From positions 3,515 to 67,514 of the forward strand of contig JALNWK010000006.1 of the NCBI GenBank assembly GCA_023230925.1: a DNA stretch of 64,000 nucleotides, in the 5' to 3' direction. Source of the DNA: Limnochordia bacterium (lineage in GTDB: Bacteria; Bacillota; Limnochordia; DUMW01). The first letter of the stretch is position 1; each line of letters opens with the position of its first letter. A program made the translations under genes and the position numbers. This document shows positions 1 through 64,000 of this stretch, piece after piece. The notes below the pieces were generated by a model. That model made no database searches. It worked only from the letters and a program-made list of their open reading frames with translations, and had not been told where the DNA came from.

Positions 1-10
1 ACGACGTATC

Positions 11-193
11 ATGTATCTTAACTTCGTTGCGGGAGTTGTGCGGGGTTTTGGAATTGCAGTCGGCTTTACGGTAGTGGGAGCGGTTTTTCTCCTGTTACTT
101 ACTCGTCTTGCTTCCTTAAATCTACCAGTGATCGGAGATTATATTGCGCAGCTTACTAAGATCGTCATGGAAAGACTAGCTACAGCACCGTAA
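11..193 (+). CDS. small hydrophobic membrane protein, unknown function
   Basis: 60-aa ORF with one or two predicted TM stretches. It lies upstream of the DksA/TraR-like gene. No recognisable family. Confidence 0.3.
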   Translation: MYLNFVAGVVRGFGIAVGFTVVGAVFLLLLTRLASLNLPVIGDYIAQLTKIVMERLATAP

Positions 194-210
194 AACAGGA
201 GGTATCTGTC

Positions 211-828
211 ATGAATCAACTATCTCATGAGGAATTGATGAAACTAAAGAGTCAATTGGTTGCCTACCAACACCAACTGCAGAACAGAATTGCGGGAATT
301 CAAGCCGGGCTAACACAGAGTATGACCCAATCGGTGGGTGAGCTTTCTGCCTACGACCAACATACCTCGGATTTAGGAGCAGAAATGTTTGAACGGAGTA
401 AGGATTTAGGACTAAAGGATAACCTAAACGTGCTTGCCGGAAAGGTGCAAGATGCCCTAGAGGCCATAGAAGAGGGTTCCTATGGGGTTTGTGATGGTTG
501 CGGTCAACCGATTGATTCCGATCGGCTCCGGGCCATTCCCTATACTACCTTGTGTTATGGGTGCAGTGAGAGATTGCCCGATGGAGACAGACGTCCTGTA
601 GAGGAGGAAGTGCTAAAACCTCCCTTCGGGAGAAGTTTCAAGGATGGACAAGACTATACTGGGTACGATGGAGAAGACGCCTGGCAAGAGCTTGCCCGGT
701 GGGGTAATGCCAACTCGCCCCAGGATGTACCCCCAGCGGTAGATGTCAGTCAGGCCTATGTAGATGCTGACGAACTCCAAGGTATAGTGGAAGAAGTCGA
801 AGGACTAAGCAGAAGGCCCCAGCATTGA
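211..828 (+). CDS. DksA/TraR-family C4 zinc-finger protein (YteA-like)
   Basis: RBS aggagg lies 7 nt upstream of the ATG. N-terminal coiled-coil region followed by a CxxC-x17-CxxC zinc finger (GVCDGCGQPI...LCYGCSE), typical of the DksA/TraR/YteA family that precedes lspA in Firmicutes. Confidence 0.65.
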   Translation: MNQLSHEELMKLKSQLVAYQHQLQNRIAGIQAGLTQSMTQSVGELSAYDQHTSDLGAEMFERSKDLGLKDNLNVLAGKVQDALEAIEEGSYGVCDGCGQPIDSDRLRAIPYTTLCYGCSERLPDGDRRPVEEEVLKPPFGRSFKDGQDYTGYDGEDAWQELARWGNANSPQDVPPAVDVSQAYVDADELQGIVEEVEGLSRRPQH

Positions 829-928
829 ATAAGCTAGGAATATGTGCTAAAATATTTTAGGCCTGTACTGGCTATTCCAACATTGTTTGGGCATCTTCAC
901 CGAAATTACTTTGCCGGGGGTAGGGGAT

Positions 929-1381
929 ATGCTATATGCGGTTATTGGGGCAATGGTAGTCATTTTGGATCAGGTGACTAAGCTTTTGGTGCAGTCCAAG
1001 ATGCATGTGGGGCAGTCCATCAAAGTGCTCCACCCGGTACTATATTTTACCTATGTGAAGAATCCAGGAGCAGCCTTTGGTATTTTCCCCGCTGGCTCCT
1101 TTTTATTTGTGATTATTACCTTCGTGGTCCTTGCAGGCGTCCTTTGGTATCTATACCGAGCCCGACCTAAAGATCCGCGTCTTCTCTGGGGGATTGTTTT
1201 TTGTGCCAGCGGTGCTTTGGGAAACGTGATTGATCGTCTGCGAATTGGCAAAGTAGTAGATTTCATTGATGTCCGGATTTGGCCAATTTTCAATGTCGCA
1301 GACATGGCGATTGTTCTCGGGGTTATTCTTGTACTCCTATATACCTTAAAGCAGCCTAGCAGTAAGGCTACTGTAGAATGA
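929..1381 (+). CDS. lspA: lipoprotein signal peptidase II
   Basis: MLYAVIGAMVVILDQVTKLLV N-terminus and conserved NxGAAFG, VVDFID, FNVADMAIV motifs. Start moved to the internal ATG at 929, which has a GGGTAGGGGA RBS. The track ORF is extended upstream to 887. Confidence 0.85.
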   Translation: MLYAVIGAMVVILDQVTKLLVQSKMHVGQSIKVLHPVLYFTYVKNPGAAFGIFPAGSFLFVIITFVVLAGVLWYLYRARPKDPRLLWGIVFCASGALGNVIDRLRIGKVVDFIDVRIWPIFNVADMAIVLGVILVLLYTLKQPSSKATVE

Positions 1382-1400
1382 ACGGTGGTGAGACGGTAAT

Positions 1401-2351
1401 TTGCACGATCTTGATCCTGCGGTAATGATTGTTTCTACTTCAGACAGCAACAAACAGCGTCTGGATATTTTTTTGACCAGGCACCCCCAAATTCCGTCTC
1501 GTTCCGTGGCACGGCGGCTGATCGATGAAGGCAAAGTGTTAGTCAACGGCGCAGTTTGCAAACCGAGTTACCGAACGAGTTACGGGGACCAGGTGGAAGT
1601 GTACATTCCCCGGGCCCGGGTGGTGGAGTTAGAGCCCCAAGATATCCCATTGGATATTATCTATGAAGATGAGGATTTGTTGCTAGTTAACAAACCAGCA
1701 GGGATGGTGGTACACCCAGCTCCGGGTAATGAGACGGGGACTTTAGTAAATGCTTTGTTGGCCCACTGCCAAGAGCTATCGCAAATAGGTGGTATAAAAC
1801 GCCCAGGGATCGTACATCGTCTGGATAAAGACACCTCGGGACTCTTGATTGTGGCCAAGAACGATAGGGCCCATATGGGCCTGGCGGAGCAGATGAAGTT
1901 GCGCACAGTACGCCGTGTGTATTGGGCATTGGTGCAAGGACAGGTCAGTTTAGATCAAGGGAAGATCGAAGCACCCATTGGACGACACTTCCTTGATCGC
2001 AGGAAGATGGCAGTAAGGTATGCCGGGGGACGAAACGCGATTACATACTATTACGTTAAAGAACGATTCTGTCATTTTACCCGGATAGATGCGCAGATCA
2101 TCACCGGACGGACCCACCAAATCCGCGTGCACCTGGCCTTCATCAACCATCCCATCGTGGGGGATACAAAGTACGGTGGAGGGGTGTTTAATTTGGGCCT
2201 GCAAAGGCAGGCGCTCCATGCAGCTGAACTTGAGTTTACCCATCCCTGTACGGGAAAACTGCTGCGGTTTAATGCTCCCTTACCCGAGGATCTTAAGGGT
2301 GTGATGGGGATTTTGCGCGGGCCAAGGTCAAAGGAGGAGCAAGGATGTTAA
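1401..2351 (+). CDS. rluD: 23S rRNA pseudouridine synthase, RluA/RluD family
   Basis: S4 domain (RLDIFL...SRS..RRLI) followed by the [11 protein letters not shown] catalytic motif. lspA-rluD-pyrR synteny as in Bacillus. TTG start at 1401 with a GGTGGTGAG RBS. The true start could be the ATG at 1428. Confidence 0.8.
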
Positions 2352-2887
2352 GATTTAAGAGACAAGTCTTAGATGAGAGGGAAATGGATCGGGTCTTAGA
2401 TCGCATTACCCATCAGATCCTAGAGCGAAGCGGTGGGGTGGAGAATCTTGTGGTGATAGGGATTCGCACTCGGGGCGTGCCCTTAGCGAAGCGTTTAGTG
2501 CAAAAGCTGGAAGCTGTGGAGGAAAGAGAGGTTCCCTTCGGGATCCTAGACATTAACCTTTACCGTGATGATCTTTCCCTAGCATCGGCCCAGCCAGTTA
2601 TTCGCACCACCGATGTGCCCTTCGATATTAATGGTAAAGTTGTAGTATTGGTGGATGATGTGCTGTTCACCGGTAGAACCGTGCGCTCAGCCCTTGATGC
2701 TCTAATTGATTTAGGTCGGCCTCGGGCAATCCAATTGGCCGTGCTTGTTGATCGGGGCCACCGGGAGCTACCGATTAGTGCTGACTTTGTAGGAAAAGAA
2801 GTACCGACTGCTAAAAATGAGGTTGTGAAGGTCTGCTTAGCCGAGATCGATGGTCAAGATGCGGTAAACTTGATGGAAAGATGCTGA
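2345..2887 (+). CDS. pyrR: bifunctional pyrimidine operon regulator / uracil phosphoribosyltransferase PyrR
   Basis: 180 aa with a PRTase motif ([13 protein letters not shown]). AAGGAGG RBS. Overlaps the rluD stop. Immediately precedes pyrB. Confidence 0.9.
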
Positions 2888-2900
2888 AGGAGGGGTTGGT

Positions 2901-3842
2901 GTGGGATTACGCGGTAAGGATCTGCTCGGGTTACAACCTTTGACACCGGAGGAGATCCAGTTAATCTTAGAAACAGCCAAACCTTGCAAACAGATTCTAA
3001 CCAGGGCTGTCAAGAAAACACCAGCCCTCCGAGGAAAGGTGGTCGCCAATCTGTTCTATGAACCTAGCACCCGGACTCGGAATTCCTTTGAGATGGCGGC
3101 AAAGGCCATGAGTGCCGATGTGATTAACGTGGCCGTGGCCCAAAGTAGTGTGCAAAAGGGAGAAAGCCTTCTTGACACAGCGAAAACGCTATGTGCCCTA
3201 GGAACAGACGTGATCATTTTGCGCCATTATGCGGCGGGTTCTTCCACTTTTTTGGCCCGGGAGGTGGATGTTAGTGTGATCAATGCCGGAGATGGCTGGC
3301 ACGAACATCCTACCCAAGCCCTACTGGACCTATTTACGATTCAGGAACACAAGAAGCAGATTGAAGGCCTGCGGGTTCTAATCATCGGGGACATTTTACA
3401 TAGTCGGGTGGCCCGATCAAATATTTGGGGGTTGTCTAAGCTGGGTGCTGATGTTTTTATAGCTGGTCCGCCCACCCTGATCCCTGCGGATATTGGAAAA
3501 CTAGGTGTTAAGGTCGTCTATGATTTGGACAAGTTCTTGCCTAGTATGGATGTAGTTAACCTGCTCCGGGTACAAAAGGAGCGGCATCATCGGGTGGCCT
3601 TTCCGTCTATACGGGATTATGTCAGTACCTTTGGCCTACACCGGGAACGTCTAGATTTCTTGCGTGATGATTGCTTGATTTTGCATCCCGGACCAACTAA
3701 TCTGGGGGTAGAACTGAGTCCTGTTGTGGCAGACGACCCCCGGGCAGTGATTACCGAGCAGGTTACCAATGGTGTAGCGGTACGTATGGCCCTTTTGTAT
3801 TTGCTTTTGGCGGGAGGTAGAATAGATGAGCCTGTTGATTAA
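2901..3842 (+). CDS. pyrB: aspartate carbamoyltransferase catalytic subunit
   Basis: STRTR and HPTQ motifs and the HPGP/LHP motif of ATCase. GAAGGAGG RBS with a GTG start. Confidence 0.9.
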   Translation: MGLRGKDLLGLQPLTPEEIQLILETAKPCKQILTRAVKKTPALRGKVVANLFYEPSTRTRNSFEMAAKAMSADVINVAVAQSSVQKGESLLDTAKTLCALGTDVIILRHYAAGSSTFLAREVDVSVINAGDGWHEHPTQALLDLFTIQEHKKQIEGLRVLIIGDILHSRVARSNIWGLSKLGADVFIAGPPTLIPADIGKLGVKVVYDLDKFLPSMDVVNLLRVQKERHHRVAFPSIRDYVSTFGLHRERLDFLRDDCLILHPGPTNLGVELSPVVADDPRAVITEQVTNGVAVRMALLYLLLAGGRIDEPVD

Positions 3843-5121
3843 AAACGCCTTGGTCATTGACCCGATTACAAATCTGGATCGGGTTTTGCTAGACATTTAC
3901 ATTGAGGATCAACAGATTGTGCAGATTGCACCTAGGATTGAGGAAATACCCGGGATGGAGGTATATGATGCTCATGGTCTTTGGGCGGCACCGGGGCTTG
4001 TGGATATCCATGTGCATCTGCGTCAGCCCGGGCGAGAGGATAAGGAGACCGTAAGAACCGGTACCTTGGCCGCAGCGGCGGGTGGGTTTGCTGCTGTTGC
4101 CTGTATGCCTAACACTCACCCAGTTCTTGACGGGGAGACCGTCTTAGGGTTTTTGCAGCAGGTTATTCAACAAGACGCCGTGGTTGATGTATACCCGATT
4201 GGTGCTATTAGCAAGGGACTCCAAGGTGAGGAACTAGCAGAGCTTACGGAGATGGCTAAAGCCGGTGTTCGGGCCTTCTCCGATGATGGACATTGTGTTA
4301 ACGATGGTTTCTTGATGCGCCAGGCGCTGGAATATGCCAAAATGCTAGATGTGCCCTTGATCTGTCATGCGGAGGATGCGAAACTAGCCGATGGTGGAGT
4401 GATGCACGAGGGGTATTGGTCTACGGTATTGGGTTTACCACCCATTAGTCCCGTTGCGGAGGAAGCCATCATTGCCCGGGACTTGCTTTTGGCAGAGAAG
4501 ATCGGCGCACGATTACATATTGCCCATGTGAGCACCGCAGGCTCTGTGGACTTACTCCGCTGGGGGAAGGCGCGCGGAATCAGAGTTACTGGAGAGGTGA
4601 CCCCCCATCATTTGACCTTGACCGACGAGGCGGTCAGTACCTTTGATACTAACACCAAGGTCAATCCGCCCTTACGATCTATTGAGGATGTACAGGCTGT
4701 ACGTCGGGGACTGGCCGATGGGACTATTGATTGTATTGCATCGGACCACGCACCCCATACCAGAGAGGAGAAGGAGCAGGAGTACATTCATGCACCCTTC
4801 GGCCTGATTGGTCTGGAGACAACGGTACCGGTGGTGATGTCTGAACTGGTGGGTCGGGGACATTTGGCGCCGCTGCGGGCGGTTGAAGCCCTCTCGACGA
4901 AACCGGCCAGTATTTTAGGCTTGGAGCCCTTTTCCATTGCGCCGGGTAGGATTGCCAACATCACACTGATTGATCCTAACCTGGAGAAGACCGTAAAGCC
5001 CGATGAATTCTACAGCAAAAGCTGTAATACCCCCTTTGCCGACAAGAGACTAAAGGGCTGGCCCAAGGCTTTGATCTATCATGGACAGATAATTATGCGG
5101 GATGGTGTTGTGGGTGATTAG
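3826..5121 (+). CDS. pyrC: dihydroorotase
   Basis: DIHVHLRQPG metal-binding motif. 431 aa. Overlaps the pyrB stop. Confidence 0.9.
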   Translation: MSLLIKNALVIDPITNLDRVLLDIYIEDQQIVQIAPRIEEIPGMEVYDAHGLWAAPGLVDIHVHLRQPGREDKETVRTGTLAAAAGGFAAVACMPNTHPVLDGETVLGFLQQVIQQDAVVDVYPIGAISKGLQGEELAELTEMAKAGVRAFSDDGHCVNDGFLMRQALEYAKMLDVPLICHAEDAKLADGGVMHEGYWSTVLGLPPISPVAEEAIIARDLLLAEKIGARLHIAHVSTAGSVDLLRWGKARGIRVTGEVTPHHLTLTDEAVSTFDTNTKVNPPLRSIEDVQAVRRGLADGTIDCIASDHAPHTREEKEQEYIHAPFGLIGLETTVPVVMSELVGRGHLAPLRAVEALSTKPASILGLEPFSIAPGRIANITLIDPNLEKTVKPDEFYSKSCNTPFADKRLKGWPKALIYHGQIIMRDGVVGD

Positions 5122-6049
5122 TTTCTCAGATCGTCTAGATCAGAAGATTACGGAAAAGCAAAGCCATGTGGTGGTGGGACTGGATCCCCGCTGGCACTTG
5201 ATTCCTGAGTATCTTAAGCAGGAGGCAACCAAACAGTTTGGTCAAGGACCGGAAGCGATCAAGGAGGTCTTGTTCCAGTTCGGCTTGGGGATTATGGAAG
5301 CTGTGGCTGAGTATGCTGTGGCTATTAAACCCCAGTTTGCCTTTTTTGAACAGTTCGGTCCCTGGGGGATGCTCGCCTTGCAGGAGTTAGTCTTGGAGGC
5401 GGGAAAGCTCGGACTTCTGGTAATTGGTGATGGAAAGAGAAACGATATTGGTTCCACAGCAGAGGCCTATGCCAATGCCTACCTCGGGAAGGTAGACATC
5501 TTTGAACAGAAGACCCAAGTATGGTCTATGGACGCATTAACGGTTAACGCTTATCTTGGGGTAGATGGAGTACGCCCCTTTATTAATGTTGCCAAAGAAC
5601 ATGGTAACGGCCTATTTGTTCTGCTTAGAACCTCGAACCCCTCTGCCAGTGACTTTCAGGATCTCACCTGTGCCAAAGGAAAGGCCTATGAGGCGGTGGC
5701 AGCAAAGGTGGCAGAATGGGTGGTCGGGGAAGAAATGGGCCAATGCGGTTACAGTTTTATTGGTGTAGTGGTTGGGGCTACCTATCCTGATGATGCAAAG
5801 AGACTACGAGAGTTATTGCCCCATTGCATCTTTTTGGTGCCTGGATATGGAGCCCAGGGGGCCGGTGCTTTGGAGGTATTGCCCTGTTTTGATGAGAACG
5901 GGAAAGGTGCTGTGGTAAACTCAGCCCGGGATATCATTTTTGCTTATACGAAGCCTGCCTATGCTGAATATGGGGAGCGCAACTTTGCTGATGCGGCCCG
6001 CCAGGCAGCAAAAACTATGCGGGATGACTTACTACGGGTTGTGGGTTAA
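5102..6049 (+). CDS. pyrF: orotidine-5'-phosphate decarboxylase (long, type-2 form)
   Basis: About 310 aa with a VVGLDP...KxQ core. Long-form PyrF as in Actinobacteria and some Clostridia. The start is uncertain; GTG at 5114 is also possible. Confidence 0.8.
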   Translation: MVLWVISFSDRLDQKITEKQSHVVVGLDPRWHLIPEYLKQEATKQFGQGPEAIKEVLFQFGLGIMEAVAEYAVAIKPQFAFFEQFGPWGMLALQELVLEAGKLGLLVIGDGKRNDIGSTAEAYANAYLGKVDIFEQKTQVWSMDALTVNAYLGVDGVRPFINVAKEHGNGLFVLLRTSNPSASDFQDLTCAKGKAYEAVAAKVAEWVVGEEMGQCGYSFIGVVVGATYPDDAKRLRELLPHCIFLVPGYGAQGAGALEVLPCFDENGKGAVVNSARDIIFAYTKPAYAEYGERNFADAARQAAKTMRDDLLRVVG

Positions 6050-6064
6050 GTGGGGGATGAACTG

Positions 6065-6874
6065 ATGCAAAGGGAATACTCAGGACTGCTTGTGGAAAAT
6101 TACAAAGTGGCTGAAGACTGCCATCTGTTTACGATTGAAAGTAGAGATCTTAAAGATGCAGAACCGGGGCAGTTTATCCATGTATTGCCACGGGCAGGGC
6201 ACCAAGTACCTGTATCGAGTGATCCCCTGCTACGGCGTCCAATTAGCATCTACGATATAGACGAGGAACAAAAGACCCTAAAGATCCTGTTTCGGGTGGT
6301 GGGAAGGGGAACCAAGGCTTTAAGTATGCTATCTCCTGGGGAACTCATTGATTTCCTTGGACCCATCGGTAGAGGTTTCGAACTCCCCACCACAGGGGGA
6401 TGCGAACTGGCCCTTGTGGGAGGCGGAATCGGTTTGGCCCCATTATTTTTGTTGGCCCGTCGGTTGATCCAGGCCGGTCACCGGGTGCGGGCATTCTTTG
6501 GCTTTCGAAGCCAAGCCGATTGCATCGATGTAGGTCCCTTTAGTGAAATTGGCTGTGCTGTAGAGGTATTCACGGAAGATGGTTCCCTCGGTGTTCAAGG
6601 ATTCCCCACGCAGGGGTTAGTCGAAGCCCTACCGGGTCTAGATGGCGTTTACGCCTGTGGTCCTGTGGGCATGTTGGCCGCGGTGGCACGATTTGCGAGG
6701 GACCTGCCTTGCCAAGTCTCCATGGAAGAACGAATGGGATGTGGGGTAGGTGCGTGCCTTGCCTGTGCCTGTAAAGTCAAAGGTCAAAAGGGCTATGTAC
6801 GGGTATGTGTGGACGGTCCTGTATTTAATGCGGCCGAGATAGACTTTGATCACTTACTGGGAAAACAGCGTTGA
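6065..6874 (+). CDS. pyrK: dihydroorotate dehydrogenase electron-transfer subunit
   Basis: FAD/NAD-binding ferredoxin-reductase fold. C-terminal Cys cluster (CGxGxCxAC...C) for a 2Fe-2S centre. Start set at the ATG at 6065 after a GGGGGATGA RBS. Confidence 0.85.
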   Translation: MQREYSGLLVENYKVAEDCHLFTIESRDLKDAEPGQFIHVLPRAGHQVPVSSDPLLRRPISIYDIDEEQKTLKILFRVVGRGTKALSMLSPGELIDFLGPIGRGFELPTTGGCELALVGGGIGLAPLFLLARRLIQAGHRVRAFFGFRSQADCIDVGPFSEIGCAVEVFTEDGSLGVQGFPTQGLVEALPGLDGVYACGPVGMLAAVARFARDLPCQVSMEERMGCGVGACLACACKVKGQKGYVRVCVDGPVFNAAEIDFDHLLGKQR

Positions 6875-6921
6875 AGGAGGGATGAACGGATGCATCCTTA
6901 AGGGGGCATCCGTTTGATTGC

Positions 6922-7845
6922 ATGAAACCTGATTTGTCTATTCAGATCGGCGCGCTATCCTTGATTAATCCGGTAATGCCAGCATCGGGTACCTTTGGTA
7001 GTGGGCGGGAATATGGCCAATACTTCCCACTGGATCTTTTGGGGGCAATTGTGGTCAATGGGGTAACCTTAGAACCAAAGGAAGGTAATCGGCCGAGGCG
7101 GATCACCGAAACCCCCAGTGGGATGCTCAATGCTATCGGACTGCAAAATGCGGGTGTGACCTCCTTTATTGAAGAAGACCTTCCCTTTCTTAGAGAATGG
7201 GATGTACCGGTGGTTGTTAATATCTCGGGCAATACCGCAAGGGAGTATGGTCAGTTGGCCGAGATGCTCAGCGATGCAGCTGGGGTTGCGGGAATTGAAG
7301 TTAACATTTCCTGCCCCAACGTGAAGGCCGGGGGTATGGCCTTTGGCACCAGTGCCAGTATGGCAGCTGAAGTGACAGAGCTTGTGCGTAGATCCACTAA
7401 GCTGCCGGTTATTGTGAAACTATCGCCCAATGTAACCAGTGTGAAAGAGATTGCCCGAGCGGTGGAGGAAGCCGGTGCCGATGCCGTCTCTTTGATCAAT
7501 ACCCTCTTAGGGATGCAAATTGATCTTAAGTACCGCCGTCCAGTGCTGGGTAATACCATGGGGGGACTTTCCGGTCCGGCGGTTCGACCTATTGCAGTAA
7601 GGATGGTCTATGAGGTGTATAAAGAGCTCTCGATCCCGATTATTGGTATGGGAGGCATTGACAGTACCGAAGCAGCTCTGGAGATGATTTTGGCCGGGGC
7701 CAGTGCTGTTGCCGTTGGTACGGCGAATTTCGTAGATCCCTTCACTATGCCGAAGATTATTGCGGGTTTGGAGAAATACTTGCAAGATCACGGCATAGAT
7801 AATATACGAGTGCTAATTGGTGCAGCACATCAAGAAGGGGGTTAG
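6922..7845 (+). CDS. pyrD: dihydroorotate dehydrogenase catalytic subunit (class 1B)
   Basis: TIM-barrel DHOD motifs (NTLLGMQIDL, GGLSGPAVRPIA, GMGGI). Confidence 0.9.
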   Translation: MKPDLSIQIGALSLINPVMPASGTFGSGREYGQYFPLDLLGAIVVNGVTLEPKEGNRPRRITETPSGMLNAIGLQNAGVTSFIEEDLPFLREWDVPVVVNISGNTAREYGQLAEMLSDAAGVAGIEVNISCPNVKAGGMAFGTSASMAAEVTELVRRSTKLPVIVKLSPNVTSVKEIARAVEEAGADAVSLINTLLGMQIDLKYRRPVLGNTMGGLSGPAVRPIAVRMVYEVYKELSIPIIGMGGIDSTEAALEMILAGASAVAVGTANFVDPFTMPKIIAGLEKYLQDHGIDNIRVLIGAAHQEGG

Positions 7846-7848
7846 CAA

Positions 7849-8137
7849 AGTGAATCTAAAGGTATTTTTTCTTGCTTTTGGCACGCTTTTCCTAGCAGAG
7901 TTAGGGGACAAAACACAACTAGCGGTATTTACCCTTGCCGCCCAATACAAATCGCCCTGGCTCGTATTCGCCGGTGCTTCCCTAGGACTTTTGACGGTAA
8001 CTCTAATTAGCACATTCATTGGGCAGACGATTGTCAGATACATTCCTGCAGCGTATATTCAATTGGCGGCAGGTATCTTGTTTGTGGTTTTGGGAGTCGG
8101 TATCCTCTTGGGTGCCGCCCGGGACATGTTCGCATAA
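7849..8137 (+). CDS. UPF0016/GDT1-family membrane protein (single repeat)
   Basis: ELGDKTQL signature motif of the TMEM165/GDT1 family. GTG start at 7849 with a purine-rich RBS. Only one repeat unit, about 96 aa. Confidence 0.55.
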
Positions 8138-8149
8138 GGGGGACTTACA

Positions 8150-9019
8150 GTGGGGATCGTATTCCAGATCTTTTGGATTATCATTGTCGTCTCTGCATTT
8201 TTACCGATGTTCAAGCAGCGCCGGCTGGAGAGGGCTCGGCTTACGCTGCATCGGTCCATCGAAAAGGAGCGGGGAAGTCGCCTAATTACTCTAATTCATC
8301 GTCAGGAGTCTATGAGCTTTCTGGGATTTGCCCTCCGACGGTTTATTGATATAGAGGACTCGGAGCAGATTCTGCGGGCGATTCGTTTTACCCCGGCCAA
8401 TATGCCCATTGATTTAATACTACATACACCGGGCGGTTTAGTGTTGGCCTCGGAGCAAATTGCCAATGCCATCAAGCGTCACCCGGGGAAAGTAACGGTG
8501 TTTATTCCCCATTACGCCATGTCAGGGGGAGTGTTAATCGCCCTTGCTGCCGATGAAATTGTGGTGGATGAGAACGCAGTCCTTGGTCCCGTTGATCCAC
8601 AAATAGGGAGTTACCCGGCAGCATCTGTGGTTAAGGTATTGGAGCAGAAGGACGTCAACAGGATTGACGATGAGACACTGATTCTCATTGACGTGGCGAA
8701 GAAGGCCCTATCCCAAGTAGAGCAAACGGTGTTTGATATCCTCAAGGATAAACTCGATGAAGGTAAGGCTAAAGAGCTAGCGGCCTTGCTTAGTCAAGGA
8801 CACTGGACCCATGATTATACGTTGTCCTGCCAGAAGCTGCAGGAACTGGGCCTGAATGTCATCTGTGGGCTGCCCCGTCGTATCTATGAGCTGATGGATC
8901 TATATCCTCAGCCAGCGCAAAGAAGATCTTCGGTTGAGTACATCCCTGTCCCCTACCGGGGGGGAGAATCGGAGTCCGCTGAGGGTAACTCGGATAGTTT
9001 AAGAGTCTGGTATAAGTAA
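8150..9019 (+). CDS. Clp-fold serine protease, SDH (serine dehydrogenase proteinase / DUF114) family
   Basis: N-terminal TM segment. The run HTPGGLVLASEQIANAIKRHPGKVTVFIPHYAMSGGVLIALAADEIV is typical of ClpP/SppA-fold SDH-family proteases. Confidence 0.6.
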   Translation: MGIVFQIFWIIIVVSAFLPMFKQRRLERARLTLHRSIEKERGSRLITLIHRQESMSFLGFALRRFIDIEDSEQILRAIRFTPANMPIDLILHTPGGLVLASEQIANAIKRHPGKVTVFIPHYAMSGGVLIALAADEIVVDENAVLGPVDPQIGSYPAASVVKVLEQKDVNRIDDETLILIDVAKKALSQVEQTVFDILKDKLDEGKAKELAALLSQGHWTHDYTLSCQKLQELGLNVICGLPRRIYELMDLYPQPAQRRSSVEYIPVPYRGGESESAEGNSDSLRVWYK

Positions 9020-9049
9020 TATACTTGGGTGAACGTTGGAGGGAGTAGG

Positions 9050-9565
9050 ATGACAAAGGAAGTTTTAGTAGGGATTGTAATGGGATCCGACTCGGATCTG
9101 CCTGTGATGGCTGATGCCGCATCTTTTCTAGATGAGGTAGGGGTAGGCTATGAAATGCGGATTATCTCTGCCCATCGCACCCCGGATTTGGCCTTGGAGT
9201 ATGCCAGGACTGCTGCAGAACGTGGTTTGAAGCTAATCATCGCTGGAGCGGGTAAAGCCGCCCATTTGGCGGGGGTCCTTGCAGCCTATACCCATCTACC
9301 AGTGATTGGTGTGCCAATCCTAAGCAGTACCCTGGCGGGGACTGATGCGTTGTATTCCATCGTACAGATGCCCACCGGCATTCCCGTGGCGTGCGTTGCC
9401 ATTAACGGGGCAAAGAACGCGGCGATCTTAGCTTGTCAGATTCTTGGTACCGCTGATGATGTCATGGCGGCGACGGTAAAGAGGTTTAAGCGGGGGCTAG
9501 CCGATGAGGTCAGGGCCAAGGATCAGAAACTGCAAGAGCGGGGTTGGCGTGCCTACACCGAGTAA
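9050..9565 (+). CDS. purE: N5-carboxyaminoimidazole ribonucleotide mutase
   Basis: [20 protein letters not shown] and GAGKAAHL motifs. GGAGGGAG RBS. Confidence 0.9.
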
Positions 9566-9640
9566 AGGGTTCTTGTAGCAGGGAATCTTTCCTGATTTGT
9601 GGAATGACTGTCCTAAAGTCTCGTTGAGGTGGTGGACTTA

Positions 9641-10320
9641 ATGGACTCAGGAGATCTTTCCTTGTGGGTAGCCTTTGGCGCGGGAGTAGCCTCGTTTTTC
9701 TCACCCTGTGTCTTACCTTAGTACCAAGTTATCTAAGCTATTTGACCGGCTATTCAGCCGGGGAACTGGCCTACAGCAAGAAGCTTGATCAGCTCTTCAC
9801 CAATGCAGTTGCTTTTGTGGTTGGGTTTAGCTTTGTCTTTACGCTCCTTGGTTTTCCCATGAGTTTCATTGGCCAGTGTTTGCTTGTTAACCTTGTGACT
9901 TTTCGTAAGGTGGCTGGGGTATTCATCGTTGTTTTTGGGTTGTATACTGCGGGGTGTTTCGGCTTCATCCCCTCCTTAAAGAGAGGCGGGCTGGCTATGT
10001 TTTAAAGGGTATGAGCATCTTCAACTCCTTTCCCCTGGGGGTGGCCTTCTCCTTTGGCTGGACTCCCTGTGTAGGTCCTATCCTTGGTTCTATTTTCATG
10101 TTTGCGGCGATGGGTGGGGCCATATCTAGAGGGGGACTTCTACCTATTCCTTTGGGCTGGCACTACCTTTCTTGGTTACGGCCCTAGGGGCTTCTTTTTT
10201 GCCACCCCATCTGCGCCGCTTTCATAAGCATCTAAGAACCGCAGAGATTGTCACGGGTGCTAGTGGGGATTTTGGTTTATACGGATTACTTTGCAATTCT
10301 ATCAGCAGGATGAGAGGAAG
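9641..10320 (+). pseudogene. ccdA: cytochrome c-type biogenesis protein CcdA (DsbD family), disrupted by multiple frameshifts
   Basis: Three consecutive reading frames each carry consecutive CcdA segments. The first ends SFFSPCVLP then hits TAG. The second is LVPSYLSYLTG...GFIPSLK, and the third LKERRAGYVLKGMS...FSFGWTPCVGPIL...SRGGLL. The remainder, LALPFLVTALGASFLPPHLRRFHKHL, continues in a third frame to a stop near 10320. Frame shifts lie at about 9728, about 9975 and about 10145. Confidence 0.6.
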
Positions 10321-10328
10321 ATAGACTG

Positions 10329-11246
10329 TTGGAGCATGCGCTAGCGGTTAAGGGGATCGGTAAAAGCTATGAAAAGCGCCGGGTGGTGGATGATATATCC
10401 TTTGAGGTTTACCCCGGTGAGATCATGGCCTTGCTTGGACCTAACGGAGCAGGGAAGACGACGATCATCCGGATTATCATGGGCATTGTGGGCCCGGATG
10501 AGGGAGACATCGGCTTTAGTTTGGGTTCGGGGGAGCGCTCAAAAACTATTGTGAAGAGCAAGGTTGGATATATGCCCGAGGAACGGGGATTGTATCGGGA
10601 ATCCAAAGTCATGGATGTTTTGGTGTTCTTAGCCGGTTTGAAAGGGGTACCGAAGAACCTAGCAAGGAAGAGGGCACAGAGTTGGTTAGCCCGCTTTGGA
10701 CTTGAGGACTATGCCGATGCCAAGGTACAGGAATTATCCAAGGGTATGGCCCAACGGATCCAGTTTATCGCTACTGTGCTGCATGAACCGAGTTTGGTGG
10801 TACTAGATGAGCCTTTTTCTGGCTTAGATCCCGTGAGCCAGGACATTTTCCTGGAGGAGATCCGGCGCCTAGCCCAAGGGGGTACCGCTGTGCTCCTTTG
10901 CAGTCACCAGATGAACCTGGTGGAGGCGGTAAGTCATCGCATTTTCTTGATTAATCGAGGCCAAAAGGTTCTCTATGGTCCCTTACAGGATATTAAGGCC
11001 CAATATGGGAACTACCGGGTCAATATGGTGATAGAAGGCGATAACAGTCAGTTATTCCGGCATCCTTTGGTAGCGGAGCACGACCAGAAGGATAATCGGT
11101 TGATGTTGTTGCTGCAGGATGGTGTCGAGCCGGCTGAGTTTGTCTCAACTTTGGATCCGGACCTTCCCATTGAGGAGATGTCCATTTCCCGCATTTCCCT
11201 CCACGATATTTTCGTTAGGATCGCCAGTGGGGAGGCGGCAATATGA
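10329..11246 (+). CDS. ABC transporter ATP-binding protein (ABC-2 type)
   Basis: Walker A GPNGAGKTT, signature LSKGMAQR and Walker B VLDEP. Confidence 0.85.
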   Translation: MEHALAVKGIGKSYEKRRVVDDISFEVYPGEIMALLGPNGAGKTTIIRIIMGIVGPDEGDIGFSLGSGERSKTIVKSKVGYMPEERGLYRESKVMDVLVFLAGLKGVPKNLARKRAQSWLARFGLEDYADAKVQELSKGMAQRIQFIATVLHEPSLVVLDEPFSGLDPVSQDIFLEEIRRLAQGGTAVLLCSHQMNLVEAVSHRIFLINRGQKVLYGPLQDIKAQYGNYRVNMVIEGDNSQLFRHPLVAEHDQKDNRLMLLLQDGVEPAEFVSTLDPDLPIEEMSISRISLHDIFVRIASGEAAI

Positions 11247-12427
11247 ACGGTACCCGACAAATCATGATGTGGGAGATCATGCGGAACCTACGGAACAAGC
11301 AGTTTCTACTAGGACTGATTCTCACCCCTTTGATTATCGTTGTCTTTGCTGGGATTCCCCTGCTGATAGAGAAGCTGGAGAAGCCAGAGATCGATACCTA
11401 TGTTGTTTTTGATGAACTAGGCCTTCTCGGTACCCTAGTGCAGTTGACGGAAAGCAGTAACATCGAAGTGAAGGGTTATGACGGGGAGGACTTGGCTGGC
11501 TATGCAGAGGAGATAAAGGCAAAGGGCTATTTTACCCTGACAGAGTCCTTCATCGAGACTGGTAGTGTGACAGTGCATATGGAAAAACCCCAGGGTATCG
11601 AGAAGCTACAAGCTCTATTGACTGCCCTGCTGCAAAATACCCGGATCCAGCAATCCGGAATAGACCCAAACTTGATCCAAAGATTAAGTGCTCCCTGTCA
11701 GGTGATCCCGGCTTATCCTAACGGTGATGCCGCAAAGCAGGCGCGGAACATGCTTGTATCGATGGTGCTTACGATACTGGTCGTTATCTTGATTCTCGCT
11801 ACCGGTGGTATGCTTCTATATAGTGCCCTACAGGAAAAACGGGACCGGATGGCGGAGGTGGTACTATCCTCGATTAGTCCCTTGGAGCTGATGCAGGGAA
11901 AGATCCTTGGCAACTTCGTACTGGGAGTTATTCAGTTTGGTCTATGGTTACTCTTAGGTGTGGGAGTAGCCAAATTTGGCTTCCACTTCCCTGTGGAGGA
12001 GTATATCGTGTGGCAACAGCTTCCAGTACTACTTGTCTTTGGACTGCTTGGTTATCTGCTGTACGCGTCGCTTTTTGTTGGGTTGGGTGCCACCATGGAG
12101 GATGTGCAAAGTGCAGGTAGCCTGCAAGGTCTGGCCTTTGCCTTGCCTAGTATTGGAGCCATCTTTATTGGCCCAGTAATCCAAAATCCCGATGGAATGA
12201 TTGCGACGATAGTAAGCTTGTTTCCCTTTACTAGTCCGTGGATTGTGATGATGCGTTCCGGTTTAACGGTGGTTCCCCTTTGGGAGCTGCTATTAAGTGC
12301 TGGGATTCTGTTGATTACCACCGTGCTCGTGATGTTCGCCGCGGCCAAGATCTTTCGTGTGGGGATGCTTATGTATGGGAAGACCGCCACTCCTAAAGAG
12401 ATCTGGAAGTGGTTTAGATATGAATAG
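11243..12427 (+). CDS. ABC-2 family transporter permease
   Basis: 394 aa with about 6 TM segments. Translationally coupled to the upstream ATPase (ATGA overlap). Confidence 0.7.
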   Translation: MNGTRQIMMWEIMRNLRNKQFLLGLILTPLIIVVFAGIPLLIEKLEKPEIDTYVVFDELGLLGTLVQLTESSNIEVKGYDGEDLAGYAEEIKAKGYFTLTESFIETGSVTVHMEKPQGIEKLQALLTALLQNTRIQQSGIDPNLIQRLSAPCQVIPAYPNGDAAKQARNMLVSMVLTILVVILILATGGMLLYSALQEKRDRMAEVVLSSISPLELMQGKILGNFVLGVIQFGLWLLLGVGVAKFGFHFPVEEYIVWQQLPVLLVFGLLGYLLYASLFVGLGATMEDVQSAGSLQGLAFALPSIGAIFIGPVIQNPDGMIATIVSLFPFTSPWIVMMRSGLTVVPLWELLLSAGILLITTVLVMFAAAKIFRVGMLMYGKTATPKEIWKWFRYE

Positions 12428-12471
12428 ACACAGACTGCCGATACCATGGGGTTTTGCCGGAGTAGTTTTGT

Positions 12472-12500
12472 TTGACAAAACTAGTAGTGTTTGCTAAACT
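12472..12500 (+). promoter_or_regulatory. candidate sigma-A promoter (TTGACA-17-TAAACT) driving the purM leader
   Basis: TTGACA at 12472-12477, a 17-nt spacer, then TAAACT at 12495-12500. It lies upstream of the structured leader. Confidence 0.35.
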
Positions 12501-12544
12501 GAAGGCGCCAAAGCTGGTTAGAATTCCGGCTTCGGGAGAAGAAT

Positions 12545-12690
12545 AACTATGAAAGTGCATCTAGGGTTCCGCCTGTTTTAGGGACTGTGACCGAGTGATG
12601 CAGGCATGCTTTTTTAATGCCACACCTTAGCGGGATAAAAACCCTGGCGGGCAGGTTTCATGGAAATAGACCGTGCCTGCCTTTTTTTAT
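12545..12690 (+). ncRNA. ykkC-family riboswitch-like leader (probably subtype 2 / PRPP class) with an intrinsic terminator expression platform
   Basis: Contains CUAGGGUUCCG (12561-12571), recalled from memory as the ykkC-family hallmark, which needs a covariance-model check. P1 pairs UGCAU with AUGCA. The ACCGAG element and the GGGAUAAAAACCC hairpin are followed by a GGCAGG...CCUGCC stem and a U7 tract. The 3' aptamer strand overlaps the terminator 5' strand. Sits upstream of purMNHD. Confidence 0.45.
12646..12688 (+). terminator. rho-independent terminator (expression platform of the purM leader)
   Basis: GGCGGGCAGG...CCUGCC stem followed by TTTTTTT at 12682-12688. Confidence 0.6.
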
Positions 12691-12822
12691 ATTAATTTTG
12701 CTAAAGGCCAATCCAACATGGTGTTTGGTAGATGCTAGTACTAAGAGTTGCTCCGGGACAACCCCGGTAGCATTCCTTTGTATCACTTAAACTGATTTAC
12801 CCAAGATAATGGAGTGAGGGAT

Positions 12823-13869
12823 ATGAGCAGTATTGACAATTCAAAAAAGCTAACTTACAAAGACTCCGGCGTTGATATCCATGCGGGGTATGAGACGGTA
12901 CGTAGGATCAAGGTCCATGCTAAATCAACCTATGGTCCTGAAGTGCTGAATGACCTTGGCTCCTTTGGTGGTCTGTTTGCCTTTGACCAAGGCAAGTTTG
13001 AGGAGCCTGTATTGGTATCAGGTACCGATGGGGTGGGTACAAAGCTTAAGATTGCTTTTCTCATGGACAAACATGATACCGTGGGTCTTGATCTTGTAGC
13101 CTATTGTGTCAATGACATTATTTGCCATGGGGCCAAGCCGTTGTTTTTTCTCGACTATCTGGCGGTGGGCAAGCTAGCCACCGATACCGCTGAACAGATC
13201 GTCGCTGGCATTGCCGCGGGATGCCGAAAAGCAGGTTGTGCTCTCATCGGTGGGGAGACTGCGGAGATGCCCGGCTTCTATGCCCCAGGGGAATATGATC
13301 TGGCCGGGTTTGCCGTAGGTGTAGTGGATAAGAGTAAGATTATCGATGGCAGTACTGCCGAGCCTGGGGATGTACTTGTTGGCATCGGCTCTACGGGACT
13401 ACAGTCCAGTGGTTTTTCCTTGGTGCGCAAAGCCCTACTAGAAAAGTTCACCGTGGATACCTTCGTACCGGAGTTCGGCAGGAGTTTGGGTGAGGAACTT
13501 CTAGAGCCCACAGGTATTTATGCTAAGCAAATAAATAAGCTAGTGGAGAAATACCCGATTAAGGGTATTGCCAATATTAGTGGGGGTGGGCTTCCGGAAA
13601 ATCTGCCCAGAAGCTTGGCCGATGGGTGTGGGGTGCTCATCAAGAAGGGAAGCTGGCCTGTGTTGCCTGTATTTGATCTGCTACAGCGGGAAGGTAATAT
13701 CGATGAGGATGAGATGTATAACACCTTCAACATGGGTATTGCTATGGTTTTAGTTGTTTCCGGGGAGGACGTGGACTCAGTACAACAGGATCTGAAAAAG
13801 ATGGGCGAGCAGAGCTTTGTCATTGGAGAGGTTGTCCGGGGTGAGAAAACAGTTGCATTCGCCAGATAA
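12823..13869 (+). CDS. purM: phosphoribosylformylglycinamidine cyclo-ligase (AIR synthetase)
   Basis: YKDSGVDI start region and GGLFA..GTDGVGTKL motifs. ATG at 12823 with a GGAG RBS 8 nt upstream. Confidence 0.9.
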   Translation: MSSIDNSKKLTYKDSGVDIHAGYETVRRIKVHAKSTYGPEVLNDLGSFGGLFAFDQGKFEEPVLVSGTDGVGTKLKIAFLMDKHDTVGLDLVAYCVNDIICHGAKPLFFLDYLAVGKLATDTAEQIVAGIAAGCRKAGCALIGGETAEMPGFYAPGEYDLAGFAVGVVDKSKIIDGSTAEPGDVLVGIGSTGLQSSGFSLVRKALLEKFTVDTFVPEFGRSLGEELLEPTGIYAKQINKLVEKYPIKGIANISGGGLPENLPRSLADGCGVLIKKGSWPVLPVFDLLQREGNIDEDEMYNTFNMGIAMVLVVSGEDVDSVQQDLKKMGEQSFVIGEVVRGEKTVAFAR

Positions 13870-13886
13870 TGGAAGGATGAAGTGCA

Positions 13887-14507
13887 TTGCTTAACTTAGG
13901 CATCCTTGCCTCGGGCCGGGGCAGCAACCTGCAAGCCATTATTGATGCCATTGAAACTAGCCAGTTACAAGCGCAGGTTAGCGTAGTGATTAGTGATCGG
14001 ACCGATGCCTTGGCCTTAGAGCGGGCAGAGAAACACGGAGTTGCCACCGAGGTCATCCTCAGGGAAGACTATCCGGACAAGCAGTCTTTTGAAGAAGCAT
14101 TGTATAAGTGTCTGGTGGCTCATAAGGTTGAACTTGTAGTCTTAGCGGGGTATATGCGGTTAGTGTCGGGCTGGTTTTTGGATAGATTCAAATGGCGGGT
14201 GATTAACATTCATCCTTCCCTACTTCCATCCTTTCCGGGGCTAAATGCGCAAAGACAGGCCCTTGAATATGGAGTGCGGGTCTCGGGGTGCACAGTTCAC
14301 TTCGTGGATGAGGGGATGGATTCTGGCCCGATTATCCTGCAGCGGACGGTACCTGTTTTTGACGATGATACGGAGGAGACCCTTTCTACCCGCATCCTTG
14401 AACAAGAGCATATTGCCTATCCGCAGGCAATCCAATTATATGCACAAGGAAGTTTGAACATCGAAGGCAGACGGGTGCGGATCCTAGAGGATCAGGACTC
14501 CCACTAA
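13887..14507 (+). CDS. purN: phosphoribosylglycinamide formyltransferase
   Basis: ILASGRGSNLQAI, the NIHPSLLP motif and HFVDEGMDSGPII. TTG start with a GGAAGGATGAAG RBS. Confidence 0.9.
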   Translation: MLNLGILASGRGSNLQAIIDAIETSQLQAQVSVVISDRTDALALERAEKHGVATEVILREDYPDKQSFEEALYKCLVAHKVELVVLAGYMRLVSGWFLDRFKWRVINIHPSLLPSFPGLNAQRQALEYGVRVSGCTVHFVDEGMDSGPIILQRTVPVFDDDTEETLSTRILEQEHIAYPQAIQLYAQGSLNIEGRRVRILEDQDSH

Positions 14508-14554
14508 AGATACACCTACAAAAGGAGGGAACCGCGGTCATTCGCGGGAGTTAG

Positions 14555-16105
14555 ATGATTAAGATTAGACGAGCTTTGTTAAGCGTCTCAGATAAGACGG
14601 GACTTGCGGAGTTTGGAAGTTCACTGAGCAGACTAGGTGTTGAGCTAATCTCCACCGGTGGTACTCACAAAACACTACAAGATGCTGGTGTTAATGTGGC
14701 ATACGTCTCAGAGGTAACTGGCTTTCCCGAGATCCTGGAAGGACGGGTGAAGTCGCTACACCCTAAGATCCACGCGGGAATCTTGGCCCGCAGGGACAAA
14801 GAAGAGCATCTAAAACAGTTGGATGAGCTAGGCATTGGAACCATTGATCTTGTGGTGGTCAATCTCTATCCCTTTGAAGCGACGGTGGCCAAACCCGATG
14901 TAACCATGGAAGAAGCCATTGAGAACATCGATATTGGGGGGCCAACCCTCATCCGGGCCGCCGCAAAAAATCACGCGGGGGTTGCTGTTGTGGTCGACCC
15001 TAGCGACTACGCCAAGATCATCCAGCTGCTAAAAACCGAAGGAGGACTAACCGACGAGTTTTGCAGGGATCTAGCGCTGAAGGCCTTTAGGCACACGGCC
15101 CGCTATGATGCACTGATCGCCAGATTCTTAGGGCAGGATGCAGCGTTTCCTGAGACCTTGACCCTTCCTTGGGATAAGGTGGCAGACCTGCGTTATGGTG
15201 AGAACCCCCACCAGAAAGCGGCATTCTATCAAGAACCGGGTCATGGACCATATACCCTAGCTGCGGCAAAACAGCTTCATGGGAAAGAGCTGTCCTTTAA
15301 CAATATCAATGACACCAATGGGGCCTTGGAATTACTGAAGGAGTTCACAAATCCCACGGTGGTGGCCAGCAAACATACAAATCCCTGTGGGGTAGCCTCG
15401 GCAGATGATTTGGCCACAGCTTTTCGGTTAGCCTACGAAGGTGATCCGGTGTCCATTTTCGGTGGGATTATTGCTGTTAATCGGGTGGTGGATGCCGAAA
15501 CGGCAAAGCAGATGAGTGAGATCTTCTTAGAAGTTGTCGTCGCCCCAGGCTTCACGGCAGAAGCTTTAGAGATCCTCACCGTGAAGCCCAATATTCGCCT
15601 GCTACAAATTGAGGGATTAGACGAAGCCTGTGGAGCTAAGCAGAAACCTTGGTGGGACTACAAACGGGTGGCCGGGGGGCTTTTGGTACAGGCAGTGGAC
15701 CTTGGAGATTTGGACCCGGACAAACTACAGGTTGTTACTAAAGTGACACCAACCCCACAACAGCTTGAGTCTATGTTATTCGGTTGGAAGGTAGTAAAAC
15801 ATGTAAAGTCCAATGCGATTGTCCTCGCCTCAGGCACACGGACGGTGGGGGTAGGGGCCGGGCAGATGAACCGAATCACCGCTGCAGAGCTTGCCATTGC
15901 GGGGGCCACAGATAAAGCCCAAGGCGGTGTGATTGCTTCCGATGCCTTTTTCCCCTTTGATGATGTGGTAAAGGCCGTGGCTAAGGCGGGCGTCAAAGCG
16001 ATCATCCAGCCCGGTGGTTCGGTGCGGGATCAGGATTCCATTGATGCGGCTAACGAGCACGGTATTGCGATGGTCTTTACAGGAGTTAGGCATTTTAAGC
16101 ACTAA
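14555..16105 (+). CDS. purH: bifunctional AICAR transformylase / IMP cyclohydrolase
   Basis: 516 aa. MGS-like N-terminal domain (RALLSVSDKTGL) plus the AICARFT domain. Confidence 0.9.
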   Translation: MIKIRRALLSVSDKTGLAEFGSSLSRLGVELISTGGTHKTLQDAGVNVAYVSEVTGFPEILEGRVKSLHPKIHAGILARRDKEEHLKQLDELGIGTIDLVVVNLYPFEATVAKPDVTMEEAIENIDIGGPTLIRAAAKNHAGVAVVVDPSDYAKIIQLLKTEGGLTDEFCRDLALKAFRHTARYDALIARFLGQDAAFPETLTLPWDKVADLRYGENPHQKAAFYQEPGHGPYTLAAAKQLHGKELSFNNINDTNGALELLKEFTNPTVVASKHTNPCGVASADDLATAFRLAYEGDPVSIFGGIIAVNRVVDAETAKQMSEIFLEVVVAPGFTAEALEILTVKPNIRLLQIEGLDEACGAKQKPWWDYKRVAGGLLVQAVDLGDLDPDKLQVVTKVTPTPQQLESMLFGWKVVKHVKSNAIVLASGTRTVGVGAGQMNRITAAELAIAGATDKAQGGVIASDAFFPFDDVVKAVAKAGVKAIIQPGGSVRDQDSIDAANEHGIAMVFTGVRHFKH

Positions 16106-16126
16106 TACTGGTGGGAGTGACGGTAA

Positions 16127-17404
16127 TTGAAGGTATTGGTAATCGGCAGTGGTGGCAGGGAGCACGCCTTAGTCTGGGCTATGTCCAAAAGCCCTAAGGT
16201 CAAGACGATTTACTGTTACCCTGGAAATGCCGGAATCGCACATCTAGCAGAGTGTCCAAAACTACCGTCAAGCAAGGTAGGCTCCATTGCTGATTGGGCG
16301 CAGGCTGAGCAGATTGACTTGACCGTTGTGGGACCGGAAGCTTACCTAGCCCAGGGGATCGTGGATGAGTTCGAAGGACGAGGGCTACGCATCTTCGGAC
16401 CAAGTAAGAGAGCTGCCCAACTGGAATCAAGCAAGGTCTTTGCTAAAGAGCTCATGAGAAAATACGGTATTCCCACCGCGGATTACCGGGTTTTTTCGGA
16501 TCTAGAAAAGGCCTTGGATTATGTAACAAGCGCCACCCTGCCTATTGTAATCAAGGCCGATGGTTTAGCTGCTGGAAAGGGTGTAATTGTTGCTGCTACC
16601 CGGGAGGTTGCCCAAGGGGCCCTGCTGGATTTGATGGCGGATAAGGTTTTTGGCCAGGCGGGAGAGCAGGTGGTCATTGAGGAGTTCCTTCAAGGGGAAG
16701 AGGCTAGTCTCCTAGCCTTTACCGATGGTAAGACCATTATTCCCATGGTTTCTGCCCAGGACCATAAGCAGATCTATGAGGGGGGACAAGGTCCCAATAC
16801 TGGGGGCATGGGGGCCTACTCCCCAACACCGGTACTGAACGAGGCCTTGATCCAAGAAGTCTACAACCAGATCCTAGTGCCTACGGTGGCGGGCCTAAGG
16901 AAAGAAGGGATCCTTTATAAAGGAGTTATCTATGCTGGCCTGATGGTCCATCAAGGAAAGGCCAAGGTGGTGGAGTTTAATTGCCGCTTCGGGGATCCCG
17001 AGGCCCAGGTGGTGCTGACGAGATTGCTTACGGATCTAGTTGATGTGATGGATGCGGTAATCGATGAGTGCCTAGAGGAGATTGAGCTTCGCTGGGATCA
17101 GCGGGCTGCGGTTTGTGTTATTCTCGCTTCTGGAGGCTATCCGGGCGAGTATCGGAAGGGATATCCCATCAGTGGACTTGCCGATGTTGAAGGAATGCAG
17201 GATGTATATGTGTTCCACAGCGGTACTAGGTTTGAAGATGAAGACATGGTCACCGATGGGGGGCGGGTCCTCGGGGTAACGGCTTTGGATTTGGATGTGT
17301 CTGAGGCGATCAAAAGGACTTACGCCGCGGTGGAGCAGATCCAGTTTAAGGACGCGTATTACCGCAAAGACATTGCTAGTCGTGCTTTGGAATCTTTGGA
17401 TTAA
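16127..17404 (+). CDS. purD: phosphoribosylamine--glycine ligase
   Basis: MKVLVIGSGGREHAL N-terminus and ATP-grasp motifs. TTG start. Confidence 0.9.
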   Translation: MKVLVIGSGGREHALVWAMSKSPKVKTIYCYPGNAGIAHLAECPKLPSSKVGSIADWAQAEQIDLTVVGPEAYLAQGIVDEFEGRGLRIFGPSKRAAQLESSKVFAKELMRKYGIPTADYRVFSDLEKALDYVTSATLPIVIKADGLAAGKGVIVAATREVAQGALLDLMADKVFGQAGEQVVIEEFLQGEEASLLAFTDGKTIIPMVSAQDHKQIYEGGQGPNTGGMGAYSPTPVLNEALIQEVYNQILVPTVAGLRKEGILYKGVIYAGLMVHQGKAKVVEFNCRFGDPEAQVVLTRLLTDLVDVMDAVIDECLEEIELRWDQRAAVCVILASGGYPGEYRKGYPISGLADVEGMQDVYVFHSGTRFEDEDMVTDGGRVLGVTALDLDVSEAIKRTYAAVEQIQFKDAYYRKDIASRALESLD

Positions 17405-19166
17405 CATTGATTGTACGGTAGTTTTCGTAGATAACAAAGCCTGGCCGTGCACCACTTGGTTTTCTGACGTATTTCACGAAGGTATAGTCCACGGGGATGT
17501 TTTGCCCTTGGCGGGCCTTACTAAAGTACGCGGCGATTTGGGCGGCATATACGAGCACATGTTCCGGGATCTCCGTCAGATCACCCATTTTACGCTCCGC
17601 GCGGATGATCACATGGGATCCTGGAATTTGCTTGGTATGGAGCCAAATATCATGGGGACGGGCCAGCTTTAAAGTTAGCTGGTCATTCTCCTTATTGTTC
17701 CGACCCACCTGGATGAGGACGCTATCTGGTCCCCGGAAGATGAGGGGTTGGGATCTTTTTCCCTCACGGCTCTTCTGGGAGGGTGTGGCAATGTATCCTT
17801 GCTCCATCAACTCGGCCTTAATTCGCTCAAGATCCTCCACTGTCTCTCCAAGTTCAATGTGGGTTTGTACCGTTAGCAGGTAATCTATCTCCTCGCGAAC
17901 ACTCTCTAGGTGTTCCTCGGTGATCTTTCTTCCCCTTTTCGCCTTTTGGTACATGCGGAAGTATTGTTCGGCCATGGCCGCCGGAGTAAACTTTGGATCC
18001 AATTCAATGGCGACTTCCCTTTGATTTGGATCATAATAGTCTGTGACTTTAATTATTGTTTGTCCCCGTTTGACTAGATGCAAATTGGCGGTAAGTAGTT
18101 CCCCTAGTTTACGAAACTCATCGGCATTTTCTGCCCGGGCTAAGGCATCGTTTAGATCAACTACTTTTCGCTGGCAATTTTTCAACTGGTTGGAGATTAC
18201 CGACATCAACTGGGTTTGTAGCTGGGCGCATCTTCTTAGGTCTGCTTTTATCCGGAAATAGTCACTAACTAAGGCACTTGGACTCGTGTATGACTTCTTT
18301 GTTGTATGGGCTAGATGGTGAATTCGTGTTGCCGCGATGTCCAGTGGCTTTCCATCTTGATCCATAATCATTGTGGGGGAGAAGTGGCCCCCCGCTATTG
18401 CTTTTCCGAAAGATTCCAGCTCCTGGTGCAACCGCGTAATCATCGATTCATCAAGGGTATGGGCCGGAAGACTGGGACTAATCTCGCTCCGATAAAGAAT
18501 TTCGGCGATAAGTAAGGGACTCAACCCCAATAATCCTTGCAGGAGCGCGTTATCAATTTGTTTGGAGCTATCTAAGCTGCTAGTTAGCTCCTGCTTACTT
18601 AATGGATAAAAAGGTCTTCTCTTTGCGGCTGGTGGTTGAATATATCGCAGGCCCGGTAGTACCTGCCGGTACCGGCTCATTCGCTCGGTTACGGGCTTTA
18701 AGACTGCCAAGATCTCCCTGGTCCTTGTATCGACCGCAATGAGGTTGCTGTGACGTCCCATGATCTCCGCCACCAGATCGATGGTTCCTTCTTCTGTCTC
18801 GACGCGCAGATGAAAAAGACGATCCCAATCTGGTTGCTTTGTGTCCACTATCTGCCCACCGATAAGTATTTTGCGAAGGGCAAGGCCAAAGGCATAGATC
18901 GACTGTTCAAAGGGCTGTTGGACCAGATGGAGGCGTGCATCAGTTGGTTCTGTGGAGAACAATAGCTGATACTCCTCATCGGGTCGCCGCAGGCCAAGGA
19001 CCACCGTTGTCGGATCCGGTTGATAGATCCTGGCAATGCGCGCTCCTAAAATTGAAGGTGTAATCTCATGGCTAATTGCTGCTAGCATAACTCCATCAAA
19101 GGGCATAGGGATCCTTCCTTGTAGATCAATTATACTATCTAGAATAACATATTTTGCGAAACGCAA
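17376..19166 (-). CDS. fibronectin-binding protein A / NFACT-family ribosome quality control protein (RqcH-like)
   Basis: 596 aa. NFACT-N, coiled-coil middle and NFACT-R/DUF814 C-terminal architecture (HVLV...PGFV). Its 3' end overlaps purD convergently by 29 nt. Confidence 0.75.
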   Translation of the reverse strand: MRFAKYVILDSIIDLQGRIPMPFDGVMLAAISHEITPSILGARIARIYQPDPTTVVLGLRRPDEEYQLLFSTEPTDARLHLVQQPFEQSIYAFGLALRKILIGGQIVDTKQPDWDRLFHLRVETEEGTIDLVAEIMGRHSNLIAVDTRTREILAVLKPVTERMSRYRQVLPGLRYIQPPAAKRRPFYPLSKQELTSSLDSSKQIDNALLQGLLGLSPLLIAEILYRSEISPSLPAHTLDESMITRLHQELESFGKAIAGGHFSPTMIMDQDGKPLDIAATRIHHLAHTTKKSYTSPSALVSDYFRIKADLRRCAQLQTQLMSVISNQLKNCQRKVVDLNDALARAENADEFRKLGELLTANLHLVKRGQTIIKVTDYYDPNQREVAIELDPKFTPAAMAEQYFRMYQKAKRGRKITEEHLESVREEIDYLLTVQTHIELGETVEDLERIKAELMEQGYIATPSQKSREGKRSQPLIFRGPDSVLIQVGRNNKENDQLTLKLARPHDIWLHTKQIPGSHVIIRAERKMGDLTEIPEHVLVYAAQIAAYFSKARQGQNIPVDYTFVKYVRKPSGARPGFVIYENYRTINVNPKIPKHD

Positions 19167-19213
19167 CTAATGGAAAGCGAAAAAACGCGGATGCCTCAGG
19201 GGAGCATAACGCG

Positions 19214-19243
19214 CTACGGGGGCGGTAGAAACCGCCCCCGTAG
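19214..19243 (-). terminator. perfect GC-rich palindrome downstream of the SBP-fusion gene (possible terminator)
   Basis: CTACGGGGGCGG-TAGAAA-CCGCCCCCGTAG, a perfect 12-bp inverted repeat. No clear U-tract follows. Confidence 0.35.
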
Positions 19244-19258
19244 CCATTGGTTCGGAGA

Positions 19259-21190
19259 TTAGTAGGGTGTAAGTTGCCAGTCACTAAAGACGGCTTTTCC
19301 GGTTTTGGTTGCCGCATGGGATGTTGAAGCTGGGCCGACCAACACCTTTTCTGGTAGGTCGATATCCACAGTACCCAACGTGACCCAGACTTTCCCGTCG
19401 AAGGACATTTGGCCTGTGACAGTGAATTCCCTGCGGATTAATTTCAAGTACACCGGCTCTCCATTAGTCCAAGAGACGCTCTTGACCTGGGTGGCATAGT
19501 CGCCTACCCCTTGCCGTTCTTGCATTACCAGACCATTCTTACCCGTACCTAGCACAGTGACGTTGGCTGATTCTGCGGTGGCCTCACTACGCAGCATGAT
19601 ACCTGATTTGGACCAGGGATCTGTATCCGGCGCGGAGTGGAGGCACAGGACTGCTTCGAAATCGCCTGCAACTTCCTGGTAGACAAATCCGAAGCCATCT
19701 CTGTATGACCAGATGTCGGCTCCTGCGGCCTCAATGACGAGCTTACCATCCTTTTGCACCACGGCTGACCCAGGTATTGCGGTGTTAAGGTCTTGACTTA
19801 TCCAGTCTTGACCTTGCCATTTCACTTCCCTGCGCACAGGTCCCTGGGCAGTTGATGCAAGGGTGCGATTCATGGCGGCGATGGCCTCAGACCAAGTAGG
19901 ACCAACAGGTGCGCCTTGATCGAAGATCTTTGTATACGCATCTTTAAAGGCCCTTTCACTGACCATCGGATCTGAGTAAATTACCTCTGGATGGGCGTAG
20001 GCCCCTGCGTCAGTGAAGACAAAAGTATTAATGTCATACACATCCATGTTTAGCACCCGCATGAGATCTAGGTACTCCGGTGCCACATCACGATGGGCCG
20101 GTGCTAAGGCCAGGTACTTGGCCTTGATTTCATTGGCCATTGGACCAGCGAGGAACTTCAACAGGGCGTATGCTTCTTCGGGATGCTTTGTATTCTTGTT
20201 GATCCCGTATCCGTCGTTGGTAGCTAAGGTGGAGCGCTCCCCTGAGGGACCAATGGGCATGGGGAACAGGTTCCACTCAAAGGAGACCTTTGGTCGCCCG
20301 TCCTTTTGTAGCCCGAGGAAGCTAACTAGGCTCCAGGACCCATCTTCCATAATGGCGGCTTGGCTTTGGAGCCAGCTTGTTGGGGCATTGGGCGGTGCCA
20401 TTACTTGGGATTCCCAACGAAGACCCTGCAGGAATTCTAAAGCCTCGATTGCTTGGGGATTATCCAGGGTACTTACTGTTTTCTCCTCGTTCCCATAAAA
20501 GTCTGTACCAGCGGCCTTCATCCAATAATGAATTCGATCAGTTGCGGTCATCCATTTGGTGAATCCCCACACATCGGTGACTCCATCACCGTCAATATCT
20601 TGGGTTAGTTTCTTGGCAATTGCTTCAAAATCTTCCCAGTCCATTGTGCTTTGATCGGCCCGCGGCTCGGGATTATGGATCCCATGAGCAGCGAACATAT
20701 CCGCATTGTAGTACATGGCGATGGTTCCTAAGTACTGGGGAAGCCCGAATAGCTGTTCTTGATGCTTGAACGCCTCAAACTGTGGTGGCCAATAGCATTG
20801 CTCTACTTCCTCGTAAATGCCATCCTTTTCTAGTAATGGTTTTAGGTCGACGAACCCGCCTTGCCTCCCTAAGTTGATAAAGGCATGTCCCATCCCATTG
20901 ACGATATCCGGTCCCTTTCCGCCGATGATCATTACCGTCATTTGCTCCATACTTCCTGTCCGGAAGACTAGATCAACATAAGGGTACTCCTTCTGGAATT
21001 CCTGGGTTAGGATCTCCGTCCATGGGGTGGTCCCATAGTCTTGTACTACGTTCACATTGGGATTACGTCCTGCTGTAAGGACGACTTCAAGGGTAATCCG
21101 TTCTTGCTCTGCATTTATGTGCGTAGGTAAGAGGATTACCGATAGCATACATACAAAGACTAACCAGCGACGAATACCTCTAAAATGCAT
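19259..21190 (-). CDS. secreted extracellular solute-binding protein (family 1 SBP) fused to a C-terminal ConA-like DUF1349 domain
   Basis: ATG at 21190 with an AAGGAGG RBS. Signal peptide MHFRGIRRWLVFVCMLSVILLPTHINA. About 400-aa SBP_bac_1-like core. C-terminal about 200 aa with GDFEAVLCL...SGIMLR, the DUF1349 / beta-xylosidase C-terminal lectin-like fold. No adjacent permease genes. Confidence 0.6.
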   Translation of the reverse strand: MHFRGIRRWLVFVCMLSVILLPTHINAEQERITLEVVLTAGRNPNVNVVQDYGTTPWTEILTQEFQKEYPYVDLVFRTGSMEQMTVMIIGGKGPDIVNGMGHAFINLGRQGGFVDLKPLLEKDGIYEEVEQCYWPPQFEAFKHQEQLFGLPQYLGTIAMYYNADMFAAHGIHNPEPRADQSTMDWEDFEAIAKKLTQDIDGDGVTDVWGFTKWMTATDRIHYWMKAAGTDFYGNEEKTVSTLDNPQAIEALEFLQGLRWESQVMAPPNAPTSWLQSQAAIMEDGSWSLVSFLGLQKDGRPKVSFEWNLFPMPIGPSGERSTLATNDGYGINKNTKHPEEAYALLKFLAGPMANEIKAKYLALAPAHRDVAPEYLDLMRVLNMDVYDINTFVFTDAGAYAHPEVIYSDPMVSERAFKDAYTKIFDQGAPVGPTWSEAIAAMNRTLASTAQGPVRREVKWQGQDWISQDLNTAIPGSAVVQKDGKLVIEAAGADIWSYRDGFGFVYQEVAGDFEAVLCLHSAPDTDPWSKSGIMLRSEATAESANVTVLGTGKNGLVMQERQGVGDYATQVKSVSWTNGEPVYLKLIRREFTVTGQMSFDGKVWVTLGTVDIDLPEKVLVGPASTSHAATKTGKAVFSDWQLTPY

Positions 21191-21911
21191 AATGACTACT
21201 CCTCCTTTAGATTGATAGACCCCAACCAGGGAAGGCTCTCCAGGTTTGCGATACTGCTTTTGATGACAACCCTCCTTCATATTCGACTGCAACCTGATCT
21301 GTCCCAGGCGTTTATATTCCTGTGTTCTGTAACTGATCTGTTCTAAGTGGCGGCGATTGTATAACAAAGAGTTTGTGCACCAAAACAATTGGCTGGGCTG
21401 TACGACGATGCTCTCGCGGTTTGATGGGCGTTGTTCAGCTTGACATTCATAAAGAATTTATTAATCGATGATTACATAAACATACTTCGCCAAAGGTTCA
21501 CGTTTTCCTGCAGTAATCGAAAGTTAATTGGTTCGAAAAAGAAGGCAGACGAACTAATCGAAGTGATGTGGCTGGTCATGTCATGATTGGTGAGGTTATC
21601 AAGTACGGGGATATGTGGGAGCCAAAGACTGGCTGCGTTGAGTAAGTGTGGTACATGATAAACTGTGGTAGCATAGAAAATCAAGAACATGCACGTGTGG
21701 CAGCATAGCCCAAGCTACATAGGATGGAGTTTTGGGAAGCAAAGCATCCGGTTCTAGATGGTTCTAGGGTCTCTTCTATTTCCAAAAACAGATGAGGCGA
21801 TACGGCATGGTAGCGATGAGAAGTTCAGCAGGAATATAGGGGTTTCATAGCCAACGTAGATAATGAAACGGAAATTTCTTCGTGCGACGCGGAGGTGGTG
21901 GTTTTTCGGCT

Positions 21912-22322
21912 ATGGAGTTGCGGACAGATGCATACCACGCCACCAAAGAAAAGGCTGCTTTAGAAATATGTGGAGGCGGTTTTGACTATACACGATGTTC
22001 AAAGAACAGTCGTTTAGGGCCTGGGGCGTATTTTTTCGATGACATTGACCGTGCGATCCGGTATACTAAGAATGCAAGCCACTTACGCGACCATCGGTGT
22101 TCGGTGCTCTCGTGTGTGATCCGTTGTTCGCCGGAACATTTACTGGACTTGACCAAAATAGCACAGCGGAACGAACTAAAAAGAGTCGTGGCTGTTATAG
22201 TCAAGAAAACACCTGAATTGAACAATAAACAAGCGGAATCGGTAGCGGTGCAGATGGTTTCAGAATCGCAAGGGGTTGGAGTGGTCAAAATGATCATGCC
22301 CTCAGGATGGAACAGGATATAA
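21912..22322 (+). CDS. hypothetical protein; candidate toxin of a TAC-like module
   Basis: 136-146 aa ORF (the track begins at GTG 21882) in an AT-rich islet. Motifs DAYHAT, GGGFDY, GPGAYFFDD and SPEHL occur in H...Y...E order, reminiscent of a minimal ART/KptA-like fold (speculative). Confidence 0.35.
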   Translation: MELRTDAYHATKEKAALEICGGGFDYTRCSKNSRLGPGAYFFDDIDRAIRYTKNASHLRDHRCSVLSCVIRCSPEHLLDLTKIAQRNELKRVVAVIVKKTPELNNKQAESVAVQMVSESQGVGVVKMIMPSGWNRI

Positions 22323-22464
22323 TAAACTAGGGTATATGAACGATGAGTATTTGATTTACTGTGTGAAGAGACCGGGATTTATTTTCGACGTTCGTGTGGC
22401 GAGATGTCACTCCGAGCTTGAGGGAGCGTAAAGGTATCAAGTTAAAAGGTGGAGGTGGGGAGAA

Positions 22465-22704
22465 GTGTTAACCCGTGAAATTGCTGATCGGTTGATCGAG
22501 CAATTTGAAAACATGTCAGAGGCGGATAGAGATGCTCTATTTGAGAGGGCCGGAGTACGATTTTTGGCCGATGACATCCAGGATCTCGTAGAGGAATATG
22601 AGCAAGAAGTCTGCTACTACAACCGCCTTTCTTCGTACCGGTTTGATTTTGCTGATGGGTTGAGTGCAAAAGGTATTTTTTTTACTGGTGTTGATGCCGC
22701 ATGA
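22465..22704 (+). CDS. small acidic protein; candidate antitoxin / chaperone-addicted partner
   Basis: GTG start after a GGTGGAGGTGGGG RBS. 79 aa, highly acidic, with an aromatic-rich C-terminus (YRFDFADGLSAKGIFFTGV). Its stop overlaps the start of the SecB-like gene (ATGA). Confidence 0.35.
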   Translation: MLTREIADRLIEQFENMSEADRDALFERAGVRFLADDIQDLVEEYEQEVCYYNRLSSYRFDFADGLSAKGIFFTGVDAA

Positions 22705-23180
22705 CGGGTCTAGATAAGATTAAGCGCGTGTTTGAATTCCGGTCCTATACAATTGAACAACTAGAGCTTTCGATAGACCCGGAGAGAATGTTTCGTAAGG
22801 ACGAGGAAATTGAGCTTAGGACGTTTTTGGGGAGATCACAAGTCCTAAGCGGCAGCGGGGATACGGGTGTTGTCCGTCTCTTCTGTCGAATCCAATCGGA
22901 TTTTCAAGATGAAGATACTCCTACGCTTTTGCTCAGCTTGACACTTCAAGGTCTTTTTGGATTTAATGACGAAGAGGAACTGCCTGTAGAGGTCAAAAAG
23001 GAATTGCTCGACAGGAACGCTGTTAGTGTACTGTTTCCTTATCTGCGCTCGACTATCAGCAGCGTCACACAGGCTGCAGGCATTCAGCCAATTGTTTTGC
23101 CTATCATCAATCCCGCTACAATAGATGAAGTTAGCCATAGTCCAACCGACAGTGTACAATCTGCTTCGGACAGCGAATAG
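22701..23180 (+). CDS. SecB-like chaperone (protein-export chaperone SecB family)
   Basis: 159 aa. The C-terminal block VSVLFPYLRSTISSVTQAAGIQPIVLPIINP aligns with E. coli SecB [29 protein letters not shown]. Upstream beta-sheet region (YTIEQLELSIDPERMF). Translationally coupled to the upstream small ORF. Confidence 0.65.
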   Translation: MTGLDKIKRVFEFRSYTIEQLELSIDPERMFRKDEEIELRTFLGRSQVLSGSGDTGVVRLFCRIQSDFQDEDTPTLLLSLTLQGLFGFNDEEELPVEVKKELLDRNAVSVLFPYLRSTISSVTQAAGIQPIVLPIINPATIDEVSHSPTDSVQSASDSE

Positions 23181-23390
23181 GTGGATGCGGTTTCGCCGGG
23201 TACAGGCCCCGGAATCTTCTGGGGCTTCTTCTACGTTCAAAAGTAGATGCTTTTGGTCCAGGTACATACCCGATCTGACTTTGCTGGGGTCTTGGATTGG
23301 GTACTTGCCATCCTTGCCTCATGGAAGTAGGACTGGTAAAATAGGATGAGGAACTGGCTTTGATCTTAGGCTAGACCGAATGAGAATGGG

Positions 23391-24155
23391 GTGGCTAGAT
23401 TGAAGAAGAAGTTACTGATTGGCATACTGGTGGTTTTGGTCCTTTTTACCTATATAACTCCCCTTAGTGCAAGGATAGATAGCATTGAGGAATATGTAAA
23501 GACAATCCTGGACACCTATACACTTTGGTTAGTCCATCTTGGTATAGATAACCTAGAGGTTGCCTCAGGCCAATTGGAGCAGGCTACCTCCAGTTACCCC
23601 GATGGCGCCCATCAGCACTTGCTCCTAGCCACGTCATACCTTGGTCAGGGCAAGGCGAAAGACGCGATCTCAGCCTACCAAAAGGTTGTAGATATGGGTC
23701 CTGAGTATTACTGGGTAAAGGCTCTTATTGGTGAGGTTTATTTGAAGCAGGAAGACTACGATCAGGCTGAAGAACTTTTCCTTGAAGTGATCGCAGAGGA
23801 TGAGAACTCGGCCCTTGCCCTAAAGGGTTTGGGTCTTTGCAGCCAGCATCGGCAGGAAGATGAAACTGCGATGGAGTATTACGAGCGGAGCTTGGAGATT
23901 GCTCCCAATGCTCCCGAAGTATATCTGGAATTGGCGTTGTTGAAAATCAAGGCGAATGAGCAGGAAGAAGCTCTGACGATTCTAGAGACCGGCAGGCTTT
24001 TCAATCTTGATGATCCTCGGATTCATTACTATCTTGGTATGCTGTATGAGGAAAAGGGAGATTTAGAGGCTGCTTCCCATGAGTATTACCGGGCGGTGCA
24101 GTTAGATCCCCAAAACGATCCAGCGGCAAAGCGCCTTGAGAATATGCCCAATTAA
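23391..24155 (+). CDS. membrane-anchored TPR-repeat protein
   Basis: N-terminal TM/signal anchor, then several TPR repeats (AISAYQKVVDMGPEYYWVKALIGEVYLKQEDYDQAEELF...). Confidence 0.6.
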   Translation: MARLKKKLLIGILVVLVLFTYITPLSARIDSIEEYVKTILDTYTLWLVHLGIDNLEVASGQLEQATSSYPDGAHQHLLLATSYLGQGKAKDAISAYQKVVDMGPEYYWVKALIGEVYLKQEDYDQAEELFLEVIAEDENSALALKGLGLCSQHRQEDETAMEYYERSLEIAPNAPEVYLELALLKIKANEQEEALTILETGRLFNLDDPRIHYYLGMLYEEKGDLEAASHEYYRAVQLDPQNDPAAKRLENMPN

Positions 24156-24169
24156 GGGTTGCTTAGGAC

Positions 24170-24207
24170 GACCCGTCGGTTCCCATGGAACTGACGGGTC
24201 TTTTTTA
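24170..24207 (+). terminator. rho-independent terminator after the TPR gene
   Basis: GACCCGTCGGTTCC...GGAACTGACGGGTC hairpin followed by TTTTTT. Confidence 0.7.
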
Positions 24208-24268
24208 TGGCCCCAGTGAATATTGATTAACTTGAGGTTAGTTTTATCTTGTCCTGGGGAGTTGTGCT

Positions 24269-26932
24269 ATGACGGATAAATGGTATCAGGGTTCTATAGG
24301 CGAGGTACTGCAAAAGCTTGATACAGACGCGGGGCGGGGACTGAGCCAGAAAAAAGCCGATGAACGGCTGGCCAAGCATGGTCCTAATCACCTGCGGCAA
24401 TTGAAGAAGATATCGCCCCTTGGTCTTTTCTTGTCCCAGTTTCAGGATTTCATGGTGGTTATTCTCCTATGTGCCATGCTCATATCTATTCTCCTCGATG
24501 AAATGGCCGATGCGTGGGCGATTATCGCCATTGTACTTCTAAACGGATTTCTGGGCTTCATCCAAGAATACCGGGCAGAGAGATCCCTGGAGGCACTGCG
24601 CAGACTAACTGCACCTCGCACCAAGGTGTTCCGGGACGGCTCCGTGCAGCAGATACCCGCGGAACTATTGGTACCCGGAGATATTATTCTCCTAAACAGT
24701 GGCGACCGGATACCGGCCGACTGTCGTCTGGTTGAGTCTTTTTCCCTGTATACCGATGAGTCTGCTTTAACCGGGGAATCCCTCCCCATATCCAAGGACT
24801 ACCAATGGATTGGAACGGGGGAGACGCCCTTAGGTGATCGCAAAAACAGTCTCTATATGGGTACTGTGGTGACCGCTGGTCGGGGTGTGGCGGTGGTTAC
24901 CGAAACAGGCATGTCAAGTGAAGTAGGAAGGATTGCTGCTATGCTGCAGGATGCTGGTCGGCTTGCGACACCGTTGGAGGTAAGACTTGCTCAGTTGGGA
25001 CGTTGGTTAGTTGCCGCTTGCCTTCTTCTTGTGGTAGTGGTATTTGCCAGTGGGGTTTGGCGGGGTATACCGGTACTAGAGATGTTTATGATTGCCGTAA
25101 GTCTGGCTGTGGCCGCCATTCCCGAGGGACTTCCTGCTGTGGTGACCATTGCCCTGGCCTTAGGGGTACAAAGGATGAGTCGCCGGGCCGCGATTATCCG
25201 CAGATTACCTGCGGTGGAAACCTTAGGCTGTACCGACATCATCTGTTCAGATAAGACCGGAACCCTTACGGAAAACAGAATGCAGGTGCAACGTCTTTGG
25301 ATTGGAGGAGCAGTTCACAAAGGGCAAGGACTGCTAGACCTTGGCATACCCCAGGAGGGCACCGACCTATTCTGGGCATTGCGTGTTTGCGGTTTGTGCA
25401 ATAGTGCGAATATAGAACACAGGGCATCCTTTACCGGTGGGTTAGTTGTGCAAGGGGATCCCACCGAAGCGGCTCTGGTCCAGTTGTCTCATCTCTTGAC
25501 TAAAGAGGTGGATAAACATCACCGGGAATACCTTCTCCTAGGTGAGCTGCCCTTTAGCTCGGAGCGGAAACGCATGACGGTACTCTATAGTCTTAAAGGC
25601 GAAGGGGTGGGCCTAACCAAGGGCGCCTGGGAGGTTATTTTAGCCCGTAGCCGATACATTCATTGGGGAAGGGAGCGGATCCCCCTAACGGCGCTAAGCA
25701 GGCAAAGGATTTCCGAAATTGCCGAGGAAATGGCCCGGGATGCCCTGCGGGTAATGGCCTTAGCCTACAAGAAGGCAGATGGGTTAAAGGATATAGAAGA
25801 GGGTCTAACCTTTGTAGGACTTGTTGGACTTTATGATCCCCCCCGGCGCGAGGTAAAAGCAGCGATTAGAAAGGCGGAACAAGCGGGGATACGGACGATT
25901 ATGGTTACCGGCGACCACAAGACCACGGCTACGGCCATTGGAGTTGAGTTAGGTCTCGTCCAAAAGACAGCATCGGTGCTGACTGGTCATGAGTTGGATC
26001 GGCTCACGGATCGAGAGTTGATTATGCACCTTCAGCACGTAAGTGTATTTAGCCGTGTGTCACCGGAACACAAACTGCGGATTGTGCGCTGTCTAAAATC
26101 CATGGGGCATATTGTGGCTATGACCGGTGATGGGGTGAACGATGCTCCCGCGGTTGCCGAGGCAGATGTGGGTATTGCCATGGGTCAAGGAGGGACCGAC
26201 GTGACTAAGGAAGCATCGGACATGGTGCTTGCTGATGATAACTACGCCACAATCATCCATGCTATTGAAGAAGGACGGGGAGTCTACACTAACATAAGAA
26301 AGTTTGTCGGGTACCTACTTACCTGTAATGTTGGTGAAGTCCTCACGATGCTGGTGGCAACCTTGTTGAAACTGCCCTTACCCTTAGTTGCAGTGCAGAT
26401 CCTGTGGATGAACTTAGTGACCGACGGACTCCCCGCGGTGGCTTTGGGTATGGATCCACCTGGGGAAGACGTAATGAGAAAAAAACCCCGGCGGATCAAT
26501 GAACACATCCTATCGGGTGGTATGGCCCGGAGGATCTTCGGTCGGGGTAGTCTCCTTGGGCTATCCACCGTTGGGGTCTTTGCCATTGGCCTATGGCTTT
26601 ATCCGGGGAATATGGCCCGCGCCCGTAGTCTGGCCTTCTGTACCATTGTGTTGGCCCAGTTGCTCCACGCCTTTGAATGTAGTACCTATGGTGCTGGTCC
26701 CCGGGGTATCGTGGCTAATCCGTTGTTGGTTAGTGCGGTAAGTGTGAGTATCCTTATGCAGTTTGCCGTAGTCTATGTTCCCCTGCTGCGTAACTTGTTC
26801 CGTACCGTGGTGCTCTCACCCATGGACTGGGGGCTGATTCTACTGTTCGCCGGTTGGCCGTTGGTTCTTAACTGGACACTGAGGTTGCTGCGAAACCTTG
26901 CTTCCCCAAGGGTTAGCTGGCTACGTACTTGA
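24269..26932 (+). CDS. P-type Ca2+-transporting ATPase (SERCA/YloB type)
   Basis: 887 aa. DKTGTLT phosphorylation site, TGDHKTTA and TGDGVNDAPA motifs, 10 TM helices. Same position as B. subtilis yloB. Confidence 0.9.
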   Translation: MTDKWYQGSIGEVLQKLDTDAGRGLSQKKADERLAKHGPNHLRQLKKISPLGLFLSQFQDFMVVILLCAMLISILLDEMADAWAIIAIVLLNGFLGFIQEYRAERSLEALRRLTAPRTKVFRDGSVQQIPAELLVPGDIILLNSGDRIPADCRLVESFSLYTDESALTGESLPISKDYQWIGTGETPLGDRKNSLYMGTVVTAGRGVAVVTETGMSSEVGRIAAMLQDAGRLATPLEVRLAQLGRWLVAACLLLVVVVFASGVWRGIPVLEMFMIAVSLAVAAIPEGLPAVVTIALALGVQRMSRRAAIIRRLPAVETLGCTDIICSDKTGTLTENRMQVQRLWIGGAVHKGQGLLDLGIPQEGTDLFWALRVCGLCNSANIEHRASFTGGLVVQGDPTEAALVQLSHLLTKEVDKHHREYLLLGELPFSSERKRMTVLYSLKGEGVGLTKGAWEVILARSRYIHWGRERIPLTALSRQRISEIAEEMARDALRVMALAYKKADGLKDIEEGLTFVGLVGLYDPPRREVKAAIRKAEQAGIRTIMVTGDHKTTATAIGVELGLVQKTASVLTGHELDRLTDRELIMHLQHVSVFSRVSPEHKLRIVRCLKSMGHIVAMTGDGVNDAPAVAEADVGIAMGQGGTDVTKEASDMVLADDNYATIIHAIEEGRGVYTNIRKFVGYLLTCNVGEVLTMLVATLLKLPLPLVAVQILWMNLVTDGLPAVALGMDPPGEDVMRKKPRRINEHILSGGMARRIFGRGSLLGLSTVGVFAIGLWLYPGNMARARSLAFCTIVLAQLLHAFECSTYGAGPRGIVANPLLVSAVSVSILMQFAVVYVPLLRNLFRTVVLSPMDWGLILLFAGWPLVLNWTLRLLRNLASPRVSWLRT

Positions 26933-26998
26933 GTTTGCTGCTAGGTTTACATTTTATCACCTTTATAGTAGAATATTGATGAAATCGAGGGGATTATT

Positions 26999-27871
26999 TT
27001 GGCGCTCTTCAGTATGACAGGCTACGGCAATGTTGATACTGCCGATGCCAAGGTACAAGTGCGCATGGTAAATCATCGCTATCTGGATATTGTTGTAAAG
27101 ATGCCCAGTTATCTCCTGTGTTTGGAGGAACGGGTTAAACAAACGGTGCGAGAATTTGTCCAGCGCGGTCGTGTCGAGATTGATATAGAGATCAAGGGAA
27201 CAGCTCAAATCTCAAAGAATGTGTTGGTGGATTTGGCTTTGTGCCGCAGCTATGCCGCGGCTGCAAACCAGATTTGTGAACAGATAGGCGCCACCGGTGT
27301 CCTTGATATCAATACGTTATTGGGTCTGCCAGAGGTGTTCAGATTTGAGGAGAGTTTCTGTCCAGAACAGGCTTGGGATGTGATCCAAAAGCCCCTGACC
27401 GAGGCAATGGCCCAAGGGGTTCTTATGCGCTCCCGGGAAGGAGAGCGCTTAGTTATTGATCTCCAAGGTCATCTAGATATGATTCAGAAAATATTGGAAA
27501 GTATCAAGGGCGCAACGCAAAATCTAACGGAGCAATATCGTAGCAAATTACAGACTAGGATTGGGGAATTGCTCGGCCCTAAACTGCCCGATGATCTGAT
27601 GCAGCGACTGGCCGCTGAGGTGGTCTTTTTAGCAGAACGCGCTGATATTAGTGAGGAGATAGCGCGGATCGAAAGCCACTTAAGCCAGTTTAGGCACAGT
27701 ATGGACAAGGAGAGAGTGCAGGGTACCAAATTGGATTTTTTGGCCCAAGAGTTGCTTAGAGAGTTTAATACCATTGGAGCAAAGGCAACAGACTCGCATA
27801 TAACGGGACTGGTGGTCGAAGCAAAGACGGTAGTGGGCAAAATAAGAGAACAGGTACAGAATGTAGAATAA
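26999..27871 (+). CDS. yicC: YicC-family stress-induced protein (endoribonuclease YloC-like)
   Basis: SMTGYG N-terminus of the YicC_N domain. DUF1732 C-terminal (ISEEIARIESHL...EFNTIG). Confidence 0.85.
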   Translation: MALFSMTGYGNVDTADAKVQVRMVNHRYLDIVVKMPSYLLCLEERVKQTVREFVQRGRVEIDIEIKGTAQISKNVLVDLALCRSYAAAANQICEQIGATGVLDINTLLGLPEVFRFEESFCPEQAWDVIQKPLTEAMAQGVLMRSREGERLVIDLQGHLDMIQKILESIKGATQNLTEQYRSKLQTRIGELLGPKLPDDLMQRLAAEVVFLAERADISEEIARIESHLSQFRHSMDKERVQGTKLDFLAQELLREFNTIGAKATDSHITGLVVEAKTVVGKIREQVQNVE

Positions 27872-27905
27872 CTGTATATTCCTTTGCTAAGAGGGAGGGT
27901 TACCC

Positions 27906-28214
27906 ATGAGTCTTCCCCGATTGACCCCGGAAGAGAAGCGGCGGGCCTTAGAAAAGGCGCGTTGGATACGAAGCGAACGGGCAAAACTAAAGGTTCAGCT
28001 GAAGAAAGGAACCGTAAGCCTGGCAGAAGTCCTGGAGAAAGACGATGATGCGGTAGTTGCTGGAATGAGAGTGAGGCATCTATTAGAGTCATTGCCCCGG
28101 GTCGGCAAGATCACCAGCGAGAGGATTATGCAAGAAGTTGGTATTAATGGAACAAGAAGGGTTAGGGGATTAGGTGTTCGACAACGGAGTGAACTATTAA
28201 GGAAACTAGGTTAG
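27906..28214 (+). CDS. actinobacterial-type integration host factor (mIHF/sIHF-like)
   Basis: 102 aa. LPRLTPEEKRRALEKA...LLESLPRVGKITSERIMQEVGI...RRVRGLG matches Streptomyces sIHF / M. tuberculosis MihF (LTPEQRAAALEKA...LLESLPGVGKVRAKQIMERLGI..RRVRGLG). Adjacent to gmk-rpoZ as in Actinobacteria. Confidence 0.6.
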   Translation: MSLPRLTPEEKRRALEKARWIRSERAKLKVQLKKGTVSLAEVLEKDDDAVVAGMRVRHLLESLPRVGKITSERIMQEVGINGTRRVRGLGVRQRSELLRKLG

Positions 28215-28238
28215 TGACCTATTCAGGAGGTTTGAATC

Positions 28239-28520
28239 TTGGCTTTGGAACTGGTGAATATTGGATTTGGGAATATCGTAAGTGCAAATCGGATAGTGGC
28301 TATTGTCTCTCCGGAATCAGCGCCCATTAAGAGACTAATACAAGATGCCCGGGAACGGGCCATGCTGATCGATGCTACCTACGGTCGTCGCACCCGCGCT
28401 GTGATCATTACAGATAGCGATCACGTAATTCTATCCGCGGTGCAACCAGAGACTGTCGCCCATCGTGTTGGGGGAAAGGAAGCCCCTTTAATTGAAGACA
28501 AGGATGGTCAACTGAAGTGA
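28239..28520 (+). CDS. remA: extracellular matrix/biofilm regulator RemA (DUF370)
   Basis: 93 aa, [35 protein letters not shown]. RemA/YlzA position between yicC and gmk. Confidence 0.85.
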
Positions 28521-29134
28521 GTAAAGGCACATTATTAGTGGTTTCAGGACCCTCCGGTGTAGGGAAGAACACTGTCCTAGAGGAGTTTTGCCGAAGACAT
28601 CCTTCGGTCATCTACTCTATTTCTGCAACAACACGTACTCCCCGGGCCCATGAGGTCGAGGGGAAGGATTATTACTTTCTTACCACCGAGGAGTTTGAGG
28701 AGAGAATTAGACGGGACGGTTTCCTAGAGTGGGCTGAGTTTTGTGGTAAGCTCTACGGGACTCCTGCGGATTTTGTGCATGAGCAGCTCTTTAATGGTCA
28801 TGATCTGGTCATGGATATTGAGATCCAAGGGGCACTACAGGTTAAACAGCGTTTGCCCCAGGCGGTGCTGGTATTTCTTCTACCTCCGAGTCTTGAGGAA
28901 CTGCGGAAAAGGATTGAAGGTCGAGGAACCGAAGATGAGCGTAGTGTAACTGCTCGGTTGGATGTGGCCATCCAGGAATTGAAAACGGTAGAACGGTATG
29001 ACTACGCGGTAGTAAACAATGATGTGGGACAAGCGGCAGATGAGTTGTGGAGTATTCTTGTGGCCACAAAGGCAAGAATAAAGGGTAACTATCGTACCGT
29101 GTTAGGACAATATTGGCAGAGTATTCCATTTTAG
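28517..29134 (+). CDS. gmk: guanylate kinase
   Basis: P-loop GPSGVGKNT plus GK motifs. GTGA overlap with remA. Confidence 0.9.
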
Positions 29135-29223
29135 TTTGGGGTTTACAAAGGCACATCTAATTATGATAGGAGGGAAGGTGCCGCCATCCTAAGCGAAAGC
29201 GGGGACTGGTCTGGCACGACCTT

Positions 29224-29424
29224 ATGAATCAACCATCAATAGATCGATTGCTAGGTAGAGTAGATAGTCGGTATACTGCAGTAGTAGCTGCGGCAAAAAG
29301 GGCGCGACAGTTATCTGAAGGAGCGGAACCATTAGCTGATGTACAGACTAATAAGCCTGTCACAGTTGCTCTTTATGAACTGGGTTCTGGTACTGTTAGG
29401 TACGAACGGATCCGTAAAAGTTGA
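29224..29424 (+). CDS. rpoZ: DNA-directed RNA polymerase subunit omega
   Basis: 66 aa, MNQPSIDRLL...RYTAVVAAAKRARQL. Confidence 0.85.
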   Translation: MNQPSIDRLLGRVDSRYTAVVAAAKRARQLSEGAEPLADVQTNKPVTVALYELGSGTVRYERIRKS

Positions 29425-29485
29425 AGCAGCATGCACAAAACGAGTATTGGACAGCTGTGATCTTCTGTGACTTAGAGGTGAGACT

Positions 29486-31756
29486 ATGCCCGGGTATGCG
29501 CAAGTCATCGTAGATGTACGAGTGCGACGGGTGGACCGTTGTTTTTGCTACAGCATTCCCAAGAAGCTGAAAAATCACCTGCGCCCAGGGCACCAGGTGC
29601 TAGTTCCTTTCAATAATCGACAAGTTATTGGTTATGTGATTGCTCTTGCGGATCAAGCCGAGGTCCCGGGGGTAAAACCCATCCTACGAATTTGTACACA
29701 AGACCCAGTTCTGACTTCAGAGATGCTAACCCTGGCCCAGTGGATGGCCGACTACTACGGCTGTCTCCTCGTGGATGCCCTGCAGTGCTTCATTCCTCCG
29801 GGAATGCGTCATCTTGGTCAAACCTCAGGGCATCGCTACCTGAAGACCTTTGAGATCAAGGTAGCGGGAGAGGAACTAAGGCAAGCCAAGGAAATGGTCC
29901 GGCGAGCTCCACGGCAACAGGAGGTCTTAAGCTACTTTGAAAAGACATGTCTATCACAGCGATGTGAGGGGAATTGTCCCTGTGAGAAGGTGACCCTCTC
30001 CTTCTTGAGACAAAAGGGGTTATCCTATCACGCCCTTAGGGCCTTAGAGGACAAGGGTTACCTAGCCAGTGGACAGATTGTACTCTATCGGGATCCCTTA
30101 GCGGAAGTCACCAAGCAAGGAAGTAGCACACCCCTAGCTCTAACCCCGGACCAACAGAGGGTCTTCGAGCAAATTAAAGACCAAATTCGCCGGCAGACGG
30201 GCGGTGTGTATCTTTTGCACGGGGTAACGGGAAGTGGTAAGACCGAGGTATATATGCAGCTTATTGACGAAGTCCGGTCCCATGATCAATCAGTGATCTT
30301 ACTTGTCCCGGAGATCTCCATGACTCCCCAGATGCTGGGACTATTCAAAAGCAGATTTGCCGACGATGTTGCTGTTTTGCACAGTCGGTTGTCCGATGGA
30401 GAACGTTTTGATGAGTGGCAACGTATTGCCTCCGGTGAGGCTGGTATTGTGATTGGTGCTCGTTCGGCGGTTTTTGCTCCGGTACGAAATCTCGGTTTGC
30501 TAATCCTTGATGAGGAACATGAGACCACGTACAAGCAGGCTGAGGGGCAACCGCCTTATCATACCCGGGATGTGGCGATAAAGCGGGCGGAGCTTAATCG
30601 GGCAGTGGTGTTGTTAGGCAGTGCTACCCCCTCTTTGGAATCCTACTATATGGCCGAGCAGAAAGTATATAACTTAGTGACATTACCAAGACGGATCAAC
30701 AACCTTCCCCTACCGCAGGTAGACATAATCGATATGCGAGAGGAATTAAAGGCAAAAAACCGTTCCATGTTTAGTCGCACCCTCCAGCAGGGGATCAGAA
30801 CAGCCCTAGCTCGTAGGGAACAGGTGATCCTGTTTATTAACCGCCGAGGAACCCTAGGTTTTATTCTATGCCGGGAATGCGGTCATGTGTTGCACTGTGA
30901 AAATTGCGCTGTTTCCCTAACGTACCATGAGGATATCAACCGGTTGTGCTGTCATTACTGTGGACTGGAACGGGAGATACCAACCACATGCCCTGAGTGC
31001 GGCAGCAGGAGTTTAAGGGGTTTTGGGGCGGGGACTCAGCGTGTGGAGCGGCAACTGGCCAATCTTTTTCCTCAAGCCCGCATCGCCCGCATGGACGGAG
31101 ATACCACCCGCAGAAAGGGAGCCTTTGGACGTATCCTAGGGGACTTCCGTAACCATGATTTGGATGTCCTTATTGGCACACAAATGGTGGCCAAGGGGTT
31201 AGATTTTCCCCAAGTAACCTTGGTGGGAGTGATGGCCGCGGACCTCACGTTGAATATCCCGGATTACCGGGCGGCGGAGCGTACCTTTCAGCTTCTGACC
31301 CAGGTAGCCGGTCGGGCCGGCCGGGGCACGCGGCCCGGTCGGGTAATCGTGCAGACATATAATCCCGAACATTACAGTATCAAGGCCGCACAACATCATG
31401 ATTACGTTGGGTTTTACAAACAAGAAATTGCCTTTCGCTCTAAGGTAAACTACCCACCAGTAGCCAATCTAGTTCGGCTTGTGTTTTCTGCGGAAGATGA
31501 GGAAGCAGTAGTTAAAGCAGCAAAGGAACATCTGATTGCGATGCAGCAAGGCCAGGACTACCATAATCAGGCGGTGGGTGTTTTGGGACCGGTGCCCTGT
31601 CCGCTAAGTCGACTGCAAGGCCGCTATCGCTGGCAGATTATGGTGAAGGGACCCGAACTGGCTACTTTACGAAAGGCGGCTCTTATTGATAGAATAAGAA
31701 AGGTGGCACCGGATGTAGCTGTTTTTGTTGATATCAATCCGGTTTCCATGTATTAA
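29486..31756 (+). CDS. priA: primosomal protein N' (replication restart helicase PriA)
   Basis: 756 aa. 3'-DNA-binding N-terminal domain, Walker A GVTGSGKTE, DEEH box and a Cys-rich zinc-binding region (CRECGHVLHCENC...CHYCG...CPECGS). Confidence 0.9.
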   Translation: MPGYAQVIVDVRVRRVDRCFCYSIPKKLKNHLRPGHQVLVPFNNRQVIGYVIALADQAEVPGVKPILRICTQDPVLTSEMLTLAQWMADYYGCLLVDALQCFIPPGMRHLGQTSGHRYLKTFEIKVAGEELRQAKEMVRRAPRQQEVLSYFEKTCLSQRCEGNCPCEKVTLSFLRQKGLSYHALRALEDKGYLASGQIVLYRDPLAEVTKQGSSTPLALTPDQQRVFEQIKDQIRRQTGGVYLLHGVTGSGKTEVYMQLIDEVRSHDQSVILLVPEISMTPQMLGLFKSRFADDVAVLHSRLSDGERFDEWQRIASGEAGIVIGARSAVFAPVRNLGLLILDEEHETTYKQAEGQPPYHTRDVAIKRAELNRAVVLLGSATPSLESYYMAEQKVYNLVTLPRRINNLPLPQVDIIDMREELKAKNRSMFSRTLQQGIRTALARREQVILFINRRGTLGFILCRECGHVLHCENCAVSLTYHEDINRLCCHYCGLEREIPTTCPECGSRSLRGFGAGTQRVERQLANLFPQARIARMDGDTTRRKGAFGRILGDFRNHDLDVLIGTQMVAKGLDFPQVTLVGVMAADLTLNIPDYRAAERTFQLLTQVAGRAGRGTRPGRVIVQTYNPEHYSIKAAQHHDYVGFYKQEIAFRSKVNYPPVANLVRLVFSAEDEEAVVKAAKEHLIAMQQGQDYHNQAVGVLGPVPCPLSRLQGRYRWQIMVKGPELATLRKAALIDRIRKVAPDVAVFVDINPVSMY

Positions 31757-31802
31757 TCCAAAACTAAGGGGGCGTCGGGCATCTAGGTATGCCCAAGTGG
31801 AA

Positions 31803-32255
31803 ATGGCACAACTGGAAGTAGTAGTGGAGGGCGATTCGGTCCTTCGTCAAACCGCCCAGCCGGTTAAACGGGTGACGAAGAGATTGGTTACCCTGATCAA
31901 GGATATGGGAGAGACCATGTATGCAGCCAATGGGGTTGGCCTTGCCGCTCCCCAGGTTGGTGAATCAATTAGGGTAATTGTGGTTGATCCTGGGGATGGA
32001 CTGATCGCGGTGGTGAATCCTGTGATTACCGCTGGCAGTGGGGAAGATATTGAGGTTGAAGGATGCCTGAGTATTCCTGGAGTGAGCGGGTATGTACAAC
32101 GCTTTGCCCGTGTTGAGGTTGATGGATTGAATGAAAAGGGCAGGCCAATCAGGATTCAGGCCGATGGTTTGTTAGCGAGGATCTTACAGCATGAGATTGA
32201 TCACTTAGATGGCATACTCTTCATTGATAAAGCCACCTGCCTGTCCCAAGACTAG
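31803..32255 (+). CDS. def: peptide deformylase
   Basis: GVGLAAPQVG, EGCLSIPG and HEIDHLDG motifs. Start set to the ATG at 31803; the track ORF is extended to 31725. Confidence 0.9.
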   Translation: MAQLEVVVEGDSVLRQTAQPVKRVTKRLVTLIKDMGETMYAANGVGLAAPQVGESIRVIVVDPGDGLIAVVNPVITAGSGEDIEVEGCLSIPGVSGYVQRFARVEVDGLNEKGRPIRIQADGLLARILQHEIDHLDGILFIDKATCLSQD

Positions 32256-32276
32256 GCAAAAGGAAGGAGCCTGGAT

Positions 32277-33212
32277 GTGCGTTTTGTTTTCATGGGAACA
32301 CCGGACTTTTCTGTTCCTACTCTAAAGACCTTGGCCAAGAGGCACGAGGTGGTTTTGGTTGTAACTCAGCCTGATCGACCCCGGGATCGGGGCCAACGGG
32401 TCAAACCATCACCGGTAAAGGCAGTAGCAAAAAAACTGCAGATACCGGTGGTCCAGCCTGAGCGGGTTAGTGATCCTGAGTTTATTGCCAAGCTTGCAGC
32501 TTACGATGTTGATGCCATCATTGTTGTGGCCTTCGGACAGAAGATTCCGGAGGAAATCCTGCAAATGGGGAAATATGGTTGTATCAATGTCCATGCTTCG
32601 CTGCTACCAAAGTATCGGGGGGCAGCGCCAATTCAGTGGGCCATCCTCAAGGGTGAGACGACCACCGGGGTGACTGTCATGCAAATGGATACCGGTTGGG
32701 ATACGGGGGATATTCTCATGCAACGGGAGATCGTTTTATCTCCAGAGGAAACTGGAGGAACGTTACATGATCGGCTGGCAGCTTTGGGGGCAACGGCCTT
32801 AATTGAGGCTCTCGCAGGTTTAGCTAAGGGGGACCTTACGCCAAGGCCCCAGAATGATCAGCTGGCAACTGTGGCTCCGAAGCTAACCAAGGAAAGGGGA
32901 CGTATCCAGTGGGACAGGCCAGCCGATGAAATTGAACGGTTAGTCCGTGCTATGAATCCTTGGCCCCTTGCCTATTGTACTCATCGGGACCTACGTTTGC
33001 GTGTTTGGCGGGCCGGAGTTGATGCTACTAGTCACCGGGCACAGCCAGGAGCTGTTTTGCGTATTGATCCCCAAAAAGGGATAGCAGTTGCCTGTGGGTA
33101 TGCTATGGTATGGTTAGAAGAGGTACAACCCCAAGCCCGTAGACGCATGGGCGCACAGGACTACGTAAATGGTTATGGTATTACTATTGGAGAGGTCTTA
33201 GGCAATGGGTAA
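32277..33212 (+). CDS. fmt: methionyl-tRNA formyltransferase
   Basis: MRFVFMGTPDFS N-terminus and the NVHASLLPKYRGAAPI motif. GTG start with an AAGGAAGGAG RBS. Confidence 0.9.
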   Translation: MRFVFMGTPDFSVPTLKTLAKRHEVVLVVTQPDRPRDRGQRVKPSPVKAVAKKLQIPVVQPERVSDPEFIAKLAAYDVDAIIVVAFGQKIPEEILQMGKYGCINVHASLLPKYRGAAPIQWAILKGETTTGVTVMQMDTGWDTGDILMQREIVLSPEETGGTLHDRLAALGATALIEALAGLAKGDLTPRPQNDQLATVAPKLTKERGRIQWDRPADEIERLVRAMNPWPLAYCTHRDLRLRVWRAGVDATSHRAQPGAVLRIDPQKGIAVACGYAMVWLEEVQPQARRRMGAQDYVNGYGITIGEVLGNG

Positions 33213-33975
33213 AACCAGCTCTTACCAAGATAGCCCACGGTTGATTGTTGGGCTCCTTGCCGCAGCATTTGGGTTTGTGGTATTATTGACCTGGTTAATC
33301 CTTTATCTGCCAAACCTTGGGGACCAGCTGGTCGTGGTGTTTTCTGCCCTTAAGATTGGCTTAGGTGTAATGCTTATAGTCTTATTGATTGGGATCATCG
33401 CCTTAGTGTGGATGCTAAGGAAACACCGCTTCTTGGCGATATTTGATGCCCCCATCCAGTGGACCTTGCGGGTCCTATTGCCGGTTGCCATGTTCTTAGG
33501 AAGACTTCTAAAGGTTCCTAAGGATCTCATTCGCCGCTCTTACATCGGGGTTCACAACCGACTAACCCAGATTCGCAAACAGATAGGTGTTGTACCGGAT
33601 CGGCTATTGGTTCTAGTACCTGCCTGTTTGCAGCGGTTTGAATGTAGGATGAAGGTAACCGGTCGGGTGGAAAACTGTCAGAAATGCGGCGCTTGTCCCA
33701 TCGGAGACCTGTTAGCTTTGCGCGAACGACTTGGATTTCAACTTGTTGTTAGTGCCGGAGGGACCCAGGCGAGAAGGGCAGTAGTGGAGTATCAGCCCGA
33801 GGCGGTGGTAGCAGTGGCCTGTGAAAGGGATTTGGTGAGCGGGATATGCGATGTTGATCCTCGGCTAAATGTCCTTGGGATTATTAACCAAAGACCCAAG
33901 GGCCCTTGCTTTGAGACCGAGGTTGATTTGAGACAGCTGGAAAATGCTGTGTTGAGTTTACTTGCCCCAAGATAA
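33205..33975 (+). CDS. DUF116-family membrane protein with Cys-rich domain
   Basis: N-terminal TM helices followed by conserved Cys (CLQRFEC...CQKCGAC). Commonly paired with fmt in Clostridia. Confidence 0.6.
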   Translation: MGKTSSYQDSPRLIVGLLAAAFGFVVLLTWLILYLPNLGDQLVVVFSALKIGLGVMLIVLLIGIIALVWMLRKHRFLAIFDAPIQWTLRVLLPVAMFLGRLLKVPKDLIRRSYIGVHNRLTQIRKQIGVVPDRLLVLVPACLQRFECRMKVTGRVENCQKCGACPIGDLLALRERLGFQLVVSAGGTQARRAVVEYQPEAVVAVACERDLVSGICDVDPRLNVLGIINQRPKGPCFETEVDLRQLENAVLSLLAPR

Positions 33976-34003
33976 GGTAAGGATAGGAAGAGGAGGAGAA
34001 GAC

Positions 34004-34702
34004 ATGTATATTCTGCAGTACTATGCGACATGGATTGTATTGCTTCCTGCGCTAGTTTTAGCAATGTATGCCCAGCTGAAGGTGCAAAGCACTTTTTCCA
34101 GGTATTTACGGCATCCAGCATACATTGGCAAAAGTGGCGCCCAGGTAGCGAGGGAGCTTTTAGATCGGAACAACCTATCCGATGTACGGGTAGAGAGGAC
34201 CGGTCGTACCCTAGGAGATCACTATGATCCCAGGGTACGGGTGCTTCGGTTGTCCCCCGAAGTATATGAGGGTCGTTCAATTGCTGCTCTTGGTGTAGCC
34301 GCCCATGAGACCGGTCATGCCTTGCAGCACGCAGCCAACTATTTACCTCTGGGATTGCGAAACAGCATCTTCCCTGTGGCTAGCTTTGGTTCTCAGCTGG
34401 CTCTGCCCTTGTTCTTCGTAGGATTACTCTTCCAGGGTGCCGGGCTAGGTTGGTTAACGGACCTGGGTATTTTGCTGTTCATGACGGCGATCTTATTCCA
34501 GTTGGTGACTTTGCCCGTCGAGTTTAATGCCAGTAGAAGAGCCATGGCTCTTCTATCACAGGGTGGGTATATTACCCGCGCGGAGGCGGGAAAAACAAAA
34601 GAGATCCTCAGTGCAGCGGCCTTGACCTATGTGGCAGCAGTTGCCGTTTCCATTGGCCAACTACTAAGATTGCTACTAATCCGGGGCCAACGACGGGACT
34701 GA
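34004..34702 (+). CDS. putative neutral zinc metallopeptidase (Zn_peptidase_2 family, membrane)
   Basis: HETGHALQH zinc-binding motif. Membrane protein of about 230 aa. ATG at 34004 after a GGAAGAGGAGGAG RBS. Confidence 0.7.
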   Translation: MYILQYYATWIVLLPALVLAMYAQLKVQSTFSRYLRHPAYIGKSGAQVARELLDRNNLSDVRVERTGRTLGDHYDPRVRVLRLSPEVYEGRSIAALGVAAHETGHALQHAANYLPLGLRNSIFPVASFGSQLALPLFFVGLLFQGAGLGWLTDLGILLFMTAILFQLVTLPVEFNASRRAMALLSQGGYITRAEAGKTKEILSAAALTYVAAVAVSIGQLLRLLLIRGQRRD

Positions 34703-34706
34703 TTTT

Positions 34707-36098
34707 ATGGGTAAGGGTCCTAGCACTAATGTCTCCCCCGCAAGACAGGTTGCCCTTGCTGTTTTGATGGAGGTTGAAGGAAAAAGAGCCTATGCTACCT
34801 TGGCTCTAAATGAGAAGCTGCCCGGTCTTACCAAGAAAGACCGGGCGCTAGCTACTGAGATCGTATGTGGCACCCTACGGAACAGAAGCCTACTAGATTG
34901 GCACATTAGACAGGTGGCCGATCGTCCTCTAGAGACGATGTCCCCTCCAGTTCGCAATATACTACGCCTAAGCACCTACCAGATCCTGTTTCTGGATTCC
35001 ATAGGTGACTATGCCATTGTGGACGAGGCTGTGCGGCTGACTAAGTCCTCCTCCCGCAAAGCAGCGGGGTTTGTCAATGGGGTGCTGCGTAACCTCCTAC
35101 GTAAACTACCAGGGTTTTCCTTGCCCTGTTTGGCAGACGATCCGGTGGCGTATGTCTCGATCAAGTATTCCCATCCGGCGTGGCTGGTGGAAAGATGGAT
35201 TGCCAACTTCGGAATCCAGCATACCATTGCCTATTGCCAAGCCAATAACGAGACTCCTCCTACTGTGATTAGGACCAATACACTAAAGATCTCCCGGGAA
35301 GAGTTATTTACTTCCTTGGGAAAAGCAGGAATAAACGGTTGGTTTACAGAATATGTACCGGAAAGCATCGTCGTGGAAAAAACCGGGTCGCCCGAGGCTT
35401 TACCGGGTTACCATGAAGGTTGGTTTTTCATTCAGGATGAGAGTTCTATGATTGCGGCCCACTGTATGGATCCGAAACCCACAGATGTGGTCTATGACCT
35501 ATGTAGCGCTCCTGGAGGGAAAGCCACCCATTTGGCTCAGTTGATGGGAAATCATGGGGAGATATTGGCCGTGGACATCCATGAGCATCGGCTGAAGCTA
35601 ATCGAGGAGAATGCTAGGCGACTTGGTATCACTAACATAGAGACCGTCCTCAGTCCCGCAGAGAAGCTACCGGAGGAATTTTTCGGCAAGGCACAGCGGG
35701 TGCTAGTGGATGCTCCTTGTTCGGGGTTGGGGGTTTTACGCCGAAGGGTTGACGCCCGTTGGCATAAGAGCGAAGCGGATATAGTAGATTTACAACAGAT
35801 TCAGCGGAGTATTTTGAGTCGGGCAGCTAGTTTAGTAGCTCCTGGAGGTATCCTAGTATACACAACATGTACCCTGGAACCGGAGGAGACCCTGGATAAT
35901 GTAGCTTGGTTTCTGTCTAGTTTTCCAGATTATTTCCCTGGGGGTACTCTATCCTCTAGGTTTAGTCGTTTTGCGCCCTCCCGTCTGTATCGGGTCTTAT
36001 CCATACAACGAGAGGTACAGCGATGTATCGCCGCCCTAGCGCCCCATTTGGATGGAACAGATGGCTTTTTCATTGCGCAGTTTGAGAAGAAGCAATAA
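34707..36098 (+). CDS. rsmB: 16S rRNA (cytosine967-C5)-methyltransferase RsmB/Sun
   Basis: NusB-like N-terminal domain and a SAM MTase domain (DLCSAPGGKATH, DAPCSG, TCT). 463 aa. Confidence 0.9.
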   Translation: MGKGPSTNVSPARQVALAVLMEVEGKRAYATLALNEKLPGLTKKDRALATEIVCGTLRNRSLLDWHIRQVADRPLETMSPPVRNILRLSTYQILFLDSIGDYAIVDEAVRLTKSSSRKAAGFVNGVLRNLLRKLPGFSLPCLADDPVAYVSIKYSHPAWLVERWIANFGIQHTIAYCQANNETPPTVIRTNTLKISREELFTSLGKAGINGWFTEYVPESIVVEKTGSPEALPGYHEGWFFIQDESSMIAAHCMDPKPTDVVYDLCSAPGGKATHLAQLMGNHGEILAVDIHEHRLKLIEENARRLGITNIETVLSPAEKLPEEFFGKAQRVLVDAPCSGLGVLRRRVDARWHKSEADIVDLQQIQRSILSRAASLVAPGGILVYTTCTLEPEETLDNVAWFLSSFPDYFPGGTLSSRFSRFAPSRLYRVLSIQREVQRCIAALAPHLDGTDGFFIAQFEKKQ

Positions 36099-36114
36099 GA
36101 AGGGGTGGGAGGAT

Positions 36115-36897
36115 GTGTTAAGAGTTCTCATAGTTGATAATAATGCAGACTTATGCCAACAGCTAGAAGAATATCTCGCACAGTCGCCAGACATTGAACC
36201 CTGTGGTGTGGCCTATGATGGGGAGATGGCCCTTGAGTTAATCCAAGAACTCGAACCCGATGTGGTACTTTTGGATCTAACTATGCCTAAACTAGATGGT
36301 ATAGGTGTGATGGAAGGTCTGTCTAATTTAGACTTAGATACGTATCCGGATGTCATTGTGTTGACAGCCTTTGCCCGGGATGAAATGGTGGAGCGGATGA
36401 CCGAACTGGGCGCGAAATATTTCATTGTGAAGCCAATTAACCTGAGTATCCTAGCTGAACGGATCCGGCAATTCGGGGCGTCTGACAACTCGAACCAAAT
36501 GGGGGGAAGGTTGCCAAATAGTACCGCCTCACCCCTAGGTACAATTCGGCGTTCAGAGGCGATGCTTACAGATCTGCTGCACCAGATCGGGCTACCGTCT
36601 CATTTCAAAGGACATGTGTATCTAAGAGAAGCGGTGTTAATGGTTATGGATAACCCTGCCTTACTTGGAGGGCTGACGAAACAGGTTTACCCGGTGATTG
36701 CAGAGCGTCATAGTACTACGCCATCGGGGGTTGAATCTGCGATCCGAAATGCTCTTGTCACGGCATGGAATAGGGGTAACCGTGAGTTTCTGGTGACTCT
36801 GATGGGAATACATATGACCAACAACGGAGAGGCCCAAATGCCCACTAATTCCGTTCTTATAGCAAAGCTTGCGGATCGATTACGCCTAGCTAAGTAG
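36115..36897 (+). CDS. spo0A: sporulation master regulator Spo0A homolog
   Basis: Receiver domain (LIVDNN...LLDLTMPKLDG...LTAF...KP) plus a Spo0A-specific C-terminal DNA-binding domain. HFKGHVYLREAVLMV and ESAIRNALVTAWNRGN match Spo0A IKGYLYLREAI and ERAIRHAIEVAWSRGN. The start is uncertain; GTG at 36115 fits the usual Spo0A N-terminus, and ATG at 36052 or 36061 is also possible. Confidence 0.8.
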   Translation: MLRVLIVDNNADLCQQLEEYLAQSPDIEPCGVAYDGEMALELIQELEPDVVLLDLTMPKLDGIGVMEGLSNLDLDTYPDVIVLTAFARDEMVERMTELGAKYFIVKPINLSILAERIRQFGASDNSNQMGGRLPNSTASPLGTIRRSEAMLTDLLHQIGLPSHFKGHVYLREAVLMVMDNPALLGGLTKQVYPVIAERHSTTPSGVESAIRNALVTAWNRGNREFLVTLMGIHMTNNGEAQMPTNSVLIAKLADRLRLAK

Positions 36898-38410
36898 TCT
36901 GTGAACGGGTGCTTAGGCTTAGTCTCGGTAGCACAAACACCAAGAGTAGAAAGACGAGAAGCATCCGGGGTAGGGAATAAAGCAAGCTCCAGCCGTAAGC
37001 CCTAAGCGCAATAGTTGGACCATATTCGAAGAACAAATCAAGGTTATTCAGCCCAGCAATAAGGGTTAGCTTATCCTCGGTGAGTATGACTGACTGGATG
37101 AATTGGTATTGAGCAAAGCTCTGTGCGAAGGAAGTCAAGATTACCACAAGACAGGCAGGACCCAAATTGCTGGGCTGTCTGTGTGCAAAAAATAGTCGAA
37201 AGATGAAGATACTAAGGGGTGATGCGCCAAGAGTTAGCGCGATGGCCCAAAGGTTGTCAAATAATCCGATATTGAACAACACGATGCGCAGGAACGGTGT
37301 TAGTACCAAAGGGAAGAGGAAGAGGGGGGCTGTCAGAAACAGTGAGGCTACTCTACTTCCCACGGGCTTAATGACGTTGAGAGAATAGCCAGCCATAGCT
37401 CCCAGTAACAGCTGAAGCCCGGCGACTACCCCTCCGACTAAAAGACCGTTTGTGGTCCATCTACGAAAGGGAAGTCCTAGGGAGGATGGACCTTCGGAAA
37501 ACTGCTGCGCAATTAGCAAAGCCAACGTGGGCACAAGTAACAGTACCACTACGATTAAGGGAATATAGACCGCCCATGTGGGTTGTGTGCTGTTTTTCCG
37601 ATGGAGGGTGCTACTTGGAGCGAGCAGTGGTTGTTGTTGCTCCATGATCCACCACACAACAATACCTAAAATGAGTAAAGGGATAGCGAGAACTACACCA
37701 GCGGCAGCGGCTAATTCCTGGGCGGTCACGCCCCCTTGGAGATTGGTGTTGATAAACGCAGCGATGGTTTGGTCTAATACCAAATGGCTGGTTACCAAGC
37801 CAAAGGCTAGGAAGAAGATAATGCTCAAAGCAAAGGCCGATGGTTGACTGGCATATTTAAAGGTATTGTTCTCCGTTAGGCTGGTAATGACGTATCCAAG
37901 TAATATGGCTAAGGGCAGGATGAAAAGTCCATCAAGGACGATCCCCTTAAGTAAAGCCAGGGGACCGGGGCCGAAAATTCCAAGATTTATGTTTCGGCTT
38001 AATAGAAATATATACGATCCTTGGAAAATACCATAGAAAAGACCTGCTGAACCAAGGAGGGTAACTAGGCTTAAGGATAACTTGTACAGGTTTGACTGAT
38101 TGCGATATGAGGCACTACTGTGACCTAACCAAAGGCCAAGACCTGTAAAAACCAACTTGCCAAGGACAACGAAGACTGTTATTTTAAGGGAATGGTTAAA
38201 GGTCCCATCGGCAAAGAGGGTTTGGAAATGAGCTAGACCCACGTACGTGCTTCTTGCTCCGGCTAAGTCGATAGCAGACATGCTCATCCGCACTAGTCCA
38301 ACCAAGGGCATCCAGCTAAAAAAGCCGATGGCAACACAGGCGGGAAGCAGGAGAAGCCAGCCTAATAGGCTGCTGAATAATCGTGTAGTGAAACGACCTT
38401 CATTAACCAT
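36890..38410 (-). CDS. polytopic membrane protein (12+ TM), unknown function; possibly a fused transporter permease
   Basis: 506-aa highly hydrophobic ORF. No confident family assignment. Confidence 0.35.
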   Translation of the reverse strand: MVNEGRFTTRLFSSLLGWLLLLPACVAIGFFSWMPLVGLVRMSMSAIDLAGARSTYVGLAHFQTLFADGTFNHSLKITVFVVLGKLVFTGLGLWLGHSSASYRNQSNLYKLSLSLVTLLGSAGLFYGIFQGSYIFLLSRNINLGIFGPGPLALLKGIVLDGLFILPLAILLGYVITSLTENNTFKYASQPSAFALSIIFFLAFGLVTSHLVLDQTIAAFINTNLQGGVTAQELAAAAGVVLAIPLLILGIVVWWIMEQQQPLLAPSSTLHRKNSTQPTWAVYIPLIVVVLLLVPTLALLIAQQFSEGPSSLGLPFRRWTTNGLLVGGVVAGLQLLLGAMAGYSLNVIKPVGSRVASLFLTAPLFLFPLVLTPFLRIVLFNIGLFDNLWAIALTLGASPLSIFIFRLFFAHRQPSNLGPACLVVILTSFAQSFAQYQFIQSVILTEDKLTLIAGLNNLDLFFEYGPTIALRAYGWSLLYSLPRMLLVFLLLVFVLPRLSLSTRSQTT

Positions 38411-38465
38411 GGTAACCCTCCCGGAAAGAAAGAAAGCACCGTCAAATTCGGTGCTAGATTAAGAA

Positions 38466-38543
38466 TGGTCGGGGTGGCGAGATTTGAACTCGCGGCCTCA
38501 TCGTCCCGAACGATGCGCGCTAGCCAAGCTGCGCTACACCCCG
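38466..38543 (-). tRNA. tRNA-Pro (anticodon CGG), CCA encoded
   Basis: The reverse complement folds as a canonical cloverleaf. Acceptor CGGGGTG/CACCCCG, D-arm GCGC-AGCTTGGCTA-GCGC, anticodon stem CATCG with loop TTCGGGA (anticodon CGG), T-arm GCGAG-TTCAAAT-CTCGC, discriminator A and a 3' CCA. Confidence 0.9.
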
Positions 38544-38683
38544 GCATTTAGGAAAAAATAACGTCACAGAGATTATACTTTATGATAAAATATATGTCAA
38601 TAGACGGGGTTGGGGTTTTACCCGACCTTGGTATAGTTTGGTAGCAATTCTGGGATAATAGTTCATATAAAGAAGGTGCAACA

Positions 38684-39724
38684 TTGACCGATCTGATACC
38701 TTTAAAGGATCTATCAGTAGGAGCATTGGAAAGTCTACTAGAGGATTGGGGGTATCCCAAATATAGGGCCCGTCAGCTGATGAGGTGGATGTACCAGGAA
38801 AGAGAATCGGATTTTGCAAACATGACGGATTTGCCGTTGGAGTTACGCCAGCAGCTGAAAAAGGAGGCAGAGGCCAAACCGTTAAGGGCGCGGCAGAAAC
38901 GGAAGTCAAAGGACGGCACGATCAAATTTCTCCTTGAGGCCAATGACGGTCAAAAGATCGAGACTGTCCTAATTCCCGCGGAAGAGCAGAAGCGGACCAC
39001 GGTGTGCATTTCCAGCCAGGTAGGTTGTGCTATGGGTTGTTCAATTTGTGCAACGGGGAAGATGGGCTTTTCCAGGAATCTATCCTGTGGTGAGATTATA
39101 GAACAGGTTATTTTAGCTGAGCAGTATGCAAAGCAGTCAGTAACAAATATTGTGTTTATGGGGATGGGCGAACCTTTGGCCAACTATGAGGCAGTGCTCG
39201 AAGCTATTTTCGCCATGATTGATCCCGAACGACTGGCATTAGGGAGCAGACGGATCACGGTGTCGACCTGTGGGTTAGTGCCGCAAATGCGCAGGTTGGC
39301 CGATGAAAAGTTGCAGATTGGGTTGGCGATCTCCCTCCATGCGCCGGAGGATGGGCTGCGGGATCAGCTGGTACCAATCAACAAAAAGCACCCGATCAAA
39401 GAGGTCTTAGAGGCGGCATCTTACTATGTAAGCAAGACCAACCGTAGGGTTACTTTTGAATATGCGTTGATCGATGGGGTGAACGACAGCACAGTGCACG
39501 CAAGTAAATTGGGCGAGTTGTTGGTAGGTTTACTGTGCCATGTTAACCTCATTCCAGTGAACCCTGCCAACGGGTTTTCCCGATCTTCGGAGGAGGCAGT
39601 TCTCTCCTTCCAGGAAGTGGTTAGAAATGCGGGAATACCGGTTACCGTACGCTCTGAACGTGGGGTTGACATCAGTGCTGCCTGTGGGCAGCTGGCCATT
39701 GCCGCAGCGAGAGTGGAAAGGTGA
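38684..39724 (+). CDS. rlmN: 23S rRNA/tRNA m2A methyltransferase RlmN (radical SAM)
   Basis: CxxxCxxC radical-SAM motif (GCAMGCSIC) and MGMGEPLAN. TTG start with an AAGGTG RBS. Confidence 0.9.
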   Translation: MTDLIPLKDLSVGALESLLEDWGYPKYRARQLMRWMYQERESDFANMTDLPLELRQQLKKEAEAKPLRARQKRKSKDGTIKFLLEANDGQKIETVLIPAEEQKRTTVCISSQVGCAMGCSICATGKMGFSRNLSCGEIIEQVILAEQYAKQSVTNIVFMGMGEPLANYEAVLEAIFAMIDPERLALGSRRITVSTCGLVPQMRRLADEKLQIGLAISLHAPEDGLRDQLVPINKKHPIKEVLEAASYYVSKTNRRVTFEYALIDGVNDSTVHASKLGELLVGLLCHVNLIPVNPANGFSRSSEEAVLSFQEVVRNAGIPVTVRSERGVDISAACGQLAIAAARVER

Positions 39725-39730
39725 GCAAAC

Positions 39731-40489
39731 ATGTCCATGATTGAACGGGTGGAGACAGCACTAAAAACGTTCATGCATCGCCTATTCGGCACACGACTGC
39801 AAGGACCGTATATCCCTATTCAAATTGGTAAGGAGCTTTCTTTGGTGATGCAAAGACAGAGAAAGGTTAGTGTTAGCCGCATATATGTGCCGAATCGATA
39901 TGACGTCAGACTACATTCTGCGGACTTTGTGCATATAGAGCCGATCAAGCAGACCCTCGCCGAGGAAATGTGTCAGCATTTAGCGGGAATAGCCCAGCGG
40001 GAAGGATTACACTTCTTGTCCCTGCCGCAGGTTAGCTTTATACAGGAGGAGCAGCTTAAACCAGGTCATATCCATATCGAGACCTTCTTTGATGATGTGG
40101 AGTCTGGCTCAACAAGAAGGATTCCTGAGCTTGATGATACTTTGACCGATGAAGGGGAAGTGGATGAGGTAACGCGGATTTACGAGGGCGAATCCAGACC
40201 TTTCTTAGTATGTCTTTCCGGTGCTAAAGAGGATGTGCGCTATGGGTTGCCAAATCAGGGCAGATTTACCATTGGGCGTGAGCTAGACAATGATCTGGTG
40301 TTGGATGATCCTTGTGTCTCCCGCAAACACGCCCTGATTACCGTACATGGGGATCAGGTTACCTTGAAGGATTTAGGAAGTAGGAATGGTACTTACCTTA
40401 ACGACGTACGAATTGAGGAGGGCGACCTCACTCATGGTAGCAGGATCGTGATTGGTAACACGTTGCTGCGGTTTTCGGCAGGAGAGTAG
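39731..40489 (+). CDS. FhaA-like protein (DUF3662 N-terminal domain plus C-terminal FHA domain)
   Basis: N-terminal MSMIERVETALKTFMHRLFG resembles the DUF3662 start of actinobacterial FhaA. C-terminal FHA domain (FTIGRELDNDLVLDD..VSRKHALI...LKDLGSRNGTYLN). Confidence 0.65.
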   Translation: MSMIERVETALKTFMHRLFGTRLQGPYIPIQIGKELSLVMQRQRKVSVSRIYVPNRYDVRLHSADFVHIEPIKQTLAEEMCQHLAGIAQREGLHFLSLPQVSFIQEEQLKPGHIHIETFFDDVESGSTRRIPELDDTLTDEGEVDEVTRIYEGESRPFLVCLSGAKEDVRYGLPNQGRFTIGRELDNDLVLDDPCVSRKHALITVHGDQVTLKDLGSRNGTYLNDVRIEEGDLTHGSRIVIGNTLLRFSAGE

Positions 40490-40490
40490 G

Positions 40491-40967
40491 ATGTACCTAT
40501 TAATCTGGTTAGGACGTTTGGTTTTTCTTTATCTACTTTACCGGTTTCTATCGCAGTTCCTTCGAGTTTTGTCGAGGGATAATGGTGACTTAGGCCTAGT
40601 TTTTGTCAGAGGCGAACCGGCTTTGCCTCCGGTGGTATGTCGCAGGATCCTCCCAGAGAACGGGGAGCAGATGTCCTGTGAACAGAAGCAGGAGGTCGTT
40701 CCCGGAGAGTACCTACAGGCAGATACAATTAGTATGGGACGGGCGCCCTTAAATGATGTGCAACTGCGGGAAGCTGAAATCGCCTTGTTCCATCTGCGCA
40801 TTGAGAAACAAGAGGGATTCATAATCAGGAAAATAGATCGGAACCCCATATATCTCAACGGAGATCCGGTGGAAGAGGACGCTGTTCTTTCGTTAGGAGA
40901 TGTGCTTAGTATAGGAAGTTATCTTTTTGTGGTGGTGAAGGGTTTTGCGCATACGCGTAGGGGCTAG
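40491..40967 (+). CDS. membrane-anchored FHA-domain protein (FhaB/FipA-like)
   Basis: N-terminal TM helix (LLIWLGRLVFLYLLY), then an FHA domain (ISMGRAPLNDVQL...RKIDRNPIYLNGDPV). ATG at 40491 with a GGAGAGTAGG RBS. Confidence 0.6.
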   Translation: MYLLIWLGRLVFLYLLYRFLSQFLRVLSRDNGDLGLVFVRGEPALPPVVCRRILPENGEQMSCEQKQEVVPGEYLQADTISMGRAPLNDVQLREAEIALFHLRIEKQEGFIIRKIDRNPIYLNGDPVEEDAVLSLGDVLSIGSYLFVVVKGFAHTRRG

Positions 40968-41679
40968 GACCGATACTGGGCTGATGAGGTCCAATAACGA
41001 GGACGGGTACTTGGTGCGGGAATGGTTGTTTGCTGTGGCTGATGGAATGGGAGGTCACAGTGCAGGTGAGGTAGCTAGTTATCAAGCGTTACTTGGGCTC
41101 TCTGAGCTATGCAAGACTGATGGTATTCCCGGGGATGAAGGGGTTCTTGAGAATCATCTTCGTCAGGTCTTTGAGCGGGTTAATCAAGATGTACATAACC
41201 AAGCACGGGCTTGTCCAGGATGTGACGGTATGGGGACTACCTTGACGGCCATGGGGCTGACAGAACGAGGCTATGCCTATGCCCATGTAGGGGACAGTCG
41301 ATTGTACTTGTTTCGTGATGGTCTGCTAACACAGGTCACTTCTGATCATTCCCTAGTTGCGGAACTTGTGCGCAACGGTACGCTATCTAGGGCGGAAGCC
41401 TATGATCACCCCTTAAGCAATGTGCTCAGCCGGGCCATTGGCGTTGAGCCTGAGGTTAAGGTGGAAACTGGTCAGGGAGAGATCTATCCAGGGGATGTCT
41501 TTCTGCTTTGCACCGATGGGATCGCCGGACCTGTAGAGGACCGATGGGTATCGTCGCTCTTATCCGAGGAACTATCTCCACAGAGTAAGGCGGAGAAACT
41601 AGTAGAACGTGCCCTAGAACTAGGGAGCACGGATAACGTCACCGCCGTGGTAGTGCAGGTGGATAAGGACAAAGGATAA
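40945..41679 (+). CDS. PP2C-family Ser/Thr protein phosphatase (PrpC/PstP-like)
   Basis: TDTGLMRSNNEDG, ADGMGGH and DNVTAVVV motifs. 244 aa with no TM domain. Confidence 0.85.
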   Translation: MRIRVGARTDTGLMRSNNEDGYLVREWLFAVADGMGGHSAGEVASYQALLGLSELCKTDGIPGDEGVLENHLRQVFERVNQDVHNQARACPGCDGMGTTLTAMGLTERGYAYAHVGDSRLYLFRDGLLTQVTSDHSLVAELVRNGTLSRAEAYDHPLSNVLSRAIGVEPEVKVETGQGEIYPGDVFLLCTDGIAGPVEDRWVSSLLSEELSPQSKAEKLVERALELGSTDNVTAVVVQVDKDKG

Positions 41680-41737
41680 GGGAGCCTACTGTCTCTTGTA
41701 TCAAAAGCATAGAAACTAAAGGTGGACGGGACCTAGG

Positions 41738-42973
41738 ATGATAAAGATCCATGGAAAACTATTTGTCGACGCTATTTTAGTGGGAAGTCTGGGCATGTTT
41801 TCTGTGTGGCTGTTGCAGCCATTTAATCCTTGGTTCTTTCTGCTTTATATCGGTCCTACAGCAGTTGGGTTTTGCATGCTGTATGGGCGCCAGGATCGGA
41901 TTGATCCGTTGTTGTTTGCTCCGGCGGTCTTATTATGTGGAGTGGGACTAACCATGGTTGCGCGATTGGCTCCGGGACTGTTATGGCGACAGCTTGTGGC
42001 GTACCTAGTCGGGTTGTGCAGCTATCTGCTTCTTAGCATCTGGGGAGGTAGGATTCGGTGGGAACGGTTCGGATACTTGTGGGGCCTTCTGGGAGCTTTG
42101 CTGCTTTTAGGTACCTCGCTATTTGGTGTTCGGGTGGGCGGCAGTCGTGCCTGGATCCGCTTTCTTGGATTTAGCTTCCAACCGATAGAGCTTTTCAAAT
42201 TACTGTTGATCTTGTTTTTAGTTGCTTCTTTAACCGAGGAGAGTACCAGCATAGTCCTGCGCGAACGACGGGGCTTATTCGCCCATATGAGCCTGTGGGG
42301 GCCTTCGCTTTTGCTGTGGCTCCTGGGGGTACTTGCCCTAGGTATACAGCGGGATCTAGGTGGGATGATTTTGCTATCGGGGATCTTTTGGGGGACCATA
42401 TATGTGGCGGAGGGTCGCCTAGCTACCGTACTAATTGGGTTACTCTTGGGGTTAGGTGGTTTTACATTATCTTATTGCTTGTTTCCCCATGTACAATCAC
42501 GCCTGGGAAACTGGCTTGACCTGTGGCGCGGTGACCAAGTGTATCATCAACTGCAACAGGGACTCTTCGCGGCTGCTTCCGGTGGGTTTACGGGAACGGG
42601 CCTGGGCCTGGGACACCCTTACCTAATTCCCCAGGTACATACAGATTTTCCCCTGATGGCCATTTGGGAAGAACTGGGTTTACTAGGTGCTGTAGGTATT
42701 CTGGGTTTGTATATGCTCATGGTGGTCTATTTGTTTAAGAAGGCCATTAATTCATATTGTCTTCGGCACCGATTGCTCTGTGCCGGGGTAGCTGTGATGA
42801 TTGGCTTGCAGGTGTTACTAATTGCCGGGGGAAATCTAGGCCTGGTGCCCTTAACCGGCATTACCTTGCCCTTTATCAGCTACGGAGGTAGCTCAGTGAT
42901 TGTCCTTTGGTCGGCCCTTGGTTTGACCGGGGCGATACCAAGACTAAGGAGGCAGTGCCGATTAGAAGTCTGA
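41738..42973 (+). CDS. SEDS-family peptidoglycan glycosyltransferase (RodA/FtsW)
   Basis: 411 aa, 10 TM helices. QPIELFKLLLILFLV, DFPLMAIWEELG and ITLPFISYGGSS motifs. Confidence 0.85.
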   Translation: MIKIHGKLFVDAILVGSLGMFSVWLLQPFNPWFFLLYIGPTAVGFCMLYGRQDRIDPLLFAPAVLLCGVGLTMVARLAPGLLWRQLVAYLVGLCSYLLLSIWGGRIRWERFGYLWGLLGALLLLGTSLFGVRVGGSRAWIRFLGFSFQPIELFKLLLILFLVASLTEESTSIVLRERRGLFAHMSLWGPSLLLWLLGVLALGIQRDLGGMILLSGIFWGTIYVAEGRLATVLIGLLLGLGGFTLSYCLFPHVQSRLGNWLDLWRGDQVYHQLQQGLFAAASGGFTGTGLGLGHPYLIPQVHTDFPLMAIWEELGLLGAVGILGLYMLMVVYLFKKAINSYCLRHRLLCAGVAVMIGLQVLLIAGGNLGLVPLTGITLPFISYGGSSVIVLWSALGLTGAIPRLRRQCRLEV

Positions 42974-44334
42974 ATAATCTTCTGAAGCTGTTTACGGGAT
43001 GCTTCCTACTGATGATTCTAGCTGGGGGGTTCTTCCAAGTGCTCTGGGCCCCTTCCTTGGCAACGTCGGTGGGCAATCCTCGGGTACAGTTGGCCCGGGA
43101 ACAGATTCTTCGGGGAGGTATTTTCGATTATTCTGGGCGTGCCCTGGCACTGCCCGGTGACCACCAGATGCGTTACGTAGGCCCTATTTCCTTGGCTGCC
43201 ATTGTTGGGTACAGTGATCTCATTTTGGGACAGAGCGGCTTAGAGAAAGCCTATGATCGGGTCTTACTAGGACTGGATGGACTATCGTTCTACCTTTACC
43301 AGTGGCGGGTTCATCAAGGTCAGAGTCATTACGGGGGTCACATCATTACGACGATTGATTACGCGATGCAGCGGATTGCCGAAGAGGCCTTGGGCCAAAG
43401 GAAGGGTGCGGTGGTGATACTAGAGCCTAAAAGTGGTGCTATTAGAGCTTTGGTCTCCTTCCCGAGTTTTGATCCAAATCGGGTCTATGAAAAATGGTCG
43501 TTCCTCAGGGATGACAAAGACGCACCTCTACTACATCGAGCAGTCCAAGGGCTTTATCCTCCTGGTTCGGTTTTTAAGATGCTGATCTTGGCTGCCGCCT
43601 TGGAGGAAGGAGGAGTGCGGCTGGATACCACGTATATAGATCAAGGGGAGTTCAGGGTGGAGGGTTATCGACTAACAAATGCCTATACCACCCAACCGGG
43701 GCCGATTACTCTTATGCAGGCCTTTGCTAATTCCTCGAATGTGATCTTTGCACAATTGGCCTTGGAACTAGGAGAAAACAAGTTATTTGACTATGTAGAC
43801 AGGTTTGGTTTTGGTAACCTGCAGGGTCTACGGGTTGCCACCTCCCCGGCGAGGATCTTTCCGCCGGGTTCCAAAGCTGAGCTTGTGCAATTTGCCATTG
43901 GACAAGGTAACCAGTTGGTTACCCCTTTGGACATTGCGGTACTGACGGCGACAATTGCCACCGGTGGCCTACAATTCAAAGCCTTCTTGGTGCAAGAACT
44001 GGTTGATTCGTTTGGCGGAAGAAGACAACATGTAAAAGCTATGCCAGAACGGGTACTGAGTAGCTTCACCTCATACCAAGTTACACGGGCGATGCTCGGG
44101 GTGGTTGAGAATGGTACTGGAACAAGGGCCCAAGTCAAGGGAGTAAGTATTGCTGGAAAAACCGGAAGTGCTGAGAACCCCCATGGGAAACCCCACGCGT
44201 GGTTTACCTGTTTTGCACCAGCGGATGATCCGCAACTGGTTGTTACAGTCATTGTGGAGAATGCCGGGTCCGGTGGCCAGGTGGCTGCACCCATCGCCCA
44301 GGAGATCCTTGGGAGACTACTAGGTGGGGGATGA
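42907..44334 (+). CDS. class B penicillin-binding protein (PbpA-like transpeptidase)
   Basis: PBP dimerisation plus transpeptidase domains with SVFK (SxxK), SSN and KTGSA (KTG) motifs. The start is uncertain; GTG at 42955 gives less overlap with the upstream gene. Confidence 0.8.
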   Translation: MVGPWFDRGDTKTKEAVPIRSLNNLLKLFTGCFLLMILAGGFFQVLWAPSLATSVGNPRVQLAREQILRGGIFDYSGRALALPGDHQMRYVGPISLAAIVGYSDLILGQSGLEKAYDRVLLGLDGLSFYLYQWRVHQGQSHYGGHIITTIDYAMQRIAEEALGQRKGAVVILEPKSGAIRALVSFPSFDPNRVYEKWSFLRDDKDAPLLHRAVQGLYPPGSVFKMLILAAALEEGGVRLDTTYIDQGEFRVEGYRLTNAYTTQPGPITLMQAFANSSNVIFAQLALELGENKLFDYVDRFGFGNLQGLRVATSPARIFPPGSKAELVQFAIGQGNQLVTPLDIAVLTATIATGGLQFKAFLVQELVDSFGGRRQHVKAMPERVLSSFTSYQVTRAMLGVVENGTGTRAQVKGVSIAGKTGSAENPHGKPHAWFTCFAPADDPQLVVTVIVENAGSGGQVAAPIAQEILGRLLGGG

Positions 44335-44373
44335 GGAATATTCCTGTTTGTTGTATAATGTTGAAGGTAAGGG

Positions 44374-46389
44374 GTGGATGAATTGCTGGGAAGAGTCCTT
44401 GCTGACCGATACGAAATCGTTCAAGAAGTTGGATCCGGCGGAATGGCCGTGGTATACCTGGGCCAAGATCGCCTGCTCTGTCGACCTGTGGCTATTAAGA
44501 TTCTACGGGACGTCCATGCCAAAGATGAGGATTTCGTCCGTCGTTTTCGCCTCGAGGCCCAAGCGGCAGCCAGTCTTTCCCATCCTAATGTGGTTAATAT
44601 GTACGATGTTGGCGAGGAAAATGGTATTTACTACATCGTGATGGAATACCTGAATGGGACGGATCTTAAGACTCTGATTAGACAGTATGGGCAGTTTTCC
44701 GTTGGCCAGGGACTCTGGGTAGCGGCAGAGATAGCAAAGGCGTTGGAGCATGCTCATTCCCATAAGATCGTGCATAGGGACATTAAACCCCATAACATAA
44801 TTCTGACTAATGATGGTCGGATTAAGGTAACCGATTTTGGTATTGCCCGGGCCGTGAGTAGCTCTACCTTGACCCAAACAGGTTTTGTTCTCGGCTCTGT
44901 TCACTATTCATCCCCCGAGCAGGTCAGTGGTGGTCAGATTAGTGGGGCATCGGATCTGTATTCCTTGGGTGTGGTAATGTACGAAATGTTCACCGGTAGA
45001 TTACCCTTTGGGGGCGAAACCCCGGTGAGTATTGCTCTGAAACATCTGCGAGATCAGCCACCGTCCCTTAGAGAGTTGCGTGGGGATCTACCCGATGGAG
45101 TGGCATTGATTGTTGAGACGGCTATGGCAAAGGAGCCCAAAGATCGATATCCCAGTGCAGCAAGATTGTTACAGGCGATTCAAAAGACCGGGATGATGTC
45201 TTTGGGGTTTGCCTCGGAAGAAGCGCCGGAGCAGACGGCATTAATGGAAACAACGAAGGTCCTCGCCAGTGTAAATGGGGAGGAACTAGAACCGACGGAG
45301 ATGGTACCCGTTCAGCAAAAGAAAAAACGTTCTACAGGAGCTAGGTTTTTGACTGTTGTTGCAGTGCTCTTGGCCATAGGTGGGCTATCATGGGTAGGCT
45401 TGTTGCAGGCCCGAAAGATGATCTTCCCACCGGATTTGCCGGTTCCTGAGGTTTCCGGCCGTTCCCTAGAGGAGGCCAGTGAGATATTATCGGAGATGGG
45501 GTTTAAACCCAGTGTCGATGGACGAGTCTTTAGTCATGATGTGCCCGAAGGATGGGTAGTATCACAGAACCCCGTTGAAGGAAGAATCGTGAAGAAATGG
45601 CGAACAGTTGAACTGATTGTCAGTAAGGGCCCCCAGATGGTAGAGGTGCCAAATATTGTCGGATATTCTTTGCGGGATGCCGCATTGATGTTAGATGAAC
45701 AAGGTCTAAAGCTAGGTGTTCCCGAGGAGGAGATCAATGAACAGGCCGCAATAGATGAAGTCCTATTCCAGGAGCCGTCATCGGGCAGTGTTCCTGTAGG
45801 AAGTAGTATTAATGTAGTTATCGCCGTTCGGCAGAAGTCTACGGTTCTTTTGGTCCCTGATATCCGAGGATCATATCTGGACCAGGCGCAAAAGGACCTT
45901 GCAGAGTACGGGTTGTCCATTGGAAAAAGTTTTCCTGATTTCTCTGACGAAATCCCCCAAGGGATGATCATCGATCAGAACCCCCGACCCCAGGCTTCAG
46001 TACAAAAAGGGACCGCCATCGATGTAGTCTACAGTAACGGACCAAGGAATAGGCAAGAACCTAGGGAAGATGAAACAGGTGTTGGTACTCCACCAGTTCC
46101 ACCTGTAGGTGAGCTTGAACCCGGGGAGGATACAGATGCCCAAACGCCACCGGAAGCACCAAATGATGGGCAAAAGAGGGCGACAATATCCATTAGGGTA
46201 CCCGATGGGCCGCCCCAGGAGGTCTTGATTTTGGTGGTCGATGATATTCGGGTGGGGATTAAGCAAGTGATGCAGGCCATGGTGGATGGGGGCGAGACGA
46301 TTACCCGGGTGGTGGTTGGGTATGGTCCTGAAGTAAGGGTGCAAGTCTATTTGGGTGGTTGGTTAATCGAAGAGGAATACCTAAGGTAA
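44374..46389 (+). CDS. PASTA-domain Ser/Thr protein kinase (PknB/PrkC-like)
   Basis: Hanks kinase motifs (GSGGMAVVY, AIK, HRDIKPHNI, DFGIA). TM segment, three PASTA repeats and a C-terminal Pro-rich linker plus a small beta-domain. Confidence 0.9.
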   Translation: MDELLGRVLADRYEIVQEVGSGGMAVVYLGQDRLLCRPVAIKILRDVHAKDEDFVRRFRLEAQAAASLSHPNVVNMYDVGEENGIYYIVMEYLNGTDLKTLIRQYGQFSVGQGLWVAAEIAKALEHAHSHKIVHRDIKPHNIILTNDGRIKVTDFGIARAVSSSTLTQTGFVLGSVHYSSPEQVSGGQISGASDLYSLGVVMYEMFTGRLPFGGETPVSIALKHLRDQPPSLRELRGDLPDGVALIVETAMAKEPKDRYPSAARLLQAIQKTGMMSLGFASEEAPEQTALMETTKVLASVNGEELEPTEMVPVQQKKKRSTGARFLTVVAVLLAIGGLSWVGLLQARKMIFPPDLPVPEVSGRSLEEASEILSEMGFKPSVDGRVFSHDVPEGWVVSQNPVEGRIVKKWRTVELIVSKGPQMVEVPNIVGYSLRDAALMLDEQGLKLGVPEEEINEQAAIDEVLFQEPSSGSVPVGSSINVVIAVRQKSTVLLVPDIRGSYLDQAQKDLAEYGLSIGKSFPDFSDEIPQGMIIDQNPRPQASVQKGTAIDVVYSNGPRNRQEPREDETGVGTPPVPPVGELEPGEDTDAQTPPEAPNDGQKRATISIRVPDGPPQEVLILVVDDIRVGIKQVMQAMVDGGETITRVVVGYGPEVRVQVYLGGWLIEEEYLR

Positions 46390-46426
46390 CTAGCGTTGGT
46401 ATACCTGTGTGATGGGGAGGCACACG

Positions 46427-47308
46427 ATGCAAAAAGGCATTGTGATAAGGGCTATTGGTGGCTACTACTTTGTGCAAACGGAGCAAGGGCAAGTGTATCA
46501 GTGTTTGCTTCGGGGGAAGCTCAAACGGCAACACCAACGGATCCTGGTGGGTGATTGGGTGCATGCGCGGCCTACTTCCTCGTCCGAAGGGGTGATTGAG
46601 GAGGTTTTACCGCGGCGGCTGGAACTGTCTCGTCCACCGGTGGCCAATCTTGATATTTTGGTTGTTGTCAATTCTGTGGTCCATCCAAGTGTGAATTTAG
46701 TTCTTCTAGATCGGATCCTACTAGCTGCACGGCAACAAGGGCTGAGGTGTATTCTCTGCTGGAATAAGGTAGATCTAGAACAGGAAGATCCACAGTTATC
46801 GGGGTATATTCAGGCTTACTTGCAGCAAGGGTATGATTGTGTTAGAACCAGTGCGCTTACCGGAGAAGGAATAGACAGATTGATTGAGCTTCTATCGGGA
46901 TCTATGGCTGTTTTGACTGGTGATTCGGGAGTTGGAAAATCTGCCTTGCTCAATCGAGTACTAGGCCAAACGGTTCAGGAAGAAGGTGACATTAGCCAAC
47001 GGCTGAAGCGGGGTCGTCATACCACTAGGGAGGTTGTATTGTATCCCTTGGGTAATGGCGGGTTTATTGCCGATACACCGGGCTTTACTAGGATGCCGTT
47101 GGTTGGTGTTGAACCAGTTGTTTTAGAAGATTTCTTTTTCCGAGAGTATTTTTCCGGTTGTTACTACTCCGATTGCCGTCATCGAAATGAACCTGAATGC
47201 GCGGTAAAGGAAGCAGTTGCCAAAGGGGATATTCCGTCTTGGCGTTACGATAATTATCTGTTCCTTTTGGATGAGCTTGTTGACAGCCAAGAAGGGCAGT
47301 GGAAATGA
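46427..47308 (+). CDS. rsgA: ribosome small-subunit-dependent GTPase A (RsgA/CpgA/YloQ)
   Basis: OB-fold N-terminus, circularly permuted GTPase (NKVDL...GDSGVGKSAL) and a C-terminal zinc finger (C..C.H..EP.C). Confidence 0.85.
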   Translation: MQKGIVIRAIGGYYFVQTEQGQVYQCLLRGKLKRQHQRILVGDWVHARPTSSSEGVIEEVLPRRLELSRPPVANLDILVVVNSVVHPSVNLVLLDRILLAARQQGLRCILCWNKVDLEQEDPQLSGYIQAYLQQGYDCVRTSALTGEGIDRLIELLSGSMAVLTGDSGVGKSALLNRVLGQTVQEEGDISQRLKRGRHTTREVVLYPLGNGGFIADTPGFTRMPLVGVEPVVLEDFFFREYFSGCYYSDCRHRNEPECAVKEAVAKGDIPSWRYDNYLFLLDELVDSQEGQWK

Positions 47309-47318
47309 GGTAGAAACC

Positions 47319-47978
47319 TTGGTGAAAATAGCGCCTTCAATCTTGGCGGCTGATTTCGCCCATTTGGCGGAGGATGTTGCCAAGATTAGCAATGCAGATA
47401 TGCTCCATGTGGATATTATGGACGGTTCCTTTGTTCCTAATTTGACGATTGGCCCACCGGTGGTATCTGCCTTACGAAAGACTACGGACTTGGCCTTTGA
47501 CTGTCATCTGATGGTCAGTAACTGTGATGTATTGTTAGAGCCCCTCGCTGCAGCGGGAGCTGACTATGTTACTGTCCATGCCGAGGCCTGTGTCCATTTG
47601 CACCGTACGTTGATGTATATTAAGAAACTAGGGATGGGTTGTGGTGTTGCTCTTAACCCCTCAACACCGTTAACGAGTATCGAGTGGGTGTTGGATTTAC
47701 TTGATCTGGTCCTGATTATGACTGTCAACCCCGGTTTTGGCGGACAGAGCTTTATAACCCGTTCAGTGGAGAAGATTGCACGGCTCCAGGAGGAAATAAA
47801 GGTTCGAGGTCTGAAAACCCTGATTGCGGTGGATGGGGGAATCAACTTAGAGACGGCACCGGTAGTACATAGGGCCGGAGCAGACGTTCTGATCGCTGGT
47901 TCTTACGTTTTTTCTAGCCCTGATCCAGCGCTGGCGGTAGAACAATTACGGGCGGTGACGGATAAAGTGGGTAAATAG
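47319..47978 (+). CDS. rpe: ribulose-phosphate 3-epimerase
   Basis: VKIAPSILAADFA N-terminus, HVDIMDG and VNPGFGGQ motifs. TTG at 47319 after a GAGGT RBS. The track ORF is over-extended to 47217. Confidence 0.85.
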   Translation: MVKIAPSILAADFAHLAEDVAKISNADMLHVDIMDGSFVPNLTIGPPVVSALRKTTDLAFDCHLMVSNCDVLLEPLAAAGADYVTVHAEACVHLHRTLMYIKKLGMGCGVALNPSTPLTSIEWVLDLLDLVLIMTVNPGFGGQSFITRSVEKIARLQEEIKVRGLKTLIAVDGGINLETAPVVHRAGADVLIAGSYVFSSPDPALAVEQLRAVTDKVGK

Positions 47979-48028
47979 ATACTGGATTTACCCAGTAGAC
48001 AATACGAATCCAGGAGCATTTACTTCTT

Positions 48029-48054
48029 AACGTCCCGAAAGGGGCGTTTTCTTC
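48029..48054 (+). terminator. rho-independent terminator after rpe
   Basis: ACGTCCC-GAAA-GGGGCGT stem-loop followed by a TTTCTTC tract. Confidence 0.5.
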
Positions 48055-48095
48055 ATGCAATCTGGTACAGCAGAGCTAAACCCCAGATTAAGTAT

Positions 48096-48124
48096 TTGCA
48101 TACAGGGTGTAGAGGGGGTATAAT
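48096..48124 (+). promoter_or_regulatory. strong sigma-A promoter upstream of the Tad/Flp locus
   Basis: TTGCAT (48096-48101), exactly 17 nt, then TATAAT (48119-48124). Sits about 65 nt upstream of the first Flp pilin start. Confidence 0.6.
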
Positions 48125-48188
48125 AGGGTCGGACGTTGGACAGACTCACCTAATATACGGGCAGCCGTCCCAAGGGAGGGGAGGTGAT

Positions 48189-48341
48189 ATGGGGTCTTTT
48201 GGTGACAAGGGTCAGGCGGCAGCCGAATTTGCACTGCTGGCTGCCGCGTTGGCTACGGCATTGCTGCTAGTTAATCAACAGTTTACCCAAGCTCTCAATT
48301 TGTACTTTCAGAAGTTGTTTTATTTGCTTCAGCTTTCTTAG
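48189..48341 (+). CDS. Flp/Fap-family pilin (variant 1)
   Basis: 50 aa. GGGAGGGGAGGTG RBS then ATG. Leader MGSFGDKG, then QAAAEFALLAAALATALLLV, a Flp-like G/xxxxEF(Y) processing motif plus a hydrophobic helix. The track ORF starts inside the promoter and is rejected as over-extended. Confidence 0.55.
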   Translation: MGSFGDKGQAAAEFALLAAALATALLLVNQQFTQALNLYFQKLFYLLQLS

Positions 48342-48422
48342 CCTTGCGTATTTGAGCTGCGGGGTGAAAGGGGTGATGAATCGGTAGATAACCCAGCAGT
48401 ATCAAGGAGGAGGTGTTCATGC

Positions 48423-48596
48423 TTGCAGAAAAACGTAAGGCGGTTGTTCCAAGACGAAACAGGGCAAAGCATGGCCGAATATGGTCTGCTTACCGCTCTG
48501 ATTGCCGTTGTCACCATTGCAGCGGTAAAGGCAATTGGTACAAGCATTAGTACCAAGTTCAATACACTAGCACAAGAAATTTCAGGTACACCATAA
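48423..48596 (+). CDS. flp: Flp-family pilin (canonical)
   Basis: TTG start 8 nt after an AAGGAGGAGGTG RBS. 57 aa, MQKNVRRLFQDETG / QSMAEYGLLTALIAVVTIAAV. Classic Flp prepilin G/xxxAEYGLL motif. Confidence 0.7.
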   Translation: MQKNVRRLFQDETGQSMAEYGLLTALIAVVTIAAVKAIGTSISTKFNTLAQEISGTP

Positions 48597-48710
48597 TATC
48601 TAACTCCCAGTTGGAGTGGGAGGCTTTCCGGCATAAACATGGATTGATTGCGTAGATTTGCAGGGAGAAGGCCAGGGGAATCCCTGGCCCATCCTTTTTG
48701 GAGGGGTTTT

Positions 48711-49193
48711 ATGGTCCCGAAGATCATTAACACTAGCTTGATATTGGGGCTGCTCTATAGCAGTTATACGGACTATCGGACGAACCGAATTTATAATATC
48801 GTTACCATACCCTTAATTGGGTTCGGTTTTGCAGCAAACAGCATTTACTATGGGTTCACTGGTTTGGTTTCTTCTTTGCTAGGATGTTTACTGTCTTCAG
48901 CACCCCTCTTCATTGCTTTTCTGCTAGGTGGTCTCGGTGGCGGTGATGTGAAACTAATGGCGGCCGTTGGTGCGTTAAAGGGCATAGACTTCGGTATTCT
49001 GGCCTTGTTTTTCACCGTGACCGTAGGGGCATTGTGGGCGTTAGTTCTTTTAGCCAAACATGGGGAATTGGGTTCCTTGATCCAGCGGCTTGTAACAGGA
49101 AGGTTAACAGACTGCTCGTCCAAGCTCACCCTTCCCTATGGAATAGCTATTACCTGTGGCTCTTTGCTGGCCCTGGGAGTATCTTGGCTATGA
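48711..49193 (+). CDS. prepilin peptidase CpaA/TadV (A24 family)
   Basis: Multi-TM protein with D...YRTNRIYN and the second catalytic Asp motif GGGDVKLMAAVGALKG. Start at the ATG at 48711, with GGAGGGG upstream. Confidence 0.75.
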   Translation: MVPKIINTSLILGLLYSSYTDYRTNRIYNIVTIPLIGFGFAANSIYYGFTGLVSSLLGCLLSSAPLFIAFLLGGLGGGDVKLMAAVGALKGIDFGILALFFTVTVGALWALVLLAKHGELGSLIQRLVTGRLTDCSSKLTLPYGIAITCGSLLALGVSWL

Positions 49194-49220
49194 AAGAGGC
49201 CAGACAAAGGAGGGGAAAAC

Positions 49221-49604
49221 ATGATAGACCTTAGTTGTGACCGGGGTCAAGTTCTACTGGAGGCGGCGATTGTGTTACCCTTGCTATTGCTAGTCACGAC
49301 AGGGATTATTTACCTGGCCATTGTGTTTAACGACGGGTTAGTTCATCGTTATATTACTTTTGATGCCGTTCGTGAGGCTGCTGTTGCGGGGGGTGTTGAG
49401 TTTTATGCACAGAACTTATACACAGCCCATAGTTTGCTTATGTTTCGGGGCGGTGCCCAACTGGACTTTGCGGTGGAGAACAACCAGGTAGCTGGCCAAG
49501 GGACTCTCTACCGATACTTGCAGTTTCCTGTTTTCCTACGCAAGGTTCCCGCTGCTTTGTTCCGTACCAAGTATCGGTTAACATGTAGTCCCAGAACTAA
49601 CTAA
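49221..49604 (+). CDS. TadE-like pseudopilin
   Basis: N-terminal RGQVLLEAAIVLPLLLLV, the TadE/TadG G-Q...E signature with a hydrophobic helix. Confidence 0.65.
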   Translation: MIDLSCDRGQVLLEAAIVLPLLLLVTTGIIYLAIVFNDGLVHRYITFDAVREAAVAGGVEFYAQNLYTAHSLLMFRGGAQLDFAVENNQVAGQGTLYRYLQFPVFLRKVPAALFRTKYRLTCSPRTN

Positions 49605-49780
49605 GGGGTCATCTACTAACGGGCTATTTCCCATCCTGAGAGCAAGTACCCTGGGCACACAAAGCGAAGGTGCAGGTTCTTTGCCCGGTAGATTAACATC
49701 ATGGATTCCTCTTTTGACGATGGGTATGACCTCTATTCCATCTAAAATATAGTCAGCATTTATGCTATCGCGCTAAGGAG

Positions 49781-50536
49781 GTGATGGGCCTATTGTTTGA
49801 TTCCGCCGGAAGGTGGAATCGTGGCCCAGTTTGTATGAGTAAATTACATCGAAGGGAGAAGCAGGCACTAACCCAAAACCGAAAGTCATCTGTGTTCCCC
49901 CAGTGTCAAAGCGGTCAAGCGGGCATTATGGTTGCTTTGATTCTAGCTGTGGCTGTGCTGTGTGCTGCAGCTGTTTCCCACACCGGGGAGCTGACCTTGG
50001 CCAAAATGCAAGCACAGATTGCAGCGGATGCAGGCGCACAAACCGCGGCGGCAGTTCTAGCCGATGGATTGAATACCGTGGCAATTACCAATGTCATTTT
50101 GGTGGGAGGAACCCTTTTGGTGCCGATCACCGAGGGATTAAGCGGTGCATTAGCACGGGGTGCCCATGTGGCCCAGCAAGTTGCGGTCAACACAACACCC
50201 GCGCTTAGTATTACCCTTGGAGAAACTGCTGCCTTTAATAGCGGAGCCGATTTTGCCGTCCCAACGGTGCTACCGGAGATGCATCTACAACGGGCGGCAT
50301 TGGGATACGAGGATCTGCTATCATACCAGGATAAAAACGTTCGACATGTCGGCTTTGCAGCCATGAAGGAACCGAAAAGTATTGCCAGTGGTTTTGCGGG
50401 TAACTTGGTGGATAAATGGAAGAAGGCATCAATGATTTCCTACGCCAAAGGCGTAGTGATTTGGGATGGCTTCGGTTTGGAGATGATCCGGTCCTTTATA
50501 CCCGCTTACGAAGCAGGCTTGACGACTAATCTTTAG
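49781..50536 (+). CDS. TadG-like / pilus assembly protein
   Basis: SGQAGIMVALILAVAVL N-terminal helix, then an Ala/Thr-rich extracellular domain. AAGGAGG RBS before the ATG at 49784. Confidence 0.5.
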   Translation: MMGLLFDSAGRWNRGPVCMSKLHRREKQALTQNRKSSVFPQCQSGQAGIMVALILAVAVLCAAAVSHTGELTLAKMQAQIAADAGAQTAAAVLADGLNTVAITNVILVGGTLLVPITEGLSGALARGAHVAQQVAVNTTPALSITLGETAAFNSGADFAVPTVLPEMHLQRAALGYEDLLSYQDKNVRHVGFAAMKEPKSIASGFAGNLVDKWKKASMISYAKGVVIWDGFGLEMIRSFIPAYEAGLTTNL

Positions 50537-50552
50537 AAAGTGAGGACTCTGG

Positions 50553-50939
50553 ATGGATAGTGAAAGGGGACAAGCTTTGCTAGAAATGGCTGTGCTCCTA
50601 CCCCTGCTGTTGGGTCTTTTCTTTGCCATCGCCCAAGTTGGGCTATTGTACAACACTAAGCAACTAATGTATATGGCGGCCCACCATGGCGCGTTGGTAG
50701 CAGCCTCAGGTGGTGATGGAGTATTTGAGGCCAGGGACTTGCTGCTAGAAAACGGCATTCATGAAAACCGGATTAGTCGGGTTGAAGAGCAACGGAATGG
50801 GAACCTAGTTACCTTGACTATCCAGTGTTCAGTTCCTCCGCTATTTGGACTTGAACCCTTCGGACAAAGAGAACACATCCTTACCGCACAGGTAACCATG
50901 GGCCAACAACTCATCCCCCGTATTCCGGGGGATGGTTGA
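50553..50939 (+). CDS. TadE/TadF-like pseudopilin
   Basis: ERGQALLEMAVLLPLLLGLFF N-terminal signature. Confidence 0.65.
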   Translation: MDSERGQALLEMAVLLPLLLGLFFAIAQVGLLYNTKQLMYMAAHHGALVAASGGDGVFEARDLLLENGIHENRISRVEEQRNGNLVTLTIQCSVPPLFGLEPFGQREHILTAQVTMGQQLIPRIPGDG

Positions 50940-50994
50940 TGGGACAATCCAGGAAGTCTTCTACCTGTAAATTATGTTTTAGGAGAGTGAGAAC

Positions 50995-51609
50995 TTGCAG
51001 TATTTACGGGTCTTCGCAGTGGTCGGTATGGTCTTGGGCCTCCCATCGACTGTCTGTGCCCAATCATACATATATGCCGATGCCGAGACTACAATCTCCT
51101 GGCTGACCAAAACCATTGAGTCGCCCCAGGAGCTCAGTGATATCCTACATTGGCTTTTTCATCGGTTTAGCTCGGATGATGTGTTGCTATCTCTGTGCCC
51201 CGTTAATGCTTCCTTGGAACTTCAGATATTGGCAAAGACCTCAGCATCATCGGTCTCATTGGAAGTCCCCCTGCCGGCGGATAGTAGGTTGCTTGCCATT
51301 TTACGTTCTGTGGGGCAGGGATACCTAGTTGAGACCATGGCCTTCTATACCCCTTGGTCACCTAGCAAAGTGGCTGAGTTTTACCAGATGGGACTGGTCG
51401 AATCCGGATGGAGTCCGGTGTACAACCTGCGTCACACTGATGGAATGATCCCTAGGAGAGTCTTATCCTTTGTGAAGGGATCAGAGGGGAGGTACATCAT
51501 GATTGATGAGGGTATTGATCCTTTAACTTTCGTACAGCTAGTTTGCTACCGAGTAGTGACCAGTCAGTATGATGCGGTATTCAAAGGAGGGATGAGTCAT
51601 GCACAATAA
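50995..51609 (+). CDS. secreted protein of unknown function within the Tad locus
   Basis: Signal peptide (VFAVVGMVLGLPSTVCAQS). No recognisable family. TTG start with a GGAGAGTGAG RBS. Confidence 0.4.
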   Translation: MQYLRVFAVVGMVLGLPSTVCAQSYIYADAETTISWLTKTIESPQELSDILHWLFHRFSSDDVLLSLCPVNASLELQILAKTSASSVSLEVPLPADSRLLAILRSVGQGYLVETMAFYTPWSPSKVAEFYQMGLVESGWSPVYNLRHTDGMIPRRVLSFVKGSEGRYIMIDEGIDPLTFVQLVCYRVVTSQYDAVFKGGMSHAQ

Positions 51610-52456
51610 GCGTCGTTTCCTGATTGCCTTGGCACTGGCGATCTTGGCGGCATTGTTTGCCGTTCGACACTTGCAGGCAGTTGAAACGCGGAAAATACTA
51701 GGCAACCAATCCGGTCGAGCGATCGTGACCGTAAAACCAGTATCCAAGGGGACTAAGATCACGCCGGATGTGATAGCCTATCTACCCATAGCCGAGGAGT
51801 TGATTCCTGCAAACGCGTTCATTGATGTAGAGACAATCCTGGGACGAACAACAGCAAGGGATCTACCCAAAGGAAGCCTGTTGCTAGAAGAACACTTGAT
51901 TACGGGGCGAACCCTAGCACAACGCTTAGCTGGTTCCTTGTATGGTTTTACTCTATCTGTGGATGAGCGAAATGCCATCGCTGGTTTGCTACGTCCAGGA
52001 GACTATGTGGATGTAATCAGTGTCCTTGCTGGGCGCGCCCTTACTGGAGCAGCAAGTGTCACCGTATTACGCCAGGTTCCGGTCATGGCTGTTAACGGTG
52101 TCCTAGGAGGGGATAGTCTGACATCGGGAACCGGACGAACAACGGTCACCCTTGGCCTTTCTTTGCACGAGGCCCAGACGTTGGCCTTATTCGAAGAGTA
52201 TAGCACATTGAGGTTGATCCTGTGTTCCGAACTAGGGGATGGCGGCACAGGTTCAGTAGAACCAACTGAATTGGAGCAGGTTCTATCCCAACAGGGTATC
52301 AACCTCAGGGATGAATTTTCTACCGACACAACGGACTGGAACAGTCTATTACAGGGAATTAGTTGGCCTGGTACTTCCACCATAGTTGATGGTTCACTAG
52401 GTACCGGTGGAGAGGTCATCCGGGGAACTACTGTGGAAAGACGAGATCTTAACTAG
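51599..52456 (+). CDS. cpaB: Flp pilus assembly protein CpaB/RcpC (SAF domain)
   Basis: N-terminal TM, then a SAF/RcpC domain (RAIVTVKPVSKGTKITPDVI...LPKGSLLL..). AAAGGAGG RBS. Confidence 0.75.
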   Translation: MHNKRRFLIALALAILAALFAVRHLQAVETRKILGNQSGRAIVTVKPVSKGTKITPDVIAYLPIAEELIPANAFIDVETILGRTTARDLPKGSLLLEEHLITGRTLAQRLAGSLYGFTLSVDERNAIAGLLRPGDYVDVISVLAGRALTGAASVTVLRQVPVMAVNGVLGGDSLTSGTGRTTVTLGLSLHEAQTLALFEEYSTLRLILCSELGDGGTGSVEPTELEQVLSQQGINLRDEFSTDTTDWNSLLQGISWPGTSTIVDGSLGTGGEVIRGTTVERRDLN

Positions 52457-52479
52457 AAATGACTGGAAGGAGTAGATAG

Positions 52480-53643
52480 ATGCGCAAACTAATACAGGCA
52501 ATCATCGTTGGTTTACTGGTGGTGGGTTTGGTCAGTCTTTGCAGTGGTGAAGTCATTAGTGTCGCAGAGCATTGCTCCCTTGTGATACCAGGTAGTAGGT
52601 TAGAACGGGTAGCTGTGGGAAATCCCCGGGTGGCTGATGTGCAGCTGATCAGTTCCACCGAGTTTTTGGTTAATGGCAAGAGCCCCGGGAGAACTAACAT
52701 CTTAGTGTGGGACGAGGATGAAGTAAGAGAGTATACCGTGTATGTGACCACAAATGATGAGCAACTCCCGGAGGAATGGTTTGAGGAAGTCGGTCAACAA
52801 CTCCATCGATGGGGAATCGATCTAAGAAAAGTCGGCCCGGTGGCGATACTGGAGGGGGAGACGGCAACCGCAGCACAGCTAGCCGCTGCCGAGCATATTA
52901 CAAGCCGACTTTTTGATGATGTGGCCAGTCTAGTAAGGTTGTCTACAGATGAGACTCCTGTATTTGACGACTACAGCCAGATCCAGTTAATCACTTATAT
53001 TGTTGAGCTAAGCGAAGGGTCCCTGCGAACCCTGGGTATCGATTGGCAAAGGACCATTGCCTCTGATGAGTTTGGTTTGCTTAATCTAGCTAGTGTTGCT
53101 CAATTAAGTGCATTGATCAACAAGATCGAAATGATGGAGCAGACCGGCAAGGCTTCAATACTTGCCAATCCTGTTCTGCTGGTAACCAGCGGGAAACCAG
53201 CGCGTTTTCTGGCCGGGGGGCAAGTGCCTATCCCCGTCGAAAGCGGCGAGAACCTACAGATTCAATGGAAGGAATACGGGGTTTCGGTCCAGGTTACAGC
53301 CAGGATAGAGGAGGATACGATTGTGATCAAGATTGAGCCGGAGGTGAGCTCCCTTGATTGGGCCAATGCGGTAAACACCAAGGGTGGTACCATACCTGCC
53401 TTGCGTACCCGGAGCTTGTATACCGAAGTGCGAATGCTTCCCCATGAAACCCTAGTGTTAGGCGGTCTTTTCATTCAGGAAGAAGCTAAAAGTCACGATA
53501 AGGTACCTTTGCTAGGAAGCTTGCCGTTGCTTGGTGGACTGTTTAGGACATCCTCCATTGAAAAAAGAAACACGGAACTAGTAATCCTGCTCTCAGCATT
53601 TCCAAAAACGAAAGGTCTAGGGAGAGTGAGCAGTCTTGACTAG
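52480..53643 (+). CDS. cpaC: secretin (CpaC/RcpA, type II/III secretion system secretin family)
   Basis: Signal peptide. The C-terminal secretin domain ends in the hallmark VPLLGSLPLLGGLFRTSSIEKRNTELVILLSAFP. N-terminal BON/secretin-N like region. Confidence 0.8.
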   Translation: MRKLIQAIIVGLLVVGLVSLCSGEVISVAEHCSLVIPGSRLERVAVGNPRVADVQLISSTEFLVNGKSPGRTNILVWDEDEVREYTVYVTTNDEQLPEEWFEEVGQQLHRWGIDLRKVGPVAILEGETATAAQLAAAEHITSRLFDDVASLVRLSTDETPVFDDYSQIQLITYIVELSEGSLRTLGIDWQRTIASDEFGLLNLASVAQLSALINKIEMMEQTGKASILANPVLLVTSGKPARFLAGGQVPIPVESGENLQIQWKEYGVSVQVTARIEEDTIVIKIEPEVSSLDWANAVNTKGGTIPALRTRSLYTEVRMLPHETLVLGGLFIQEEAKSHDKVPLLGSLPLLGGLFRTSSIEKRNTELVILLSAFPKTKGLGRVSSLD

Positions 53644-55648
53644 AGATAAACCACTGATTTTCGCTGTGACGGGGGCCAAAGGCGGGGTAGGTTGCACTCA
53701 TCTTGCCACCCAGTTGGCACAATCCTTTGCTTTGGCTGGCAAGAGCACTGTGATCTGTGATCTAAACTGGCGGACGGGAGGGGATGTTCATCTATTTCTT
53801 GGTACCCCGATAGAAACCTCTGTCTACGACTGGCTGCAGACCAAACAGACCGGGAGACGCTCTAGCATCAGTGCCTACTTACAGCTTCATGAAAGTGGGT
53901 TGCAGGTTCTGGCAACACCATCCTTCGGCATGAAAATCGGGTACGGACAGGATGTATGTGAGCTTGCTTCCGCTTTGACTCCCTTAGCTGAAGTGGTCGT
54001 ATTTGATTGTGGTACGGCGCTAGATGAAGTCACGATGTCTGCGATGGATGCTGCGGATGTCGTCTTGTTAGCAACTACCGGTGATGTTGTTGCTTTGGAG
54101 AATCTGCTAAACCGGATTGAACGCTTACGGGAGTTGCAGTACGTGCAGGATCGGTTTCGTCTGGTTTTGAATGAACGATCCCGCCTCGAGATTTCTTTCT
54201 CTGAGATGAAGGCGCTTCTGGGTGGTGAGTTCTATGGGATTATACCTGAGGGACTTTCGGAAGCCTTCATGGCAATCAGGGAAATCGCGGAGCGTCTATG
54301 GAGTGAACACGTCGATGGGGTCCTTTTTCCCCAGATAGAAAAGAAGGAGTCCTTCTTTTCTAGATTGGTTCCGAAATTGAGGATACGGTCGCCCAAAAAG
54401 CAGGAAGAGCCACCGATTGAGGAATCCGTAGATGCGATTGGTCTCAGGAAGATCAAAATCGAGGTACATCAACAACTCATGGACCGAATCGATATCAGGA
54501 AGATTGACCTTGCTCCCGATACAGGAGAAAACTTGCGTAAACAGGTGGAGCAGCACGTTACAGATATCTTATCCGGATACCGCCAGCTAAAAAACAACCG
54601 GCCCCTCCGGTTAACCTTGGTCAAAGAGATCGTCAATGAGGTATTGGGGCTAGGTCATCTTGAAGAGTTCTTACAGGATCCTGAGGTAACAGAGATTATG
54701 GTCAATGGAGCTGAACAGGTTTACGTGGAAAGAAGGGGAAGGATCGAGTTGACTGATCGTACCTTCATTAATGATGCCCAAGTCCTACAGATCCTAGAGC
54801 GGATCCTCGCACCTTTAGGTCGCCGGATTGATGAAAGCTCCCCCATGGTAGATGCCCGGCTGCCCGATGGTTCTCGGGTCAATGCGGTTATTCCGCCCTT
54901 AGCTGTCGATTGTCCAACATTGACGATCCGTAAGTTTGAGGTAGTACCTTTTACGATGAAGGACCTAGTGCTGAAAGGAACCATTGATAGACAAACAGCT
55001 GACATCGTCAGTGAGGCCGTCAGAGCCAAGAGGAACATTATCATCTCAGGGGGCACAGGTTCAGGGAAGACTACGTTGCTCAATGTGCTTTCGGACTTCA
55101 TTGGTAGGGATGAGCGGATTATTACCATCGAGGATGCTGCGGAGTTGCGACTAAAACAGGCCCATGTGATTCGTCTAGAGGCTAGACCCGCTAACATTGA
55201 AGGAAAAGGCGAGGTCGCCATTAGGGATTTGGTACGTAATGCGCTGCGCATGCGACCTGATCGGATTATTGTTGGAGAGGTCCGGGGTGGTGAAGCTTTG
55301 GATATGCTCCAAGCTATGAATACAGGACACAAGGGCTCATTAAGCACCATCCATGCAAACTCGCCAAGGGATGCCATTTCCAGGCTAGAGACCATGGTCC
55401 TTATGGCCGATGTGGACCTTCCCCTTGGGGCCATTCGCAATCAGATCGCCTCAGCGATTGACCTAATCATCCATATGAGCCGCCAAAGTGATGGTTCCCG
55501 GCGGGTAATTAGTATGGCACAGATTAAGGGAATAAGGGAGGGAGAGATCGTCCTAGGTGATCTACTCAGAACCCCGGCAAAGGCTTCTGAGGAGTACGAA
55601 GGCCCTCATTCTCAAGCTGTCTCTGCGGTGGGAGATATCGGAGGCTAG
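53636..55648 (+). CDS. fused CpaE/TadZ-like ParA/MinD ATPase and CpaF/TadA secretion ATPase
   Basis: Residues 1-250 form a deviant Walker A MinD/ParA domain (VTGAKGGVGCTHLA). Residues about 270-670 form a T2SSE/VirB11-like ATPase (Walker A GGTGSGKTT, Asp box, Walker B, His box). A single 670-aa ORF with a Lys/Pro-rich linker. Confidence 0.75.
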   Translation: MTRDKPLIFAVTGAKGGVGCTHLATQLAQSFALAGKSTVICDLNWRTGGDVHLFLGTPIETSVYDWLQTKQTGRRSSISAYLQLHESGLQVLATPSFGMKIGYGQDVCELASALTPLAEVVVFDCGTALDEVTMSAMDAADVVLLATTGDVVALENLLNRIERLRELQYVQDRFRLVLNERSRLEISFSEMKALLGGEFYGIIPEGLSEAFMAIREIAERLWSEHVDGVLFPQIEKKESFFSRLVPKLRIRSPKKQEEPPIEESVDAIGLRKIKIEVHQQLMDRIDIRKIDLAPDTGENLRKQVEQHVTDILSGYRQLKNNRPLRLTLVKEIVNEVLGLGHLEEFLQDPEVTEIMVNGAEQVYVERRGRIELTDRTFINDAQVLQILERILAPLGRRIDESSPMVDARLPDGSRVNAVIPPLAVDCPTLTIRKFEVVPFTMKDLVLKGTIDRQTADIVSEAVRAKRNIIISGGTGSGKTTLLNVLSDFIGRDERIITIEDAAELRLKQAHVIRLEARPANIEGKGEVAIRDLVRNALRMRPDRIIVGEVRGGEALDMLQAMNTGHKGSLSTIHANSPRDAISRLETMVLMADVDLPLGAIRNQIASAIDLIIHMSRQSDGSRRVISMAQIKGIREGEIVLGDLLRTPAKASEEYEGPHSQAVSAVGDIGG

Positions 55649-55704
55649 TCTGAGATTAGTCAAATTCAATGTTTCTTCCTAAACGAGAAAAGGAGGTGGT
55701 GATC

Positions 55705-56487
55705 ATGATTGTCATTGTGGCTGGTCTTGTGTTCGGCGCGGTTTTTCTGGCGACTTCCAGTGGTTGGCCCTATCTTGAACGTATCTGGCGGTGGATACAA
55801 CCCTTAGGTAAAAACCCCCTTTTCCTTGGATTAGGGGTGTTTCTGGTGGTGTATGCACTACGGGGCAGTATTAGTCTAGGTCTGTTGCTTTCATTGAGTA
55901 TTGTTAGCGCAGTAAAGGTAAAATCGATGTACTTGCGAAGACGCCGTTTTCATGCATTGGATAGTCAGTTAGCCGATGGTCTTCTGTTATTGTCAAACGG
56001 CCTCAAAGCAGGTTTTAGTCTACGCCAAGCCCTGGAGATGGTGGGGCGGGAAATGGCAGATCCCTTGGGAGCTGAGATACGGGTGCTGGTCCATGAACTG
56101 GACCTAGGAATTTCGTTGCCCGAGGCCATGCGCCGTTTTTCTATTTCAGCGGAGCATCCAGATGTAGAGCTGGCTGTTACCGCTATTCTTGTACAGCGGG
56201 TGACTGGGGGCAATTTGGCCGTAGCCTTAGAGCGGATCGCCGGTACGATAAATGAACGTAGGCGGTTAGTCGGTAAGGTGCGGGCTATGACAAGCCAAGG
56301 CCGCCTTACAGGGGTGATTATTTCCTTGATGCCTGTAGTCTTGATGCTATTGCTTTTGCTCATCGCTCCGGACTTTGTGGCACCGCTGCTCTTTACTACC
56401 CAAGGGCGCTTACTGCTCACTCTAGGGGCCATGATGCAAGCCATCGGAGCGTTGTTGGTATGGCGGATTTGCTCTGTGGAATTGTAG
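55705..56487 (+). CDS. tadB: Flp pilus assembly membrane protein TadB (T2SS-F family)
   Basis: T2SSF domain membrane protein. ATG at 55705 after an AAAGGAGGTGGTG RBS. Confidence 0.75.
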   Translation: MIVIVAGLVFGAVFLATSSGWPYLERIWRWIQPLGKNPLFLGLGVFLVVYALRGSISLGLLLSLSIVSAVKVKSMYLRRRRFHALDSQLADGLLLLSNGLKAGFSLRQALEMVGREMADPLGAEIRVLVHELDLGISLPEAMRRFSISAEHPDVELAVTAILVQRVTGGNLAVALERIAGTINERRRLVGKVRAMTSQGRLTGVIISLMPVVLMLLLLLIAPDFVAPLLFTTQGRLLLTLGAMMQAIGALLVWRICSVEL

Positions 56488-56576
56488 TGGAACGTCAATG
56501 GAATAGAAAGGGTTCTATTTAGTGAGCGAGTATTCCTATAGAAAGGCGGTGTGGCGACCTTTGGTCGCTTAATTCT

Positions 56577-57434
56577 ATGCAGGTTATCCTGGTTGGTATT
56601 TTAGTCGGTTCTGCTGTATTCTTTGCGGTTGCGGGAATACTACCCTCGGAGCAAAGAACCAGAAGACTTCTCAATTGCAAGCAGCAAGAGACTGTCTATG
56701 GTCATCTGAAGACACCATGGCGTGTTCTACTGGAGATCGTCTGCGGGATGGGGCGGCTCTGTCGGCATATACTTCCTAAAAGCTACCTAGGCAAATGTCA
56801 GGATTTATTAATAATGGCAGGAGAACCCTTGGGGATTGATGTATACTGCGGACTTGGTGTTGTTGTACTATGCTTAGCCATGGGTTTTGGCCTGGCAGCA
56901 TCAAATTGGATGGTTACCTTCTTTGCTATTATTCTAGGGTTAGTCTCCATGCGGATATGGCTTGTGGCCATGGTTCGGCGCAGAAGAAACTGCATATCCC
57001 GGACACTACCCTTTGCTTTGGATCTCTTAACCATCTGTGGAGAGGCGGGACTCGGTTTTGATAGTGCATTGTCCCGCTATGTGGAAAGCAGCGACGAGGG
57101 ACCACTTAGGGAAGAGTTTGTGGGACTCCTCCAAGATATGCGGTCGGGAAAGTCACGGTATCAGGCGTTGAAGGATTTTGCCGAGCGACTAAAAAGTCCT
57201 GAGATAGACTCCTTTTGCCTGACGATGATGCAGGCTGATCAACTAGGGACTAGTATTGGCACTGTGTTGCGGATGCTGGCAGATCAAACTAGAACACGCA
57301 GGAGTCAGCAAATAGAAGGTCTAGCCATGCGGGCGCCTGTTAAGATGCTATTTCCCCTATTATTCTTCGTCTTTCCTGCGGTTTTCATCGTCTTCTTTGG
57401 TCCTATTTTGCTAAATGGTCTTTTCCTTACCTGA
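56577..57434 (+). CDS. tadC: Flp pilus assembly membrane protein TadC (T2SS-F family)
   Basis: Second T2SSF-domain membrane protein, immediately after tadB. Confidence 0.7.
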   Translation: MQVILVGILVGSAVFFAVAGILPSEQRTRRLLNCKQQETVYGHLKTPWRVLLEIVCGMGRLCRHILPKSYLGKCQDLLIMAGEPLGIDVYCGLGVVVLCLAMGFGLAASNWMVTFFAIILGLVSMRIWLVAMVRRRRNCISRTLPFALDLLTICGEAGLGFDSALSRYVESSDEGPLREEFVGLLQDMRSGKSRYQALKDFAERLKSPEIDSFCLTMMQADQLGTSIGTVLRMLADQTRTRRSQQIEGLAMRAPVKMLFPLLFFVFPAVFIVFFGPILLNGLFLT

Positions 57435-57675
57435 TATTCAGAAGGTATTTGTCGATCGACGTGGAAGTAATTACTTAAAATGGATTGGAGATGGATGGAG
57501 TCCACTGTCCTTATGGGCAAGGGGACGATCTCGGTCAGGTGTGTTTCCGGAATCTGTACCATGCCGGATAACTAGGCGGGCCGTTCTACTGGTTCATAGT
57601 CAATCTAGCATTGGGTGATTCGTGCTAGGTGAGTTGTGGCGGCTGCCTAATCGAACGTTTAGTGAAGGTGTTAGG

Positions 57676-58320
57676 ATGGACTATGCTGATTATTCCGTGG
57701 TTTTGACCAACGGGACGGTTTCCGATTTGACGTTTTACCGACCGTTCTTGGAGGAGGCAAATTTTATCATTGCCGCAGATGGGGGAGCTACTATCGCAAC
57801 AAGGTTAGGCGTGCGCCCATCGGTGCTTATTGGTGACTTTGATTCCCTTCCTGAAGAGGACCAAGACGTTCTTTCAGCTCAGGAGGTAAAGGTGATTAGG
57901 TATCCGGTCCATAAAGATAAGACAGATAGTCACTTGGCTGTTGAGTATGCTCTGAAACTATCACCAAGGAACATTATTATACTGGGGCCCTTGAGGGGCC
58001 GGCTTGATCATACTCTAGCTAATGTGGGCCTATTGTTTTTGATTCGCTCGGCTGGGAAAAAGGGTTATCTTGTGGATGAGACTAACTTCTGTCAGCTGAG
58101 TGGAAGTGAATGTTGGATTACAGGAAATATTGGACAGTTGGTATCTCTAATTCCTTTGTCCGAGGAGGTCAAAGGAGTATCTACTATTGGGTTGGGTTAT
58201 CCTTTAACGGGTTCTACGTTAAGGCGATGTGATTCCCTGGGGGTAAGTAACTTTCTTGTCGAGGCACAGGCACGGGTTGCGGTAACTAGTGGTGACTTGC
58301 TCATTGTCCAGGTTCGATAA
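57676..58320 (+). CDS. thiN: thiamine pyrophosphokinase
   Basis: VVLTNGTVSDLTFY...FIIAADGGA...LIGDFDSL TPK catalytic motifs. Same position as B. subtilis thiN (yloS) after rpe. Confidence 0.85.
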   Translation: MDYADYSVVLTNGTVSDLTFYRPFLEEANFIIAADGGATIATRLGVRPSVLIGDFDSLPEEDQDVLSAQEVKVIRYPVHKDKTDSHLAVEYALKLSPRNIIILGPLRGRLDHTLANVGLLFLIRSAGKKGYLVDETNFCQLSGSECWITGNIGQLVSLIPLSEEVKGVSTIGLGYPLTGSTLRRCDSLGVSNFLVEAQARVAVTSGDLLIVQVR

Positions 58321-58387
58321 GTCGCGAATGTCAACCGCGAGACAGTCTATTTTAACCTGTGGCATCAATATGGAAGGGGGAAGGAAA

Positions 58388-58546
58388 ATGCCAAAGAAGT
58401 GTAAAGATTGCGGCGCCGAGAGCCCAAACTGGGAGACTACATGCAAAAGCTGTGGAGCGGATTTTCCACCGTTGCTGAAGCAGGTTGAACCGGAGAAGAA
58501 GAAAAAAGGTCTGTTTGGTAAGCTATTCGGCAAAAAGGACGAATGA
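58388..58546 (+). CDS. small zinc-ribbon protein with Lys-rich amphipathic tail
   Basis: 52 aa, CKDCGAESPNWETTCKSCGA, a 2xCxxC zinc ribbon, then KKKKGLFGKLFGKKDE. GGAAGGGGGAAGG RBS. Confidence 0.5.
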   Translation: MPKKCKDCGAESPNWETTCKSCGADFPPLLKQVEPEKKKKGLFGKLFGKKDE

Positions 58547-58666
58547 GATCGGCTCGTATTTATTAGTTTCTATGGACTTAGCGTTTCATCACACGATGGT
58601 GTTCTACTGTGGGGTGAGACGCTATTATTTTTCGTGAGAACACCTTATGTACTGGGAGGTCCAGCA

Positions 58667-59932
58667 ATGCTGGTTAGAGATCCTATTCACGGGGACATTT
58701 ACTTAACGGAGGAAGAGACCCGGGTACTGGATACTGCCCCCATGCAAAGACTGCGGGGTATCAAGCAGTTAGGCATGGCGTACTTGGTCTATCCCGGTTG
58801 CATGCACACTCGTTTCGAACACTGCTTGGGCACTTTGGCCATGGCCCAGAGAATTCTAGAAGCCCTGATGCGTAATGGATATCGCATTTCCCAGGAAGAA
58901 CAGTGTCTAGTGCGTATGTCCGCCTTGGTCCATGATATCTCCCATATTCCCTTTGGGCATACCTTCGAGGACGAACGGGCGATTTTCCCCCGCCATGACT
59001 CCAAGGAACGGGTGATGTCGTTCCTTGAACGAGGAGACTTGCAGACTCTATTAGGTAAGTACGGTCTTCTGCAGCATGTCCTTTCGATTATCTTAAGACA
59101 GCCCAATAGTCCCTTTGCTCCCTGGGTGGGTGAGATCGTATCTAGTACTTTGGATGCGGATCTTCTGGATTACTTAAGGCGGGATGCGTATTACTCCGGT
59201 TTGTCTCAAACCTATGATGACCGCATCATCGATCATTTTGTGATTTGCGATGGGAAACTTGCGATAAACATGCAAAAACATGGGATGGATCGCCCCGATA
59301 TTCGCTCCGAAATCCTTCATCTGCTTCGCATGAGGTACGTCCTTACGGAACGGGTCTACTATCATCATACAAAAGTCGTAGCTGGCGCCATGCTCTCTAA
59401 GGCTTTGGAGTTAGCAAAAGTCGATGTAAGGGATCTGTACTCCCTGGGGGATTGGCAGCTTCTTGACTACCTTCTGCAGGTGAGTCGGTATAAAGGGATC
59501 CCAGGCGTGAAGCGGCTTGTTAAACGACTAACAAGCCGGGATTTACTAAAGCGGGCCTACGTGATATCGCTGGCTACGGTATCGCCACGCAAGCAAGCGC
59601 ATCTAATCTCCCTCTATTCTCATCCCCGAGGAATTAGGCTAAAGACCGAGCGAGAGATTGCAAGAAGCCTGGCACTGGAGGAAGATGAGGTTATAATCTA
59701 CTGTCCACCTAAGACTGCTCTGCAGGAGACAGCAGTCTTAGTTAACTCAGCGGCCGGTCTACGACCTTTGAACACACCTGGATTCTGTGAGGAAGCCAAC
59801 ATAGCGCTGCTGGAGAGTCAGTATGAAGCGCTATGGCGTCTGTATGTCTTTGCCCCGAAAGAAAAACGGGCCGACGTCCGGAGGATATGTCAATCCCTCT
59901 TCAATCTCCCTAGTGAGTATCAATTCAGCTAG
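58667..59932 (+). CDS. HD-domain phosphohydrolase (dNTPase-like)
   Basis: HTRFEHCLGT...HDISHIPFGHTFED HD motif. ATG at 58667 after a GGGAGG RBS. Confidence 0.7.
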   Translation: MLVRDPIHGDIYLTEEETRVLDTAPMQRLRGIKQLGMAYLVYPGCMHTRFEHCLGTLAMAQRILEALMRNGYRISQEEQCLVRMSALVHDISHIPFGHTFEDERAIFPRHDSKERVMSFLERGDLQTLLGKYGLLQHVLSIILRQPNSPFAPWVGEIVSSTLDADLLDYLRRDAYYSGLSQTYDDRIIDHFVICDGKLAINMQKHGMDRPDIRSEILHLLRMRYVLTERVYYHHTKVVAGAMLSKALELAKVDVRDLYSLGDWQLLDYLLQVSRYKGIPGVKRLVKRLTSRDLLKRAYVISLATVSPRKQAHLISLYSHPRGIRLKTEREIARSLALEEDEVIIYCPPKTALQETAVLVNSAAGLRPLNTPGFCEEANIALLESQYEALWRLYVFAPKEKRADVRRICQSLFNLPSEYQFS

Positions 59933-60007
59933 AAAAGCTGGTATTGCCAGCCGGAAAGGCCTGTTCGTTTAAGTGCCAGAATAGTATAATGGCCTTGGTA
60001 ATGGGGA

Positions 60008-61051
60008 GTGGAGATTGTGGAGAATGCAGTTAAGGTACGGAGAGTGATTTTCCTAGTTATCATATGTATAGCCTTAATAATTGGAGGGGCCTTCCGCTAT
60101 TTATCCTCTAATCTGGTGAATGCTCCAAAGACTGCTGTAATCCGGGAATTCCTGATGGATACCCTCGTAGAAATCCAGGTAGAGGAACATGATCAGGAAA
60201 AGGCGGTCTTGGCTATGGATAGAATGCGTAGCCTTGCCCTTGTGTTCGATCCTCACTCCGGTGATATAGCGCGGATTAATGATTCTTTTGGGCCTGTGCA
60301 TGTTTCCGATGAGGTCTATGAATTGCTAGAACTGGTTTTGGCCTATAGCCCGGTTACCCAAGGTGGGTTCAATATCACCATAGGAAGCTTGATTGAATTG
60401 TGGGGATTCACTGAGGACACCCCGTCGGTACCTGAGGCCGGTGTCCTTGCTGGCGTCGTATCCGAAATTGCTTCTTTTGGGTTTACCCTAGATCCCGAGG
60501 AAAAGACCGTGGCGAAATCCCATCCAAACATGAAGATTGACGTAGGCGGTATTGCCAAGGGATATATCGTCGATCAGGCAGTACTTATGCTTGCTGAGCA
60601 GGGTGTGCAGTCTGCTTTAATTAACGCGGGGGGAGACCTCTATGTCCTAGGAAGCCGTCCCCAAGGACATGATTGGCGGATTGCGGTGAGGCATCCCCGT
60701 GACCTAGGTGGTTTCTTAGGCACTCTAAAGATCAAGGACTGTGCAGTGGCAACTTCTGGGGATTACCAACGCTTCTTCATTGAAGACGGTCGGCATTACC
60801 ACCATATTCTAGACCCAGCCACAGGAATGCCGGCAAATAAGTGCATTAGTGTCACTATCCTTTCGAATTCAGTAACCTTAGCAGATATGTTGGCCACCAC
60901 AGTATTTGTCTTAGGGCCAGATGTAGGAATGTCATTAGTTGAAGGACTAGAGAACACAGAGGCGATCATTGTAGATCAAAAGGGCCGAGTGCTCCTGTCG
61001 TCGGGGATCGACAGTAGTCATTGGCCCAAGCAGATTGAGGTGGCGCAATGA
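60008..61051 (+). CDS. apbE: FAD:protein FMN transferase (ApbE family)
   Basis: N-terminal TM/lipoprotein-like anchor. ApbE motifs (MDTLVEI, GGIAKGY, GDYQRFF..HHILDPATG). Confidence 0.8.
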   Translation: MEIVENAVKVRRVIFLVIICIALIIGGAFRYLSSNLVNAPKTAVIREFLMDTLVEIQVEEHDQEKAVLAMDRMRSLALVFDPHSGDIARINDSFGPVHVSDEVYELLELVLAYSPVTQGGFNITIGSLIELWGFTEDTPSVPEAGVLAGVVSEIASFGFTLDPEEKTVAKSHPNMKIDVGGIAKGYIVDQAVLMLAEQGVQSALINAGGDLYVLGSRPQGHDWRIAVRHPRDLGGFLGTLKIKDCAVATSGDYQRFFIEDGRHYHHILDPATGMPANKCISVTILSNSVTLADMLATTVFVLGPDVGMSLVEGLENTEAIIVDQKGRVLLSSGIDSSHWPKQIEVAQ

Positions 61052-61593
61052 GTCGGGATCTCTTCAAGATGGTTAGGCTCGGTCTACTCCTTGGGTTGGC
61101 CATGGCCCTGTGGCTTCTTGAAGGTCTATTGCCCATAAATCACGTTATTCCCGGTGCTAAACTGGGTTTGGCCAATGTAGTCATACTGATCATAGTACTT
61201 CGCTTTGGCCTTAAGGAAGCGTTGATGATTAACTTATTGCGGTGCTTTATTATTTCCCTGTTTACAGGGACAACCTTTGGCTTTACTTTTGTTCTTAGTC
61301 TCGGTGGAGGGATATGCGCCGCGCTGGCTATGGGCGCCATCGGTCGGTGGGGAATGAAGCACGTTAGCGTCATCGGGCTTAGCATTGCCGGTGCCTTCGC
61401 CCATAACATTGCTCAAGTTATCTTAGCTTGTATCATGCTAGGGCATCGAGGTATTTTAGTATATCTACCATATTTTTTAGTTTTTTCTTTACCCACGGGC
61501 TTCTTTACCGGATTGGTGACCCATTACGTTCTACAGGCTACAGGTTGGCAGGATGTATTTCAGTCAGAAAGGGGCGGTGAGAAGAGTGCGTAG
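61048..61593 (+). CDS. Gx transporter family protein (HepS/ heptaprenyl diphosphate synthase component I-like)
   Basis: 5-6 TM protein, translationally coupled (ATGA) to apbE. Typical apbE-Gx-NusG_II cluster. Confidence 0.6.
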   Translation: MSRDLFKMVRLGLLLGLAMALWLLEGLLPINHVIPGAKLGLANVVILIIVLRFGLKEALMINLLRCFIISLFTGTTFGFTFVLSLGGGICAALAMGAIGRWGMKHVSVIGLSIAGAFAHNIAQVILACIMLGHRGILVYLPYFLVFSLPTGFFTGLVTHYVLQATGWQDVFQSERGGEKSA

Positions 61594-61996
61594 CTGTTTG
61601 TCACTCCTTAAGAAGGGGGATTTTGCCATTATGGGTATTGTGTTGTGTTCAGTGTTGATGTCCTTTGCTGCGCTGAATTCCAGGCAGGATGACAAGCAGC
61701 TGGAGATTATTGTAACGATCAATGGAGAAGAGGTATATCGCCAGCCGTGGTCTAGGGAGCAGACCTACACAATTGGTCTTAATTTGCCAAAGGGGGCTAA
61801 AGCCTTCTTAGATGTGACCCCAGAAGGAGTCCAGATGCAGCCTTTGCCCTTTGAGGTTTGTCCTGCCCAGATCTGCAGCCATATGGGGAGAATATCAAAA
61901 CCGGGGCAAGTTATCCTTTGTGTGCCCAATAAGCTCATTGTGGAAATAGCCCGGGTGGGATCCCTTCAGTTAGATATTGATGGAATTACAGAGTAG
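61553..61996 (+). CDS. NusG domain II-containing protein (DUF1312)
   Basis: N-terminal TM, then the NusG_II-like beta domain (EIIVTINGEEVY...VILCVPNKLIVEI). The true start is probably internal, at GTG about 61583 or ATG 61629. Confidence 0.55.
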   Translation: MYFSQKGAVRRVRSCLSLLKKGDFAIMGIVLCSVLMSFAALNSRQDDKQLEIIVTINGEEVYRQPWSREQTYTIGLNLPKGAKAFLDVTPEGVQMQPLPFEVCPAQICSHMGRISKPGQVILCVPNKLIVEIARVGSLQLDIDGITE

Positions 61997-62022
61997 TACA
62001 TATAGCTAGATATTGATCACTT

Positions 62023-63168
62023 GTGAGGGAGCGATATTCCATTAGCACAGTCATTTTGGTTAAAGCTAAAGACTATGAGCGACAGACAATCACAAAAGCG
62101 ATGGAGGAGCTTTTTGGTCATTTGGAGGAGCAGGGTTTTAGCCTCCTAGATACTAAAACTATGATTAAGCCCAATCTGCTTTGTGCTGCACCTCCCACCT
62201 CCGCGGTGTGCACCCATTTTAGTGTGATTCATGGGCTTGTTGAGCAGTTGCACAAAAGAGATATCTTTGATCTATCCCTGGGAGATAGCCCCGGCTTTGG
62301 TAACTTACAGCGGGTTGCCGAAGCAGCAGGAATTAGTCAGGTATGCCAAGAGACCGGGGTCAAATTGCAGAGACTCAGCCCTGGAGAAGAGGTCAGCGTT
62401 GATGATGGGAAAATGGTACGCCGGGTGGTTGTGGCAAGGCCAGTTGTAGAATCGGATCAAATAATAAATGTAGCCAAACTGAAGACCCATGGTTTAATGG
62501 GTTTTACCGGTGCGGTAAAAAATCTCTTTGGTTGCGTTCCCGGTAGTGATAAGGCTACGCTTCACTTTCGTTTATCCCACCGGGATCACTTTGCCGAAAT
62601 GCTAGTGGATTTGTACCTGCTCATCAAGCCTCGACTATCGATTATCGATGGGATTGTGGGTATGGAGGGTCAAGGACCTCGGCAGGGAAATCCCCGTCCC
62701 CTTGGGGTGCTCATCGCGGGTACAGACGCCGTTGCAGTTGATGCCGTTGCCTGTGCAGTAGTGGGGATCGATCCCATGTCTATTCCTACTATCTATTTGG
62801 CCGACAGTAGAGGGGTTGGACAGGGGAGATTGGAGAATATTAGGATTATTGGAGCAAACCTAGACGATGTACAGGTCAATGATTTTAGAAAAGCAGATAC
62901 CCAGGCAACCTTACGGGGCATACCGCAACCAGTAATGACATTGTTGCGCAAGCAACTTACATCAAGACCGTACATTATTGAGGAAAAATGCGTCGGTTGC
63001 GGTATATGTGTCCATTGTTGTCCGGCAGATACCATATTGCTCGAAAAGACAGCCCGCATAGTAGATTCTCAGTGTATTCGTTGTTATTGCTGTCATGAGC
63101 TTTGTCCCCAAGATGCGGTGGGCCTTGTTCCAGGGTTTCTTCAACGAGTCATTGGCTTATTTAGATAA
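62023..63168 (+). CDS. DUF362-domain protein with C-terminal 2x[4Fe-4S] ferredoxin domain
   Basis: DUF362 core plus CVGCGICVHCCP and CIRCYCCHELCP ferredoxin-type clusters. Confidence 0.65.
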   Translation: MRERYSISTVILVKAKDYERQTITKAMEELFGHLEEQGFSLLDTKTMIKPNLLCAAPPTSAVCTHFSVIHGLVEQLHKRDIFDLSLGDSPGFGNLQRVAEAAGISQVCQETGVKLQRLSPGEEVSVDDGKMVRRVVVARPVVESDQIINVAKLKTHGLMGFTGAVKNLFGCVPGSDKATLHFRLSHRDHFAEMLVDLYLLIKPRLSIIDGIVGMEGQGPRQGNPRPLGVLIAGTDAVAVDAVACAVVGIDPMSIPTIYLADSRGVGQGRLENIRIIGANLDDVQVNDFRKADTQATLRGIPQPVMTLLRKQLTSRPYIIEEKCVGCGICVHCCPADTILLEKTARIVDSQCIRCYCCHELCPQDAVGLVPGFLQRVIGLFR

Positions 63169-63214
63169 AAGGTATGCGACCGGGTGTGGTCGCATACCTT
63201 AAAAAGCAACTTAA

Positions 63215-63523
63215 TTACATTTCAGCTGGATTATGTGCGCTGGATATTTTGCTACCCTGTGCGTCTGGCTCGAGGCCAAAGCGAGGCTTCTGTCCGCTTG
63301 CGGCTTGGTTCATCAAGGATTGCTCGGCAGCAGCAATCATCCTACGAACCATATGTCCACCAACGGCACCACACTCTCGAGAAGAGATGTTGCCCCAGTA
63401 CCCCGACTGATACTCAGGGTTAATCCCAAGCTCCGATGCAACCTCGTACTTGAACTGATCAAGAGCCTGCAATGCACCGGTAACTACAGGTTGGTTCCTG
63501 CTGGTTTCCTGACCTAATGCCAT
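63215..63523 (-). CDS. alpha/beta-type small acid-soluble spore protein (SASP), extended C-terminus
   Basis: ATG at 63523 preceded by AAAGGAGGTGA. ALDQFKYEVASELGI and SRECGAVGGHMVRRMIAAAEQ match the two conserved SASP alpha/beta signature blocks. About 102 aa, longer than the typical 60-75 aa. Confidence 0.75.
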   Translation of the reverse strand: MALGQETSRNQPVVTGALQALDQFKYEVASELGINPEYQSGYWGNISSRECGAVGGHMVRRMIAAAEQSLMNQAASGQKPRFGLEPDAQGSKISSAHNPAEM

Positions 63524-63695
63524 TTTGTCACCTCCTTTCGGTCTTAGCATTACCAACGTTCTTCAACGCATACGAGTTAATTGTTACCGAAGTTAGGTTC
63601 CAAGTGGGTCTTTGGTCACAAAGCAGTAGAACGAAAAGTGGCGGACATACTTTGCACAGACCATTATAGGCTTAGATAATACGTCCTAGCAGACT

Positions 63696-63989
63696 TCATG
63701 TTAGTCGAAGGAGCTGTTGTAGCATTTTCGCATTTTGGACTGCCTTTCCCTGATAATGATTATTCATACTGACATATACCGTATCGGTATGGGCTTTGAG
63801 CCTCTCCAGTTTTGGTACCCACTCTCTAAGCTCCTGTTCAGTATATAGGTAATCGTATCTTTGGTAGGATTGCTCGTGCTTGTACCAGTGTTCTTTGTTT
63901 CGTCCATGGAATCGAACATACCCAATACTGGTTGTGGCCACAGCCAAGGCAGGTAACAACCCCTTAATCCGGGGTTGATCGACACACAC
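63696..63989 (-). CDS. DUF72 (YecE-like) family protein, C-terminal part (gene continues beyond window)
   Basis: IGYVRFHGRN...YVSMNNHYQGKAVQNA is typical of DUF72. The ORF runs off the window end. Confidence 0.5.
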   Translation of the reverse strand: MCVDQPRIKGLLPALAVATTSIGYVRFHGRNKEHWYKHEQSYQRYDYLYTEQELREWVPKLERLKAHTDTVYVSMNNHYQGKAVQNAKMLQQLLRLT

Positions 63990-64000
63990 AAAACCCAGTT

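What the first reader, a model, noticed from the sequence alone, without database searches (positions are those of the whole stretch)
53636..55648. Single-polypeptide fusion of the TadZ/CpaE-like MinD ATPase with the TadA/CpaF secretion ATPase
TadZ (the localisation ATPase) and TadA (the motor ATPase) are normally separate proteins. Here a MinD/ParA-type domain (VTGAKGGVGCT..., deviant Walker A) is joined by a Lys/Pro-rich linker (RIRSPKKQEEPPIEES) to a complete CpaF domain (GGTGSGKTT). This gives one 670-aa ORF, without the N-terminal receiver-like domain usual in TadZ.

The fusion implies obligate 1:1 stoichiometry and co-localisation of the positioning and motor functions.
Basis: seen in the sequence. 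Interest (0 to 1): 0.55.

Follow-up and report, generated by a model that had tools for sequence, protein, structure and literature searches.

The report
TadZ–TadA fused pilus motor ATPase
This gene really does encode the Tad pilus positioning protein (TadZ/CpaE-like) joined to the pilus motor (TadA/CpaF) in one chain, but the same "TadZA" fusion is already described in Bdellovibrio and occurs in several bacterial phyla, so this is a new, divergent example rather than a new kind of protein.

Summary
Window 53636-55648 (+) is one 670-aa ORF. It has a MinD/ParA-fold domain (aa 6-233), a disordered 33-aa linker and a complete CpaF/TadA motor (aa 267-645). It sits in a full Tad pilus locus, between the secretin gene and tadB/tadC.

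It is not an assembly artefact. Three other assemblies keep the ORF open: a 99.7%-identical strain with no indels, and two assemblies of one relative whose protein is 66-68% identical.

The N-domain is TadZ/CpaE-derived:
- Its nearest relatives among 1.8 billion proteins are about 400-aa CpaE proteins.
- Its KGGVGCT motif matches the atypical Walker A seen in more than half of the standalone TadZ sampled.
- Loci with a fusion never have a separate tadZ, whereas 54 loci with an unfused tadA have tadZ immediately upstream.
- The receiver-like domain of TadZ is absent.

The architecture is not new. A 2026 preprint characterises the B. bacteriovorus "TadZA" fusion. Co-linear homologues occur in Bacillota, Omnitrophota, Bdellovibrionota, Elusimicrobiota, Desulfobacterota and Sericytochromatia, and some are already named "CpaE/CpaF".

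Likely function: a self-positioning pilus motor whose N-domain binds ATP and dimerises but hydrolyses poorly.

Verdict: new member of a known kind; modest interest.

The parts
53636..55648 (+). tadZA: a single 670-aa ORF encoding a TadZ-like domain fused to the TadA/CpaF motor (TTG start, stop included)
   Evidence: Identical length and start in JGI protein P0001. The frame is open in L081, L082 and L083.
53620..53626 (+). Shine-Dalgarno-like GGGAGAG, 9 nt upstream of the TTG start. The start overlaps the end of the secretin gene by 8 nt.
   Evidence: read directly from the sequence. An in-frame TGA at 53627-53629 rules out a longer N-terminus.
53651..54334 (+). TadZ/CpaE-type MinD/ParA-fold domain (aa 6-233), with no receiver-like domain in front of it
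   Evidence: Pfam AAA_31/CbiA. AF2 pLDDT above 90. Foldseek top hits are FleN, 3EA0, MinD and FlhG; TadZ 3FKQ scores E 1.7e-9, TMq 0.67. Nearest relatives are about 400-aa CpaE proteins matched at their residues ~130-345.
53672..53698 (+). Atypical deviant Walker A, GAKGGVGCT (aa 13-21). The signature Lys15 is kept; the canonical P-loop Lys is replaced by Cys20.
   Evidence: At that position only 27 of 61 standalone TadZ have Lys, and 8 have Cys. The Walker B Asp (VVVFDCG, D124) is conserved in all 122 Z domains. Switch I reads DLN rather than DLD.
54335..54433 (+). Disordered inter-domain linker (aa 234-266). It occupies the position of the disordered NTD0 of Caulobacter CpaF.
   Evidence: AF2 pLDDT 42-51. 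Only 21% identity to P0006, against 51-88% in the domains. Both non-synonymous differences from strain L083 fall here. NTD0 data from PMC11300603.
54341..54388 (+). Basic/hydrophobic segment KKESFFSRLVPKLRIR (aa 236-251): a candidate remnant of the TadZ/CpaE C-terminal amphipathic membrane-binding helix (inferred)
   Evidence: Standalone TadZ tails end in similar motifs (RGLFARR, KGLFKLWARGK, GGFFASLFNRG). The Bacillota fused clade has RRLLPLI/RRFLPII at the same place. AF2 predicts only a 4-residue helix, aa 240-243. An enrichment test was not significant.
54434..54646 (+). CpaF NTD1-like three-helix module (aa 267-337)
   Evidence: AF2 helices at 267-284, 294-312 and 322-337. Window aa 299-644 align to Caulobacter CpaF 106-453. 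CpaF NTD1 is residues 80-149 (PMC11300603).
54647..54985 (+). CpaF NTD2 (aa 338-450), including the invariant DARLPDGSRV arginine-containing segment
54986..55570 (+). CpaF catalytic C-terminal domain (aa 451-645). It carries Walker A GGTGSGKTT (aa 472-480; nt 55049-55075), the Asp box IEDAAE, the Walker B segment DRIIVGEVRG and the His box TGHKGSLSTIHAN.
   Evidence: Pfam T2SSE, 222.6 bits. 363 bits to the CpaF structures 9E24/8RKD. These residues are invariant in alignment A1.
55571..55645 (+). Non-conserved disordered tail (aa 646-670) that replaces the conserved C-terminal ~45 aa of other CpaF proteins
   Evidence: Alignment A1, columns ~745-825. AF2 pLDDT about 40. 16% identity to P0006.
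48096..53643 (+). Upstream half of the same Tad locus: two Flp pilins (48096-48341, 48423-48596), prepilin peptidase TadV (48648-49193), TadE-like genes (49221-49604, 50553-50939), two unassigned ORFs (49781-50536, 50995-51609), CpaB/RcpC (51599-52456) and the CpaC/RcpA secretin (52480-53643)
   Evidence: Pfam results; ORFs.
55669..57434 (+). Platform genes tadB (55669-56487) and tadC (56577-57434)
   Evidence: Pfam T2SSF.

Best explanation
The gene encodes a TadZA-type hybrid: the ATPase-like domain of the Tad positioning protein TadZ/CpaE, fused through a flexible linker to the bifunctional Tad pilus motor TadA/CpaF. It is the only TadZ-like and the only TadA-like gene in a complete diderm-type Tad (Flp) pilus locus of an uncultured Bacillota-like bacterium.

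Shown:
- Domain identities, the disordered linker and the absence of the receiver-like domain.
- Intact catalytic motifs in the motor.
- An atypical Walker A in the N-domain: signature Lys kept, P-loop Lys changed to Cys, switch-I Asp changed to Asn.
- Conservation of the fusion in related strains and in a broader Bacillota clade.
- Mutual exclusivity between a fusion and a separate tadZ.

Inferred mechanism:
- The C-terminal module forms the hexameric motor that drives Flp pilin polymerisation and retraction through TadB/TadC.
- The N-terminal module binds ATP and forms MinD-like sandwich dimers but hydrolyses poorly, as reported for TadZ. It acts as a built-in scaffold and positioning module.
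- With help from the basic/hydrophobic segment in the linker, the N-module holds the motor at the membrane and the assembly site.
- The covalent link replaces the non-covalent CpaE-CpaF contact and the receiver-domain contacts of canonical systems. It fixes six TadZ domains per hexamer.

Origin: read-through of the adjacent tadZ-tadA gene pair, together with loss of the receiver domain.
For: - Domains.
- TadZ ancestry of the N-domain. An exhaustive phmmer search gave 4,089 hits at E up to 1e-3 and 448 at E up to 1e-10. The best 150 are almost all 370-430 aa proteins matched at their residues ~130-345, and those that carry a name are called CpaE. The best word-index hits are CpaE at 37% identity.
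- Walker A. The Lys-less motif is typical of TadZ: 34 of 61 standalone TadZ lack that Lys. Denise et al. 2019 (PMC6668835) summarise TadZ as having an atypical Walker A, ATP binding and low ATPase activity.
- Context. In the 80 GTDB loci, L081 and the window, 54 tadA genes have a separate tadZ immediately upstream, and 11 loci are fused with no separate Z within 8 kb. There is no other Z-like or F-like ORF in the 64-kb window.
- Co-linear homology. 38% identity over residues 39-645 to the fused gene of Bdellovibrio sp. HCB288. 45% over residues 8-640 to P0036, a fused Bacillota MAG protein.
- Published TadZA. In B. bacteriovorus it is essential, and its TadZ-plus-linker region binds the polarity hub RomR (bioRxiv 10.64898/2026.07.08.737194).
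- Selection. The Z domain is 51% identical to P0006, against 21% for the linker. Of 8 SNPs versus strain L083, 6 are synonymous and the 2 non-synonymous ones lie in the linker.
- Position of the fusion. The Z domain and linker sit where Caulobacter CpaF has its disordered, dispensable NTD0 (PMC11300603).
- Partner contact. In situ, CpaE contacts CpaF and carries a C-terminal amphipathic helix (PMC13170226).
Against: - No biochemical or cell-biological data exist for this protein, so ATP binding, dimerisation and membrane binding of the N-module are inferences.
- The amphipathic-helix idea is weak. A motif-enrichment test was not significant: 14 of 61 standalone tails scored, against 7.3 (maximum 16) when shuffled; 11 of 61 fused linkers scored, against 9.5. 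The segment contains a Pro, and AF2 predicts only four helical residues at low confidence.
- Fold search cannot separate TadZ from MinD, FleN or ParA: 3FKQ is only rank 40. A sequence search of the PDB with the N-domain did not recover 3FKQ.
- With Cys in place of the P-loop Lys and Asn in switch I, the domain may not bind nucleotide at all.
- Six Z domains per hexamer differ from the 12 CpaE per hexamer modelled in Caulobacter, so the canonical ring cannot be copied directly.
Confidence: 0.85

Rival explanations
1. Assembly or sequencing artefact: two adjacent genes (tadZ, tadA) merged by an indel or a missed stop.
For: In 54 sampled loci tadZ and tadA are adjacent and nearly abutting, so a single indel would merge them. 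NCBI annotated only a 378-aa CpaF (P0029) in the related MAG.
Against: The ORF is open in the window, in L083 (99.67% identity, 0 gaps), in L081 and in L082. The short NCBI gene call reflects the choice of a downstream ATG, not a stop. The fusion persists at 66-68% protein identity with the linker rewritten (21% identity) but still in frame.
Confidence: 0.02
2. The N-terminal region is an ordinary N-domain of CpaF-family ATPases, or a generic ParA/MinD unrelated to TadZ, captured by chance.
For: CpaF proteins carry varied N-extensions: FHA domains, a duplicated N-domain, and tandem ATPase domains. Pfam and NCBIfam scores of the N-domain are modest (AAA_31 34 bits; MinD TIGR01968 29.5 bits against a cut-off of 212.9). 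Top fold hits are FleN and MinD rather than TadZ.
Against: Canonical CpaF has a disordered NTD0 there. The closest sequence relatives are CpaE/TadZ-architecture proteins. The atypical Walker A matches TadZ. Fused loci lack tadZ, whereas unfused loci have it directly upstream. Standalone TadZ proteins from tad loci match the profile built from fused N-domains at E 1e-40 to 1e-70.
Confidence: 0.05
3. The N-domain is a degenerate pseudo-ATPase that no longer binds nucleotide. It serves only as a passive dimerisation or docking module, or is on the way to being lost.
For: The P-loop Lys is Cys and the second switch-I Asp is Asn, in both the window and P0006. The Z domain evolves faster than the motor: 51% identity against 81-88%.
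Against: The signature Lys, the glycine-rich loop and the Walker B Asp are kept. The same Lys-less motif is common in functional-looking standalone TadZ, and TadZ is reported to bind ATP (PMC6668835, PMC13170226). The domain is far better conserved than the linker, and the SNPs in it are synonymous.
Confidence: 0.25
4. The fusion in this lineage arose independently of the Bdellovibrio/Omnitrophota-type TadZA: convergent fusion of neighbouring genes.
For: In the Z-domain NJ tree the fused proteins fall into two separate all-fused clades, one of 15 (the window clade plus Bacillota P0033-P0044) and one of 43. The F-domain tree recovers the same Bacillota grouping. By score, the window's Z domain is closer to standalone CpaE (78-89 bits) than to Z domains of the other fused clade. 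The linker motif R[RL][LF]xP is shared only within the Bacillota group.
Against: Bootstrap support is low (10/50 and 19/50), deep nodes are unresolved, and NJ with simple distances is crude. A single ancient fusion followed by fissions is not excluded.
Confidence: 0.5

Closest known systems
TadZA fusion ATPase of Bdellovibrio bacteriovorus (bioRxiv 10.64898/2026.07.08.737194)
   Same: [quoted passage not shown] It is encoded in the main tad locus with no separate tadZ. The homologue in Bdellovibrio sp. HCB288 aligns co-linearly at 38% identity over residues 39-645.
   Different: The window protein belongs to a different (Bacillota) group of fused proteins in both domain trees. It has Cys instead of Lys in the P-loop, whereas the fused Bdellovibrio sp. 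HCB288 homologue (L037) has KGGVGKS. It lacks the conserved C-terminal ~45 aa of CpaF. The partner RomR and the predatory role are specific to Bdellovibrio and cannot be assumed here.
Canonical TadZ/CpaE (A. actinomycetemcomitans TadZ, C. crescentus CpaE, E. rectale TadZ PDB 3FKQ)
   Same: A MinD/ParA-fold ATPase-like domain with a deviant, atypical Walker A. Encoded immediately before tadA in tad loci. The nearest sequence relatives of the window's N-domain are of this type. There is a structural match to 3FKQ (E 1.7e-9, TMq 0.67).
   Different: Canonical TadZ is a separate ~380-450 aa protein with an N-terminal atypical receiver domain of ~130-170 aa. Here that domain is absent and the ATPase-like domain is covalently joined to the motor. 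In Caulobacter, 12 CpaE (six dimers) are modelled around one CpaF hexamer (PMC13170226); here the ratio is fixed at 6:6.
CpaF/TadA motor ATPase (C. crescentus CpaF; PDB 9E24, 8RKD, 8RJF)
   Same: Residues 299-644 align to CpaF 106-453 with 363 bits. The NTD1 three-helix module, NTD2 and CTD are present, and Walker A, the Asp box, Walker B and the His box are all intact.
   Different: The disordered NTD0 is replaced by a folded TadZ-like domain plus linker. The last ~45 conserved residues are replaced by a short disordered tail.
MinD / FlhG (FleN) positioning ATPases
   Same: Same fold; these are the top Foldseek hits (8P53, 5J1J, 4V02, 4RZ2). The signature Lys of the deviant Walker A is present. 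There may be a membrane-binding amphipathic segment after the domain.
   Different: Scores are far below the family cut-offs (MinD TIGR01968 29.5 bits against 212.9). The canonical P-loop Lys is missing. There is no minC/minE or flagellar context. The domain is fused to a secretion ATPase.

Membership tests
TadA/CpaF secretion ATPase (T2SSE superfamily) | T2SSE domain above Pfam's gathering score, with strong similarity to solved CpaF structures | tested here: met
   PF00437: 222.6 bits against a cut-off of 24.9. 363 bits, E 2e-107, to 9E24/8RKD CpaF.
TadA/CpaF secretion ATPase (T2SSE superfamily) | Intact Walker A, Asp box, Walker B and His box | tested here: met
   GGTGSGKTT (aa 472-480), IEDAAE (aa 498-503), DRIIVGEVRG and TGHKGSLSTIHAN are present. 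These positions are invariant in A1.
TadA/CpaF secretion ATPase (T2SSE superfamily) | Encoded in a tad locus next to tadB/tadC, Flp pilins and the prepilin peptidase | tested here: met
TadA/CpaF secretion ATPase (T2SSE superfamily) | NCBIfam TIGR03819 (TadA family, conjugal-transfer-associated) equivalog cut-off | tested here: not met
   340.8 bits against a cut-off of 373.15. That model describes a specific actinobacterial-type subfamily, so this failure does not affect CpaF-family membership.
TadZ/CpaE (tad-locus ParA/MinD-like protein) | MinD/ParA fold with the signature Lys of the deviant Walker A (xKGG) | tested here: met
   AAA_31/CbiA. AF2 model plus Foldseek. K15 sits in GAKGG.
TadZ/CpaE (tad-locus ParA/MinD-like protein) | Atypical Walker A: the canonical P-loop Lys is often replaced | tested here: met
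   KGGVGCT. In 61 standalone TadZ this position is K in 27, T in 9, A in 8, C in 8, R in 6, and S or V in 3.
TadZ/CpaE (tad-locus ParA/MinD-like protein) | Closest homologues are TadZ/CpaE, and the gene lies directly upstream of tadA | tested here: met
   for homologues; for gene position. Here it is fused in frame to tadA.
TadZ/CpaE (tad-locus ParA/MinD-like protein) | N-terminal atypical receiver (ARD) domain | tested here: not met
   The Z domain starts at aa 6, and an in-frame stop lies 9 nt upstream of the start. In standalone TadZ the domain starts at a median position of aa ~159 in the stop-to-stop ORF. The protein is therefore a TadZ-derived domain, not a full canonical TadZ.
TadZ/CpaE (tad-locus ParA/MinD-like protein) | C-terminal amphipathic membrane-binding helix | tested here: inconclusive
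   A candidate, KKESFFSRLVPKLRIR, follows the domain. The enrichment test was not significant and the helix prediction is weak.
TadZ/CpaE (tad-locus ParA/MinD-like protein) | ATP binding and dimerisation with low ATPase activity; localisation-hub function | not testable with these tools
   Needs biochemistry and cell biology.
TadZA fusion (Bdellovibrio-type) | A single polypeptide: receiver-less TadZ domain, flexible linker, then TadA | tested here: met
   The same layout appears in 50 of the 120 listed homologues, with a median length of 717 aa and the Z domain starting at aa ~2.
TadZA fusion (Bdellovibrio-type) | Co-linear homology to a Bdellovibrio fused gene, and no separate tadZ in the locus | tested here: met
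   (38% identity over residues 39-645 with L037).
TadZA fusion (Bdellovibrio-type) | Common descent of the fusion event with the Bdellovibrio protein | tested here: inconclusive
   The NJ trees place the window protein in a separate, Bacillota-type fused clade, but with low support.
TadZA fusion (Bdellovibrio-type) | Interaction with a polarity hub (RomR) through TadZ plus linker | not testable with these tools
   Experimental property reported only for B. bacteriovorus.
MinD (cell-division site selection) | Equivalog score, canonical KGGxGKT/S motif, minC/minE context | tested here: not met
   TIGR01968: 29.5 bits against a cut-off of 212.9. Cys at the P-loop Lys position. The context is a tad locus.

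The most novel reading that the evidence does not exclude
The Bacillota-type TadZA (this protein, its sister sequences and the P0033-P0044 clade) may be a second, independent fusion of tadZ to tadA. On this reading it kept the TadZ membrane-targeting segment as an internal tether. With only six nucleotide-binding but hydrolysis-poor TadZ domains per motor hexamer, it would assemble a cytoplasmic ring different from the 12-CpaE ring seen in Caulobacter. The spread of such fusions over at least six phyla has not been described in any paper I could search; the one paper that describes the fusion treats it as a Bdellovibrio peculiarity.
Probability: 0.3. Interest if true: 0.45.

Novelty: new member of a known kind. 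Interest (0 to 1): 0.25.

Why it matters
[quoted passage not shown] How it contacts the motor is only now being modelled in situ.

Natural fusions give genetic evidence that TadZ's ATPase-like domain works in direct physical partnership with TadA, and that the receiver-like domain can be dispensed with once the two are tethered.

This example adds a divergent Bacillota representative with a Lys-less P-loop and a shortened motor C-terminus. It shows that the "atypical" Bdellovibrio TadZA architecture is recurrent across phyla.

There is also a practical point for annotation. One public MAG annotates only the C-terminal 378 aa, because the true start is not an ATG.

None of this opens a new class of system.

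Tried and rejected
1. Over-counting of fusions. I first read the tblastn rows ("query residues 8-644 matched") as more than 40 fusions among 80 genomes. ORF-level HMM analysis showed that most are adjacent, separate tadZ and tadA genes joined by the tool. True fusions number 9 of 80, plus L081 and the window.
2. Frameshift or assembly artefact. Rejected on three further assemblies.
3. "Intrinsic CpaF N-domain". Rejected.
4. PDB sequence search with the N-domain. It found ParA, Soj, FleN and 3EA0 but not TadZ 3FKQ. 3FKQ appears only by fold, at rank 40, and weakly by sequence with a clostridial TadZ as query. Structure therefore cannot discriminate TadZ from MinD or FleN.
5. Amphipathic/MTS motif enrichment against shuffled tails. 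Not significant, so the idea is kept only as a hypothesis.
6. NJ bootstrap trees of both domains. The window's own clade is solid (50/50), but its link to the Bacillota fused clade (19/50 and 10/50) and all deep nodes are weak.
7. The idea that loss of the CpaF C-terminal motif correlates with fusion. Rejected: fused proteins of the Omnitrophota type keep the motif.
8. The primary TadZ papers (PMC3272108, PMC3305808) are not held, and the preprint's reference list is not held either. I therefore could not identify the earlier source it cites for the fusion prediction.
9. The word-index search with the N-domain alone returned only 6 hits and missed P0001 and P0006. The exhaustive search replaced it.
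10. The organism could not be identified. No near-identical genome exists among the GTDB representatives, and the Rfam and tRNA scans gave only one tRNA-Pro.

Full report
**Observation**

Window 53636-55648 (+) is a single 670-aa ORF with a TTG start. A GGGAGAG Shine-Dalgarno sequence lies 9 nt upstream. An in-frame TGA immediately before that rules out a longer N-terminus.

Pfam places a MinD/ParA-type domain (AAA_31, CbiA) at aa 8-166 and a T2SSE secretion-ATPase domain at aa 339-619. NCBIfam agrees: TadA, VirB11 and TrbB families match the C-terminal half, and weak ParA, CpaE-homologue and MinD hits match the N-terminal half.

**Context**

The gene lies in a complete Tad (Flp) pilus locus at 48096-57434. 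In order, the locus contains:
- two Flp pilins
- the prepilin peptidase
- two TadE-like genes and two unassigned ORFs
- CpaB/RcpC
- a CpaC/RcpA secretin
- this gene
- tadB and tadC

The locus is inserted between rpe and the thiamin pyrophosphokinase gene of a prkC-rsgA-rpe block. That order is typical of Bacillota (my own knowledge of the B. subtilis gene order). The same arrangement is seen in the related MAG contig L082. No other MinD-like or CpaF-like ORF exists in the 64-kb window.

**Not an artefact**

- L083, a JGI metagenome contig, is 99.67% identical over 7,965 bp, with 26 mismatches and no gaps. It encodes the same 670-aa protein apart from two substitutions.
- L081, a Logan contig, encodes P0006 (655 aa, 66-68% identical) in the same gene order.
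- L082, an NCBI MAG, carries the same relative's gene with the frame open through the N-domain. The annotated 378-aa "CpaF family protein" (P0029) simply starts at a downstream ATG.

Against P0006, identity by region is: Z domain 51%, linker 21%, NTD1 68%, NTD2 88%, CTD 81%, tail 16%. Of the eight SNPs that separate the window from L083 within the gene, six are synonymous and the two non-synonymous ones lie in the linker. Both domains are therefore maintained by selection, while the linker drifts but stays in frame.

**Structure**

AlphaFold2 was run on the N-terminal 275 aa (mean pLDDT 86, core above 90) and on the full length (mean pLDDT 86, pTM 0.71). The models give:
- a MinD-like alpha/beta domain, aa 6-233
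- a disordered segment, aa 234-261
- three helices at 267-337, matching the NTD1 of CpaF
- NTD2 and CTD up to aa 645
- a disordered tail, aa 650-670

Residues 299-644 align to Caulobacter CpaF residues 106-453 with 363 bits. In Caulobacter CpaF, residues 1-79 (NTD0) are disordered and dispensable, whereas NTD1 (80-149) is needed (PMC11300603). The TadZ-like domain and linker therefore sit where canonical CpaF has only a disordered extension.

**What the N-domain is**

*Fold search.* The top hits are FleN, the ParA-family protein 3EA0, MinD, FlhG and Soj. The E. rectale TadZ structure 3FKQ is at rank 40 (E 1.7e-9, TMq 0.67). Fold alone cannot separate TadZ from its relatives, but sequence and context can.

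*Nearest sequence relatives.* An exhaustive phmmer search of 1.84 billion representatives gave 4,089 hits at E up to 1e-3 and 448 at E up to 1e-10. After the self-cluster, the best 150 are almost all 370-430 aa proteins matched at their residues ~130-345. That is the receiver-plus-ATPase architecture of TadZ/CpaE. Two of the ten best hits I looked up are named "pilus assembly protein CpaE" by JGI, one partial sequence is called hypothetical, and the rest carry no name. The word-index search gave a Myxococcota CpaE (37% identity) as its best hit.

*Gene context.* I built profiles of the fused N-domain (Z) and of the CpaF part (F), then scanned all ORFs of 80 GTDB species loci, L081 and the window.

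| Arrangement | tadA genes |
|---|---|
| Separate tadZ immediately upstream (Z domain starts at a median aa ~159 of the stop-to-stop ORF) | 54 |
| True fusion, no separate Z within ±8 kb | 11 |
| Another N-extension of at least 100 aa and no Z in the locus; FHA in related proteins | 17 |
| Z elsewhere in the locus | 1 |

This complementarity is the strongest evidence that the fused domain stands in for TadZ.

*Walker A.* The window has GAKGGVGCT. The signature Lys is kept and the canonical P-loop Lys is Cys. Among 61 standalone TadZ, that position is Lys in only 27 and Cys in 8. The motif is therefore the "atypical Walker A" of the TadZ family. Denise et al. 2019 (PMC6668835) and the 2026 Caulobacter tomography paper (PMC13170226) summarise that family as binding ATP for dimerisation with low ATPase activity. 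The Walker B Asp is conserved. The second switch-I Asp is Asn here.

**Is the fusion known?**

Yes. [quoted passage not shown] In that protein a Walker A-like N-region is joined to TadA by a flexible linker. It is essential, and its TadZ-plus-linker region binds the polarity hub RomR. The preprint cites an earlier source for the predicted fusion.

The window protein aligns co-linearly with the fused gene of Bdellovibrio sp. HCB288 (38% over residues 39-645). It also aligns with a fused Bacillota MAG protein (45% over residues 8-640).

Of the 120 best database homologues listed, 50 are fused (median length 717 aa, Z domain starting at aa ~2). Some are already named "pilus assembly protein CpaE/pilus assembly protein CpaF" by JGI.

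By record titles, fused genes occur in Bacillota, Omnitrophota, Bdellovibrionota (including Oligoflexia), Elusimicrobiota, Desulfarculus and Sericytochromatia.

I first over-counted fusions from the tblastn table. The ORF-level analysis corrected this.

**Origin**

NJ trees with bootstrap give a solid clade for the window and its sisters (window, P0001, P0006/L081; 50/50 in both trees; P0029 joins it in the motor tree, which is the only tree it could enter). This clade groups with a Bacillota fused clade (P0033-P0044) in both the motor tree (19/50) and the Z tree (10/50). In the Z tree, the other 43 fused proteins form a separate all-fused clade.

The Bacillota group also shares a linker motif (R[RL][LF]xP) and a reduced motor C-terminus.

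At least two fusion events are therefore plausible but not established. Because tadZ and tadA normally abut, loss of a stop codon would be enough to create the fusion.

**Mechanism (inferred)**

The C-terminal module has every catalytic motif and should form the hexameric bidirectional motor acting on TadB/TadC.

The N-terminal module most likely binds ATP through the retained signature Lys and glycine loop. It would form MinD-type dimers and act as a built-in scaffold and positioning element rather than a fast ATPase.

The 33-residue disordered linker is long enough for Z domains of neighbouring protomers to pair.

The segment KKESFFSRLVPKLRIR directly after the domain resembles the basic/hydrophobic C-terminal tails of standalone TadZ. 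It also resembles the amphipathic helix proposed for CpaE (PMC13170226). My enrichment test was not significant, however, and the helix prediction is weak.

The fusion fixes six TadZ domains per hexamer. The Caulobacter model has six CpaE dimers around the hexamer, with receiver domains mediating contacts between dimers. The cytoplasmic ring must therefore be organised differently here, and the missing receiver domain fits that.

**Verdict**

This is a new, divergent Bacillota-type member of the TadZA kind. Its minor peculiarities are the Cys in the P-loop, the Asn in switch I, the loss of the conserved CpaF C-terminal ~45 residues, and its setting in a secretin-containing locus in a Bacillota-like genome. 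Interest is modest.

Noticed in passing
window 55571-55648 (aa 646-670); alignment A1 columns ~745-825: The window protein and its sisters (P0001, P0006, P0029) lack the conserved C-terminal ~45 residues of CpaF proteins (consensus ...GxVxGxFxxTGxxPxF...GIxLPxxxF). They end in a short disordered tail 20 nt before tadB. The Bacillota fused clade (P0033/36/44) has a partly shortened C-terminus.
   Followed up: partly
L082 (NCBI GCA_012839765.1, DUMW01000082.1) 6891-9137: The public annotation calls only the C-terminal 378 aa (P0029, 'CpaF family protein'), starting at an internal ATG. The frame is open through the whole MinD-like domain, so the fusion is hidden by a mis-called start.
   Followed up: yes
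P0002-P0005 (metagenomic proteins, ~1150 aa): P0002 (the one scanned) contains three tandem T2SSE/CpaF ATPase domains in one polypeptide (three Pfam stretches); P0003-P0005 have similar length and score. Two such chains could make a pseudo-hexamer.
   Followed up: partly
L030 6267-10112 (Eremiobacterota MAG CAWCIZ010000003.1): A stop-to-stop ORF of 1,282 aa carries CbiA/MinD-like (aa 316-503), T2SSE (aa 648-923) and T2SSF (aa 1114-1239) domains. This may be a TadZ-TadA-TadB triple fusion. Start codon and assembly were not checked.
   Followed up: no
P0057 (863 aa, ENA metagenome): A TadZ-TadA fusion that keeps a ~140-aa N-terminal region before the MinD-like domain (aa 141-371) and T2SSE (aa 495-774). 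In other words, a fusion of a full-length TadZ. All the other fused proteins lack this region.
   Followed up: partly
P0030-P0034, P0042, P0045 (~640-660 aa): These CpaF homologues have an N-extension that is not MinD-like. It looks like a second, degenerate copy of the CpaF N-terminal domain (two T2SSE stretches in P0030).
   Followed up: partly
L025, L027, L043, L050, L052, L054, L055, L057, L061, L064, L071, L072 and others (17 tadA genes in 16 loci): CpaF genes with a different N-terminal extension of at least 100 aa have no TadZ-like ORF within ±8 kb. Related 550-590 aa proteins such as P0061 carry an FHA domain there, which suggests that FHA-CpaF systems dispense with TadZ.
   Followed up: partly
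window 44374-47978 and 57622-59932: The Tad locus is inserted inside a conserved prkC (PASTA kinase)-rsgA-rpe ... thiamin pyrophosphokinase block typical of Bacillota, yet it encodes an outer-membrane secretin. This suggests a diderm Bacillota lineage. No near-identical genome was found among 185,579 GTDB species representatives.
   Followed up: partly
window 49781-50536 and 50995-51609: Two ORFs inside the Tad locus (251 and 204 aa) have no Pfam match. Their counterparts in L081 and L082 are also unassigned. They may be lineage-specific minor pilins or alignment proteins.
   Followed up: no
PDB 3EA0 (Chlorobium tepidum 'ParA family ATPase', 245 aa): This is the best PDB sequence match for standalone TadZ/CpaE proteins and rank 2 by fold for the window's N-domain. 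It has an atypical Lys-less Walker A (KGGDGGS), so it may be an unrecognised receiver-less TadZ-type structure.
   Followed up: partly
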